From positions 1,302,001 to 1,366,000 of the forward strand of contig NW_027361709.1 of assembly GCF_039654945.1 (NCBI RefSeq): a DNA stretch of 64,000 bases. The letters run 5' to 3'. This document shows positions 1 through 64,000 of the stretch, one piece after another. Numbering within the stretch: position 1 is the first letter of the stretch; every line of letters begins with the position of its first letter. Under the pieces are notes generated by a model. The model saw only the letters and a program-made list of their open reading frames with translations, was not told the DNA's origin and did not search any database. The translations under genes were made by a program, and so were the position numbers. This DNA comes from Dendrobates tinctorius (taxonomy: Eukaryota).

Positions 1-982
1 GCCATGTACGCACCAAGTTTAAATGCTATTTAGAGGGAAGCAAGTAAGGTACTTACATCTCCGACAGGGGAGTCAGGCCGGATCTCTGGCTCTTCTTCCT
101 CGTCGATGCCATTGGGCGTGGTACCTCTTGGTCACGTGTGAAGGCCATCTAGTCGTAGTACCATAACTTGGGCACATACACTTCTTCTGTACCGGCACCC
201 GACTTTGTGGACTTCTCAACCTTAAGTTCTTTTTTTGTAGACTGCGTAGGCCCTGAATTTTTTTTCTTCACCGCAGTCTCATCCACCGTGTCTCTGGGAT
301 TGTGCTGCTTGAAGAGGGCAACTAGTTTATCATAAGCCTCCTTTTTTTTTTATACTTATTGCTGTAGTCAGCAGATTTGATCTTCCAAAGGCAGCGATAC
401 AATTCGATCAATTCCCGAATGAATTCCTGGCTATCGGAGGACATCTGAAAAAAAAGAAAAGCAAACAGTGAGAATAGAACAATACATGTAACATTTTAGA
501 AAACTCAAAATCCACGTTTGAAATGCACTAGTGTTTGTTGGGCGGGGCAGGAAAACTAGAATGGCTGCCCATGCCAAAGCGTATGTACACAGATAGGAGC
601 CAAGCAGCCCCCCATTTGCTTGCAAGTGTTAAATCATGACCACAATGTAGAATAGAGTCATGATTGCTGACCTATAAACGGAAACGCTGCAAAGATCCTA
701 ATTTGAGACCCCAAACAATAATGCCTACCTTGCAGACGGAGCAACCAGAAGGTGTAGTAAGATCCACTAAGAATTGCGCACTAGCGACCCCGTGTCAGTG
801 ACTGGGACGCTGAAGGAAAACCGTATAGTACGATCCACAGCGTTCAGGAACAAAGGATGGAAGCGTTACTGCGTCATGACGAGGTCGCCCATTCATAGAA
901 TGATAGCGCAGTAGTGGCCACGGAGCTGAGGGGGCGTTGAAAAGACAAAAGAAAAATCACGCCTGCGTCCCTGAGTTTTGAG

Positions 983-1225
983 TTGCCAGCGAGGTCGCTC
1001 GTCGTTGTTATGGTGTTAAACACAGCAATGCATGCCGGCCAGCGGGACACCGACGATCAAAACATGGCCTGGGACATTCGAGCACGATCAGCGATATCGC
1101 AGCGGGGGGGGCGGTCGCCGCCATGTGTCACACGTAGCGAGATCGCTGGAGAGGTCGCTGTTCCGTCACAAAACCTGTGACGTTTCAGCGATCTCGCTAA
1201 CGATCTTGTTACGTGTGAAGTACCC
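983..1225. mobile_element. MITE-like non-autonomous DNA element (partial)
   Basis: CG-rich internally palindromic motifs (cagcgatatcgc, agcgagatcgctg) ending in ...gtgtgaagtaccct, resembling common anuran Harbinger-type MITE ends. The left end is not resolved. Confidence 0.45.
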
Positions 1226-1264
1226 TCAAGCCTGAATGTGTGAACAAAGCCACAGCTGTGATAG

Positions 1265-1393
1265 NNNNNNNNNNNNNNNNNNNNNNNNNNNNNNNNNNNN
1301 NNNNNNNNNNNNNNNNNNNNNNNNNNNNNNNNNNNNNNNNNNNNNNNNNNNNNNNNNNNNNNNNNNNNNNNNNNNNNNNNNNNNNNNNNNNNN
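1265..1393. other. Assembly gap (129 N)
   Basis: Run of N. Confidence 1.
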
Positions 1394-1520
1394 CAGCACA
1401 AAATACCTTAGTGCAGTGCACGCTTCTCCAGACACCTCAGTGTCCTTAGATAATAGCAAAAAAAAGAAAAAAGCAGCACCAAAATAATAGTGGCGCAAAC
1501 TTTTTAGCAGCCCAGTGGCG

Positions 1521-1558
1521 TGGCGACGTTTCGGATATGGCAATCCTTTCTCAAGCCA
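1521..1558 (-). ncRNA. Minimal type-I hammerhead ribozyme motif (U3-A8 core variant), Penelope-like origin
   Basis: Minus strand reads tggc-TTGAGAA-a-ggat-tgccat-atcc-GAAA-CG-TC-gcca: stem I tggc/gcca, stem II ggat/atcc, palindromic ACGT stem III, GUC cleavage triplet. Confidence 0.6.
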
Positions 1559-1782
1559 ACTATTATTTTGGTGCTGCTTTTTTCTTTTTTTTTTTTTTGC
1601 TACACACACAGGTATATATACACACACTCCACCCCTGATATTATATATTCTCTTTATTTGCTTGTAATCTGACTTGATGATGATAATAATAGTGGTTGCT
1701 ACGGGAATCTGTTTACATACGGGCCATAGTGACGGCACTGTGCACAGCAGCCACGCAGGTGTTTGCTAAGCGCTAATCTGAT

Positions 1783-3367
1783 CATCAGTGTCTGCGGGGG
1801 TGCGGCTGTCGGACCCCCGACCCCATACAGTACACCGGTCATCAGTGTCTGCGGGGGTGCGGCTGTCGGACCCCTGACCTCATACAGTACACCGGTCGTC
1901 AGTGTCTGCGGGGGTGCGGCTGTCGGACCCCCGACCCCATACAGTACACCGGTCATCAGTGTCTGCGGGGGTGCGGCTGTCGGACCCCTGACCTCATACA
2001 GTACACCGGTCGTCAGTGTCTGCGGGGGTGCGGCTGTCGGACCCCTGACCTCATACAGTACACCGGTCGTCAGTGTTTGCGGGGGTGTGGCTGTCGGACC
2101 CCTGACATCATACAGTAGACCGGTCGTCAGTGTTTGCGGGGGTGTGGCTGTCGGACACCTGACCTCATACAGTACACCGGTCATCAGTGTCTGCGGGGGG
2201 TGCGGCTGTCGGACCCCTGACATCATACAGTAGACTGGTCATCAGTGTCTGCGGGGGTGCGGCTGTCGGACACCTGACCTCATACAGTACACCGGTCATC
2301 AGTGTCTGCGGGGGGTGCGGCTGTCGGACCCCTGACCTCATACAGTACACCGGTCGTCAGTGTTTGCGGGGGTGTGGCTGTCGGACCCCTGACATCATAC
2401 AGTAGACCGGTCGTCAGTGTTTGCGGGGGTGTGGCTGTCGGACACCTGACCTCATACAGTACACCGGTCGTCAGTGTTTGCGGGGGTGTGGCTGTCGGAC
2501 CCCTGACATCATACAGTAGACTGGTCATCAGTGTCTGCGGGGGTGCGGCTGTCGGACACCTGACCTCATACAGTACACCGGTCATCAGTGTCTGCGGGGG
2601 GTGCGGCTGTCGGACCCCTGACCTCATACAGCACACCGGTAATCAGTGTCTGCGGGGGTGCGACTGTCGGAACTCTGACCTCTTACAGTACACCGGTCAT
2701 CAGTGTCTGCGGGGGTGCGGCTGTCGGACCCCTCACCTCACACAGCACACCGGTCATCAGTGTCTGCGGGGGTGCGGCTGTCGGACCCCTCACCTCACAC
2801 ATCACACCGGTCATCAGTGTCTGCGGGGGTGCGGCTGTCGGACTCCTGACCTCATACCGTACACCAGTCATCAGTGTCTGTGGGGGGTGCGGGTGTCGGA
2901 CCCCTGATCTCATACAGTACACCAGTCATCAGTGTCTGTGGGGGTGCGGGTGTCGGACCCCTGATCTCATACAGTACACCAGTCATCAGTGTCTGCAGGG
3001 GTGCGGGTGTAGGACCCCTGACCTCATACCGTACACCGGTCATCAGTGTCTGTGGGGGTGCGGGTGTCGGACCCCTGATCTCATACAGTACACCAGTCAT
3101 CAGTGTCTGCAGGGGTGCGGGTGTAGGACCCCTGACCTCATACAGTACACCAGTCATCAGTGTCTGCGGGTGTAGAACCCCTGACCTCATACCGTACACC
3201 AGTCATCAGTGTCTGTGGGTGTGCGGGTGTCGGACCCCTGATCTCATACAGTACACCGGTCATCAGCGTCTGCAGGGGTGCTGGTGTCAGACCCCCGACC
3301 TCATACAGTACACCGGTCATCAGTGTCTGTGTGGGTGCAGCTGTCGGACCCCCGCCCTCATACAGTA
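1783..3367. repeat. 57-bp minisatellite, ~27-28 copies
   Basis: Unit ccggtcatcagtgtctgcgggggtgcggctgtcggacccctgacctcatacagtaca; same family as 35681-36143. Confidence 0.95.
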
Positions 3368-4429
3368 GTGATGACCGCTCCTAAAGACACCACAATGATG
3401 AACTTTATGTAGATTGATCTGCGCTTTTTTTGCAGAATCAGTTTTTCATCTTATTTACATTTTGAAATCCATGAAGTTTTTTTCCCACATGACGAAGCTC
3501 ATGAAACAATGTAAAATAAAAGGAATAATTTATTGAATTTCTTGCATATTTACCGCTGTGATTTTTCTGCAACAACACAGGAGAAAAAAATGCCGAGTGT
3601 GAACAGCTCCACCACGTCTTCAGCCAGAGCGGCGGCGTGTGAACGTTATTGTCTCTCGCACATTTATAGGCGCAGGATGAATTTTTGGTGTTTATGTTGT
3701 AACATTTTCGCATCTTGTAGAGATTCTGACATCTTGGCGCCCCCTCCCCCCTCGCTGCTCCCCCTCAGGTTGTCCATTGCTGAATGTCATCTTTACACTT
3801 GTGACTAATAATTATTTTATTTTTTTTAAGCTTTTAAAGTCATCATGGCAGACAGGAGCGTGAGCGGCTCACGAAAGCATAGATGGCAGAGTCCACCCGA
3901 GATGTCTCCTCGCAAATATCGGAAGAGCAGCAAATCACGTACAGTCAGTCACAGCTGAGAGCGCGATGCTGAGAGTCCCGGGAGCAGCGGTGATCTTCTC
4001 TCCCCTGCAGAGTACGCCCAGACGACGGCTGGATATCGTCACCGGGGTCGGCTTCACTGTGAGAGCCCTGAGTAGACAAACGGACGGAGTGCAATCCCAC
4101 AGAAATGCCACCCACATAGAGACATCAGAGACGGCGCCAGAGAAAGAGGTAACTCAGTAGCGATATTCAGGGGTCTGGTTATTGAGACCCCCACAATATT
4201 AATAACGGGGAAACCATTAAACTCACCAGGGGTGTACATAGAAGTCATGGGGCCCCATAGTATAAGTATAATGCACAGCCCATAGTCCTCCATGTAGTGT
4301 AATGCACAGCCCATAGTCCTCCATGTAGCAGTATGGCCATGGACCATGATATAAAAAAAACATAAACAAGTACTTCCCTTCCCTTCGCTCCTTCGCCCTG
4401 CAGCGTCCTCATCTAAATTCAGCAGCTGT

Positions 4430-6583
4430 GTACTCCAGAGCTGCACTCACTATTCTGCTGGTGCAGTCACTGTGTACATATATTACATTACTGATCCTGA
4501 GTTACATCCTGTATTATACTCCAGAGCTGCACTCACTATTCTGCTGGTGCAGTCACTGTGTACATACATTAGATTACTGATCTGGAGTTACCTCCTGTAT
4601 TATACCCCAGAGCTGCGCTCACTATTCTGCTGGTGCAGTCACTGTGTACATACATCAGATTACTGATCCTGAGTTACATCCTGTATTATACCCCAGAGCT
4701 GCACTCACTATTCTGCTGGTACAGTCACTGTGTACATACATTACATTACTGATCCTGAGTTACATCCTGTATTATACTCCAGAGCTGCACTCAGTATTCT
4801 GCTGGTGCAGTCACTGTGTACATACATTACTGATTCTGAGTTACCTCCTGTATTATACCCCAGAGCTGCACTCACTATTCTGCTGGTGCAGTCACTGTGT
4901 ACATACATTACATTACTGATCCTGAGTTACATCCTGTATTATACCCCAGAGCTGCACTCACTATTCTGCTGGTGCAGTCACTGTGTACATACATTAGATT
5001 ACTGATCTGGAGTTACCTCCTGTATTATACCCCAGAGCTGCGCTCACTATTCTGCTGGTGCAGTCACTGTGTACATACATCAGATTACTGATCCTGAGTT
5101 ACATCCTGTATTATACTCCAGAGCTGCACTCACTATTCTGCTGGTGCAGTCACTGTGTACATACATTACAATACTGATCATGAGTTACCTCCTGTATTAT
5201 ACTCCAGAGCTGCACTCACTATTCTGCTGGTGCAGTCACTGTGTACATACATTACATTACTGATCCTGAGTTACATCCTGTATTATCCTCCAGAGCTGCA
5301 CTCACTATTCTGCTGGTGCAGTCACTGTGTACATACATTTCTGATCCTGAGTTACATCCTATATTATACTCCAGAGCTGCACTCACTATTCTGCTGGTAC
5401 AGTCACTGTGTACATACATTACATTACTGATCCTGAGTTACATCCTGTATTATACTCCAGAGCTGCACTCAATATTCTGCTGGTGCAGTCACTGTGTACA
5501 TACATTACATTACTGATTCTGAGTTACCTCCTGTATTATACTCCAGAGCTGCACTCACTATTCTGCTGGTGCAGTCACTGTGTACATACATTACTGATTC
5601 TGAGTTACCTCCTGTATTATACCCCAGAGCTGCACTCACTATTCTGCTGGTGCAGTCACTGTGTACATACATTACATTACTGATTCTGAGTTACCTCCTG
5701 TATTATACTCCAGAGCTGCACTCACTATTCTGCTGGTGCAGTCACTGTGTACATACATTACATTACTGATTCTGAGTTACCTCCTGTATTATACTCCAGA
5801 GCTGCACTCACTATTCTGCTGGTGCAGTCACTGTGTACATACATTACATTACTGATTCTGAGTTACCTCCTGTATTATACTCCAGAGCTGCACTCACTAT
5901 TCTGCTGGTGCAGTCACTGTGTACATACATTACTGATTCTGAGTTACCTCCTGTATTATACCCCAGAGCTGCACTCACTATTCTGCTGGTGCAGTCACTG
6001 TGTACATACATTACATTACTGATTCTGAGTTACCTCCTGTATTATACTCCAGAGCTGCACTCAGTATTCTGCTGGTGCAGTCACTGTGTACATACATTAC
6101 TGATTCTGAGTTACCTCCTGTATTATACCCCAGAGCTGCACTCACTATTCTGCTGGTGCACTCACTGTGTACATACATTACATTACTGATTCTGAGTTAC
6201 CTCCTGTATTATACTCCAGAGCTGCACTCACTATTCTGCTGGTGCAGTCACTGTGTACATACATTACATTACTGATGCTGAGTTACATCCTGTATTATAC
6301 TCCAGAGCTGCACTCACTATTCTGCTGGTGGAGTCACTGTGTACATACATTACATTACTGATCCTGAGTTACCTCCTGTATTATACTCCAGAGCTGCACT
6401 CACTATTCTGCTGGTGCAGTCACTGTGTACACACATTACATTACTGATCCTGAGTTACCTCCTGTATTATACTCCAGAGCTGCACTCACTATTCTGCTGG
6501 TTCAGTCACTGTGTACATACATTACATTACTGATCCTGAGTTACCTCCTGTATTATACCCCAGAGCTGCACTCACTATTCTGC
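4430..6583 (+). repeat. 86/81-bp tandem repeat array (~25 copies)
   Basis: Unit ccagagctgcactcactattctgctggtgcagtcactgtgtacatacattacattactgatcctgagttacatcctgtattatact, with an attac indel variant. Confidence 0.97.
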
Positions 6584-7029
6584 AGGTTATCTGACTCTAG
6601 CACTGATAAATAGGATTTATTCCTCTCTTATCAACCGTTGCGTTCTGTTCTTCAGCAGGATGAGTGACAGGAGAAGTGTAGATTAGCACGATTACTTCTT
6701 GTCGCTTATCTCCGGTGCTCCGCCGACCATCGCATCAGGGTGTTGGGGGAGGGAAGGATTGGGCATGTTGTATTCTGAGCCCCATCCTTTTAGCTTGTGA
6801 TGATAAGCAGCTGCCAGAGGAGTCTGTAGGAGACATAGATATATGGCAGCTGCTTATTTCCCTGTCCCTTTTGAAAACACAAGAATGCTCCTTCGAGCTG
6901 AGCATGCACGAATATGGGGGGTGGTCTGGAGATATAGCTATTGGGCGATGGCTGTTTAATACTTGACTCTGGAGAGGTCGATTTCTCCTGATCCAATTTC
7001 CCCCCCAAAGGTCCCCTTCCCCCTCTTAT

Positions 7030-9300
7030 ACGTTAAGTAAAGACAAGCGACAACCATTTTCTTTTGGGTAATAACGGCCACAGCAGCCCATTTATTGATC
7101 GTCTTTGGTAATGAAAGACACTTGGTGAGGTCCTCGAAGTTATAACAGTCTGGTGGTTTTTTAAATGGCATTGCCCCTTTCCCCCAGCCTTACTCCTAGC
7201 CGCGTTTTCCTCCAACTTAGAAGCACCATGCACCGAGGGAAGGGGTGCACTCTTGATCATGTGATCCCGACGTTCCATCGCCGGGAATCACCCAATCCCA
7301 TATTACTGTGACCCCGACGTTCCGTCGCCGGGTATAACCCACCAACTCGTGTTACTGTGACCCCGACGTTCCGTCGCCGGGTATAACCCACCAACTCGTG
7401 TTACTGTGACCCCGACGTTCCGTCGCCGGGTATAACCCACCAACTCGTGTTACTGTGACCCAGACGTTCCGTCGCCGGGTATAACCCACCAACTCGTGTT
7501 ACTGTGACCCCGACGTTCCATCGCCGGGTATAACCCACCAACTCGTGTTACTGTGACCCCGATGTTTCATCGCCGGGTATAACCCACCAACTCGTGTTAC
7601 TGTGACCCCGACGTTCCGTCACCGGGTATAACCCACCAACTCGTGTTACTGTGATCCCGACGTTCCATCGCCGGGTATAACCCACCAACTCGTGTTACTG
7701 TGACCCCCGACGTTCCATCGCCGGGTATAACCCAGCAACTCGTGTTACTGTGATCCCGACGTTCCATCGCCGGGTATAACCCAGCAACTCGTGTTACTGT
7801 GACCCCGACGTTCCATCGCCGGGTATAACCCACCAACTCGTGTTACTGTGATCCCGACGTTCCATCGCCGGGTATCACCCAAATCTCAAGTTAACGTGAA
7901 TCGAACGTTCCATCGCCGGGTATCACCCAAAACTCACCAGACCACCACATCAAATGACGGGGATCCATGCATTTAACGAATCCCCAATCCTAATTTTACC
8001 CAACTTCGAGGACCCACCAGCGCCACACCGAGAGCACTTTGACCACCTCAAGTGCTCGAGACCCCACCATTCAGCAATGCTGAGGCCTTTTCAATGCCTT
8101 CTTGCAATCCCAACGTCCGCAAGTCAGTCCCCACAGCGTTCAAATGCTCTCCATCTGGTAGCCAAAATTACTCCTCCATACTGTCAAAACTCGCATGACG
8201 TACCGCTACTCCCCCGTTCTGCACCACGAATTAGGATACTGGTTTGTTGATTTTAATTCGGGCTTTGTTAATCCTTGTAACGGATCGGGCTCCCCTCCAA
8301 AATTTCCTAGGTATCATGTCAGACCACCCTAATTTTAAATTTGGGAACGCCCCCCCCCATAGCTGCTTCAAGTCTATTTTGATGTCCCAAACCAGTCCCT
8401 TCCCAGAGCATACTCCCAGGTCATTACCCCCACATGCAGGACTAAGATATCAGGCGCTCTATGGCGCTGTCTGCTTGTTAAAACTCGTGAATGACCCGCC
8501 CCCATGTTAAACCCCTAGATCCAATCACCTAGTTAACGTCACATGCCTTTTGAAACCCAGCTGTCTACCGCCAGTCTGTCTGTCTGCTCATAGCGCTCCA
8601 CAGTGAACATAACAATGGCCTAGAATCCAGATTAGCTTGTGGAACCCGCTCTGTAACAAAACAACCATAAGTTAGTGCAATATGTCAGTTAGCCCCTTCA
8701 CATCCGTGGGGTCGCACGTAGGACTGAAACCGTTTTGACTCCCACCCACCAATTCTCATCACAATTTCCAAACTTAAACCTCCGACTGCTGCCTCTTTTG
8801 CAGCCCTGATGTGAAAGGAATGACCTCCATAGCTGTGCGGCTCCATGCCCGTTTCTTCCAAGCACCTCCGAAACCCCTTGATGAATTGATATTCTGATAA
8901 AAGGGGACAGTTCTGACAACAATGGTCCCCCTTACCTGGGCCTAGAAGCTATAAATATTCCAAAACATCGCAATGGACACATAACAAAATCCTTCACCTT
9001 TCCCAACATTGCCTTCTTCCTTTTATCCCATTGGCCCGTTTTGACTTACTGATTCAAAATTCTACCCCTTTTTGGGTGGCGATGATGTCTCCGGCTAAAA
9101 TGTCCCCAACTTTGTTTCGCTATTTACCCAATTCTCATTGCCTGAAAATGCCAGCAAAACGCCAACCTAAACAACTCTATGTTGGAACGTGACCTGCAGA
9201 CCGCCTCTAATTGTAAGATTAAATTCAGCAATAACCCAATGACACTGGCCACCTGTTGTCCATTTGGCTTTTTACTTTCCGAGAACCCTTGAGCACCTGT
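7030..9300 (-). mobile_element. Decayed tyrosine-recombinase retrotransposon (Ngaro/DIRS group) with YR and SGNH-hydrolase relic ORFs
   Basis: Minus-strand translation gives YR motifs LFRLAF..AMRIG (~9180-9127) and GHSFHIRAAKEAA...RIGGWESKRFQSYVRP (~8825-8708). Downstream are IWILGHCYVHCGA..GRQLGF (~8632-8550) and PDILVLHVGGNDLG (~8455-8415, with a 1-nt frameshift; SGNH block III GxND). Multiple stops and frameshifts; boundaries approximate. Confidence 0.75.
7261..7930. repeat. 49-bp minisatellite (~13 copies) within the 3' part of the YR retroelement
   Basis: Unit gttactgtgaccccgacgttccgtcgccgggtataacccaccaactcgt. Confidence 0.93.
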
Positions 9301-10520
9301 CTGACTAAAAATTCTTTGTGAAATCAGTTCTATTCTGAAGGGGGTGGGGGGCAACAGAATGCATACCTGTATAATGACACGTATCATGCTTCAAACTATT
9401 ATACCGTAGCCAGCCCCCTAATGTCTCGGTTTTGGTTCTAGAAACACCAATAGGTACGATAGGTGTATAGTAACCTTTTTTTTTTTTTTTTTTTAATGTA
9501 CCTATTACTAGTCCCAGAAAATTGATGAATATATATATAAAGAGGAAGATATTCTAATTAACGAGTAATTAAAAACCATACCCAATGTAACATCAACACG
9601 ATCACAGACTATGAAATAACCTTCCTAATACCTGGACATAGTAATTGAATGAAACCTCTGTTACTTGTTCTTCATGCACTTGATGACATTCACTGCTAAC
9701 CGCTGCCACTGGGTCCCAGTTGTTGGGGATCGGCCCATTGCTTCTGGTGATGTATTTAGTTCCCCTTAGCTGCTCCCCCTGGCTGGCTGGCCCTGGGGGA
9801 GAGGCCCATTGCCCTTGTGTTAACACACTTGATCACTTCTTTCTTTAGTTGCTCCCTCTGACTGACGGTCCCCGATGAGGTAAACTGCTCTTCCGGTTCT
9901 TGCACTGGGTTCCTGCTTGTCCAGAGCCTTAAAGAAACAAGAATCGGTCAATATAACAGTCAAGAACCGGGCCGCAGCATTCCCAGCTCACCTGAATAAC
10001 AAGAGGGGTCCTTCTCTGACCATTGGGCTCACCCACAAGGACCACGATATTTATTACTCTTTTTTTTAAATATTTCTTCGTCCTGGACATATGCCGTGTA
10101 GTAGGAAAATTTACGCTGAGCCCACCACACTCCCCATTAGTCATCGATCCCCGTGTTGACCCATTCCTCACCTACCATATTACTTAAATTAGGGGAATTC
10201 ATATAGGATAGAGACACCTCTCATGGCTCTACCCGCCGTAAGTAATGGCTGATACTGTTGTGTTTCTGTCTCTGCTGGCCTTCATTAATGGCTAGCACTG
10301 ACGTGTCCATAACTCTACCTGCCTTCAGTAATGACAGCACTTGTGTTTATGGCTCGGCCTCTTGTCTGCAGCCCTTTTTTTTTTTTTTTTTTTAACCAGT
10401 TACACACCCACAATTTATTCCTTATATTATGTAATTACATATAGGATAAGGCTCCAGGTAAACTCTTCCCCACAGCACTATCCACCATCATAGGCAATGT
10501 AGATAATCGAATGATAGGTA

Positions 10521-12116
<1,596 letters not shown>

Positions 12117-15100
12117 TATATACTGTACCATGACTGTTAACCAACTGTAAAGCCAATGCAGCACCACTAGGGGGAGCCATCAAGCAGGGCACAATATAAA
12201 AGATGCTGCCATATTTGCAGGGGACAGCCCTATATACAGGCTTATAATGATCCAGAAGGTGTGCAGTCATATTTTATGGGCTTCTGGCGTGTAGATATAT
12301 CATGTATATACCAGGGTAGCACTATAATTCTGGGGTCCAATTATACCTATAGATCAGTGTCTCCCAAAGTCCAGTCCCCACGGACCCACGTGGCACGCCC
12401 CCAGGACCCCCCCATTACCACACAGATGGTGGAAGTATCATCAAGGCATCAGGAATTCTCTCACCTGTGCAACTCTACGGAAATCCCAAAAACATGACCC
12501 GCGGGGCCACAGATGAAGTGCCAAGTATACTGAAGTCCACCCATATACCGTGGGACTCCTATAATTCCTGGGTACAACTGTACCTATAGATGAAGTGCCA
12601 TGTATAATGAAGTCCACCCATACAGTGGGACTTTTATAATTCCTGGGTACAACCATACATATAGAGGATAGAATCCATATACACCGCATGTTACGTCTAT
12701 CGAATAGGCCAGGATGCCAACACAGGAACTACATAGGGGGGAAGTAATCTCCTCGCCATTTCCTTGGCTGTATCAACAATCCCCCCTGCAGCCCCCCTTC
12801 TCTCCCTGCCAGCTCTGTGTAACTGGATCCTTTCCCTCCTCCCTCAGGAATGCCTGTGTAATCACCCTCACCGTAATGGGTATCATGAAACCAACAGAAA
12901 AGGTGAAGGGGGCACATGGCTGGAAATCTCTTTGTAACTATAAGCAATGGCATCTCCTCAGTAATAACATATAGATAACTGTACCCCATACACTATACTG
13001 AATTATCGGATGTATCAGCAATGCATTATGTAAAATCTCTGTCGATCCGCCACACGTATTATACAAAATATATATATGCTGGCCGTGTATTACGATCGGC
13101 CATGTTCCAGAAGTATCTAGACAATGAAATATCGATATATCAGCCATGAATCCTACGGCAATATGTATATACCATCGTGTGTAATACCCTATGTCTCTGA
13201 TATATGATAATAATACATAAAGATAGTAATATTGGCATAAACATATATATATATAAATATATAAACCAAGCCCCATATATAGGATAGTTATAATACAAAA
13301 TGTATATCTGCCCAGTAGTATTTGTGATATATATCATACAGCAGAGTCAATACATCAGCCATAATAGTACAACAGCATCTATGTTGCATTGGGTAAGTTA
13401 TTTAAAACGTATCTATACAAGCGCCATGCACTGCAATGTGGTATCTATATATACCCTGCACTAAATTGCAGTATATACATACATGCCATGCATTATATCG
13501 AAGAATCACGTACATTCACCATGCACTACAGTACAAATACATACCTGCTATACCCTATATTGCAGTATCCATATATGACCGCCATGCACCAAATTACAGT
13601 ATCTATAAATGCCCCATGCACGATATTGCCGTATCTATATCTACACCATGCACCACCTTCCAGTACCTGTATATACACCATATAGCATTATGTATAACTG
13701 CTATGAATAATAGGGCAGTCATCCATGGCATACCAGCCATGCAGTACATATCTCCCAGGATATAAGGAACATATATATGCTGCATAGAGGATCAGATACT
13801 GCCGCAGTGCATGGTGTATAAGGCAAAAGCCTTCACATCCCCATAATGAGACCTGATAGCCAACATTATACTCCCTGAAGCAGCAGACAGGTCTCCTGTT
13901 GTCTTCCTTTGCCCGAATGCTTGTGTATGTGGAATGATGAGAGCAGTAGTTGTCTGCGGTCTTCTGTAATGTCCCCTTACACTTGTATCTTCAGGTGTGG
14001 GGGTCATCTTGCTTCTTGTTGTCCAGCATGTCTTGCTGTCCAGTCCTTCGGAGGTCAGAAAGGGGCTTCACTACCCCTGGTCAGTCCTTTTGTCTACATA
14101 ATCCCACCTCTACCTATGTCATATCCCCTTTACCTCCAGACCCCTACCCTTCATCTCATCTTACAGAAACCTCCCCCTGCTGTGCCTATGTCGTCACGCC
14201 CTCCCAGCCTCATGTCAGCCTCCACTTATCTCTTCGTTCCCATGTCCGGCTGATACTCTACGTATGTGCACCGGATTATTGGAAGAGCCGTAGTACAAGC
14301 AGCGCTCTGACACTGGTCCGTATGCACTGAGGCATTAGAAAAACTGTGCATCAAGCATTTTTGGGGAAAAAAAAATCAAATGGCTGCATTACAAGAAACT
14401 GAGATCGTTTAGCGTTTTGCACAGATTCCCGCGAGGTCCTTCTGCAATAGAGGTGAACGTTCCAGTCCCAGGGGCCGCGCGCCATTTATCAGTCCTCTGC
14501 ATCTTGGTGCAGCAATACCGCAGCGTCACGTTATCTCACATCTGTAAATCTCTGTAACCCGGGACTTTTTCACTGCCAGTCGCATGTATCGTGTGCCACT
14601 TGTACAGATCTTATACACGGAGATGTAGATTTTTATCCAGTCTGTGAGCCACAGCGTTATTTTATCTATATTGTTTTCAATAAAATGGATTCTGTCATCC
14701 CTTATAAAGTGACCGAGTCTGAATAGGGCAGAAAATGGTTATAACTGTGTCCTAATTAAAGGGAAGGTTTCCTTTAAGGCTAAGGTCACCCAGGTCAAAT
14801 GTGAAGCAAATTCTCCAGATATAAAATCAGCATTGGAGATGATATTTCAGCAAAATCCGTCCGTGCCCCGGAGAAAACCTGCAGATGTAACAATGAAACT
14901 GGTGAATTCTGGACATTTCCAGCAAAATCTGCCCGGCTTGTGCTACTACGGATTCTGCAGCGAACATGTCCCCAACGAGTGCGGATTATTGCAACGATGT
15001 CTGCAGCTGATAATTCACCCCAGTCCGTGCACAGACCCATTGACGAAGATGGGAAGAACCCTTTACGCTCATCTAACAGTTTATTTTAGATGGAAAATCC

Positions 15101-16329
15101 CTTTTTAAGGCCAAAGAAAAATTTCCCCGCCCCCCATATCCATTCAGCACTTTCTGTTTCAGTAGGGTAGAAGTCATGGCTGTCATTACCGGTCATACCG
15201 GAGTGCTCACCCAGCTTTCTATGAGTCCTGAGGAGCAGCACAGAGGATGTCAGCACCCAGCTTAACCATATTCCGGAAGGAGACATGTGGCAGATTTGCT
15301 GTTCAGGATCCTGGGAAAGCCGGGTTATTGCTGTACCTCAATCCTTTAGTGTGTTGAACATCTCTGCTTGCTGAGATTGGGGATATTCTCCATCGCTTCC
15401 CCCCCCCCAAAGGCTTAAAACACCGCCAACACTTGTCACAGCTGAGTGTTTGCCACACTTGTAGTAGCCTGTGTTAAAGGGGTTGTCTATTAAAAAGTTG
15501 CTTGTTCTAAAATATGAAACTAAGTCTTAATCACCTGCTGTTGCCCTCCTGGCCGGAGCATTGGCCGCTCTATGATCTGCTCCGGCCCTGGAAGCGATGG
15601 CGTCACCATACGGACAGCCAGGTGACCGCTGCCGTTTGTGATGGGCTGCAGCGATCCGGTGACTTGAGCTGGACGTTTTTCTGATGACGTGGAGTTCAAG
15701 TCGCCTGACCGCTGCAGCCAATCACTAGAACGGCTGCGTTGGATCCAGGAGCGGTGCATCGGCCGAGGATGACTTATTTTGGTATTTTTACTAATTCTAC
15801 CCGCCGGGTAACGAGCAGCTTTTCCCCCTTTTAATTGTTCATCATGTAAACTGAACGATACATTGTAGCAAACAATCAGAAGGCAGAGTTGTGCTGTGAA
15901 GTGTTTCGCTCACAGAGGATTGCCCGGCCGGATACAAATGTAACAATTTGTAATGGTTTAGTTTTTTTTTTTTTTATCCACTGGATTTAAACAAGAATGT
16001 TCACATCCACCGGCAGCAAGCGGAGATGTGGGAAATAATCAGGAATTGAAGCCCAGCCTAATTGAACTTTTTGTCCCATAGTGATTGGTTATTTACATGG
16101 GACTGCATCTCCAGGAGTATTGCGCACCTGTGCAGTCACAGATCGCCCCCTCCTGCCCGCACCGGAGGTTTTGCTGCACTTCCTGCTCTTCTGGTTGTAT
16201 AGCATTTTCGGGCCTCTTCCCTCTCCTTCCCCCACACAACTCGCTACGAGGAAGTTCTGGGCGTCTGACGATTTTCTGTTTTGCAGTAGATGACGTCTGC
16301 GCCAACAGGTGACTGACAGGAAGGAACGA

Positions 16330-16531
16330 GGGGATCCCTGCGTGATTTGGGGTTGTCCCCCATAGTGACGCCCCCCCGGTACATAAAGCAGAACTCCGGC
16401 TCCCGGGGCCAGACACGGCCATTGCTCACTGGGATTTGCCCTGACTGATTCTGCAAGCGGCCGGATATTAGGAAACCCTGCAGCTTTTGATTCCTGAACC
16501 TCTGAGGCACGTCCGGGAGCGGCAGCACCAA
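16330..16531 (+). promoter_or_regulatory. Putative IRAK2 promoter and non-coding exon 1 (donor CAA|GTAAGT at 16532)
   Basis: GC/CpG-enriched stretch ~0.8 kb upstream of the first coding exon, whose 5' side has an acceptor (ctgcag ending 17294). Strong donor; imperfect kB-like site GGGATTTGCC at 16431-16440. Confidence 0.5.
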
Positions 16532-17317
16532 GTAAGTAACGAGACGCCGTGTGTAAAATCTGTAACGGGTGATTCTCATCCCTGGGGATCTGTGAGGACG
16601 CTCCATGGGCGACGTTCACACTCACGTTTGTTCTTCTATTCTTTCTATTACTTTTTATGGGATTTTGTGTTCATACCAGGAGCTCCTCTTCTTCTTCTTC
16701 TTTTTTGCTTCTTTTTTTTCCTGATGAGGTTTTGAAATAAATAAATGATTGTGCAAAATAAAAAAAAAAAGTGCTTATAACTTCTTGGAATCAGATCCTG
16801 ATGGAATCTGCTCCAAACTAGGCTGTCAAGAACGGATCAGGAGCGACCTGCACCTGTGAGCTCAGGATGTGTTCTGCCTCCCACGCACCATCTTCATGGT
16901 CTCTGCTCACTGACACTTCAGGGGAACATTCCTGTTTTTTTCTTTATAAAAGCTAAAAAAAAACTCCCTAAAGCTGAGAGTTTGTTCTCTCAGTCTGGAC
17001 TTGGATTGGGGGATTTAGACTGATACAATTGTAGCAAAACCTCAGCTGTGAGAAGTCTTAGGTCTGTTTTAGCCTTTCACAGTAATCAGGAATGTTCTCA
17101 ATCACTGACGGAAAAAAGCTTAAAAAAAAAAATCCATCCACAAAGTGTATTGGAACGTTCCGAAACTTTCCATCATGAAAGGATTAAACTTTATTACAAA
17201 AATGGAAATTCCCTTTAACACATTGATGCCCGGTGTCCGTCCTGTCAGTCTCGGAGTTGTGCGTAAATCATGACACTATTTATTATTTCTGCAGGTAACA
17301 CAGGAGAAAAGACAATT

Positions 17318-20300
17318 ATGGCGCAGTCACTGAATGGCGGGAGTTCATCCCCCCTGATCATTGACGTCCCACCCAGAGTTCTGGACGACTTCTGCCGCTG
17401 TGTTGACAGCTTGAATGACTGGGAATGGATGCGGTTTGGTAAGAAAGATTCATTCCCTGCTGTTACATATAACAACGGATATAATTCACATGTAATGTAT
17501 GGAGTGCACCAGCAGAATAGTGAGTGCAGCTCTGGAGTATAATACAGGATGTAACTCAGGATCAGTAATGTAATGTATGCACACAGTGACTGCACCAGCA
17601 GAATAGTGAGTGCAGCTCTTGAGTATAATACAGGATGTAACTCAGGATCAGTAATGTAATGTAATGTACGTACACAGTGACTGAACCAGCAGAATAGTGA
17701 GTGCAGCTCTGGGGTATAATACAGGATGTAACTCAGGATCAGTAATGTAATGTATGTACACAGTGACTGCACTAGCAGAATAGTGAGTGCAGCTCTGGGG
17801 TATGATACAGGATGTAACTCGGGATCAGTAATGTAATGTATGTACACAGTGGCTGCACCAGCAGAATAGCGAGTGCAGCTCTGGAGTATAATACAGGATG
17901 TAACTCAGGATCAGTAATGTAATGTATGTACACAGTGAGTGCACCAGCAGAATAGTGAGTGCAGCTCTGGGGTATAATACAGGATGTAACTCAGGATCAG
18001 TAATGTAATGTATGTACACAGTGACTGCACTAGCAGAATAGTGAGTGCAGCTCTGGGGTATGATACAGGATGTAACTTGGGATCAGTAATGTAATGTACA
18101 GTGGGGAAAAAAAGTATTTAGTCAGTCAGCAATAGTGCAAGTTCCACCACTTAAAAAGATGAGCGACGTCTGTAATTTACATCATAAGTAGACCTCAACT
18201 ATGGGAGACAAACTGAGAAAAAAAAATCCAGAAAATCACATTGTCTGTTTTTTTTTTCATTTTATTTGCATATTATGGTGGAAAATAAGTATTTGGTCAG
18301 AAACAAAATTTCATCTCAATACTTTGTGATATATCCTTTGTTGGCAATGACAGAGGTCAAACGTTTTCTGTAAGTCTTCACAAGGTTGCCACACACTGTT
18401 GTTGGTATGTTGGCCCATTCCTCCATGCAGATCTCCTCTAGAGCAGTGATGTTTTTGGCTTTTCGCTTGGCAACACCGACTTTCAAATCCCTCCAAAGGT
18501 TTTCTATAGGGTTGAGATCTGGAGACTGGCTAGGCCACTCCAGGACCTTGAAATGCTTCTTACGAAGCCACTCCTTCGTTGCCCTGGCGGTGTGCTTTGG
18601 ATCATTGTCATGTTGAAAGACCCAGCCATGTTTCATCTTCAATGCCCTTGCTGATGGAAGGAGGTTTGCACTCAAAATCTCACGATACATGGCCCCATTC
18701 ATTCTTTCATGTACCCGGATCAGTCGTCCTGGCCCCTTTGCAGAGAAACAGCCCCAAAGCATGATGTTTCCACCACCATGCTTTACAGTAGGTATGGTGT
18801 TTGATGGATGCAACTCAGTATTCTTTTTCCTCCAAACACGACAAGTTGTGTTTCTACCAAACAGTTCCAGTTTGGTTTCATCAGACCATAGGACATTCTC
18901 CCAAAACTCCTCTGGATCATCCAAATGCTCTCTAGCAAACTTCAGACGGGACCGGACATGTACAGGCTTAAGCAGTGGGACACGTCTGGCACTGCAGGAT
19001 CTGAGTCCATGGTGGCGTAGTGTGTTACTTATGGTAGGCCTTGTTACATTGGTCCCAGCTCTCTGCAGTTCATTCACTAGGTCCCCCCGCGTGGTTCTGG
19101 GATTTTTGCTCACCGTTCTTGTGATCATTCTGACCCCACGGGGTGGGATTTTGCGTGGAGCACCAGATCGAGGGAGATTATCAGTGGTCTTGTATGTCTT
19201 CCATTTTCTAATTATTGCTCCCACAGTTGATTTCTTCACTCCAAGCTGGTTGGCTATTGCAGATTCAGTCTTCCCAGCCTGGTGCAGGGCTACAATTTTG
19301 TTTCTGGTGTCCTTTGACAGCTCTTTGGTCTTCACCATAGTGGAGTTTGGAGTCAGACTGTTTGAGGGTGTGCACCGGTGTCTTTTTATACTGATAACAA
19401 GTTTAAACAGGTGCCATTACTACAGGTAATGAGTGGAGGAAAGAGGAGACTCTTAAAGAAGAAGTTACAGGTCTGTGAGAGCCAGAAATCTTGATTGCTT
19501 GTTTCTGACCAAATACTTATTTTACACCATAATATGCAAATAAAATGAAAAAAAAACAGACAATGTGATTTTCTGGATTTTTTTTTCTCAGTTTGTCTCC
19601 CATAGTTGAGGTCTACCTATGATGTAAATTACAGACGCCTCTCATCTTTTTAAGTGGTGGAACTTGCACTATTGCTGACTGACTAAATACTTTTTTTCCC
19701 CACTGTATGTTCACAGTGACTGCACTAGCAGAATAGTGAGTGCAGCTCTGGGGTATGATACAGGATGTAACTCGGGATCAGTAATGTAATGTATGTACAC
19801 AGTGGCTGCACCAGCAGAATAGCGAGTGCAGCTCTGGAGTATAATACAGGATGTAACTCAGGATCAGTAATGTAATGTATGTACACAGCGACTGCACCAG
19901 CAGAATAGTGAGTGCAGCTCTGGGGTATAGTACAGGATGTAACTCAGGATCAGTAATGTAATGTATGTACACAGTGACTGCACGCGCAGAATAGTGAGCT
20001 CAGCTCAGGAGTATAATACAGGATGTAACTCAGGATCAGTAATGTAATGTATGTACACAGTGAGTGCACCAGCAGAATAGTGAGTGCAGCTCTGGAGTAT
20101 AATACAGGATGTAACTCAGGATCAGTAATGTAATGTATGTACACAGTGACTGCACCAGCAGAATAGTGAGTGCAGCTCTGGAGTATAATACAGGATGTAA
20201 CTCAGGATCAGTAATGTAATGTAATAGGATGTAACTCAGGATCAGTAATGTAATGTAATGTATGTACACAGTGACTGCACCAGCAGAATAGTGAGTGCAG

Positions 20301-23300
20301 CTCTGGAGTATAATACAGGATGTAACTCAGGATCAGTAGAGAATGAGTAAGGTAATGTACCATATATGATAAAAGTGGGTATATGATGAGTATATTCTGC
20401 ATGCTCGAATAATATGTTGGAGTGTCCGCGCTTACATGTCTCACGGCCGCAGCACATGTGGGTGAGGAGAATCTGACATGTTATTCGAGCACCCGAGCAT
20501 GGTTTGATAAAACATTATCCGAGCACATTCTCTCGTCACTAGTGACCACACAAAATATAGACACTTTGGGCATAATTTGGCCATTTTCCTTTAGGGGTGT
20601 ACTTACTTTTGTTGCCAGTGGTGTAGACATTAATGGCTGTGATGAGGTATTCACACTGTTATACGAGCCGTACTCCGACCACTGTACATTAAAATATCTA
20701 CAGAATGTCAGGGGTGTACTAACTTTAGTGACCTTCTGTAATTGCACAGTGATTCTCGGGGCCGTCACAGATCTGATTGTCAGGCTCAGTGTCAGTCTCT
20801 GTGATGTTCCGGTGATAATTTGTGGTTTCCGTTGTGATTAATGAGCCGCTGATCTCAACATCAATGTGTAAATCTCATTCAGCTTTGATCATAGAGGAAG
20901 GGCGTCCTGACAGCGGCCCCTGCACTCCCTCCACTGTGGCCCCGCCGCGGCTTGTGGGGTGATCTGTTACAGGGGCTGCACCGTGGTGGCGGGACAAGCG
21001 GGGGCCGCATACTGCGAGCCCCTTAATACTAGTGACAGACACAGCGGAATATGGACATGTGACAAGTTCTGCAGATTTGTATCATCCTTCGTTTCAATGT
21101 GTCACCGTGCGTCAGAGCCTGGGAACCTGTAATGACCTATTCATCGCACAGCTGAGGGTTTGTTACAGTTGTGTCCAGTCCAGACAATCCTCTGTGAGAT
21201 AAATATCTTGGACTCCAGACTGATACATTGTAACAAAACAGGAGAGGCACTTGTGATGTGGAGGATGCAATTGTGACAAACCTTCAGCTGTGACAAGTTT
21301 TCAGTACAGAAGGAAAAATCTACTAATAAATTAAATAAAACTTATCCCTTGGTTATTGTGTAATATCCTACGTATTTATACCTCCATGTCCTCTGGCAGT
21401 GAATGGGAGAAGGTTTTTACCCTCTGTATAGACATAATTCCATTCATTGACAGCAAGCGGAGACCTGTAAAATGTCTATTTTTTATTTTTTCTTCTTCAG
21501 CATCACATGTTGTGAACGACCAGACAACCATCCAGCGTTTCTACATGAGGCGGCGGTGGGGCGACTGTGTGACCGGGGAGCTGCTCTGGAGCTGGGGGCA
21601 GAAGCTGGCCACCGTCCACGACCTGGAGCTCATCCTGCAGAAGCTGGAGCTCTACCGGGCGTTAGAAATTCTCCAGCAGTGTAAGAGTTACTCTCTGCTG
21701 TGTCCAGTGGCAGCGCAAAGCCCCCGGGGTGTCACCCAGACCTCCATTGCCCCCCGGGATGGCATATCAAGCACTGATACAAAAATGGTGTCAGGTAAAG
21801 ACTGCAGGACGGTATAACACGGGCTGTGAGGAGAGAAGACAGGGAGGGAATCACTGTGTCATCCTCTGTGTTCTAGAACCCAAAGTACCACCACTCCCAT
21901 CACCACCACAACCCCCATCAGAGCTGCTGAGGTCCCTGGGGACAGACTCCTATTCAGACCCGGTGTCCAGCACAGATCAGGTATGTGAGAAACTGGTATA
22001 ACCTGGGCATCTCCTGTACAGAATTATATATGTACAGCCGGTATAACCTGGGCATCTCCTGTATATAATTATATATGTACAGCCGGTATAACCTGGGCAT
22101 CTCCTGTATATAATTATATATGTACAGCCGGTATAACCTGGGCATCTCCTCTACAGAATTATATATGTACAGCCGGTATAATCTAGGTCTCTCCTGTGTA
22201 TACCTGTACATGTGCCTCCGGTATAACCTGGGCTTCACTTGTGTATACCTGTACATGTGCCTCCGGTATAACCTGGGCTTCACTTGTGTACACCTGTACA
22301 TGTGCCTCCGGTATAACCTGGGCTTCTCCGGGATGTGTCCCTGTATGTGGTGATGTGGACCATGTAGCTGTACAGTAACTCTCTCCTCCGCCCGGAAGGG
22401 ATTGAGTTCTCCACAGCAGGAGATCAGCCTGTCCCTGAACACCACGTGTCAGCCCTGGACGAGGCGGCAGCTGGAGGAAGCTACGGACGGGTTCAGTGTG
22501 AACAGGAGGCTACACAGCGGACCGTTTGCTGATGTCTTTGTAGGATGCAGGGGAGACAATGTTTATGCTGTGAAGAGGCTGAAGGAGGTAATGCGTCATT
22601 CCAGGGGTCTGCTCCGGGGGGCTTTATATCCCTGGCAGGTGTCGGGTTGTGACCAGGTCATGTCTGCACTTTCTTTAGGGGCAGTCGGACAGAACGAAAA
22701 TCTTCTATGAAAAAGAGGCTGAGATCGGTTTTCGGTAAGAGAGGACCCCTCTGTCCCACCGCTTTCTATATCTGAAGCTTCATCTTGGCGGAAGGAAGAG
22801 TTCTGCAACTTCTGAGACACTTTGTGCTGCAATATATTATTATTGTCGACATCTCTGCTGCCTGTCAGTGAATAGAATAACAAGTCATAGAGACACGTAT
22901 GACGGGGTGTGTGAGACGTTTAAAATGCTGCACACGGGCAGCTGTAGCGCTGACCAATGCTGAGGTGTGAATACGCGTCTATATGTGATGCCGCAGGGGT
23001 TGGGGAAACGTCCAGTTATCTGCGTAACAGCAATTCACTTCTTTGGGGGATACAGACCAGAGTACCAGGGTCCGCTGAGCGGTCTCTATAGCCGTGGCGT
23101 CTCTGGCCGCCTCATAGAGCCAGGCATCCAGTATTCAATATCTCATTAATATTGCTCACAGCTGAGGGTTTGTTACAGTTGTATCCAGCCTGGACAGTCC
23201 TCTGAGCTGAGCAGCCTGTTCTCCAGATTGATACATTGTAACAAATTGTCGGGAGAGAGATTTGTGCTGCTGATGGGTTTATCTCACAGATGATTGTCCA

Positions 23301-26300
23301 GAATGGATGCAATTGTAACAAACCCTCAGCTGTGCAAAGTTAATTTACCCCATTAGTGTAATTGTGAGCGCTGCAGCTTTTCTGTCTCGTGTCTTGTACA
23401 GATGTCATCATCCCAATCTCCTGAAGTTGCTCGGCTTCTGTGTGGAGAGCGGACAGCACTGTCTCATCTACCGTCTCATGAATGAGGGATCTCTGGATGT
23501 CGCCTTACAGAAAGTGAGTCTCCTCAAGGAAGAAGTAACCCTCTTCTCCTCTATGGACGCTTAAAGACTTACTTTTCTATAGGTGACATGTAACAGGTAT
23601 ATAGGTACATACATAAATACATATACATTCATATACCCCACATCTACGTCAGGCGGATGTGATCAGAGCACAGTCCACCTCTCCTGTAGCCGATGGTTAT
23701 ACCATAGGTCAGTGATGGCGAACCTTTCTGAGACCGAGTGCCCAAACTGCAACCTAAAACCCAATTATTTGTGTCGAAGTGCCAACACGTGCCAAATGCC
23801 CCGTCATGATCCCCTTCATGCAGAAATGTCTCATCCTGATCCCTTTCCTGTAGAAATTGCCCATTCCACCACCTCCATCATTGCCCTCTCCCCATCACTC
23901 CCATCATTAGCCCTCTCCCCATCACTGGCCCTCTTCACACACACACTCACACACTTACCTCTCCATGCGCCTGCAGCTTCCTTCCTCTCACTTCCTCTCA
24001 CACATTGAGCGGCGCGGCTGGATGACATCATCATGCAGCTACGCTTCCTCGCCGCTCAATATGTGTGAGGAAGCTGCAACTCCGAACATTGAGGCGAGGC
24101 CGCGTGCCATCACTGCCATTGGTGATGGCAGCTCTGCCAGTGTCTGTGCAATCCCTGCATCTTTCATCTGTGCTCTTCCCCCAGTCCATGGAGTTACTGC
24201 CCGCTTCCTAGACTTTCCATTACAGGGTCATGTCCTTTTTCCTAAATTCTCAACATCTGGAGGCCTGGAAATATCTAAACTAGAATGTTTTCCATATAAA
24301 TACATGTTCCATTGTTTCACTCTTCACTACTAATATAAAAACTTTCATCATATACGTGTTATATTTTCATACATTATACTGTTATATCATGTATTATACT
24401 CCAGAGCTGCACTCACTATTCTGCTGGTGCAGTCACTGTGTACATACATTACATTACTGATCCTGAGTTACATCCTGTATTATACTCCAGAGCTGCACTC
24501 ACTATTCTGCTGGTGCAGTCACTGTGTACATACATTACATTACTGATCCTGAGTTACATCCTGTATTATACCCCAGAGCTGCACTCACTATTCTGCTGGT
24601 GCAGTCACTGTGTACATACATTACTGATCCTGAGTTACATCCTGTATTATACTCCAGAGCTGCACTCACTATTCTGCTGGTGCAGTCACTGTGTACATAC
24701 ATTACTGATCCCGAGTTACATCCTGTATTATACCCCAGAGCTGCACTCACTATTCTGCTGGTGCAGTCACTGTGTACATACATTACATTACTGATCCTGA
24801 GTCACATCCTGTATTATACTCCAGAGCCGCATTCACTATTCTGCTGGTGCAGTCACTGTGTACATACATTACTGATCCCGAGTTACATCCTGTATTATAC
24901 CCCAGAGCTGCACTCACTATTCTGCTGGTGCAGTCACTGTGTATATACATTACATTACTGATCCTGAGTCACATCCTGTATTATACCCCAGAGCTGCACT
25001 CACTATTCTGCTGATGCAGTCACTGTGTACATATATTACATTACTGATCCTGAGTTACATCCTGTATTATACTCCAGAGCTGCACTCACTATTCTGCTGA
25101 TGCAGTCACTGTGTACATATATTACATTACTGATCCTGAGTTACATCCTGTATTATACTCCAGAGCTGCACTCACTATTCTGCTGGTGCAGTCACTGTGT
25201 ACATACATTACTGATCCCGAGTTACATCCTGTATTATACCCCAGAGCTGCACTCACTATTCTGCTGGTGCAGTCACTGTGTATATACATTACATTACTGA
25301 TCCTGAGTCACATCCTGTATTATACCCCAGAGCTGCACTCACTATTCTGCTGATGCAGTCACTGTGTACATATATTACATTACTGATCCTGAGTTACATC
25401 CTGTATTATACCCCAGAGCTGCACTCACTATTCTGCTGGTGCAGTCACTGTGTACATACATTACATTACTGATCCTGAGTTACATCCTGTATTATACTCC
25501 AGAGCTGCACTCACTATTCTGCTGGTGCAGTCACTGTGTACATATATTACATTACTGATCCTGAGTTACATCCTGTATTATACTCCAGAGCTGCACTCAC
25601 TATTCTGCTGGTGCAGTCACTGTGTACATACATTACTGATCCTGAGTTACATCCTGTATTATTCTCCAGAGCTGCACTCACTATTGTACTGAGAATCTTC
25701 TGTGTATTTTTCAGGCTGGATCTGTCCTGGGCTGGGAGCGGCGGCTGGCTGTCACTGTAGGTCTGTTACATGGTGTCGGTCACTTGCATAGTGCTGGGAT
25801 TTTTCATGGAAACATTAAGAGGTGAGACATTTGGGGGAAATACATTGAGCCCTTTAAGACATAATTGCTCAAAAATGTTGCAACTTTTGGAGTTGTTTTC
25901 GAGTTCCAACAACCTAATATAACACACATACACTGGTGCCGGTGTTGTTCTTTCCCCGCCATGCGGGCGGTGGTCTCTGTATTAGGTCAGCGGACTTTGG
26001 CCGCCGGTGCCGCTCCGTCTTCTCACTTTACCTGCAGGATATCGCCGTGCTCACATCCGCCGCTGATGGTGGAGGTTTCCACATTTTCACTTCTTACATC
26101 CTGCGCCTCCATTATTGCTTCCTCATTTATGGTTCCTTTATGATTAACCCTTTCATGGTCAGTGTTATTGGAATCATGAGGGAAATCCCTGTACATATCA
26201 GACCACACCATTTCCCAAACTGCAAAATTCCCAAGCCCCCTCCAATTAGCATAGTCCGAGATTTCCATGCCTTTAAGACTGTGTTCACATGAGCCGTACT

Positions 26301-29300
26301 GCAGGTGTCTCCGGTGTCCCACACACTCCTATAACAATGGGGTCCTCCATGATTTTCGGCTTTGTGTTCGCCCCTATTTTTCCCACCATATTTTATGATA
26401 TAACATTAAGTGAGTGGTGATGGCCAACTCACTGAATGAATGTAAGAAAGGAATGGAGGCTTTTCTTGTGAGTAATAGTATAGAAGGTTATGAATAACAG
26501 AATATTATAGGTAGATGGGTGACCCAGCTTAGGGGAAGGAATTTTTTTCCCTATGGAGAAAATTGGCTTCTACTCTGTGGGTTTTTTGCCTTCCCCGGGA
26601 TCAACAATGCAGAACAGCTGCACTAAAAATAGGCGGAACTAGATGGACATAAGGTCTTCCTTCAGCCTTCAAAACTATGTTACTATGTAACATATTCCAA
26701 CAGTTTATTAGTGGGGTCTGATCTCTGGAACCCCCAGAAAATAATGCTGGTGGCGCTGATTGAGTGCAGCACCTTCTTGATGTTTCCTTTGTAAATGAAT
26801 GGGACCGACTCCAAATTCCACCGGTGACTATGACGCCGCTGCGCCCAATAAGCTTTTAAACAGAATTGATGTACTGCAGCTCCTACGTTCCCGGGCGCTG
26901 CCACCACTAACTCTGTAAACTGCTGGGAGTTGTAGTTCCACTAATGAGGAGGGGTCATCTGCTGTGCGCTGATACATTCCTAGTTAACCCCTTGTTCTCT
27001 ACATTAGTTCTAACGTCTTCCTGGATGAGGATTTCACTGCGCGCTTAGGCCACGCTGGGACGCGATTCTCTCCTGATCGATCGGCAAATTACACTAATGT
27101 GAAGACCCAGGAGCTGCAAAGGTTCCAGCCTTACCTGCCCGACATCTACCTGCGGTGCGGTCAGCTCACCGCACAGACGGACATCTTCTCCTGCGGTATA
27201 GTAAGTGCCGATGCTATCAGAAGCGGCCCCTGCTTTATGGCACAGGGGTCCTCCAGTGGGTGGCGGAAGAAGTGAGGGAATAAAAAGTCCTGCAGCCTTC
27301 CAATGTGCCTGGGGGCAGAGACTGGAGTCCAAAAAAAGGAAAAGTAGTAGTAGATCCAACATTTCAATAAAATATAAAACTTGTTTTCATTTTGTTACAC
27401 CATATCTCAAAAATGGCGCAATCATCAGAGGAAACATCCCAGAGAAGAATACGATCAAGGTTGATGCATTTGGAAGTAAAATCTCTTTACTCCTAACCTA
27501 TGATACAATGAGATCTTGGGGGTTTAAGGATCTGACAAGTGACTGCACCTCTACAGTCACACATGATGACCGGCCTCATTAATAAGAAACAATCCTCGTT
27601 ATCCAAAAGACAGAACAATCCATCATTACAGAATCATTAGACCCTCCTAGTGTCTTATTCTGCATCCTGACTCGTGAAGGAGATGAAATCCGTCCATTTA
27701 TTAAAACCCTGAGGAGACAAAGTATTTAGCCTGGTATCCAGAAGGTAAGAACCCCCCTCAATGTTTTCCCCTCTGACTGAACAATTAACCTTTCGACACA
27801 TTAAACAAACTGAATTTTATCTGATCATCTTTGTGTTCTGTAAGAAACTGTCTGGAAGCATTGTCAGGGTAATGGCCTCAGGGTTACTGAGCCTCTTCAT
27901 TGATTCTTTGGTGCCGATATTTTACATCACACCAAGCACTGGATACAATGCACCAAAACTCACAGCTACAGTGGATGAATTGTTTAATTGAATGTTTTTT
28001 CTATGTGATGAAGTGATCCCATTCCATTGTTTGTGTAATGTATTTACAAGATTTGCATTCCTCAATGATGAGGAAGGTGTGAGGTCGACTCTTTTATTAT
28101 GCGATTCTCCTGAGAAACAAGAGTCCTGAAAGGATTAGGAATTATTTATTTTAGAACTGACAACAATTCCCTAACATTCCCTAACATTTGCTTATACACC
28201 ATAGGGAAATATTTAGTAATGAATAAGACTCTTGTAACTATGATAAAAAAGGAAAGAACATTAATTTAATCACATGAGATAAAGCAGCTAATGAAACAAT
28301 TCATCAACTGTAGCAGCAAGATCTGGTGTATTGTATCCAGTGCTTGGAGTAATGTGAAGAATATCGGCTGCACCACTGTAAATTGAGACAATCAATACTT
28401 GAGGGTTTTTTACCCAAGTTCAGTGGCTCCGGTGGGGCTTACATCTGGACCCCTGCAAAACGGGATTTGGACATATGCACCAACTATAACGGTGCAGACA
28501 GAGTCCACGTGCGCTCTGACGGGAGGCCGACTCCCATCGAAGTAGACTATGGTTATAGTTTTGACTGGATGAAAATAAAAAGTTTTATACATTTTATTAA
28601 CGTGTTGGATCAAGTGCTATTTCCGGTTTGCTTTTGTTGTGGAGTTTGGATCTTTGAACGCTGGATAGGTGAGCCGATTACACCACTTTCTGCAGAGTCC
28701 AAAAAATCAAGTGTATGGGATAGAATAATGCCAAATATTATTATTATTATTTATTGTTATAGCGCCATTTATTCCATGGCGCTTTACATGTAAGGAGGAG
28801 TATACATAAAAACAAGTACAATAATCTTAAACAATACAAGTCATAACTGGTACAGGAGGAGAGAGGACCCTGCCCGCGAAGGCTCACAATCTTCAAGGGA
28901 TGGGTGATAATACAGTAGGCGAGGGTAGAGCTGGTCATGCAGCGGTTTGGTGGATCGGTGGATACTGCAGGTTGTAGGCTTGTCGGAAGAGGTCGGTCTT
29001 CAGGCTCTTTTTGAAGGTTTCGATGGTAGGTGAGAGTCTGATATGTTGTGGTAGAGAGTTCCAGAGTAGGGGGGATGCGCGAGAGAAATCTTGTATGCGA
29101 TTGTGGGAAGAGGAGATGAGAGGGGAGTAGAGAAGGAGATCTTGTGAGGATCGGAGGTTGCGTGCGGGAAAGTACCGGGAGACGAGGTCACAGATGTATG
29201 GAGGAGACAGGTTGTGGATGGCTTTGTATGTCATGGTTAGGGTTTTGTAATGGAGTCTCTGGGCAATTGGGAGCCAGTGAAGGGATTGACAGAGGGGAGA

Positions 29301-32169
29301 AGCTGGGGAATAGTGGGGGGACAGGTGGATTAGTCGGGCAGCAGAGTTTAGAATAGATTGGAGGGGTGCGAGAGTGTTTGAGGGGAGGCCACAGAGCATG
29401 AGGTTGCAGTAGTCAAGGCGAGAGATGAGGGCATGGACTAGGGTTTTTGCAGATTCTTGGGTGAGGAATGAACGGATTCGTGAAATATTTTTGAGTTGAA
29501 GTCGGCAGGAAGTGGAAAGGGCTTGAATATGTGGTTTGAAGGAGAGATCAGCGTCGAGGATTACTCCGAGGCAGCGAGCTTGTGGGACTGGGGAGAGTGG
29601 GCAGTCATTTACTGTAATTGATAGGTTTGTAGGGGGGGTCACGTGAGATGGGGGAAAGATGATGAATTCTGTTTTGTCCATGTTGAGTTTCAGAAATCTA
29701 GCGGAGAAGAAGGATGAAATAGTGGACAGACATTGAGGGATTCTGGTTAGTAGGGAGGTGATATCTGGTCCAGAGATGTAGATCTGTGTGTCACCAGCAT
29801 AAAGATGATACTGAAAGCCATGAGATTCTATGAGCTGTCCCAGGCCAAAGGTGTAAATAGAGAACAGCAGGGGCCCAAGGACTGAACCTTGTGGGACTCC
29901 TACAGATAGGGGGCGAGGTGAGGAGGTGGTGTGTGAGTGGGAGACGCTGAATGTCCGGTCTGTTATGTATGATGAGATCCAGGATAGGGCCAAGTCTGTG
30001 ATGCCGAGGGATGAGAGGGTCTGTAATAATAGGGAATGGTCCACTGTGTCAAAGGCAGCCGACAGGTCCAGGAGGAGGAGGACAGAGTAGTGTCGCTTGC
30101 TCTTGGCGGTTAAGAGGTCATTGGTGACCTTATTAAGGGCAGTTTCAGTGGAGTGGTGTGACCGGAAGCCAGATTGTAAGCGGTCGAAGAGGGAGCAAGA
30201 AGAGAGATGGGAGGACAGTTCAAGGTAGACGTGCTGTTCCAGGAGCTTGGAGGCGTAGGGGAGAAGTGATATAGGGCGATAGCTAGATACAGAGGATGGG
30301 TCAAGAGAGGGCTTTTTGAGGATAGGTGTGATGGAGGCATGTTTAAAGCTTGAGGGGAAAACACCAGTTGTTAGTGATAGGTTGAAGAGATGGGTTAGGG
30401 TTGGGATGAAGACTGTGGTGAGGTTTGGTATGAAGTGGGACGGGATTGGGTCGAGTGCACAGGTGGTGAGATGTGATCTTGAGAGTAGAATATAATATAA
30501 TAAAAGGGAGAGTGATGGACGGTCCTAAAGTCATGACATAAAATCTGCTGTGAGACGACGTCCACTAATCAGGAATTTTTTATTTAATACAATGTGTTTT
30601 ATGATTTTTTTTTCTTTTAGGTTTTAGCAGAACTCCTGACCGGACTGAAGCCCACCGACAAGGACCGAGACCCTTCGTATCTGGTACGAACAGCCACACA
30701 CAGTTTTGCATTAATTCTGTCCTTATGGAGCCATCTAATAACTCGCCCTCTGTCACCTCCAGAAAGATCTTATCCTGATGGAAGTGGAGCGGGTGAAATT
30801 AAAAGCGGAGTCCAATAGTCCTGGATCGGAGTCTGTGGACCTGCTCTGCGCAAAAGAAATCAGCCAAAAATACACGGATAGAAGACTTGAGCGTTTGGGA
30901 AGAAGTTCTGCGACACATTGGGCTTCTGCCATCTGCCTGTGTCTGAACAAGAAGAGAACTTTATTATCAGAGGTAACGTTATAATAGTATCCTGTACATT
31001 ATAGTGTGTTACTCCGTCTCAGGTTCTGTTTGTGAAGATCTGGTGGTGCAGGGAGTGCTGCGAAAAAATATACAAATTAGCTTCCCTCCAGAAGGAAGAC
31101 ATTTGTCTCTATAGCATAGGTAAAGTTAACTGTGCCTATTGATTTTTCATTAGAGGTTTTTATCTGCTATAGAGCCATCTGTCTACCTGCTTGCTGACTG
31201 TTTCCAATACCACTATACAATTTACTTTTTTATTCCCTAGATCATCTTTAACCTTTATATTTTCTTCTATTCCACAATAGGTTATAACATTGATGGAGAA
31301 GGCTCAGGAGACATTCACGGCCTGTGCGAAGGAAGCACAGGAGGACGAGATGTCCAGTGTGAATGTTCCCGAGGAGCGTGATGAGTCCTTGTCTATAGGT
31401 TACACCCATGGAGAAGCGGTGGAGCTGCCCAACTGTTCCCCCAAAGCTGTTGCCTCCTTGAGCAGCAAATCCATGCCGCCATATCGCCCAGCACAAAATG
31501 ATGTGTTCAAGAGGAGCCCGTGTGAACTGGACGAGTCTGGAAGCTTCGACTTGTATCCTGATGACAGTTGGTCCCGGAGTGAGCCGTCGTCTGCACCGAC
31601 CACAACGTCGTCTGCGGGACATCAGGACAAATCGTGGACCCCAGAAAGGAGCATACCCCAAAAATTGGCAAACTCACCAACAGGTAAACTGAAAGTATGT
31701 AAGTATGTTATCCTCTTCCACCATCTGTACAGGGGGCACAATGCAGTCAGGGGGTAGTGTCCTCCTGGAGTCACCAAGCCCAGACTCCTCCATCAGGCGC
31801 AGATAGAGAAGTGCGATCCGTCACTGCACAGAACACGTCTCCTCCAGAGTCCATTGGTGGCAGCTTTACACCAATCTCCGTCCAACGCACTGCATTGTGC
31901 TTGGTGATACATGGCTGCATGCAGCTGCTCAGCCATTGAAACCCATGCGATGAAGCACCAGCAGACTGTGTATAACAAGTCTCCATGACGTTCGCCATAT
32001 TTTATAGCATGTGTGTCACTGATCTTTCTTATTTTCTTCTCATTTACTAGAAAGCAATGAACCATCGTAAGGAATTGAAGTGAATGAAGCCAAGCTGAAG
32101 ATGATGGAGGAGATCGGAGTGTACGAAGACGAGAAGGTGGACAGCTACAGTCTTTTTCATTCAGCCTGA
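17318..32169 (+). CDS. IRAK2: Interleukin-1 receptor-associated kinase 2 (death domain, pseudokinase, C-terminal TRAF6-binding region)
   Basis: Coding exons 17318-17438, 21501-21794, 21877-21980, 22399-22587, 22679-22734, 23402-23513, 25715-25821, 27008-27200, 30621-30683, 30763-30972, 31281-31683, 32051(or 32072)-32169; all GT-AG and phase-consistent. Death domain ([21 protein letters not shown]...[12 protein letters not shown]...LELYRA), AVK lysine, Tyr gatekeeper (LIYRLM), HGNIKS for HRD, GHA for DFG, PxExxD/E motifs PEERDE and PCELDE, tail IEVNEAK...EKVDS. Synteny with TATDN2. Last exon has an in-frame TAA at 32068-32070. Confidence 0.95.
18099..19705 (-). mobile_element. Full-length Tc1 transposon, 1607 bp, intact transposase
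   Basis: TA duplication at 18097-98 and 19706-07; ~206-bp TIRs (cagtggggaaaaaaagtatttagtcag...ggtcagaaacaa) with only about five differences. Confidence 0.98.
18316..19338 (-). CDS. Tc1 transposase, 340 aa, DD34E
   Basis: Uninterrupted [13 protein letters not shown]...ITKY; paired-like HTH region, GAPRK linker, WSDETK / HDNDPKH / 34 residues / NPIENLW. Confidence 0.96.
20575..20740. mobile_element. Tc1-like terminal remnant
   Basis: Two copies of aggggtgtact(t/a)acttt ending in ...ctg-TA, typical of an IR/DR Tc1 terminus. Confidence 0.45.
21147..21293. mobile_element. Short palindromic MITE-like element (related copies at 23157-23335, ~16970-17050, ~15850-15900)
   Basis: Inverted ends cacagctgagggtttgttaca...tgtgacaaaccttcagctgtg. 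Confidence 0.6.
21995..22330. repeat. 45-bp minisatellite (~7-8 copies), IRAK2 intron
   Basis: Unit ccggtataacctgggcatctcctgtatataattatatatgtacag, with a variant gradient along the array. Confidence 0.9.
24391..25685 (+). repeat. 86/81-bp tandem array (~15 copies), IRAK2 intron
   Basis: Same unit as 4430-6583; ends ~30 nt before the acceptor at 25714. Confidence 0.96.
27910..28376. mobile_element. MITE-like element with ~80-bp imperfect terminal inverted repeats
   Basis: 27910-27990 (ggtgccgatatt..ccaagcactggatacaat..gctacagtggatgaattgttt) is the reverse complement of ~28292-28376. Confidence 0.65.
28736..30489 (-). mobile_element. 5'-truncated L2-clade LINE (RT domain and 3' tail)
   Basis: ORF 28935-30044 with [22 protein letters not shown] (YADD mutated), LNMDKTE, LHWLP; frameshifted upstream RT segments. 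The 3' end reads gtaaagcgccatggaataaatggcgctataacaataaa(taa)n. Confidence 0.93.
31770..32010. mobile_element. Old Tc1/mariner-derived fragment in the last IRAK2 intron
   Basis: Resembles by recall a common fish/amphibian Tc1 relic (ctccagagtcca..gctttacacca..gcattgtgcttggtga..gcagctgctc..gaaacccat). Confidence 0.4.
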
Positions 32170-34006
32170 GTTCACTATGTATTACACCAGCGATGGCCAT
32201 TATAGGACTGAGCATACACCATTAACACTACTACCTTCTGGGTACCGACTTCATATGCCTCTGCAGAGACTACCTCAAAGTCTGCTATGTTCTGGCCCAC
32301 CAGAGTGGGGTACTTGTCCTACCCACATCGCCCAAGGATAATAAAGCATCATGGCCCCTTGTGTGATTATGATTGGGAGGAAGAAACCTGAGCAAATTTA
32401 AAGGAGTTTAATAAAATGAGAAAACATGTCCGCTTCCTTCCAGATACAGCGCCACCCTTGTGTTTAGGCCTAGTATGAAACTGTACCTTAATTTCAACCT
32501 CTTCTATGGAAAGAGAGTTTCTAAAAGAGGGAGGGCGGCCGTGTTTTTTTAATCCCAAAGGCCTCATTCATGTGTAAGTACATCCCATGGATGAGAAGAA
32601 CCAATTATTTTGATCAGATGCGGGGCTGAGTGTCATTAGATTTTCTCTTTTGTGGAGAAAAAAAAGTTTCTCCACCTTCTCCTTTCTGACAATCCGTGAA
32701 CATCAGACAGCATTCAGATGTCATCCAAGTGATGTCTGATTGTTTTTTTAATGGTCTCATATTGCTCCGACCCTCTTTGTCATAGATGTAATGGAAAAGA
32801 ACCCATAAACTGTGTCTTGGTGGACGTGTCACCCTCATATTATTGACGGAAGCAAGGCTTCCTCATGACTTGATGGAAACAAGAGCTAGCACTCAAAAAA
32901 CACTCCAATATTCGGCTAGGACCTCCGCTGTGGGATTATCTGATGAATGGCAGACATTGTGTATACAAGAGGCGGAGGGGTGACACTTTACATTTTCCGG
33001 TTTTCCAAAGGAATTATATCAGACACGCTGACGCTGAAGTCCAGTTATGAATATTTCTTTTCTTTATGATATTTGTATATTCTATAGTTATGGGAGACAT
33101 ACATTTGGTGTTGTGATAAAATGTTGAATGTAACGTATTTACCTACATCACTGGACGGTCTGCACATCAGTCACAAGTTAATATTGGACAGATGCAAAAC
33201 AATTTACATTCCTTGTTTCCTATCTATGGAAAGCTGACATCATGATAGGAAATATGGCAGTAATATCTCCTGCCTGGGACCACCAGGGGTGAAGATATCC
33301 TAAAAATTGTGGGTCACATAATTTTTTGGGACCCTAGCCACATCCCATAGACCAGCCCCTATAGGAGCCCACCAATGGGAGGCATGTGGGCGGGACTTTT
33401 ACCTGATAAATACAGACTGTGAATGGCAGTCACTGTCAGTCTTGGAGGATAGAGTTCCCTGTAGATCTTTACCATTTTCAGACGAAAACTTCCCGCCATA
33501 AAGACCAGAGCCGTTCCTGAGACCACAGGTCAGTACTTACCTTCTGTTATCTCTTGGTATTTCATGTGATTGTATATACCGCACTGTTTGTCCCCTTTGT
33601 GACATCTTTTGTGTGCTGATGGCAATTTTGGTAGCTTACAAGCAATGAAAGGTCTTGTCGTTCCGTGTTACTGCCTCATTTTTTTCCCCTTAATTTGTAA
33701 CGTTTTTTAATGATTGTAATTATTATTGAATTTACATAATGTTTGTAATTATCGGTTTTATACATTGTGTAAAATAAAGAGAAATGTGTAGTCCATGGTA
33801 TCATCCATGTCACCTCAGAGCCATAGGGGGAGTGTATGGGAACCAATTATAGGGGTTGTCTAGTCATCCCGCGGAGCGATCGCTAAGGGCACCAATTCTG
33901 TGCACCATACAAGGCAGGAACATATCCGAAACTTCACACATTTCATAGACATTTATGGAACAATGGTCCAAGTCACTCTGTGGTAAACGCTTGTTTATTC
34001 TCCTTA

Positions 34007-34186
34007 GGCCGCGATCACACGTTCAGGATTTGGTCAGTATTTTACATCAGTATTTGTAGCCAAAACCAGGAGCCGAAAAAGATAACAAAAAACTTGTCAC
34101 CACTTCTGCATTTATCACCCTCCTGGTTTTGGCTTATAAATACTGATGTAAAATACTGAGCAAATCCTGATTGTGTGAATGTGGCC
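34007..34186. mobile_element. PIF/Harbinger-type MITE
   Basis: Near-palindromic 180 bp with ggcc...ggcc ends and TTA duplicated on both sides. Confidence 0.75.
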
Positions 34187-34579
34187 TTAAGGCCATGAAT
34201 GCCCAGTGCCGGGTGTCTGCTGATTGTGCCCCAGTGTAAACAGGCCCATTGTGTACGCTCATGGGTGCATATGAATGGGGATTACATTGGATTTTAGTGC
34301 CTAGGCCTGAATGTGTGAACAAAGCCATAGTTACAGCTGTGACAGTCACTATTGGGCGGGAGCTTGTCTGTGTGTATATACGTGTGTGCATGCATGTACA
34401 CACACACTTTCCTCCTAATATTATATATTCTCTTTATTTGCTTGTAATCTGACTTGATAATAATAGTGGTTGCTATTGGTAACAGCCCTAATCTGTTTAC
34501 ATACGGGCCATAGTGGCGGCGCTGTGCACAGCAGCCACTCAGGTGTTTGCTTTCTGTTTCCAAAATGAAAGCGCTAATC

Positions 34580-34994
34580 TGATTGGGCCGCCTCATATCT
34601 TCAAACCAATCGGATTCCGCAATCCTGATAATGAAAGCTGTGATCTGATTGGCCATAGCGCGATAGCCCCTGATAGAGATAAGTCACGTGTGCGGCCCCG
34701 TCCTCTCTGAGACAATCGAACGCGGAGTGAACATCGCTGCACTGTAAAGTTCTACTAGAACGTACTGGTTATCAGCGTGTACTTCTCAGCCAATCAAAAC
34801 GCATTACTTTCAGCAACCAATTAGCAGAGTCGAACAATAGAATCGACAAGTTTTCTGACCAATAAACGAGCAGAACAGGAGGGGGTGGGGCGGTATCGTG
34901 CTAGGGTTCAGCCAATCACTATCAGGCGTTCTAGGGGGCGCCGGGCTACGGAAGGCGGAGGGCAGAGTCCTCGGGGCGGCGGTGCTGAGTGGCA
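34580..34994 (+). promoter_or_regulatory. TATDN2 promoter (multiple CCAAT boxes, GC box) and non-coding exon 1 (donor GCA|GTAAGT at 34995)
   Basis: CCAAT at 34790, 34817, 34859, 34912; ATTGG at 34582, 34648; GGGGCGG at ~34887; CpG-rich. The next exon has an acceptor at 36337-38 upstream of the ATG. Confidence 0.7.
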
Positions 34995-35194
34995 GTAAGT
35001 TCGGGCGCTCCCGGCACGGGCGGTGGAGGGGCTTCGGGGAGAGAGCGGGTCTCTGCGCTACGTAGCTGTCGGCTCTGTGTAAATACCAAAAAGACAGTGA
35101 ACTGCTGGGCCTTGTAGTACCAGAGAGCAGGCCCTGATAGAGCGGGGCCCCGGGCACTCTAGGTGCTGAGCAGCACGTACATGGTTAACTAGCC

Positions 35195-35608
35195 GGGGAG
35201 AAACGCGGGATATCCGCATCAGACCGCACTGTGTGACCTCAGGCAGGGGAGAAACGCGGGATATCCGCATCAGACCGCACTGTGTGACCTCAGGCAGGGG
35301 AGAAACGCGGGATATCCGCATCAGACCGCACTGTGTGACCTCAGGCAGGGGAGAAACGCGGGATATCCGCATCAGACCGCACTGTGTGACCTCAGGCAGG
35401 GGAGAAACGCGGGATATCCGCATCACGCCGCACTGTGTGACCTCAGGCAGGGGAGAAACGCGGGATATCCGCATCAGACCGCACTGTGTGACCTCAGGCA
35501 GGGGAGAAACGCGGGATATCCGCATCAGACCGCACTGTGTGACCTCAGGCAGGGGAGAAACGCGGGATATCCGCATCACGCCGCACTGTGTGACCTCAGG
35601 CAGGGGAG
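35195..35608. repeat. 51-bp minisatellite (8 copies), TATDN2 intron 1
   Basis: Unit ggggagaaacgcgggatatccgcatcagaccgcactgtgtgacctcaggca. Confidence 0.95.
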
Positions 35609-35680
35609 TTTTGTTTTCTGTCCCATCAATATTAGTTAAAAAGAAAGTTACAAAACGGAAAAGCAGCGTGTGAGCGAGGC

Positions 35681-36143
35681 CATACAGCACACCGGTCATC
35701 AGTGTCTGCGGGGGTGCGGGTGTCAGACCCCTGACCTCATACAGTACACCGGTCATCAGTGTCTGCGGGGGTGCGGGTGTCAGACCCCTGACCTCATACA
35801 GTACACCAGTCATCAGTGTCTGCGGGGGTGCGGGTGTCAGACCCCCGCCCTCATACAGTACACCAGTCATCAGTGTCTGCGGGGGTGCGGGTGTCAGACC
35901 CCCGACCTCATACAGTACACCGGTCATCAGTGTCTGCGGGGGTGCGGGTGTCAGACCCCCGACCTCATACATTACACCAGTCATCAGTGTCTGCGGGGGT
36001 GCGGGTGTCAGACCCCCGACCTCATACAGTACACCAGTCATCAGTGTCTGCGGGGGTGCGGGTGTCAGACCCCCGACCTCATACATTACACCAGTCATCA
36101 GTGTCTGCGGGGGTGCGGGTGTCAGACCCCTGACCTCATACAG
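35681..36143. repeat. 57-bp minisatellite (~8 copies), TATDN2 intron 1
   Basis: Same family as 1783-3367. Confidence 0.95.
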
Positions 36144-36352
36144 TTATTGTCTCTCGCACATTTATAGGCGCAGGATGAATTTTTGGTGTTTATGTTGTAA
36201 CATTTTGGCATCTTGTAGAGATTCTGACATCTTGGCGCCCCCTCCCTCCCCCCTCGCTGCTCCCCCTCAGGATGTCCAATGCTGAATGTCATCTTTACAC
36301 TTGTGACTAATAATTATTTTTTTTATTTTTTTTTTTAGCTTTTAAAGTCACC

Positions 36353-39300
36353 ATGGCAGACAGGAGCGTGAGCGGCTCACGAAAGCATAGATGGCAGAGT
36401 CCACCCGAGATGTCTCCTCGCAAATATCGGAAGAGCAGCGAATCACGTACAGTCAGTCACAGCCGAGAGCGCGATGCCAAGAGTCGCAGCCGAGAGCGCG
36501 ATGCTGAGAGTCACAGCTCGTCCCGGGAGCAGCAGGTGATCATCTCTCCCCTGCAGAGTACGCCCAGACGACGGCTGGATATCGTCACCGGGGTCCGCTC
36601 CACTGTGAGAGCCCTGAGTAGACAAACGGACGGAGTGCAATCCCACAGAAATGCCACCCACATAGAGACATCAGAGACGGCGCCAGAGAAAGAGGTAACT
36701 CAGTAGCAATATTCAGGGGAAACCATTACACTCACCAGGGTCGTACATAGAAGTCATGGGGCCCCATAGCAGAAGTATAATGCACAGCCCATAGTCCTCC
36801 ATGTAGTGTAATGCACAGCCCATAGTCCTCCATGTAGTGTAATGCACAGCCCATAGTCCTCCATGTAGTGTAATGCACAGCTCATAGTCCTCCATGTAGT
36901 GTAATGCACAGCTCATAGTCCTCCATGTAGTGTAATGCACAGCCCATAGTCCTCTATGTAGTGTAATGCACAGCCCATAGTCCTCTATGTAGTGTAATGC
37001 ACAGCCCATAGTCCTCTATGTAGTGTAATGCACAGCTCATAGTCCTCCATGTAGTGTAATGCACAGCCCATAGTCCTCTATGTAGTGTAATGCACAGCCC
37101 ATAGTCCTCTATGTAGTGTAATGCACAGCCCATAGTCCTCTATGTAGTGTAATGCACAGCCCATAGTCCTCTATGTAGTGTAATGCACAGCCCATAGTCC
37201 TCTATGTAGTGTAATGCACAGCCCATAGTCCTCTATGTAGTGTAATGCACAGCCCATAGTCCTCTATGTAGTGTAATGCACAGCCCATAGTCCTCTATGT
37301 AGTGTAATGCACAGCCCATAGTCCTCTATGTAGTGTAATGCACAGCCCATAGTCCTCTATGTAGTGTAATGCACAGCCCATAGTCCTCCATGTAGTGTAA
37401 TGCACAACTCATGGTCATCCATGTAGTGTAATGCACAACTCATGGTCATCCATGTAGTGTAATGCACAACTCATGGTAAATCCATGTAGTGTAATGCACA
37501 ACTCATGGTAAATCCATGTAGTGTAATGCACAACTCATGGTCATCCATGTAGTGTAATGCACAACTCATGGTCATCCATGTAGTGTAATGCACAACTCAT
37601 GGTCATCCATGTAGTGTAATGCACAACTCATGGTCATCCATGTAGTGTAATGCACAACTCATGGTCATCCATGTAGTGTAATGCACAACTCATGGTCATC
37701 CATGTAGTGTAATGCACAACTCATGGTCATCCATGTAGTGTAATGCACAACTCATGGTCATCCATGTAGTGTAATGCACAACTCATGGTCATCCATGTAG
37801 TGTAATGCACAACTCATGGTCATCCATGTAGTGTAATGCACAACTCATGGTCATGCATGTAGTATAATGCACAGCCCATGGTCATGCATGTAGTATAATG
37901 CACAGCCCATAGTCCTCCATGTAGTGTAATGCTCAACCCATAGTCCTCCATGTAGTGTAATGCACAACCCATAGTCCTCCATGTAGTGTAATGCACAACC
38001 CATAGTCCTCCATGTAGTGTAATGCCCAGCCCATAGTCTTCCATGTAGTATAATGCACAACCCATAGTCCTCCATGTAGTATAATGCGCAGCCCATGGTC
38101 ATCCATGTATTATAATGCACAGCCCATAGTCATCCATGTAGTATAATGCACAACCTATAGTCATCCATACACCCAGCTTAAGTATTTGCTGTATTCGGGG
38201 GGGCCCCTCACCCACCGGGCCCTGTTCAGAGTGATGGTTCATACAAACTTATTATGCTCCATTCACTTGCAGGACTTTAGACCCCTTATTGTCTGGAATG
38301 CAGGATGTCTATGCAGCTGGACCCCCATCTATTTTTACATTTATACTCTGTGTAATTTTCTCTTGTGCCCACAAACAACTAATATTCCACATTTTCTCTC
38401 CAGCGCGATCATCCGGAGCAGAGAAATAATGACTCTAATAGGAGATCGAGTAATGAAGCGATGAGACTGCAAAGCTCGAAAATCAAAGTGCCTTCTCTCC
38501 TATTCAAGAGGGCATTCAGTGACATCCTGGGGACGTCCTGTGCACCCCGGAGATCGCGGGACAGCGAGACCAGGAGTTCAAATGAAAGAAAACCAGTGGA
38601 AAAAAGTAGTAGCTCTGATCCCGAGGAGTCACCTCCGCTACGCTCAACCCCAAAATCCACCGTCTCCAAGAAGGAAGTTGTGGGAGACCGGAAACGGAGC
38701 AGCGACGACAGAAAGAGAGCGCCCAGCCCGAGACACTCGGTCATCAATGTGATTACCAGACCTGAAGCCAAAGTTCCGCAGGAAAACCCCCGACTTGTGT
38801 TCTTAAATGAAGACAGCGATAATGATGTAAGTAGAACAGGAAGGCCTTAAAGGGGTTGTCCAGGAATGTGATCTTGATGGCTTGCACGTAGGAGAGGTCA
38901 TCGGTATCGGATCGGTGGTGGTCTGATGCTCGGAACCTCCACAGTCCGCTGTTTGTAGCTCCGGTGACGGCTTGATGTGCAAAGTGTACGGGCCCAAAGA
39001 TCGGTACACTGTGTAGTGTCACATTCTGGTGCTGCAGCTCCCAGTGAAGTGAATGGGATCCGACCTGTGGTACATGGAAGTGACCACTACACGGTGTACG
39101 ATGCTGCACATTGTGTCCTTCCCTCCTGGTGGAGCACAGAGCTGATCTGTGAGGTTTCGTGTGCCGGACACCCACCAGATTATTCAGATTGTGGAAACGC
39201 TGATCCCATCGATTAACCCTTTCACTGCTGCTGTCACAGCTAATGGAGGCTTTGTGCAGGGAGCAGTGATCACAGGCCTGGGACCAGACCAAGGCCGTCA

Positions 39301-41337
39301 GGGCAGCTTCTTGTAAAAGCTGTAATTAGTGGGGGAGACACATTTCCATTTCTGAGATAATAGACCGTAACGATTACATATTTTTGCAGGTAGCAGAAAA
39401 GGACCCTTCTATCGGGAGTGACTTCTCCGACGTAGAAGACGTGATGCCGCTGGCCAGATTTTCTCAGGATGACGATTTCCCGCCTTGCTGTTCTATAAAT
39501 GATGATGACACTCGCCAGTTTGAAAGTCTCTGGGAACGTTACACAGAGCCGATCATCCCCATCTACAGACCACCCGCAGAACGTGACACCTGGCGCCAGA
39601 AAGAGCAAGACCGCAGCTACGCCTCCGAACCTTCCCTGCTGGACAGCAGTCGCCTCAGCACATCCAGCGACAACGTCAGTCCCATGGGGAGGAGCCACAA
39701 GCGATACGAGTCTTTTGACGATGCCTGGACCTCTGGTCACAGCACCAAATCCAGCAGACGGACTCTGGAAATTCCTTCTACGAGTTCGGACTCCAAGTTC
39801 CGGTCTGATGGCTTCATAGACACCCACTGCCACCTAGACATGCTCTACTCCAGACTGTCGCACAGGTCGTCCTTCGCCGACCTCCGGGAACAGTTCACCT
39901 CCACCTTCCCCCGGGAATTTCAGGGCTGCATCACCGATTACTGCGATCCTCGCACGCTGCAGAGGCTTCCATGGGATCAGGTGCTGAACGAGGACTCAGT
40001 GTGGGGGGCATTTGGCTGTCACCCCCACTTCGCTCAGTATTATGATAAGTACCTGCATGAAGACATGATGATGGCACTGCGGCACCCGAAAGCCATCGCC
40101 TTTGGAGAAATGGGTCTTGACTTTTCCCATAAATGCTCCACGGAGATCGCAGACCAGATCACGGTGAGGAATTACTTCTTGTAATCTTTTTTATTATTAT
40201 TGTGCTGTAACTCATGTAGCTTCCCCCCCCAACACCACTTCCAGTTTCTTCCTGCTTTTAAATATCTCTGCTTGCTGTCATTTATAGGAACACAGAGGTA
40301 CATGGCTCCGATAACCGGACGGTCAGGGGCCGTGCGCCGGTGTCCATCACATGATCGGGACAGATCTGTATAAAGTGGGATCAGACTACGGTATTTGTAG
40401 TCTGTTACCATGGAAACAGGTCTTTGTGATCTGCCCTGATCAGTGATGTGAGCCCCCCTCCCATGTATTATACAATATTTAATGTTTCTATTAAATACCA
40501 GTAAGCAGAATTCTTACAACCAAACTTGTCATAGCTTTTATGTTTGCTGCGGGTTACAGCGCATCTGCAGGGGGGTTTAGTTTTCATTGCATTTTATCAG
40601 GTGTACTAATAGCATTGCTCTGTTTTCCACCCGGGCAGGTTTTCGAGAAGCAGCTGAAGCTGGTGGTGCCGTTGGGGAAGCCTCTCGTCATTCACTGTCG
40701 GGGTGCAGACAAGGAATTGTTCAAAATATTGAAAAAATGGCTTCCTCGAGACTACAAGATACACCGGTGAGTTACGTTGCCTGTGCGAGCTCCATGTACA
40801 TCTGCTAGGTCTGGACCCTCAGTAACATCTCCTCCTCCGCAGACACTGCTTCACCGGCAGCTACGACGTCATCGAGCCTTTTCTGAAGGAGTTCCCGAAC
40901 ATGATGGTGGGCTTCACCGCCGTCCTGACGTATCCTTCCGCTGTGGAACCGCGAGATGCCGTTACAAAAATCCCCTTGGACCGGCTGATTGTGGAGACGG
41001 ACGCCCCGTATTTCGTTCCTAAACAGGTAATGGGTGACATCTGTTTGGAATGAACACTACTACCCCCACTATGCACGCCAGCAGAGCATCCTCCGTGCTG
41101 ACACTGAACCTGCAGGCGGCATCTAGCAGTGTTGCATCATATCCCAGGGATCGGTGTATCTGTCACTAATGATACTTTTGTTTTTTTTTTCTTTAGGTGC
41201 CTAAACATGTCTGTAAATTTTCGCACCCCGGTCTCGCCATACACACCGTTCACGAAATCGCCAGGCTACAAAACGTACCCGTCAAAAACGTCATGGCAAA
41301 ATTACGGGAGAACACGTACCGGATCTATAATGTATGA
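36353..41337 (+). CDS. TATDN2: TatD DNase domain-containing protein 2 (~663 aa)
   Basis: Coding exons 36353-36694, 38404-38826, 39390-40163, 40639-40766, 40843-41026, 41197-41337; GT-AG and phase-consistent. Long Ser/Arg-rich N-terminus, then TatD motifs IDTHCH, GEMGLD, LVIH, HCF, ETDAP. AATAAA at 41363. Confidence 0.96.
36775..38168. repeat. 31-bp minisatellite (~45 copies), TATDN2 intron
   Basis: Unit gtagtgtaatgcacagcccatagtcctccat, arranged in variant blocks. Confidence 0.96.
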
Positions 41338-41659
41338 GACGCTGTCTGTGATGCCTTGTTTTAATAAAACTTGAAATTAGAGATATCTGTCCGGTCTCTT
41401 TTTTTTTTTTTTTTTTTTCCCTCTTTAAAGTCTGATTAAAATTTTTCATTTTCAGTTTTTTTATGAGATTTCTTTGCTATTTAATGGTGAACGATTTATG
41501 GAATTAAAGATGCTTTCAATTTTCTGGGGTAAAGTGGGGGGCCCTTCTAATAAAATCACCACAACTAGCGAAGTGCTGGGTATTCAGGAGCGGAGACTGA
41601 CTGTCTGCGCCTAGAGCCACATTTGGTGGATGTGGTGTAAAACAGTGCATAGAAGACTG

Positions 41660-42245
41660 ATAACTTCAGCAGCATCCCCCTCCTCCCAGAGTAGAGGCGA
41701 GGAGTGGGATGTAGCTGCATCTTCTTTCTATGATCAGGTATGCTGGGAGGGGAGAAGAGGGGGACCCAGCTGCAGCTTCTCCCCTCCCAGCATACTCAAT
41801 CATAGAAGATGCAGCTACAATCCCCTCCTTCCAGCATACCTGATCATAGGAAGTAGGGGGATGGAGCTGCAGCTTCATTCTATGATCAGGTATGCTGGGA
41901 GGAGGGGGACGCAGCTGCAGCTTCTTTGATCGGATATGCTGGGAAGAGGATGCAGCTTCTATAATCGAGTATGCAGGGAGGGGAGCGGAACTGCAGCTTC
42001 TTTCTATGATCCGATATGCTGGGAGGGGAGAGGAGGGGGACACAGCTGCAGCTTCTCTCCCAACATACCTGATCATAGAATGAAGCTGCAACTCTGTCCC
42101 TCTCTCATCATACTCAATCACAGAATATGTAGCTACGTTCCTCTCCTTCCAGCATACCTGGTTATAGACGAGGGGGATGGAGCTGCAACTTCTATGATGG
42201 CGTATGCTGGGAGAGGAGGGGGACGCAGCTGCAGCTTCCTCTGAT
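41660..42245. repeat. Degenerate repeat with units in alternating orientation between the TATDN2 and GHRL 3' ends
   Basis: Recurrent tatgctggga..gctgcagcttct and its reverse complement ccagcatacctgatcatag. Confidence 0.7.
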
Positions 42246-42572
42246 TCTGCACTCTCTGATCTGGAGGAGGGAACCATGGGACTTGCGTATAACACTCCGC
42301 TCTGACATCAGGAAAGATTTGTCCATTCAACCAACACAGAGAAAACACCCGACAACCTGAAATCTGTAGATGCCACCGACGCTTTTTGGCCGCTCCAGCT
42401 CCTGTTTTTACCGGAGCGATGGATTGTGTCCTGACAAATGGTGGGGACGTGACAGTCACAAAAAACACAAGACGGATACATTGCTTGTAAACTTTTATCT
42501 TATTTAATGGAAAGGTTTGTGCAGTGATTGATGGGGCACGGCCCTGCGGTGGTGGGCACGGGGTGCGGAGGG

Positions 42573-45048
42573 TCAGTCCTCCTGGGGATCTGCTGAGACA
42601 AAGAGAAGAAACTCGTATAAATCATCGTCCACGCGGGTGAAGTTATATATACAATGATGCACGACCCATTACAGCTGATAACGCTTCCTCCGTCATGGCG
42701 TGCTGCTGGGGTCTATTAAATCCCTAATCATTGGGGGTCCGACCTGCGCCAGCAATATATAGGAAGAGACGACTGGTATAACTGCCAGCAGCATCTTACA
42801 GGGGCCCCCAACTATACCTAAGACTCTTAAAGGGGCATTCCAGTGTTTGGATGGGAAACCCATTATAGTATATGTGTAATTGCCTTTTTGGTCGCACTTT
42901 TGCCCCCTTTATGTTTTGCTTTTTGAAATCGGTCGCAGACTACAATTCCCATGATGCACTCTTGATTTTCATCCTAAGCTGAGCTACTGCAGTCTCCGCC
43001 CCCTTGTGCATTTCATATTGTTCTCCTGCACTGCGGAGCCGCTCACATTAGTTCCCCTCCGATAAATATCTAATGTCCGAGCAGCAAAGTGAAGCTGAAC
43101 TGCAGGTGGTCACTTGGCTGCGGACTAAGCGGTGAGCTTTATAACATTACATTGCATGCTTTCTATAAGGGTAACATTTTATAAAATGGAACATCCATTT
43201 AACCGTGGGATCAGAATGGACGATCACTTACAGGTTACTGATCAGAGCTATAAGTCCAGGAGCCACGTGCCGCTCTGCTCCCGGAGGGAGAGACGATGTT
43301 TACAGCAGTTCTTCACTTTGTTTAGTGGTTTTGGCAGCTCCAGGTGAGGGGCCCCTCACTCCGCCATTATCTCCTCGCTCCGCCATTATCTCCTCGCTCC
43401 TCCATTGTCTCCTCACTCCATTGTCCCCTCGCTCCTCCATTGTCTCCTCTCTCCGCCATGGTCTCACTCCTCCATCGTCTCCTCACTCTTCTATGGTCCC
43501 CTCACTCCTCCATTGTCCCCTCGCTCCGCCATTATCTCCTCGCTCCTCCATTGTCTCCTCACTCCATTGTCCCCTCACTCCTCCATTGTCTCCTCACTCC
43601 TCCATTGTCTCCTCACTCCTCCATTGTCTCCTCACTCCTCCATTGTCCCCTCACTCCTCCCTTATCTCCTCACTCCGCCATTGTCTCTTCACTCCACCAT
43701 TGTCCCCTCTCTCCGCCATGGTCTTAGATCTGTCCCTGCAAGCATTAGCACAGTGGGGGGATACATTGGCGGCCGCTGATCTGTTTGTGTTCTCCTATAA
43801 CCCGGGTGACTCGCTGGACAATGAACCCTCCTCCCCAGGTTATAGCGTTACACGTGCAGCAGGCACACAATGCTCTGTACCTTCAGGGGAGCCGAGGGCG
43901 AACATTCCAAGCAGGAGGTTTTCTATGGCCGCTTTCTGCCTCCAAATCTGCTCCCGAGTCACCTTCACATCAACATCCAGAGGGATCGTCACCTGGAATA
44001 GAGAAGATTAAGGGAAGGCGGAGGCACGGACCCAGCAGGGGTCCAGACCCAACGGGAGCATGGATCCAGTGGGGAACCGGCGGAGACACGGACCAGATCC
44101 CTCAGGGGCACAGACCCAGCAGGGGCCCAGATCCAGTAGGGGCCCAGTCTCGCCAGAGACATGGACCGAACGGCGGTATAGATCCCGTGGGGACATGGAC
44201 CCAGCAGGAGCGTGGATCAAGCGGGGGGCACAGATCCAGCGGGAGCACTGACCCTAGGGGTGCACGGAACCAGCGGGGGCTCAGACCCTGCAGGGGGCCA
44301 GATTCCTCGGGGGCAGAGACCCAATGAGAGTACGCATCCAGCAGGGGCCCAAACCCGGGGGGGGGGGGACACAGACCCAGTGGGTGCACAATTCAGGCAG
44401 ATGACCCCCCCCACTTTCAGCACCCCACAATATACAGACCCCGATCTCTTCCTGATCTTCAGAGCGCTCGTCTGTAAAATCCCCCTCAGAGTCTCCGGCC
44501 TCCCTGCGGCCCATATTATTGTACTGCAGCTTTTTTGGTATCTTCTTGCCCTGGAACAAAATTTGAGGTAAAAAAAATGTATATACATAATTCACTAGAA
44601 TACTCCCAGAGCTGCGCTCACAATTCTACTCACTGTAGACCTATCTTGGGTCTATTCTGTGAGCTCCTATAATGTACGGAATGCAGCCTGCAGATGCTGA
44701 ACCAGCAGGATGCATCAGTATGATGTGCTCACCTCAAATCTAAGGAGAAAGTAGCGGTACTGTGAATGCAGCTCTGGATGTGACTAGAGTATGACATGGT
44801 CAGATTGTACAATTATTTTGCAGTTTGTTAAGACAAAACTTCATCACTCTTCATGACAGACGGCTAAAGTAACAGGATGCTGGGAGTTGGGGTTTTGCTG
44901 GAATGCTGCAGTTTGGTGATCGCTGCTCTCCACTTACCGCGTTTTTCTGCATATCTGCCGGACTTAGGAAGCTCGATCCGCTCTCCACATCCTCCGTCCA
45001 CAGAAGGCAAAACAGGACGACGGTGCAGAGTGACGCTTTACCCAACAT
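42573..45048 (-). CDS. GHRL: Preproghrelin (~117 aa)
   Basis: Coding exons 45048-44938, 44550-44440, 43992-43881, 42592(or 42589)-42573. A 23-aa signal peptide precedes GSSFLSPADMQKNA|GKKIPKKLQYNNMGRR; C-ghrelin with VTIPLDVDVKVT. ATTAAA at 42508-42503; synteny between TATDN2 and SEC13. Confidence 0.97.
43350..43725. repeat. Pyrimidine-rich ~20-bp degenerate tandem repeat in a GHRL intron
   Basis: cctcactcctccattgtc(t/c) units. Confidence 0.85.
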
Positions 45049-45144
45049 CGTCGCTGGAGATCTGCAAAATAGAAAAAATCTGTTACATTGAGTTCAAAGC
45101 AAAAAGGGTCAATACCTGGAGATGTGACGTACAAGAAGCCTCAC

Positions 45145-45184
45145 GGGAAAGTCTTCACACCCTCGGGTCCGCAGCACATTTATA
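45145..45184 (-). promoter_or_regulatory. GHRL TATA box and very short non-coding first exon
   Basis: TATAAA at 45184-45179 (minus strand); donor CCC|GTGAGG at 45144; acceptor before 45061; 83-nt intron. Confidence 0.6.
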
Positions 45185-46810
45185 GGAAAGGCCGAAGAAA
45201 TGTGGAGGCGACTGAACCTACACAACGAGGGAATGATGAGAGCCGCCATTGTGACCGCGGCCGCTGTTCTGACCCCGGGGACCTGATACTGATAACGCAG
45301 GAGGGAGCAGGAAGAATTTCTTTAATTGCTCTGATGTCGTGTTTGTTTGCGTTTTTTTCCATCTATATTAGAATGGATAAGTCACAGGGAGAGAGAGCAA
45401 ATATGTGACCGCTGTCACCGAGGAACGGAGTCATGTACCCGACGATCAGCAACAATGGAACCCGAGGAAGCAAGTGCGAAACGCACGTTGGGGCCTCTGC
45501 TCAGCACACCGACAAGAGCATTTTATACATGCTTTGGCTTCACTTTGGTGAGGTTTCTTGACCATTATCCTCTTTATTTGTGGGGAAATTGATGCCCTGC
45601 GCAGGACCTTCAACAGCTTATTGAGGGCAATTAGCTGGGCAGTGATTTGCTGACACACGGTTATATCACGGCCCGCCGGTCACATTATGATTTATGCAGT
45701 GAATAAGTTTATACCTGTATGTCGTCTTTGTGTATTTAAAAATAAAATATAATTTTTTACTTTGTTAAAAACAAGTCTCCAAACTTACTTGTTCACATTT
45801 CTTTATTTGAAGACACAAGATCCCAAATGTTCTCCTATGTTGTCAGTGTTGTATGGAAAGTCTCTCTTGGCTATTAATATGCCATTTTTCTGAATCCATA
45901 CCCCTAGCTATGTGTTTATAATGTAATGTATGTAGTGAGTGCAGCTCTGGAGGATAATACAGGATGTAACTCCGGATCAGTAATGTAATGTATGTACACA
46001 GTGACTGCACCAGCAGAATAGTGAGCGCAGCTCTGGAGTATAATACAGGATGTAACTCAGGATCAGTAATGTATGTACACAGTGACTGCACCAGCAGAAT
46101 AGTGAGTGCAGCTCTGGGGTATAATACAGGAGGTAACTCAGGATCAGTAATGTATGTACACAGTGACTGCACCAGCAGAATAGTGAGTGCAGCTCTGGAG
46201 TATAACACAGGATGTAACTCAGGATCAGTAATGTATGTACACAGTGACTCCACCAACAGAATAGTGAGTGCAGCTCTGGAGTATAATAAAGGGTGTAACT
46301 CAGGATCAGTAATGTAATGTATGTACACAGTGACCGCACCAACAGAATGAGTGCAGCTCTGGGGTATAATACAGGATGTAACTCAGGATCAGTAATGTAA
46401 TGTATGTACACAGTGACTACACCAACAGAATAGTGAGTGCAGCTCTGGAGTATAATAAAGGGTGTAACTCAGGATCAGTAATGTAATGTACGTACACAGT
46501 GACTGCACCATCAGAATAATGACTGCAGCTCTGGGGTATAATACAGGATGTAACTCAGGATCAGTAATGTAATGTATGTACACAGTGACTACACCAACAG
46601 AATAGTGAGTGCAGCTCTGGAGTATAATAAAGGGTGTAACTCAGGATCAGTAATGTAATGTACGTACACAGTGACTGCACCATCAGAATAATGACTGCAG
46701 CTCTGGGGTATAATACAGGATGTAACTCAGGATCAGTAATGTATGTACACAGTGACTGCACCAGCAGAATAGTGAGTGCAGCTCTGGAGGATAATACAGG
46801 ATGTAACTCC

Positions 46811-46856
46811 ATGGAATAAATGGCGCTATAACAATAAATAATAATAATAATAATAA
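46811..46856 (+). mobile_element. Ultra-short L2 3'-tail insertion with target-site duplication
   Basis: atggaataaatggcgctataacaataaa(taa)n is identical to the 3' end of the LINE at 28736-28779 and is flanked by taactcc on both sides. Confidence 0.85.
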
Positions 46857-46976
46857 TAACTCCGGATCAGTAATGTAATGTAAGTACACAGTGACTGCAC
46901 CAGCAGAATAGTGAGTGCAGCTCTGGAGTATAACACAGGATGTAACTCAGGATCAGTAATGTACTGTATGTACACA

Positions 46977-47497
46977 AAAATATTCAGGATTGAGAGTCCT
47001 CAGTAGTTGATACCTTTTAATGGCTAACTGAAAAGATGGTAACACATTACAAGCTTTCGAGACTACTCAGGTCTCTTCATCAGGCTACACTAATACAAAA
47101 TCTGAAGTCACATATTTATGCACAATACAGCCTAGAAAAAATGCAATAGATAAGACAAGTGACGTGAAGCAGAACTATCAATATGGGAGAGGGAGAAACA
47201 TAAATATAAACATTGGACCAGTTCATAGATAAGGAGTCTGGATGTTTTATGGTCCTCTGATTGGGGTCTAGTTCTGTGTTGCCCCGCAAGGTTTTAAAAG
47301 GAAATTCCTTAATTGATGTAAAAAGACATAAATCCATGCGACACATTCATTCCAGCACTGAGAGTGTCAAAGGTCGTCATAAATTTGTACTCCCAAACTC
47401 GTCTCTCTCTCTGAGATGTGAAGTTACCTTTCAATACCAGTAATTATTTTTCTATCCACTGGCTAACACGGTACAAAGATATACATCTTTCCTGTAT
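46977..47497 (-). mobile_element. Penelope-like element 3' fragment (GIY-YIG C-terminus and hammerhead-like motif)
   Basis: Minus strand encodes LLVLKGNFTSQRERRVWEYKFMTTFDTLSAGMNVSHGFMSFYIN* (stop 47311-47309). CTGATGA-a-gagac-ctgagta-gtctc-GAAA-GCTT at ~47083-47051. ctgtatgtacaca is repeated at both junctions. Confidence 0.8.
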
Positions 47498-50400
47498 CTG
47501 TATGTACACAGTGACTGCACCAGCAGAATAGTGAGTGCAGCTCTGGAGTATAATACAGGATGTAACTCTGGATCAGTAATGTAATGTAAGTACACAGTGA
47601 CTGCACCAGCAGAATAGTGAGTGCAGCTCTGGAGTATAACACAGGATGTAACTCAGGATCAGTAATGTAATGTATGTACACAGTGACTGCACCAGCAGAA
47701 TAGTGAGTGCAGCTCTGGAGTATAATACAGGAGGTAACTCAGGATCAGTAATGTATGTACACAGTGACTGCACCAGCAGAATAGTGAGTGCAGCTCTGGA
47801 GTATAACACAGGATGTAACTCAGGATCAGTAATGTAATGTAAGTACACAGTGACTGCACCAGCAGAATAGTGAGTGCAGCTCTGGAGTATAACACAGGAT
47901 GTAACTGAGGATCAGTAATGTACTGTATGTACACAGTGACTGCACCAGCAGAATAGTGAGTGCAGCTCTGGAGTATAATACAGGATGTAACTCCGGATCA
48001 GTAATGTAATGTAAGTACACAGTGACTGCACCAGCAGAATAGTGAGTGCAGCTCTGGAGGATAATACAGGATGTAACTCCGGATCAGTAATGTAATGTAA
48101 GTACACAGTGACTGCACCAGCAGAATAGTGAGTGCAGCTCTGGAGTATAACACAGGATGTAACTCAGGATCAGTAATGTAATGTACGTACACAGTGACTG
48201 CACCAGCAGAATAGTGAGTGCAGCTCTGGAGTATAATACAGGAGGTAACTCGGGATCAGTAATGTAATGTACGTACAGTGACTGCACCAGCAGAATAGTG
48301 AGTGCAGCTCTGGAGTATAACACAGGATGTAACTCAGGATCAGTAATGTAATGTACGTACACAGTGACTGCACCAGCAGAATAGTGAGTGCAGCTCTGGA
48401 GTATAATACAGGAGGTAACTCAGGATCAGTAATGTAATGTATGTACACAGTGACTGCACCATCAGAATAGTGAGTGCAGCTCTGGAGTATAATACAGGAT
48501 GTAACTCAGGATCAGTAATGTAATGTATGTACCCAGTGACTGCACGAGCAGAATAGTGAGTGCAGCTCTGGGGTATAATGCAGGATGCAACTCAGGATCA
48601 GTAATGTAATGCATTTACACAGTGACTGCACCAGCAGAATAGTGAGTGCAGCTCTGGAGTGTAACTCAGGATCAGTAATGTAATGTACTGTATGTACACA
48701 GTGACTTCACCAGCAGAATAGTGAGTGCAGCTCTGGAGTATAAAACAGGATGTAACTCAGGATCAGTAATGTAATGTACTGTAGGTACACAGTGACTTCA
48801 ACAGCAGAATAGTGAGTGCAGCTCTGGAGTATAATACAGGGTGTAACTCAGGATCAGTAACGTAATCTATGTACACAGTGACCGCACCAGCAGAATAGTG
48901 AGTGCAGCTCTGGAGTATAATACAGGATGTAACTCAGGATCAGTAATGTATGTACACAGTGACTGCACCAGCAGAATAGTGAGTACAGCTCTGGAGTATA
49001 ATACAGGCTGTAACTCAGAATCAGTAATGTATGTACACAGTGAATGCACCAGCAGAATAGTGAGTACAGCTCTGGAGTATAATACAGGATGTAACTCAGG
49101 ATCAGTAATGTGTGTACACAGTGACTGCACCAGCAGAATAGTGAGTACAGCTCTGGAGTATAATACAGGCTGTAACTCAGGATCAGTAATGTATGTACAC
49201 AGTGACTGCACCAGCAGAATAGTGAGTACAGCTCTGGAGTATAATACAGGCTGTAACTCAGGATCAGTAATGTAATGTATGTACACAGTGACTGCACCAG
49301 CAGAATAGTGAGTGCAGCTCTGGGGTATAATACAGGTTGTAACTCAGGATCAGTAATGTAATGTATGTACACAGTGACTGCACCAGCAGAATAGTGACTG
49401 CAGCTCTGGGGTATAATACAGGTTGTAACTCAGGATCAGTAATGTAATGTATGTACACAGTGACTGCACCAGCAGAATAGTGACTGCAGCTCTGGGGTAT
49501 AATACAGGAGATAAGGCATGTAATAGTAGCTTCTCAGGATGTCCACATGATGTTTATTTTCCACAGATCCTGCCCTTTTGCTGATTTTCCGTTCTCCACC
49601 ATTACGACAGCGCTGTGACTATGGATTTGTTTCTGTGCCCCTTCTCCTTCCTGACAGCATTGTCTTCTGCCTTCCTCTATCGCAGTCCCTGGAAGTCTTC
49701 AGGACATGCAGATCTATCTCTGCCTTCAGTGATCAGTGGTCAGATATTAGTCTCCTGTTCCAGCACCATCCATAGATATTTTGTATTTGCTCTTGTCCTT
49801 CCACACGATCTGTAAATCTAATGTTCCTGTTCTCTTCTCCCCCATTTCTTTTGGTGAAGATACCAGTCTAATATGGCAGGAACTGTCCTATCTCCCCGAT
49901 TCTGCATTTCTCCAGCCACTCTTTCAATGCGTGATTCCTTTTCATTAGCATTATGCCAGAACTATATGTGCTGGAACTTCCTGTCACACACACTGCTTCT
50001 GGCAGTGTCTGCCCTTAATGGAAAGCCACCTCCGCCGCCCGTGTAGCAGATAGGGTCTTTCTACAGGAAGTGTGCGCTCCTATTTCCTATAAAGACCCCA
50101 CCACCACCACACACCCAACATAGAAAATCTCTTCCTCTGCCCCCCACTATCTGTATCTCATCTCAGCATATCTGCTCCTATTGACGGATGACACTTGACA
50201 ACTGGCAGTGGATAGATGGGAGTCAGCGGCCGACACTTAGCAGTACTGAGACCAAGTTGTCTGAAAGTATGAGGGCAATTAGCAATCTGCTGGCGTCTCG
50301 AGCTTCCTCTGCTCCGTGGCACTGACATCTACAAGTCTGTGTGGGGTGGATAGTAAGTCTGTTGTATAGCAGGTTGTACCTCCTGTGCAATAAATGCCGG

Positions 50401-51330
50401 TCACCACCCTGACAGGCAGTCACAGGGTTTCTGAGCTCACAGCACAGCCATATAATGTATATAGTAAAGCGATTGTAGAGATTCTGCAAATCGGAAGCAA
50501 AAGAAACATGAAATAATTCAATATTTTATTCCAAGAATTAAACAAAATGTTTACGAAAAAAAAACAAAATTTCAGGTTTATAAAAGGAAACGATTGTGGG
50601 AAAAACATTGGGCGCTTTCCAGTCTGAGGCCACTATGAAGGACGTGACTACTGGGATCACTTAAAGGAGTTTTCAACTGCGTTTTTATGTTTGTTTTTTT
50701 TAGCCCAAGTTTGTTCTTAAAAATAAGCACAAACTTGCCAACCAGCCCCCCATCATCATAAGCCCGCGCAGTCAGCGGCTGCAGCAGGGAGGAAGCAATC
50801 CTCAGGCCCCAAACACTCCAGAAAATGAGGACATGTGTGCGGTGTGGAATCTGAGGAGCGGTAGGTGCTTTTTATTGTTTTTAGAGCACTTAGGCTCATG
50901 GTATAATAAAGAAGACAAGTGGAAAAATCCCTTTAATTACCCCTTCTCATACACAAGCTGCACTACTAACCAAAAACTCCCGCAACAGCATGCTGCTCCT
51001 CCTCTACAAGACCTAGGGGCCATAAATTAATAGAATGATCCAATAGCAGGTCCTGATCTCCAATACAATATGGCAGCCACCAGACGCTGAAAATCAATAT
51101 GTCAAATATTCCTCTTTAAAGGACTTTTTGGTTCAGGTGTAACCAAAAATAATCTAGGGGAAAATAGACAAAAAAGGCCTAAAAGTCAGATCTTAGGGGA
51201 AGGGGGGGGGGGGGGTAATCTGCAGTTCCATTTTGGCTGTGAAAGAGTTAATAAGAGCTTTGGGCAATTGTCCGTCTGAGATTTCTATAGAGCAGAGAGT
51301 CTAAATTCATGGTCCGGAAGCACAGAGGGG

Positions 51331-54300
51331 TCACTGCTCGTTCTGGTGTCCGTCTGTTGCCGCAGACACGGCCCCTTGTCCCTTGTTTACATCGCTGATC
51401 ACCACCCACTGACCGTCTACCGACTCCTTCCACAAGGTCACCTAGAAACAGGAGGAGTGAAGGGGTTAATAGAGATGAAGTTAATGCACTGGCCTGCTTG
51501 GCTCTTCCGCCGTGCACCATACCTTGTTATCGCCCCCAGACACGGCCAAGATGTTGGCGGTGATGGACCAGCTCACGTGCCAGACGACATCGTTAAACTT
51601 GTGCAGCAGTTTTGGGGTCCAGCTGTTACTGGTCGGGTCGTCACAAGTCCAGATGTAAACTCTGCCATCCTGCAAAAAGACGAGAAACTCAGGACACGAC
51701 ACGCGGACCCCTCCACCATCACACCACGGACCGCCCCAGCCGGCGTTACCTGAGAACAACTGGCGATGGTGCTGGTAGGGAGACCGATAGAGGGGGCCCA
51801 GGCCACGTCTCGCACCCAGTCACTGTGCGCCTCCAGCTTCTGATCTTCCTTCCATTGCCCTTCCTCTTCCCTGCGGCACACAAGCAGAGGCCCCCGTTAT
51901 CGCCTCTATATAATCCTACCTAATAACTGGTACATTCACACGTTGCAGAAACCATTTCCTCAAGAAACTGCACCAAAATTATTGAGGATTTATCACTGAA
52001 GACTGGGTTAACATAAAATGTACATAAAAACCCCAAACTCTTTTCTCCCTCCTCCTGACACTTCCTTTTGCCAATCTCCTCCATGTGACCGATGCTGCAA
52101 CGACATTAATGCAGGAGGTCGTGTTATTTATAGAGACCGGGGAGGAGAGCGTCGCCTTATTTCTCCTAATTTACCCAATGTACAGCAGAAATTCTGCTCC
52201 AAAATCTGCAACAATGGCGGCTTGTAGTGGAAGATCGACATCACTACTGAAGTCAATTGGGGAAATCTGTGACAAACTGAGGTGGATTTAATTTCCCAGT
52301 GTCTGGATGAAATTTGTCATCCACTATGTTACTTTTCCGTGGACTGCAAACTTCTACCTGGGGGAGACTCTGCAGCGGATACACCACGTGTGAACATGAT
52401 CTATAGGTCTGATTTCTACGTATTTCATTCTGGACGCGACTTGTCTCTGTCCTACCGCTAATCCATCCAGAGAGCTGCTATGTCCAATGACATTACATGC
52501 GGTACGGACTGTGGGCGACCGTCCACCTGCTCCGACTGCCTAAATGCTGAGAGCGGAGGTATCCGCACGCACTGTAAAAACTCATGCTGCGACCAAAGGA
52601 GCGCGACTGCACCTCATCTAATAGGGGACAGGTATCACAGTGCTATGGCGGACCTGCATCATAGCCAGCAATTCAGCTGCAACCCTCTGTAAGCAGAAGT
52701 AATAGAGGATTGACTTCACTTATATGAGTCGCAGGTAAAACCTAAATTGTCACTTACCTCCAGATTTTTACCAGGTTGTCGCATCCCCCAGAGACAAACC
52801 TCTTGATGTAGTTCGGCCTCTGTCCAGAAGGCTGATCCACTAAACTGCCCGGGACGACAGAGGGAGCCCAGCTGACCGCGTTACACCCGATCTATATGTG
52901 ACAGGTACAGGAACGCCTACACTGAGACCGCAGTATGCCCCATGGAAGTCATCTTATCGTGCTTGCACTGCCCCCTACTGGTGTTATATAGTAGGGTAAA
53001 TGCACTTATTTACAGGCACTTACCGTATGAGCGTTGCTGATTTTTTTTACATCCCAGGGCCCGTCACCCGTGTAGGTGAGGAGGGAAATGGCACCATCTG
53101 AACTGCCGCAGGCCAACATCAGCCCAAAGTCGTGAGGGGCCCAGCACACAGAATTCACTGAACCGGACACAAAACAGAATTACAAGATGCAAGTATTATT
53201 TGATATCAGAACAGTTCATGGGGGAGGCAACAAGTGCAGACCATCACAACTGCTCCACTACTACCCCCATCATACAGCCAGGCGTAGTCACCTGAAGAGT
53301 CGTGGCCGGTGTACTCGTATGTCTTGTCCCAGGCCCCATTCTCTTCTTTCCATATAATAACCTTGCGGTCATAGGAGCAGGATGCCAGGATGTTTCCGTA
53401 CATGGGATGAGCCCAGGCCACCTGCCAGACTGGCCCCTCGTGTCTGCAACACAAAACCAAAGGTTGTGAAGGCGTGAAAGAAGTTCTCAAATATGGATGA
53501 CACTGAAAAATCACCACAATCAGCAGCCTATATATACACCGAACTTTCAGCAATGTTTAGGTTTGACAAAAAAAAAAGGTTTTGGAAGTGTTTATATTAA
53601 ATAATATTCATTTTAGTATTTCCAGTCTCACTTTGCTGATGACATCTATAACGTGTGGTATACAGTGTACTACTAGTCATGGCGGACCCCATTTATGTCA
53701 GGTGCCCTCCTTCTGTCAAATCACCTAGATGCTGCCATTGTTTTTGACAGTATCATTTACGGAGTTAAATGACTGAGATCAGAGAAGATTAAAACTTTCT
53801 TGATCCCGGACGTACGACATTCACCAACTGTGCACTCTGGAGTGCAGCTACATGAAGGAGGGGGGACGGTATTACAACTGGTTACTGTCACAGACTGATG
53901 GCACATGCCCTGGAATACATGGGGGTCCGACCACTGAAACTGACACCAATCCTGAGAACTGGGGTCATTTTTCCTCCGGGGCCTGTTTTATGGATTGTTG
54001 GCTTCCAGTCAAGAGTTCAGCCTCGTGCCTTATGAGAGCACTGGGTCTGCATTACGTAAAGGTCGGCCTCGCTCACCCCCGCAGATCAGCTATCAGGATC
54101 TGACCGCCATTCTTTACATCAAAGATCTTCACGGATCGATCGGAGGAGCAGGTGGCCAGACGAGTGCCGTAATAATCCATCTGAGCGTCGTGCTGAAAAG
54201 ATAAGAGCGGGATGTTCTTGTAAATCGTCCAAATACACAAAGGACTAACACAATAAAAAAGACTCAGGAGCTGTATGAAAGGGAACACAGGCACTACTGA

Positions 54301-57300
54301 CGGCAGGGGTAGAGCTGCACATTCTGACCACCAATGGATAGAACACAGCAGGTCATGCACTGTGAAAACCAGGGGGCAGCAATCTGCACTTCCACCAATT
54401 GGGCCGAGTCATGGTGGTCGCACAAGCTCAGACACTCTCCCCAGGTCTCTTCATATTGACCCTCTGGTCACTACACGCAGCCAAAAGGAATAGCTGTCTC
54501 CCCAATTGTCAGGGAAGAAGTTTCGGCAGCACATGGTAGTACAGCTGAGCTTCTGCGGGGGAAATAAGAAACTGCTATATTCTCAGCTGCCAGAGGGAAA
54601 TGGAGACTCATTCTGACCAGAGCCAACCTCCAGCAGAACAAAGGGGGACACACAGGAGCCATTAGCAGCATTTCAGGGCTCCTCACATTACATGTTTGCT
54701 CTGGCTGCCGAAAGCTGCTTGTTTCCTGTACACAGCACCAGATGAAATCTCTAAAGGTAAATGTCAGGTAAGAAGCCGGATTGTCCACTCACAATCATAT
54801 CCTCGTGGGAGGTGTCCACAGTGTTGATTACGGAAACCTGAGAAAAAGAAAAGTTGGAGGTCAGATGACGAGTCTGAGTACACAGGTGACACATGGACCG
54901 TCCCTTACAGCACAGACCCGTGTACCATCAGGGACCAGCCCCGCACCCACTACAACAAGCACTGTGGCCAGCTACACCTGCAGCCCCGCATAAGGATGCC
55001 GCCCCACCCGCAGCCCCATGTACAATGGCTTGCAAAACTATTCACTCCCTTGGCTTTTTACCTATTTTGCTACATTACAACCTGTGTTTAGCTATTTTTG
55101 TCATCTGGTTTGTGGGTCGAGGCATCAGCACTAAATAGTCTACGTTGAAATGAGAAAAATATAGGCATACATTAAATTGTGATGTACATATGTATTTACA
55201 CCTTTTGTGATGAAACTTCCCAAAAAATTTCTGGTGCAAGGAATTCCCTTCATAAGTCCCATGCTTAGTGACAGGACGTCCCCATGAGTGCAAGCTAAGT
55301 GTCACATATCTCTCAGTATATACACTTTACCTCTTCTGAAAGGCCACAGAGGCTGCAACAAGAGGCTCCACTAACCAAACAGCACCACGAAGACCAAAGA
55401 GATCTCCAAACAACACCACGAAGACCAAAGAGATCTCCAAACAACACCACGAAGACCAAAGAGATCTCCAAACAACACCACGAAGACCAAAGAGATCTCC
55501 AAACAACACCACGAAGACCAAAGAGATCTCCAAACAACACCACGAAGACCAAAGAGATCTCCAAACAACACCACGAAGACCAAAGAGATCTCCAAACAAC
55601 ACCACGAAGACCAAAGAGATCTCCAAACAACACCACGAAGACCAAAGAGATCTCCAAACAACACCACGAAGACCAAAGAGATCTCCAAACAACACCACGA
55701 AGACCAAAGAGATCTCCAAACAACACCACGAAGACCAAAGAGATCTCCAAACAACACCACGAAGACCAAAGAGATCTCCAAACAGCACCACGAAGACCAA
55801 GGAGATCTCCAAACAACACCACGAAGACCAAGGAGATCTCCAAACAACACCACGAAGACCAAGGAGATCTCCAAACACCACCACGAAGACCAAGGAGATC
55901 TCCAAACACCACCACGAAGACCAAGGAGATCTCCAAACACCACCACGAAGACCAAGGAGATCTCCAAACACCACCACGAAGACCAAGGAGATCTCCAAAC
56001 AACACCACGAAGACCAAGGAGATCTCCAAACACCACCACGAAGACCAAGGAGATCTCCAAACAACACCACGAAGACCAAGGAGATCTCCAAACAACACCA
56101 TGAAGACCAAGGAGATCTCCAAACAAGTCAGGGTTGGGTTATAAAAAAAAAAAAAAATCTCACAATCTCTGATGATCCCCCGAAGCACCATCAAATCCAC
56201 TAATCAATGGAAAAAACAGGGCACCACATCAAACCCGCCATGAGAGGGCCGCCCACCAAAACTCTCAGCCCGGGCAAGGAGGACATTAGTCAGAGAGGCA
56301 GCACAGAGACCAAAACGTAACCCTGAAGGAGCTGCAGAATTCCCAAGCCGAGACTGGAGCATCTGTCCATATGACTACAATTAGCCATGCACTCCATAGA
56401 GGTGGCCTTTATGGAAGTGTGGGCAGGAAAAAGCCTTTACTTACACACAAAAATTGTAAGGTTCATTTTCAGTTTGCTAAAAAGACATGTGGGAGACTCC
56501 CCGAATGTATGGATGAAGGTGCTGAGGTCATAAGAGACTAAAATTGAGCTCTTTGGCTACCAAGGTAAACACCATGTCTCGCATCAAACCAACACAGCTC
56601 ATCACCCCAAGAACAACATCCCCACAGTGAAACATGGTGGTGGCAGCATCATGCTGTGGGATGTTTTTCGGCGGCAGGGAAAATAGTCTAAGTTGGAGTG
56701 AAGATGCATGGTGTGATATACATGGATATTCCTGCGTAAAACCTGTTTCAAAGTCTGTCCGTGATGTGAGACGGGGCGGAGGTTCACCTTCCAACAAGAC
56801 AATGACCCAAAGCATACTGCTAAAGCAACACTCAAGTGGTGTAAGGGGAAACATGTAAATGTTCTGGAGACTGGAGAATCCGTGGTCAGACGTGAAGGTC
56901 GCTGTTCACCAGAGGAAACATCTAACCTGAGGAAGCTGGAGCAGTTTGGCCTTGAGGAATGAACAAAAATCTCCGTGGTCAGATGTGGAAAGCTCAGAGA
57001 GACGTGTCTAAAGTGAGTGCGGTCGTGACTGCCGCAAAAGGAGGCTCTACAAAGTACTGACTGGAGGGGGTGAATAGTTATGCACACTGACGTTTCCAAT
57101 TATTTTCTCTTATTTGTTGTTTGCTTCACAATAAAACAAAATGTTCTCCGTTGTCGGCATGTTCTGTACATGAGCTGATGCAGAACCTCAAGAAAACAGA
57201 ATGGGGAAATTCCCGGTAGTGAGGTAGCAGCCCCAAGTAAAAATGATGTATCTTCTGCAACCCTATGTAAGAACGATCTCACCTGCAGTCCTGCCAGAAT

Positions 57301-57774
57301 GCTGCCTCAAATGCAGCCCTAAGAATAGATTTCATCTCACCAACAGCCCTATGTAAATGTCACATCACTTGTAGAAAAACTGGAGTGCAATATGCAGTCC
57401 TATGTAAATGTATATACCCTGCAGTCCTAAGTAGATTTATCATCTTACCTGCACTTTTATGTAAAAACTGTTATCCGCAGTCCTATGTAAATGTCATACA
57501 TTATCCGCAGTCCTATGTAAATGCTGCCCTCACTCCTATGTAGATAGATCACTGTTCTCGCAGTCCTACGTAAGAATATAACGTCACCTACAGGTCTATG
57601 TAAGTATAACACCCTGCCCGCAGTCCCATGTAAGAGCAGAACTTGGCTCCACCTGCACGCGGTGTCCCCGGCCTCCCCTCCCCGGCTGTGGCGCCATCAC
57701 TCCGGGAGCCCCGGCCTAGTCTTCCGCCCTCTGCGGCCGCTCGGGGTGCGCACCGCGGGGATGATACGCACCAT
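51331..57774 (-). CDS. SEC13: Protein SEC13 homolog (WD40; COPII / nuclear pore / GATOR2), 320 aa
   Basis: Coding exons 57774-57772 (ATG only), 54837-54793, 54192-54077, 53443-53292, 53157-53024, 52891-52758, 51870-51750, 51669-51523, 51441-51331. Translation [40 protein letters not shown]...[12 protein letters not shown]...QNEQ*. AATAAA at 50876-50871. Confidence 0.98.
55023..57240 (+). mobile_element. Decayed Tc1 transposon in SEC13 intron 1
   Basis: TA then caatggcttgcaaaactattcactccc left end. Frameshifted transposase relic 56100-57060 ([37 protein letters not shown]). Right end approximate. Confidence 0.88.
55378..56126. repeat. 31-bp tandem array (~24 copies) derived from the Tc1 start-codon region
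   Basis: Unit acaacaccacgaagaccaa(a/g)gagatctccaa; the last copy has ATG and continues into the transposase. Confidence 0.95.
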
Positions 57775-57900
57775 GGTGCCGCCGTGCTCTCCGCCTCGTC
57801 GGTGTCTGTCAGACGTGGCAACTCCCGGCGCCTCCAGCGGCTTCTGCACTTCCGGCAGCGCAGAGCGGCTTCCGGTCCGGGTAGGGAAAGTTTCCAGAGG
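57775..57900 (-). promoter_or_regulatory. SEC13 5'UTR and CpG-island promoter with ETS motifs
   Basis: GC/CpG-rich; CCGGAAGT (57855-57848) and CCGGAAGC (57875-57868) on the minus strand; Kozak-like ggcaccATG. Confidence 0.65.
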
Positions 57901-57976
57901 ACAAAGGTTCCGCGCACAGCTGTGGATGCAGAGTCCTGTGTGCCCCGATAATGTGTCCCTCGATGTAATCACCTCA

Positions 57977-60900
57977 CAGGACAGGGGACAGGAGGCAGAG
58001 GGCAGAACAGGAGACAGAGGGCAGAAGACGGGACAGAGGGCGGGATAGGAGACAGAGGGCAGGAGGCAGGGGGAAGAACAGGAGACAGAGGGCAGAAGAC
58101 GGGACAGAGGGCGGGATAGGAGACAGAGGGCAGGAGGAAGAACAGGAGACAGAGGGCAGAAGACAGAGGGCAGAGGATAGGAGACAGAGGGCAGGAGGCA
58201 GGGGGCAGAACACGGGACAGAGGACAGGAGACAGAGGGCAGAGGATAGGAGACAGAGGGCAGGAGACAGAGGACAGGAGACAGAGGGCCGGGGATAGGAG
58301 ACAGAGGACAGGAGACAGAGGGCGGGATAGGAGACAGAGGACAGGAGGCAGGGGGAAGAACAGGAGACAGAGGGCAGAAGACGGGACAGAGGGCGGGATA
58401 GGAGACAGAGGGCAGGAGGAAGAACAGGAGACAGAGGGCAGAGGACAGGAGGCAGAGGACAGGAGACAGAGGGCAGAAGACGGGACAGAGGGCGGGATAG
58501 GAGACAGAGGGCAGGAGGCAGGGGGAAGAACAGGAGACAGAGGGCAGAAGACGGGACAGAGGGCGGGATAGGAGACAGAGGGCAGGAGACAGAGGGCAGA
58601 ACACGGGACAGAGGACAGGAGACAGAGGGCAGAGGATAGGAGACAGAGGGCAGGAGACAGAGGGCAGGAGACAGAGGGCCGGGGATAGGAGACAGAGGAC
58701 AGGAGACAGAGGGCAGGGGATAGGAGACAGAGGGCAGGAGGAAGAACAGGAGACAGAGGGCAGAACACGGGACAGAGGGCGGGATAGGAGACAGAGGACA
58801 GGAGGCAGGGGGAAGAACAGGAGACAGAGGGCAGAAGACGGGACAGAGGGCGGGATAGGAGACAGAGGGCAGGAGGCAGGAGGAAGAACAGGAGACAGAG
58901 GGCAGAAGACGGGACAGAGGGCGGGATAGGAGACAGAGGGCAGGAGGCAGGGGGAAGAACAGGAGACAGAGGGCAGAAGACGGGACAGAGGGCGGGATAG
59001 GAGACAGAGGGCAGGAGACAGAGGGCAGAACACGGGACAGAGGACAGGAGACAGAGGGCAGAGGATAGGAGACAGAGGGCAGGAGACAGAGACAGAGGGC
59101 AGGAGACAGAGGGCCGGGGATAGGAGACAGAGCGCAGAACACGGGACAGAGGATAGGGGATAGGAGACAGAGGGCAGAAGACGGGACAGAGGACAGGAGA
59201 CAGAGGACAGGGGATAGGAGCCAGAGGACAAGAGACAGAGGGCAGGGGATAGGAGCCAGAGGACAGGAGACAGAGGGCAGGAGGCAGGGGGAAGAACAGG
59301 AGACAGAGGGCAGAACACGGGACAGAGGACAGGAGACAGAGGGCAGAGGATAGGAGACAGAGGGCAGAGGACAGGAGGCAAGGGATAGGAGACAGAGGGC
59401 AGAGGACAGGAGGCAAGGGATAGGAGACAGAGGGCAGAACACGGGACAGAGGGCAGAACACGGGACAGAGGACAGGAGACAGAGGGCAGAGGATAGGAGA
59501 CAGAGGGCAGGAGACAGAGGGCAGGGGATAGGAGACAGAGGGCAGAACACGGGACAGAGGGCAGGGGATAGGAGACAGAGGACAGGAGACAGAGGGCAGG
59601 GGATAGGAGACAGAGGGCAGGAGACAGAGGGCAGAACACGGGACAGAGGGCAGAACACGGGACAGAGGACAGGAAACAGAGGGCAGAGGATAGGAGACAG
59701 AGGACAGGAGACAGAGGGCAGGAGACAGAGACAGAGGGCAGGAGACAGAGGGCAGGGGATAGGAGACAGAGCGCAGAACACGGGACAGAGGATAGGGGAT
59801 AGGAGACAGAGGGCAGGAGACAGAGGGCAGAAGACGGGACAGAGGACAGGAGACAGAGGACAGGGGATAGGAGCCAGAGGACAAGAGACAGAGGGCAGGG
59901 GATAGGAGCCAGAGGACAGGAGACAGAGGGCAGGAGGCAGGGGGAAGAACAGGAGACAGAGGGCAGAACACGGGACAGAGGGCAGAACACGGGACAGAGG
60001 ACAGGAGACAGAGGGCAGAGGACAGGAGGCAAGGGATAGGAGACAGAGGGCAGAACACGGGACAGAGGGCAGAACACGGGACAGAGGACAGGAGACAGAG
60101 GGCAGAGGATAGGAGACAGAGCGCAGAACACGGGACAGAGGATAGGGGGATAGGAGACAGAGGGCAGAAGACGGGACAGAGGACAGGAGACAGAGGACAG
60201 GGGATAGGAGCCAGAGGACAAGAGACAGAGGGCAGGGGATAGGAGCCAGAGGACAGGAGACAGAGGGCAGGAGGCAGGGGGAAGAACAGGAGACAGAGGG
60301 CAGAACACGGGACAGAGGACAGGAGACAGAGGACAGGAGGCAGGGGATAGGAGACAGAGGGCAGAGGACAGGAGGCAAGGGATAGGAGACAGAGGGCAGA
60401 ACACGGGACAGAGGGCAGAACACGGGACAGAGGACAGGAGACAGAGGGCAGAGGATAGGAGACAGAGGGCAGGAGACAGAGGGCAGGGGATAGGAGACAG
60501 AGGGCAGAACACGGGACAGAGGGCAGGGGATAGGAGACAGAGGACAGGAGACAGAGGGCAGGGGATAGGAGACAGAGGGCAGGAGACAGAGGGCAGAACA
60601 CGGGACAGAGGGCAGAACACGGGACAGAGGACAGGAAACAGAGGGCAGAGGATAGGAGACAGAGGACAGGAGACAGAGGGCAGGAGACAGAGACAGAGGG
60701 CAGGAGACAGAGGGCAGGGGATAGGAGACAGAGCGCAGAACACGGGACAGAGGATAGGGGATAGGAGACAGAGGGCAGGAGACAGAGGGCAGAAGACGGG
60801 ACAGAGGACAGGAGACAGAGGACAGGGGATAGGAGCCAGAGGACAAGAGACAGAGGGCAGGGGATAGGAGCCAGAGGACAGGAGACAGAGGGCAGGAGGC

Positions 60901-63900
60901 AGGGGGAAGAACAGGAGACAGAGGGCAGAACACGGGACAGAGGGCAGAACACGGGACAGAGGACAGGAGACAGAGGGCAGAGGACAGGAGGCAAGGGATA
61001 GGAGACAGAGGGCAGAACACGGGACAGAGGGCAGAACACGGGACAGAGGACAGGAGACAGAGGGCAGAGGATAGGAGACAGAGGACAGGAGACAGAGGGC
61101 AGGGGATAGGAGACAGAGGGCAGAACACGGGACAGAGGGCAGAGGACAGGAGACAGAGGGCAGGGGATAGGAGACAGAGAGCAGGAAACAGAGGGCAGAA
61201 CACGGGACAGAGGGCAGGGGATAGGAGACAGAGGATAGGGGATAGGAGACAGAGGGCAGGGGACAGGAGACAGAGGGCAGAAGACGGGACAGAGGACAGG
61301 GGATAGGAGCCAGAGGACAAGAGATAGAGGGCAGGGGATAGGAGCCAGAGGACAGAGGGCAGGAGGCAGGAGGAAGAACAGGAGACAGAGGGCAGAACAC
61401 GGGACAGAGGGCAGGGGATAGGAGACAGAGGGCAGAACACGGGACAGAGGACAGGAGACAGAGGGCAGAGGACAGGAGGCAAGGGATAGGAGACAGAGGG
61501 CAGAACACGGGACAGAGGGCAGAACATGGGACAGAGGACAGGAGACAGAGGGCAGAGGATAGGAGACAGAGGACAGGAGACAGAGGGCAGGAGACAGAGG
61601 GCAGGGGATAGGAGACAGAGGGCAGAACACGGGACAGAGGGCAGGAGACAGAGGACAGGGGATAGGAGCCAGAGGACAAGAGATAGAGGGCAGGGGATAG
61701 GAGCCAGAGGACAGGAGACAGAGGGCAGGAGGCAGGGGGAAGAACAGGAGACAGAGGGCAGAACACGGGACAGAGGGCAGGGGATAGGAGACAGAGGGCA
61801 GAACACGGGACAGAGGACAGGAGACAGAGGGCAGAGGACAGGAGGCAAGGGATAGGAGACAGAGGGCAGAACACGGGACAGGGCAGAACATGGGACAGAG
61901 GACAGGAGACAGAGGGCAGAGGATAGGAGACAGAGGACAGGAGACAGAGGGCAGGAGACAGAGGGCAGGGGATAGGAGACAGAGGGCAGAACACGGGACA
62001 GAGGGCAGGGGATAGGAGACAGAGGACAGGAGACAGAGGGCAGGGGATAGGAGACAGAGGGCAGGAAACAGAGGGCAGAACACGGGACAGAGGGCAGGGG
62101 ATAGGAGACAGAGGATAGGGGATAGGAGACAGAGGGCAGGGGACAGGAGACAGAGGGCAGAAGACGGGACAGAGGACAGGAGACAGAGGACAGGGGATAG
62201 GAGCCAGAGGACAGGAGACAGAGGGCAGGGGATAGGAGCCAGAGGACAGGAGACAGAGGGCAGGAGGCAGGGGGAAGGAGACAGAGGGCAGGGGATAGGA
62301 GACAGAGCGCAGAACACGGGACAGAGGATAGGGGATAGGAGACAGAGGGCAGGGGACAGAAGACAGAGGGCAGAAGACGGGACAGAGGACAGGAGACAGA
62401 GGACAGGGGATAGGAGCCAGAGGACAAGAGACAGAGGGCAGGGGATAGGAGCCAGAGGACAGGAGACAGAGGGCAGGAGGCAGGGGGAAGAACAGGAGAC
62501 AGAGGGCAGAACACGGGACAGAGGGCAGGGGATAGGAGACAGAGGGCAGAACACGGGACAGAGGACAGGAGGCAGAGGACAGGAGGCAGGGGATAGGAGA
62601 CAGAGGGCAGAACACGGGACAGAGGGCAGAACACGGGACAGAGGACAGGAGACAGAGGGCAGAGGATAGGAGACAGAGGGCAGGAGACAGAGGGCAGGGG
62701 ATAGGAGACAGGGCAGAACACGGGACAGAGGGCAGGGGATAGGAGACAGAGGACAGGAGACAGAGGGCAGGGGATAGGAGACAGAGGGCAGGGAATAGGA
62801 GACAGAGGACAGGAAACAGAGGGCAGAACACGGGACAGAGGGCAGGGGATAGGAGACAGAGGATAGGGGATAGGGCAGGGGACAGGAGACAGAGGGCAGA
62901 AGACGGGACAGAGGACAGGAGACAGAGGACAGGGGATAGGAGCCAGAGGACAGGAGACAGAGGGCAGGGGATAGGAGCCAGAGGACAGGAGACAGAGGGC
63001 AGGAGGCAGGGGGAAGAACAGGAGACAGAGGGCAGAACACGGGACAGAGGGCAGGGGATAGGAGACAGAGGGCAGAACACGGGACAGAGGACAGGAGACA
63101 GAGGGCAGAGGACAGGAGGCAGGGGATAGGAGACAGAGGGCAGAACACGGGACAGAGGGCAGAACACGGGACAGAGGACAGGAGACAGAGGGCAGAGGAT
63201 AGGAGACAGAGGGCAGGAGACAGAGGGCAGGGGATAGGAGACAGAGGGCAGAACACGGGACAGAGGGCAGGGGTTAGGAGACAGAGGACAGGAGACAGAG
63301 GGCAGAACACGGGACAGAGGGCAGGGGATAGGAGACAGAGGATAGGGGATAGGAGACAGAGGGCAGGAGACAGAGGGCAGAAGACGGGACAGAGGACAGG
63401 GGATAGGAGCCAGAGGACAAGAGACAGAGGGCAGGGGATAGGAGCCAGAGGACAGGAGACAGAGGGCAGGAGGCAGGGGGAAGAACAGGAGACAGAGGGC
63501 AGAACACGGGACAGAGGGCAGGGGATAGGAGACAGAGGGCAGAACACGGGACAGAGGACAGGAGACAGAGGGCAGAGGACAGGAGGCAAGGGATAGGAGA
63601 CAGAGGGCAGAACACGGGACAGAGGACAGGAGACAGAGGGCAGAGGATAGGAGACAGAGGGCAGGAGACAGAGGGCAGGGGATAGGAGACAGAGGGCAGA
63701 ACACGGGACAGAGGGCAGGGGATAGGAGACAGAGGACAGGAGACAGAGGGCAGGGGATAGGAGACAGAGGGCAGGAAACAGAGGGCAGAACACGGGACAG
63801 AGGGCAGGGGATAGGAGACAGAGGATAGGGGATAGGAGACAGAGGGCAGAAGACGGGACAGAGGACAGGAGACAGAGGACAGGGGATAGGAGCCAGAGGA

Positions 63901-64000
63901 CAAGAGACAGAGGGCAGGGGATAGGAGCCAGAGGACAGGAGACAGAGGGCAGGAGGCAGGAGGCAGGGGGAAGAACAGGAGACAGAGGGCAGAACACGGG
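57977..64000. repeat. Complex purine-rich satellite (>6 kb, runs off the window)
   Basis: Built from heptamers (GGAGACA, GAGGGCA, GAGGACA, GGAGGCA, GGGGATA, GAACACG) and pentamers (GGACA, GGATA, GAACA); T nearly absent from the + strand. Confidence 0.97.

What the first reader, a model, noticed from the sequence alone, without database searches (positions are those of the whole stretch)
32051..32169. In-frame TAA in the last IRAK2 exon that also forms a rescuing splice acceptor
Seen: with the strong acceptor (polypyrimidine tract + CTAG ending 32050) the exon reads E-S-N-E-P-S-TAA(32068-70)[35 protein letters not shown]. The 32 codons after the stop are open and match the IRAK2 tail I recall from human (ETSWQIEINEAKRKLMENILLYKEEKVDS); the stop sits at the Trp position. 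The same bases make TAAG|GA, an AG 21 nt downstream in the correct phase, which would skip the stop and keep the tail. Inference: a recent truncating change (623 aa), a splice switch between tail-less and tail-containing (649 aa) isoforms, readthrough, or an assembly error. A stop in the last exon should escape NMD, and both TRAF6 motifs lie upstream.
Basis: partly seen in the sequence, partly recalled or inferred. Interest (0 to 1): 0.7.

Follow-up and report, generated by a model that had tools for sequence, protein, structure and literature searches.

The report
Tail-less IRAK2 duplicate in poison frog
The stop codon is real. It sits in one of two side-by-side copies of the immune-signalling gene IRAK2 in the dyeing poison frog; that copy is transcribed and normally spliced, so it should make a protein lacking an ancient 33-residue tail, and no splice rescue was seen.

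Summary
Observation confirmed. With the canonical acceptor (exon start 32051) the frame reads ESNEPS-TAA (32068-70). It is followed by 32 open codons and the old TGA (32167-69). The TAA replaces a Trp that is nearly invariant across 42 tetrapod IRAK2 proteins.

The window is Dendrobates tinctorius, which carries two tandem IRAK2 genes:
- Copy A (657 aa, next to VHL, just upstream of the window) keeps TGG and the tail.
- Copy B (this window, RefSeq model 623 aa) has TAA. It also has a 254-nt deletion that removes most of exon 3.

RNA contigs from three D. tinctorius studies and one related species show only the junction 31683>32051. One 833-nt contig matches copy B exactly across the TAA, so it is not an assembly error. 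No 31683>32072 junction was found and no 649-aa isoform is annotated. That AG has a poor pyrimidine tract (7/20 against 17/20).

Copy B's pre-stop coding sequence still looks constrained (7 synonymous, 6 non-synonymous changes on its lineage). In one run it is expressed about as strongly as copy A.

Verdict: a real, fairly recent truncation of one duplicate. The splice-rescue, readthrough and assembly-error readings are not supported. Interest is modest.

The parts
17318..32070 (+). Coding span of IRAK2 copy B (12 coding blocks, 623 aa, equals XP_073431044.1)
   Evidence: Exact mapping of P0013 onto the window. L005, the locus of P0013, matched the window at 100% over the 1301 bases compared. 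Death and kinase domains were found by Pfam.
21681..21794 (+). Scar of a 254-nt deletion. It comprises 92 nt of former intron 2 (21681-21772) fused to the last 22 nt of exon 3 (21773-21794). The gene model reads it through in frame, which replaces the ProST-linker residues at about 101-133.
   Evidence: Alignment with copy A and Phyllobates, sequence and protein comparison. Whether transcripts read through or skip the scar was not tested.
31281..31683 (+). Penultimate exon (C-terminal domain with both TRAF6-type motifs). Donor GT at 31684-85.
   Evidence: RNA contigs cover it in all four runs.
31684..32050 (+). Last intron. It has a branch-point-like CTGAT at 32019-23 and a pyrimidine tract (17/20) before the AG at 32049-50. 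It also holds a dispersed repeat at about 31700-31960.
   Evidence: Joint 31683>32051 (GT..AG) in X6, X8, X10 and X17. Splice-signal count.
32051..32070 (+). Coding part of the last exon, ending in the derived stop TAA (32068-70) at the conserved Trp codon
   Evidence: The X6 RNA contig is identical over 32049-32388.
32061..32070 (+). Cluster of five differences between copies B and A within 10 nt. Four are G>A changes derived in copy B (32061, 32064, 32069, 32070).
   Evidence: Permutation P about 0.004 for five differences within 10 nt.
32070..32071 (+). AG created by the TGG>TAA change. It is a potential in-frame acceptor (exon start 32072), and no use of it was detected.
   Evidence: No such joint. 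Pyrimidines 7/20 upstream. No 649-aa isoform in the cluster.
32071..32169 (+). Relic of the conserved IRAK2 tail (32 codons plus the ancestral TGA at 32167-69). It now lies in the 3' UTR.
   Evidence: In copy A the equivalent residues 631-644 and 650-654 are predicted helices, with block-mean pLDDT about 81-82 over residues 631-650.
32358..32777 (+). Insertion of about 420 nt in the 3' UTR of copy B. It is absent from copy A and from the related species' transcript.
   Evidence: Homology jumps from L006 22663 to window 32357/32775. An X8 contig joins 32357 to 32778, and the X17 alignment ends at 32357.

Best explanation
The window carries the downstream member (copy B) of a recent tandem duplication of IRAK2 in Dendrobates tinctorius. 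In copy B the conserved Trp codon in the last exon changed from TGG to TAA, as part of a cluster of G>A changes. The last intron is still removed at the ancestral acceptor, so the mRNA carries the stop 18 nt into the last exon. The mRNA should therefore escape nonsense-mediated decay, and it is present at about the level of copy A in one run. It should be translated into a 623-aa IRAK2 with a death domain, a pseudokinase domain and both TRAF6-type motifs. That protein lacks the 33-residue C-terminal helical tail conserved across tetrapods. The AG created by the mutation is not detectably used. Copy A (657 aa) keeps the full protein, so the loss is buffered.

Shown: the stop, its derived state, the duplication in the assembly, canonical splicing, and expression of both forms.

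Inferred: NMD escape, translation, and that copy B still works as a tail-less signalling or regulatory variant rather than being dead. I put that last point at about 50%.
For: - TAA, reading frame and relic tail.
- Twelve other frog IRAK2 proteins read [15 protein letters not shown]....
- Tail conserved in frogs, salamander, turtle, bird, gecko, monotreme, marsupials and placentals.
- Two D. tinctorius proteins on one 7.8-Mb HiFi contig, XP_073431043.1 (657 aa) and XP_073431044.1 (623 aa), 93% identical. Copy A lies next to VHL.
- The duplicated block runs at 95-98% identity and includes about 3 kb upstream of the start codon. The TATDN2 5' fragment is repeated.
- Copy A has TGG where copy B has TAA.
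- The junction 31683>32051 is the only one seen, in 3 D. tinctorius studies and 1 related species. The X6 contig has 0 differences over 32049-32388. In X8 the two forms have depths 25.6 and 23.5.
- The contig break at 32070|32071 and the apparent SNPs in X8 and X10 match copy A's letters exactly.
- Canonical acceptor: first AG after CTGAT, 17/20 pyrimidines.
- B-lineage changes in the pre-stop CDS are 7 synonymous and 6 non-synonymous, against 77% non-synonymous expected if neutral (P=0.016).
- The assembly is hifiasm on HiFi reads longer than 10 kb with haplotig purging: PMC11152451.
Against: - All RNA evidence is from assembled contigs, which drop rare isoforms. A minor 32072 isoform cannot be excluded.
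- Read laying hides differences within 30 nt of a piece end. The TAA is therefore read directly only in X6 (zero-difference count) and is inferred in X8 and X10 from graph breaks.
- The duplication rests on one assembly. I could not check DNA depth.
- X6 shows only the B-type form, and X10 shows mosaic A/B haplotypes. These would also fit two alleles of one locus, or gene conversion.
- The selection test has 13 changes. It weakens to P of about 0.06 if transition bias is allowed for (my rough estimate, not computed). It also averages over the time before the stop arose.
- No protein evidence exists.
Confidence: 0.8

Rival explanations
1. Copy B is an early unprocessed pseudogene. The stop and the exon-3 deletion are neutral decay in a redundant duplicate. 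Its transcription is only left over from a duplicated promoter, and the protein is useless or unstable.
For: - There are two independent lesions in copy B and none in copy A.
- Behind the stop, the B lineage has 2 non-synonymous changes at otherwise conserved tail positions (L>V at 32119, I>S at 32150) and 1 synonymous change. Copy A has 0 non-synonymous and 2 synonymous.
- The S>R change in the first TRAF6-type motif is B-specific.
Against: - Both lesions leave the frame intact upstream of the stop.
- Pre-stop non-synonymous to synonymous counts are 6:7, below neutral expectation and no worse than copy A at 10:6.
- Expression roughly equals copy A in X8.
- The tail counts are far too small to test (Fisher P=0.4).
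Confidence: 0.4
2. The TAAG acts as a rescuing acceptor, so copy B makes both a tail-less (623 aa) and a tail-containing (649 aa) isoform by choosing between 32051 and 32072.
For: The AG at 32070-71 is in phase and 21 nt downstream. Contigs can miss rare isoforms (tool caveat).
Against: - No 31683>32072 joint appears in any of four runs, although joints with sides as short as 21 nt are listed.
- The graph break in X8 and X10 falls at 32070|32071. That is what copy A's TGG predicts. An alternative junction predicts 32069|32070.
- The upstream 20 nt hold 7/20 pyrimidines, and two AGs lie closer to the branch point.
- RefSeq predicts no such isoform.
Confidence: 0.05
3. A and B are two very divergent haplotypes of a single IRAK2 locus that the assembler laid in tandem. 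The TAA is then a segregating nonsense allele: heterozygous in the reference animal, X8 and X10, and homozygous in X6.
For: - A:B is about 1:1 in X8.
- Only the B type is seen in X6.
- X10 has mosaic haplotypes: 32115C-32118A-32119C sit in one 31-mer, so they are truly linked.
Against: - Both copies lie inside one hifiasm HiFi contig built from reads over 10 kb with haplotig purging.
- The junction (TATDN2 5' fragment, a 2.1-kb satellite, then the IRAK2 upstream region) is continuous sequence.
- Divergence is 4.5% over about 20 kb with many large indels.
- RefSeq annotates two genes.
Confidence: 0.1
4. The stop is read through (or recoded), so the full tail is still made from the canonical transcript.
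For: The frame after the stop is still open for 32 codons.
Against: - The open frame is expected anyway for a young lesion: synonymous divergence between copies A and B is 0.044.
- TAA followed by G is among the least leaky contexts (general knowledge).
- No readthrough-promoting motif or Rfam element is present.
Confidence: 0.03

Closest known systems
Vertebrate IRAK2 (for example Phyllobates terribilis XP_073501121.1, 657 aa; D. tinctorius copy A XP_073431043.1)
   Same: Death domain, Asn-for-Asp pseudokinase domain (FHGNIKSSN), two PxExx-acidic TRAF6 motifs, exon structure, and the VHL-IRAK2-TATDN2-GHRL neighbourhood. Copy B is 93% identical to copy A.
   Different: Copy B ends 33 residues early, at the Trp that opens the conserved C-terminal helices. 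Its ProST linker is replaced by former intron sequence.
Mouse Irak2 splice isoforms (Irak2c/d, inhibitory) and IRAK-M/IRAK3 as family members that damp signalling
   Same: They are natural IRAK variants that keep part of the architecture and change signalling output. This is a possible model for what a tail-less paralog could do. Sources: the title and abstract of PMC2715079 name Irak2c; the rest is from my knowledge of Hardy and O'Neill 2004.
   Different: The mouse isoforms arise by alternative splicing or promoter use at the N-terminal death-domain end of one gene. Here a nonsense codon in a duplicated gene removes the C-terminal tail. No inhibitory activity has been shown.
Tandem (NAGNAG-type or distant) alternative acceptors and nonsense-associated altered splicing
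   Same: A mutation creates both a stop and a new in-frame AG downstream of the normal acceptor.
   Different: No transcript using the new AG was found. It lacks a pyrimidine tract and lies 21 nt behind the first AG.
Young tandem duplicates in which one copy acquires a terminal truncation (early pseudogenisation or subfunctionalisation)
   Same: Synonymous divergence between the copies is 0.044, about one fifth of the distance to Phyllobates (0.23). One copy is intact, and the other has lesions but is still expressed.
   Different: Nothing essential. This is the class it belongs to.

Membership tests
IRAK2 | N-terminal death domain | tested here: met
   PF00531 at residues 23-100 of P0013, E=5.7e-10, above the cut-off.
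IRAK2 | Protein-kinase fold with the catalytic Asp replaced (pseudokinase-type HGN) | tested here: met
   PF00069 and PF07714 at residues 206-448. The sequence reads IFHGNIKSSN in both copies.
IRAK2 | C-terminal domain with two TRAF6-binding motifs PxExx(acidic/aromatic) | tested here: met
   PEERDE and PCELDE lie in the penultimate exon, upstream of the stop. The first motif carries a B-specific S>R at the +1 position. Binding itself was not tested.
IRAK2 | Conserved C-terminal tail SWxIE[VI]NxxKxKLMExIxLYxxxK[LV][DN]SxxLF | tested here: not met
   It is cut off by the TAA at 32068-70 in the spliced mRNA and survives only as an untranslated relic. It is present in copy A and in the other full-length frog IRAK2 proteins aligned, 12 in all, and in 16 tetrapod sequences.
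IRAK2 | Orthology: best matches are IRAK2, and the gene lies between VHL and TATDN2/GHRL | tested here: met
All named hits are IRAK-like 2.
Alternative 3' splice-site rescue | Transcripts joining 31683 to 32072 | tested here: not met
   Only 31683>32051 was seen in four runs. The evidence is at contig level, so rare use is not excluded.
Alternative 3' splice-site rescue | Usable acceptor signals (pyrimidine tract, first AG after the branch point) | tested here: not met
   7/20 pyrimidines against 17/20 for the canonical site. The AGs at 32049 and 32053 come first.
Unprocessed pseudogene | Neutral evolution (dN/dS about 1) and loss of expression | tested here: inconclusive
   B-lineage counts are 7 synonymous to 6 non-synonymous (P=0.016 against neutral), and copy B is expressed. 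The counts are small and include the time before the stop arose.

The most novel reading that the evidence does not exclude
After a Dendrobates-specific tandem duplication of IRAK2, one copy was kept by selection as a hard-wired tail-less, linker-altered variant. It would still enter the Myddosome and hold the TRAF6 motifs but signal differently, for example as a damper or a sustained-signal form. This would be a gene-level counterpart of the regulatory IRAK isoforms of mammals, and it would show what the conserved IRAK2 tail is for.
Probability: 0.3. Interest if true: 0.6.

Novelty: new member of a known kind. Interest (0 to 1): 0.3.

Why it matters
IRAK2 is a central adaptor of Toll-like and IL-1 receptor signalling. 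Its last roughly 33 residues are conserved from frogs to mammals. My paper searches found no function described for them. They are predicted to form confident helices in an otherwise disordered C-terminal domain.

The frog carries an intact copy and an expressed tail-less copy side by side. That pairing gives a natural experiment for asking what the tail does. It is also a small example of how immune genes diversify after duplication.

For genome annotation, the 623-aa model is correct and is not an error to be repaired. The finding itself, a truncated young duplicate, is otherwise an ordinary evolutionary outcome.

Tried and rejected
- **Word search with the 134-aa penultimate exon.** It found only one genomic fragment of another frog (P0001; loci L001 and L002), which stops in the intron. 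It was no use for the stop codon.
- **Exhaustive representative search.** It gave three hits. Its value was P0002, which opened the way to the frog orthologs.
- **Third word search, P0017:278-657.** It was meant to catch transcript-derived fragments of other Dendrobates species and found none. The codon in the related species (organism B) therefore stays unknown. Read laying hides differences within 30 nt of a joint. X17 has 5 hidden differences in the two end zones, which fits either TGG or TAA.
- **Early idea of a polymorphic stop codon.** I inferred it from contig breaks at 32070|32071 in X8 and X10. It was rejected once copy A's letters (31651A, 31673T, 32061G...32070G) explained the whole bubble.
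- **Early idea that S>Y and D>H in the relic tail show post-stop decay.** Rejected: copy A shares both changes.
- **P0007 (Ranitomeya).** Its DNA could not be fetched.
- **Template for the clustered changes.** None in the window: the 18-mer occurs once.
- **Rfam scan of 31000-33500.** Nothing found.
- **Pfam.** It has no model for the tail.
- **Paper searches.** They turned up nothing on the function of the IRAK2 tail.
- **Operator rules.** The N run at 1265-1393 was left untouched.
Full report
**What is in the sequence.** The penultimate coding exon is open from 31281 to 31682. It ends with a G at 31683, followed by a GTAAAC donor. A pyrimidine-rich tract plus CTAG ends at 32050. From there the frame reads G|AA AGC AAT GAA CCA TCG TAA (32068-70). 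Thirty-two open codons follow ([32 protein letters not shown]), then TGA at 32167-69. The AG at 32070-71 is 21 nt downstream of the normal acceptor and in phase.

**Identity of the genome and gene.**
- I confirmed this. The locus that encodes NCBI protein XP_073431044.1 ([quoted passage not shown], 623 aa, P0013) matched the window at 100% over the 1301 bases compared.
- P0013 maps exactly onto twelve coding blocks between 17318 and 32067, ending ...NSPTESNEPS.
- It has a death domain and a kinase domain above Pfam's cut-offs, and the HGN pseudokinase signature.
- Two PxExx-acidic motifs (PEERDE, PCELDE) lie upstream of the stop.

**The stop replaces a conserved Trp, and the tail is ancient.**
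- The other frog IRAK2 proteins with an intact C-terminus (12 of 13 in the alignment) read [39 protein letters not shown] or close variants. They include the dendrobatoids Phyllobates terribilis, Ranitomeya imitator and Anomaloglossus baeobatrachus.
- The motif SWxIE[VI]NxxKxKLMExIxLYxxxK[LV][DN]SxxLF recurs in salamander, turtle, bird, gecko, platypus, marsupials and placentals. The Trp itself is replaced in the salamander and gecko sequences.
- An AlphaFold2 model of the full-length frog protein leaves residues 509-626 disordered (pLDDT about 30). It predicts helices at 631-644 and 650-654, with block-mean pLDDT about 81-82 over residues 631-650.
- Pfam has no model for this tail, and my paper searches found no study of its function.

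**The key context: two IRAK2 genes.**
- The 90% cluster of P0013 holds a second D. tinctorius protein, XP_073431043.1 (657 aa, P0017), on the same 7.8-Mb contig. Its gene lies directly after VHL, about 30 kb upstream of the window's gene.
- The proteins are 93% identical.
- The DNA is 95-98% identical over a block of about 20 kb that includes about 3 kb upstream of the start codon (L006 about 6772-24186 against window about 14255-34303).
- Copy A reads GAG CCG TCA TGG GGA where copy B reads GAA CCA TCG TAA GGA. Copy A keeps the tail ([33 protein letters not shown]).
- With Phyllobates and Anomaloglossus as outgroups, the G>A changes at 32061, 32064, 32069 and 32070 are derived in copy B.
- Five differences within 10 nt are more clustered than chance (permutation P about 0.004). 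No template for a local conversion exists in the window.
- The assembly was made with hifiasm from HiFi reads over 10 kb with haplotig purging (PMC11152451). A false tandem duplication inside a contig is therefore unlikely, but I could not check DNA depth.

**Transcripts.**
- I laid contigs of three D. tinctorius runs from three studies (X6, X8, X10) and one run of a related species about 5% divergent (X17) on 31000-32800.
- The only junction across the last intron, in all four runs, is 31683>32051 (GT..AG). No 31683>32072 joint is listed, although joints with sides as short as 21 nt are reported.
- An 833-nt contig of X6 matches the window with 0 differences over 32049-32388. That stretch includes the TAA, all copy-B-specific letters and the start of a B-specific 3' UTR insertion. 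The stop is therefore in mature copy-B mRNA of an independent sample and is not an assembly error.
- In X8 and X10 the contigs fork from 31651 to 32070 and rejoin at 32071. I first read this as a possible polymorphism in the stop codon.
- The fork coincides exactly with the letters that distinguish copy A: 31651A, 31673T, 32061G, 32064G, 32067A, 32069G, 32070G. An alternative 32072 junction would have placed the break one base earlier.
- Both paralogs are therefore expressed, and both use the ancestral acceptor. Their depths are 25.6 against 23.5 in X8 and 2.8 against 4.14 in X10. This fits a stop in the last exon escaping nonsense-mediated decay.
- RefSeq predicts no 649-aa isoform.
- The canonical AG is the first one after a branch-point-like CTGAT at 32019 and follows 17/20 pyrimidines. 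The AG at 32070-71 follows 7/20, with another AG (32053-54) in between.
- Contigs cannot exclude a rare isoform.

**Is copy B decaying?**
- It has a second lesion. A 254-nt deletion fuses 92 nt of intron 2 to the last 22 nt of exon 3 (junction 21772|21773).
- The gene model reads through this in frame, replacing about 33 residues of the poorly conserved ProST linker. Skipping from the intact old donor at 21681 would also keep the frame. I could not test which form occurs.
- Over the pre-stop coding sequence, excluding exon 3, copies A and B give dS 0.044, dN 0.0146 and omega 0.33. D. tinctorius against Phyllobates gives dS 0.23. The duplication is therefore about one fifth as old as that split.
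- Parsimony assigns 7 synonymous and 6 non-synonymous changes to copy B, and 6 and 10 to copy A. For copy B this is below the neutral expectation of 77% non-synonymous (P=0.016). By my rough estimate, not computed, it would be about 0.06 with transition bias.
- Behind the stop, copy B gained 2 non-synonymous changes (L>V, I>S, at positions conserved in other frogs) and 1 synonymous change. Copy A gained 0 and 2. This suggests release from constraint but is not significant.
- The S>Y and D>H replacements, which at first looked like decay, are shared with copy A.

**Open points.**
- X6 shows only a B-type transcript, and X10 carries mosaic haplotypes. For example, 32115C-32118A-32119C are linked within one 31-mer. 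Gene conversion, population variation, or (less likely) allelism of A and B could explain this.
- The related species' transcript shares none of 7 clear copy-A-derived states and 3 of 10 copy-B-derived states. Copies A and B share 3-5 derived states against it. The duplication is therefore about as old as that species split.
- Whether that species has the stop could not be read. The tool hides differences within 30 nt of a joint, and 5 hidden differences fit either codon.

**Verdict.** The splice-rescue headline, readthrough and assembly error are not supported. The truncation lies in one of two young tandem copies, with the intact copy beside it. That makes it a fairly ordinary post-duplication event that RefSeq already models as a 623-aa protein. 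What remains mildly interesting is that the tail-less, linker-altered copy is well expressed and still looks constrained. That makes it a natural handle on the unexplained conserved tail of IRAK2.

Noticed in passing
window 21681-21794: Copy B lost most of exon 3 and the 3' part of intron 2 through a 254-nt deletion. The annotated protein reads former intron sequence in frame, which changes the linker residues at about 101-133. The old donor at 21681 is intact, so exon skipping would also stay in frame.
   Followed up: partly
window 32061-32070: Five differences between copies A and B lie within 10 nt around the stop. Four are G>A changes derived in copy B, a cluster unlikely by chance (P about 0.004). 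It looks like a single multi-nucleotide mutation event. No template sequence exists in the window.
   Followed up: partly
window 32358-32777: An insertion of about 420 nt in copy B's 3' UTR is absent from copy A and from the related species' transcript. Part of it (about 32647-32770) is a dispersed repeat with very high RNA contig depth.
   Followed up: no
window 31700-31960: The last intron holds a dispersed repeat. Many divergent RNA contigs from all four runs pile up there, with depth up to about 1200 in the related species.
   Followed up: no
window 4431-6587, 17502-18103, 19704-20223, 24381-25685, 45933-49509: Arrays of a tandem satellite of about 86 nt occur in both orientations. One array sits exactly at the junction between the two duplication units, others lie in IRAK2 introns, and another lies near ghrelin. 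They give the runs of 91-aa ORFs in the ORF list.
   Followed up: partly
window 1782-3367 against 35681-36144: A 57-nt tandem repeat in the TATDN2 5' region is much expanded in the orphan upstream duplicate. The adjoining 3645-4328 matches 36143-36837 at only 86%, which is lower than the IRAK2 part of the duplication.
   Followed up: no
window 6956-14255: About 7.3 kb upstream of copy B has no counterpart upstream of copy A. It is probably an insertion after the duplication.
   Followed up: no
P0003 (Hyperolius riggenbachi isoform X2) and P0016 (Rhinoderma darwinii isoform X2): RefSeq predicts IRAK2 isoforms in other frogs that end before the conserved tail. Tail-less IRAK2 may therefore also arise by alternative 3' ends elsewhere.
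   Followed up: no
window 1265-1393: A run of 129 N lies inside the orphan TATDN2 fragment. The published assembly is contig-level HiFi, so this may be masking rather than a gap.
   Followed up: no

What the first reader, a model, noticed from the sequence alone, without database searches (positions are those of the whole stretch)
44503..44979. Frog ghrelin with a Gly-Arg-Arg amidation signal, as in teleost ghrelins
Seen: the spliced mature region reads GSSFLSPADMQKNAGKKIPKKLQYNNM-G-R-R (GGC CGC AGG at 44511-44503). Established: dibasic cleavage, carboxypeptidase trimming and PAM convert X-Gly-Arg-Arg into X-NH2. C-terminal amidation is regarded as a teleost ghrelin trait, and the tetrapod ghrelins I recall (mammals, bullfrog ...NMN-RR) are free acids. 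Inference: this frog may make a 27-residue, Ser3-acylated, Met-amidated ghrelin, a possible convergent gain of amidation in a tetrapod. It has Ser3 (GSSF), unlike bullfrog Thr3.
Basis: partly seen in the sequence, partly recalled or inferred. Interest (0 to 1): 0.75.

Follow-up and report, generated by a model that had tools for sequence, protein, structure and literature searches.

The report
Poison-frog ghrelin with amidation signal
The hunger-hormone (ghrelin) gene of the dyeing poison frog ends its hormone with Gly-Arg-Arg, the signal that gives fish ghrelins an amidated tail; about 115 other four-limbed species sampled lack it, except other poison frogs and the coquí, but no peptide chemistry has yet shown the amide.

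Summary
On the minus strand lies the ghrelin gene. Its product is 100% identical, over the part compared, to NCBI's Dendrobates tinctorius "appetite-regulating hormone". The spliced mature region reads GSSFLSPADMQKNAGKKIPKKLQYNNM-G-R-R, with GGC CGC AGG at 44511-44503. A spliced contig from an independent sample with the same species label carries this exon without a single difference.

Across 134 preproghrelins, a Gly before the terminal dibasic site occurs only in:
- dendrobatoid frogs (Dendrobates, Phyllobates, two Anomaloglossus genes);
- Eleutherodactylus coqui;
- teleosts.

Twenty-five other anurans have N, H, S or R there. Caecilians and salamanders have Q, about 80 sauropsids have H, Q, N or S, and the bowfin has T. 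The motif is therefore not widespread in anurans. It is a clade-wide trait of poison frogs, probably gained a second time in the coquí lineage.

Reviews state that C-terminal amidation is a fish feature absent from tetrapod ghrelins, and I found no paper on dendrobatid ghrelin.

Amidation itself is an inference. The site is hypervariable, and fish with the same motif also make Gly-extended and truncated forms. Ser3 is the usual anuran state and is not special.

Verdict: a new variant of a known hormone, of moderate interest, needing mass spectrometry.

The parts
44938..45092 (-). First ghrelin exon. The 5' UTR reaches at least 45092 and the ATG is at 45048. It encodes the 23-residue signal peptide MLGK...DVES, then ghrelin residues 1-14 (GSSFLSPADMQKNA), with G1 at 44979-44977 and Ser3 at 44973-44971. 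Donor gtaagt at 44937.
   Evidence: sequence and translation. X6 contig contiguous over 45092-44937, then spliced; 100% match to P0001.
44440..44550 (-). Second coding exon. It encodes ghrelin residues 15-27 (GKKIPKKLQYNNM), Gly28 (44511-44509), Arg29-Arg30 (44508-44503), and then the acidic spacer EAGDSEGDFTDERSEDQEEIG.
   Evidence: codons; spliced contigs X6 (0 differences) and X10, and genomic contig X5, all keep GGC CGC AGG.
44503..44511 (-). GGC CGC AGG = Gly-Arg-Arg. This is the predicted prohormone-convertase cleavage, carboxypeptidase trimming and PAM amidation signal.
   Evidence: Synonymous Gly codons in relatives: GGC in Phyllobates, GGT and GGG in Anomaloglossus.
43881..43992 (-). 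Third coding exon (VTIPLDVDVKVTREQIWRQKAAIENLLLGMFALGSPE + 1 nt). It is the motilin/ghrelin-associated C-peptide region. Acceptor ccag, donor gtacag.
   Evidence: weak PF04643 hit on residues 64-101 of P0001. Exon boundaries by homology to L001-L004.
42573..42589 (-). Probable last coding mini-exon (AT CCC CAG GAG GAC TGA, giving ...SPE-DPQED stop). An AATAAG lies at about 42504. The precursor would be 116 aa. NCBI's 124-aa model instead reads through the exon-3 donor.
   Evidence: (alignment with the last exons of Phyllobates and both Anomaloglossus genes). Not confirmed by reads.

Best explanation
This is the single-copy-looking ghrelin (GHRL) gene of Dendrobates tinctorius.

Shown:
- The gene is spliced and transcribed.
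- It encodes a signal peptide followed directly by GSSFLSPADMQKNAGKKIPKKLQYNNM-Gly-Arg-Arg.
- The Gly is fixed across dendrobatoid frogs.

Inferred from the established pathway for peptide hormones and from teleost ghrelins with the same motif:
1. Signal peptidase exposes Gly1.
2. GOAT acylates Ser3.
3. A prohormone convertase cuts after Arg29-Arg30.
4. Carboxypeptidase E removes the two Arg.
5. PAM converts Met27-Gly28 to Met27-NH2.

The product would be a 27-residue, Ser3-acylated, C-terminally amidated ghrelin, probably accompanied by Gly-extended or shortened forms.

The Gly most likely arose from Asn (AAC) through a one-step intermediate such as Ser (AGC). It arose in the stem of Dendrobatoidea and separately in the coquí lineage, at a poorly constrained position. 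The trait is therefore convergent with teleosts but may be selectively near-neutral.
For: - Sequence and splice.
- Identity to the annotated D. tinctorius protein.
- Distribution of residue 28 in 41 and then 134 preproghrelins. Gly occurs only in Dendrobates, Phyllobates, Anomaloglossus (two genes), E. coqui and teleosts.
- Codons: GGC, GGC, GGT, GGG in dendrobatoids, against AAC in Bufo and Leptodactylus and AGC in Rhinoderma.
- Gene tree: the dendrobatoid clade has 100/100 support and E. coqui is not joined to it.
- Unnamed related organisms B and E keep the GRR codons.
- Teleost ghrelins with X-GRR are isolated as amides: the barfin flounder 20-residue amide (PMC3760443) and catfish ghrelin-amide (PMC3713435).
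- The same RR site follows the bullfrog peptide ...NMN in P0032.
Against: - No peptide data exist for any dendrobatid.
- Residue 28 is the most variable position near the cleavage site (N, H, S, R, Q, G), so Gly may be a neutral variant.
- In fish with the motif, the amide is not always the main form. In barfin flounder the major form was a 19-residue non-amidated peptide and a Gly-extended 21-mer was present. Catfish has a natural Gly-extended form.
- Ghrelin's C-terminus is not part of the conserved 'active core', so any effect on the receptor may be small.
- The tissue of the transcript-bearing runs is unknown, and PAM co-expression in frog ghrelin cells was not tested.
Confidence: 0.62

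Rival explanations
1. The Gly is a neutral substitution at an unconstrained position. The secreted hormone is mostly Gly-extended ghrelin-28 or a trimmed free-acid form, so amidation is absent or a minor by-product without physiological meaning.
For: Position 28 takes six different residues across amphibians. Heterogeneous C-termini, including Gly-extended and truncated non-amidated forms, are documented in fish with the same motif. From memory of Kaiya 2001, which is not held in the library, bullfrog makes both 27- and 28-residue forms, which shows that C-terminal trimming occurs.
Against: Gly is retained in all four dendrobatoid genes through synonymous change (GGC, GGT, GGG) and in two further related organisms. 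From general knowledge, Met-Gly followed by a dibasic pair is a standard, good PAM substrate context, as in tachykinin and bombesin precursors. Amide forms are recovered in every teleost examined that has the motif.
Confidence: 0.28
2. The main product is a short ghrelin cut at an internal basic pair. Cleavage after Lys16-Lys17 would leave Ala14-Gly15 and give ghrelin(1-14)-amide, which would make the terminal G-R-R irrelevant.
For: A14-G15-K16-K17 is itself a Gly + dibasic motif. It is conserved as GKK or GKR in most non-ranoid anurans. Goldfish ghrelin-12 amide is used as a ligand in the literature.
Against: From general knowledge, Lys-Lys is a poor convertase site, and the residue after it is Ile (Pro in the GKR species), which disfavours cleavage. 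Mammalian and bird ghrelins keep internal RK/KK pairs uncut. From memory, bullfrog ghrelin is isolated full length.
Confidence: 0.06
3. The GGC codon is an assembly or annotation artefact, or a private allele of the sequenced individual.
For: None beyond the general possibility. The reference does carry one private synonymous variant at 45031.
Against: An independent sample with the same species label gives an identical exon (X6, 0 differences). Organisms B and E keep the codons. Phyllobates and both Anomaloglossus genes also encode Gly.
Confidence: 0.02

Closest known systems
Teleost ghrelins (eel, trout, tilapia, goldfish, catfish, barfin flounder; here Megalops, Conger, Scleropages, Brienomyrus precursors)
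   Same: The GSSFLSP core follows the signal peptide, and the mature peptide is followed by Gly plus a dibasic pair and then an acidic residue (V-GRR-D/F against M-GRR-E). Teleost peptides are isolated as C-terminal amides.
   Different: The frog peptide is 27 residues, not 19-23. Its middle and C-terminal sequence is of the anuran type (ADMQKNAGKK...YNNM). The Gly arose independently inside a tetrapod clade whose relatives have N, H or S. No amide has yet been shown chemically.
Bullfrog (Aquarana catesbeiana) and other ranoid ghrelins
   Same: Same gene, same exon structure and the same RR processing site after residue 28. The C-terminus ...GNM-N-RR compares with ...NNM-G-RR.
   Different: Ranoids have Leu2-Thr3 (GLTF) and Asn28, so no amidation signal. 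The poison frog has Ser2-Ser3 and Gly28.
Other hyloid ghrelin precursors (Bufo bufo, Leptodactylus fuscus, Rhinoderma darwinii, Hyla sarda, Engystomops)
   Same: Mature regions are nearly identical (Bufo: GSSFLSPADMHKHAGKKIPKKLPYNNM-N-RR), and the flanking codons CGC AGG GAG are identical.
   Different: Residue 28 is Asn (AAC), Ser (AGC) or His instead of Gly (GGN).
Eleutherodactylus coqui preproghrelin (P0006)
   Same: It also has Gly before RR (DNP-GRR), the only other tetrapod case found.
   Different: It has Thr2 (GTSF) and a Pro-Gly terminus, and this isoform has an 8-residue insert at the exon junction. It does not group with dendrobatoids in the gene tree, so it is probably an independent gain.

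Membership tests
Ghrelin / preproghrelin (GHRL) | The conserved N-terminal core GSSFLSP lies immediately after a cleavable signal peptide. | tested here: met
   MLGKASLCTVVLFCLLWTEDVES|GSSFLSP. G24, F27, L28, S29 and P30 are invariant in 41 sequences.
Ghrelin / preproghrelin (GHRL) | A hydroxyl residue (Ser or Thr) at position 3 for O-acylation by GOAT. | tested here: met
   Ser3 is encoded at 44973-44971. The acylation itself cannot be tested with these tools.
Ghrelin / preproghrelin (GHRL) | Significant full-length similarity to annotated preproghrelins. | tested here: met
   100% to the D. tinctorius appetite-regulating hormone over the part compared; profile E = 2.6e-56, and the hits are ghrelins of frogs, caecilians, newts, birds and fishes.
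Ghrelin / preproghrelin (GHRL) | A C-terminal motilin/ghrelin-associated peptide domain (Pfam PF04643). | tested here: inconclusive
   16.2 bits against a cut-off of 22 (E = 0.0095) for P0001. The Pelobates homologue passes (26.9 bits). Anuran sequences are diverged from the Pfam seed.
Ghrelin / preproghrelin (GHRL) | A conserved exon plan, with the core plus residues 1-14 in the first coding exon and a phase-0 junction, and genomic neighbourhood next to TATDN2. | tested here: met
   the same junctions in Phyllobates, Anomaloglossus and Bufo, and spliced contigs; a TatD_DNase exon at 39816-40170. The human TATDN2-GHRL adjacency is recalled from memory.
C-terminally amidated peptide hormone (PAM substrate precursor) | The mature peptide is followed by Gly and then a basic cleavage pair (X-Gly-Arg-Arg). 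| tested here: met
   ATG GGC CGC AGG = Met27-Gly28-Arg29-Arg30.
C-terminally amidated peptide hormone (PAM substrate precursor) | The dibasic pair is the site actually used to release the hormone. | not testable with these tools
   Homologous RR or GRR sites bound the purified bullfrog peptide (from memory, Kaiya 2001) and fish peptides. No peptide data exist for this species.
C-terminally amidated peptide hormone (PAM substrate precursor) | A C-terminal alpha-amide demonstrated on the native peptide. | not testable with these tools
   This needs LC-MS/MS. Predicted masses are given.
C-terminally amidated peptide hormone (PAM substrate precursor) | Co-expression of PAM, a prohormone convertase and carboxypeptidase E in the producing cell. 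| not tested
   These genes lie outside the window. The tissue of the RNA-type contigs is not on record.

The most novel reading that the evidence does not exclude
Poison frogs (Dendrobatoidea), and independently direct-developing Eleutherodactylus, secrete a truly amidated acyl-ghrelin that is maintained by selection. The amide would lengthen its half-life or alter GHS-R1a signalling. That would make this a third and fourth independent origin of ghrelin amidation in vertebrates and the first in tetrapods, possibly tied to their specialised feeding or parental-provisioning biology.
Probability: 0.12. Interest if true: 0.65.

Novelty: new variant of a known kind. Interest (0 to 1): 0.42.

Why it matters
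Reviews treat C-terminal amidation as a defining difference between fish and tetrapod ghrelins. A tetrapod clade whose precursor carries the fish-type signal gives a natural test of two questions. Is the amide simply a consequence of one Gly codon, which would mean the processing machinery is present in tetrapod ghrelin cells? And does the amide change stability or receptor pharmacology? The work is cheap: one mass-spectrometry experiment on stomach extract, plus synthetic amide and acid peptides on the frog receptor. The finding also corrects how anuran ghrelin is usually pictured. The much-cited bullfrog Thr3 peptide is the ranoid exception, and most frogs have GSSF. The physiological impact may well be small, because the C-terminus lies outside the active core and the site evolves freely.

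Tried and rejected
- Motif searches for a mammal- or bird-like FNAPF/PFE[IV] obestatin region downstream found nothing. Anuran C-peptides read VTIPLD instead, and the exon was then placed by homology.
- My first exon-3 start (43989) was wrong by one codon, because the intron's first GTC mimics the Val codon. I corrected it to 43992.
- The look-up of encoding contigs had no record for the E. coqui isoform, so its Gly codon was not read.
- The bullfrog purification paper (PubMed id 11546772) is not held. Statements about the 27/28-residue bullfrog forms rest on memory and on the P0032 sequence.
- Literature searches for dendrobatid ghrelin, or for an amidated tetrapod ghrelin, gave only unrelated mentions.
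- The search of earlier findings by words found nothing on ghrelin.
- The gene tree is too short to date the Anomaloglossus duplication or to place E. coqui.
- An assembly-error or private-allele explanation was rejected.
- I did not use structure prediction or the representative-library search. A 27-residue flexible hormone would gain nothing from either.

Full report
**What is in the sequence**

The minus strand of 45092-42573 carries a four-exon gene.
- The ATG at 45048 opens a 23-residue hydrophobic signal peptide (MLGKASLCTVVLFCLLWTEDVES).
- It is followed directly by GSSFLSPADMQKNA, and the exon ends at 44938 with a gtaagt donor.
- After a 387-base intron and a ttccag acceptor, exon 44550-44440 reads GKKIPKKLQYNNM-GRR-EAGDSEGDFTDERSEDQEEIG.

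The predicted mature peptide is the 27-mer GSSFLSPADMQKNAGKKIPKKLQYNNM, followed by Gly28-Arg29-Arg30.

**Is it real?**

A protein search restricted to the first coding exon returned NCBI's 'appetite-regulating hormone [Dendrobates tinctorius]' at 100% identity, followed by ghrelins of other frogs. The window is therefore from the dyeing poison frog.

I laid contigs of four public runs on 44400-45150.
- X6 has the same species label as the source but a different sample and study. It has a 325-nt contig covering 45092-44937 joined to 44549-44438, skipping 387 bases with GT..AG ends on the minus strand. It has no difference at all in the GRR exon.
- X10 (another organism, coded E) has the same splice and unchanged GRR codons. 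Its changes at 44515/44516 turn Asn26 into Arg.
- X5 (organism B) has a genomic contig that also keeps the codons.

The codon is neither an assembly error nor a private allele, and the gene is transcribed and spliced as modelled. The run names are coded and their tissue is unknown, so I cannot say the RNA came from stomach.

**Gene model details**

Exon 3 is 43992-43881 (VTIPLDVDVK...LGSPE plus one base, donor gtacag).

NCBI's 124-aa model reads through this donor and ends ...GTEHCVPAARVTL. In Phyllobates, both Anomaloglossus genes and Bufo, the last 5-7 residues come from a separate mini-exon. The homologous sequence is present in the window at 42589-42573 behind a tctcagcag acceptor. It would give ...SPE-DPQED-stop and a 116-aa precursor. 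This last exon rests on homology only.

A TatD_DNase-domain exon on the plus strand at 39816-40170 places TATDN2 next door. From memory, human GHRL has the same neighbour. Earlier first-reader notes on this window also mention IRAK2 and TATDN2.

**How widespread is Gly-Arg-Arg?**

I aligned 41 preproghrelins and then scanned all 134 proteins retrieved in three searches.

| Group | Residue before the terminal dibasic site |
|---|---|
| Dendrobates tinctorius | Gly (NNM-GRR) |
| Phyllobates terribilis | Gly (NNN-GRR) |
| Anomaloglossus baeobatrachus, two genes | Gly (NNL-GRR, NNM-GRR) |
| Eleutherodactylus coqui | Gly (DNP-GRR) |
| Bufo, Leptodactylus, Mixophyes, Pseudophryne, Hyperolius, all ten ranoids | Asn |
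| Engystomops, Pelobates, Pelodytes, Leptobrachium, Rhinophrynus, both Xenopus, Ascaphus | His |
| Hyla, Rhinoderma | Ser |
| Spea | Arg |
| Three caecilians, two salamanders | Gln |
| About 80 birds, turtles, crocodilians, lizards and the tuatara | His, Gln, Asn or Ser; never Gly before a dibasic pair |
| Bowfin (Amia) | Thr (T-RR) |
| Four teleosts (Megalops, Conger, Scleropages, Brienomyrus) | Gly (V-GRR or V-GKR) |

Equally, the trait does not belong to this one species. It is shared by Dendrobatidae and Aromobatidae (families confirmed), so it predates their split.

**Origin**

The codons are:
- GGC in Dendrobates and Phyllobates;
- GGT and GGG in the two Anomaloglossus genes;
- AAC in Bufo and Leptodactylus;
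- AGC in Rhinoderma.

The flanking CGC AGG GAG is identical in all of them. Going from Asn (AAC) to Gly (GGC) needs two changes, and Ser (AGC) is a one-step intermediate that exists in living hyloids.

In a maximum-likelihood tree of 21 anuran precursors, the four dendrobatoid genes form a clade with 100/100 support. Rhinoderma is weakly attached to it (84/80). E. coqui sits in the unresolved hyloid polytomy and is not joined to that clade.

Bufo, Leptodactylus, Hyla and Engystomops all lack Gly. Two gains, one in stem Dendrobatoidea and one in the coquí lineage, are therefore more parsimonious than one gain with several losses. This conclusion leans on published frog phylogenies recalled from memory, because the gene is too short to settle it.

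The three different Gly codons show that the residue has survived synonymous turnover. That is compatible with constraint but does not prove it.

**What the motif should do**

X-Gly-basic-basic is the canonical precursor signal for C-terminal amidation. A prohormone convertase cuts after the pair, carboxypeptidase E removes the basic residues, and peptidylglycine alpha-amidating monooxygenase (PAM) converts X-Gly into X-NH2. This is established biochemistry.

In ghrelin specifically the signal works.
- Barfin flounder ghrelin, predicted from ...PPRA-G-RR, was isolated as a 20-residue amide (PMC3760443).
- Catfish makes ghrelin-22 amide (PMC3713435).

The RR pair is at the same aligned position as in bullfrog, whose precursor reads ...NMN-RR.

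I therefore put about 0.6 on D. tinctorius secreting an appreciable fraction of Ser3-acyl ghrelin(1-27)-Met-NH2.

The same fish papers are the main caveat.
- In flounder the most abundant form lacked the last residue and was not amidated, and a Gly-extended 21-mer was present.
- Catfish has a natural Gly-extended form with different activity on receptor expression.

A mixture is the realistic expectation.

**Comparison with the literature**

[quoted passage not shown] Full-text searches for ghrelin with dendrobatids, with amphibian C-terminal amide, or with amidation in tetrapods found nothing on this point. Within the held library the feature is undescribed, although the sequences themselves are public, automatically annotated proteins.

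**What is not special**

In the alignment, GSSF, GTSF or GASF is the state in all non-ranoid frogs, caecilians and salamanders. GLTF is confined to the ranoid group Natatanura: Rana, Lithobates, Aquarana, Pelophylax, Glandirana, Staurois, Nanorana, Pyxicephalus and Mantella. Ser3 is ancestral and unremarkable.

**Assessment**

There is a predicted, convergent, clade-wide amidation signal in a tetrapod ghrelin that has not been described, but the amide is unproven.
- Residue 28 is the least constrained position around the cleavage site.
- The C-terminus lies outside the 'active core' that reviews hold responsible for activity.

I rate it a new variant of a known kind, with moderate interest (0.42). 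One mass-spectrometry experiment, with the masses computed, would decide it.

- Read laying was given 751 letters.
- The N run at 1265-1393 was not touched.
- No step needed referral.

Noticed in passing
window 44542-44550 (minus strand), residues 14-17 of the mature peptide: Ala14-Gly15-Lys16-Lys17 is a second Gly + dibasic motif inside ghrelin. It is conserved as GKK in most hyloids, myobatrachids and Hyperolius, and as GKR in Pelobates, Spea, Leptobrachium and Rhinophrynus. It resembles the internal GRR that yields goldfish ghrelin-12 amide. The next residue is Ile or Pro, so cleavage is doubtful.
   Followed up: partly
window 43840-43880 and 42573-42589: NCBI's D. tinctorius protein model (P0001, 124 aa) appears to read through the exon-3 donor (gtacag at 43880). 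A conserved last mini-exon encoding DPQED-stop aligns with those of Phyllobates and Anomaloglossus, which implies a 116-aa precursor.
   Followed up: partly
L002 and L003 (Anomaloglossus baeobatrachus, two chromosomes): Anomaloglossus has two intron-bearing ghrelin genes on different chromosomes, and both have G-R-R. Hyperolius riggenbachi also has several ghrelin-like models (P0009, P0034, P0043). The age of the duplication is unresolved. Only one D. tinctorius protein was found in the searches.
   Followed up: partly
window 44750-44800 (ghrelin intron): A segment of about 40 nt is covered at very high summed depth (hundreds to thousands) by many unrelated contigs in all four runs, with numerous loose ends. 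It is probably the conserved core or terminus of a dispersed repeat.
   Followed up: no
window 45031: The reference has T where all four other runs, including the conspecific X6, have C. On the minus strand this is TCA to TCG, a synonymous Ser6 variant in the signal peptide.
   Followed up: yes
window 39816-40170 (+): An ORF at 39384-40184 carries the N-terminal half of a TatD_DNase domain (PF01026, E = 4.6e-14). It is presumably TATDN2, lying tail-to-tail with ghrelin.
   Followed up: partly
window 43205-43780 and 45843-46975: ORF translations show strongly periodic repeated peptides on both strands. This indicates tandem-repeat arrays flanking the ghrelin gene, one downstream of exon 3 and one about 0.8 kb upstream of the promoter. 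Phyllobates shares the upstream array at about 92% identity.
   Followed up: no
P0120 (Heteronotia binoei) and P0127 (Amia ocellicauda): The gecko precursor reads KLH-GRD, so the usual RR pair is disrupted. The bowfin reads V-TRR without Gly, which fits amidation being teleost-specific among ray-finned fishes.
   Followed up: no
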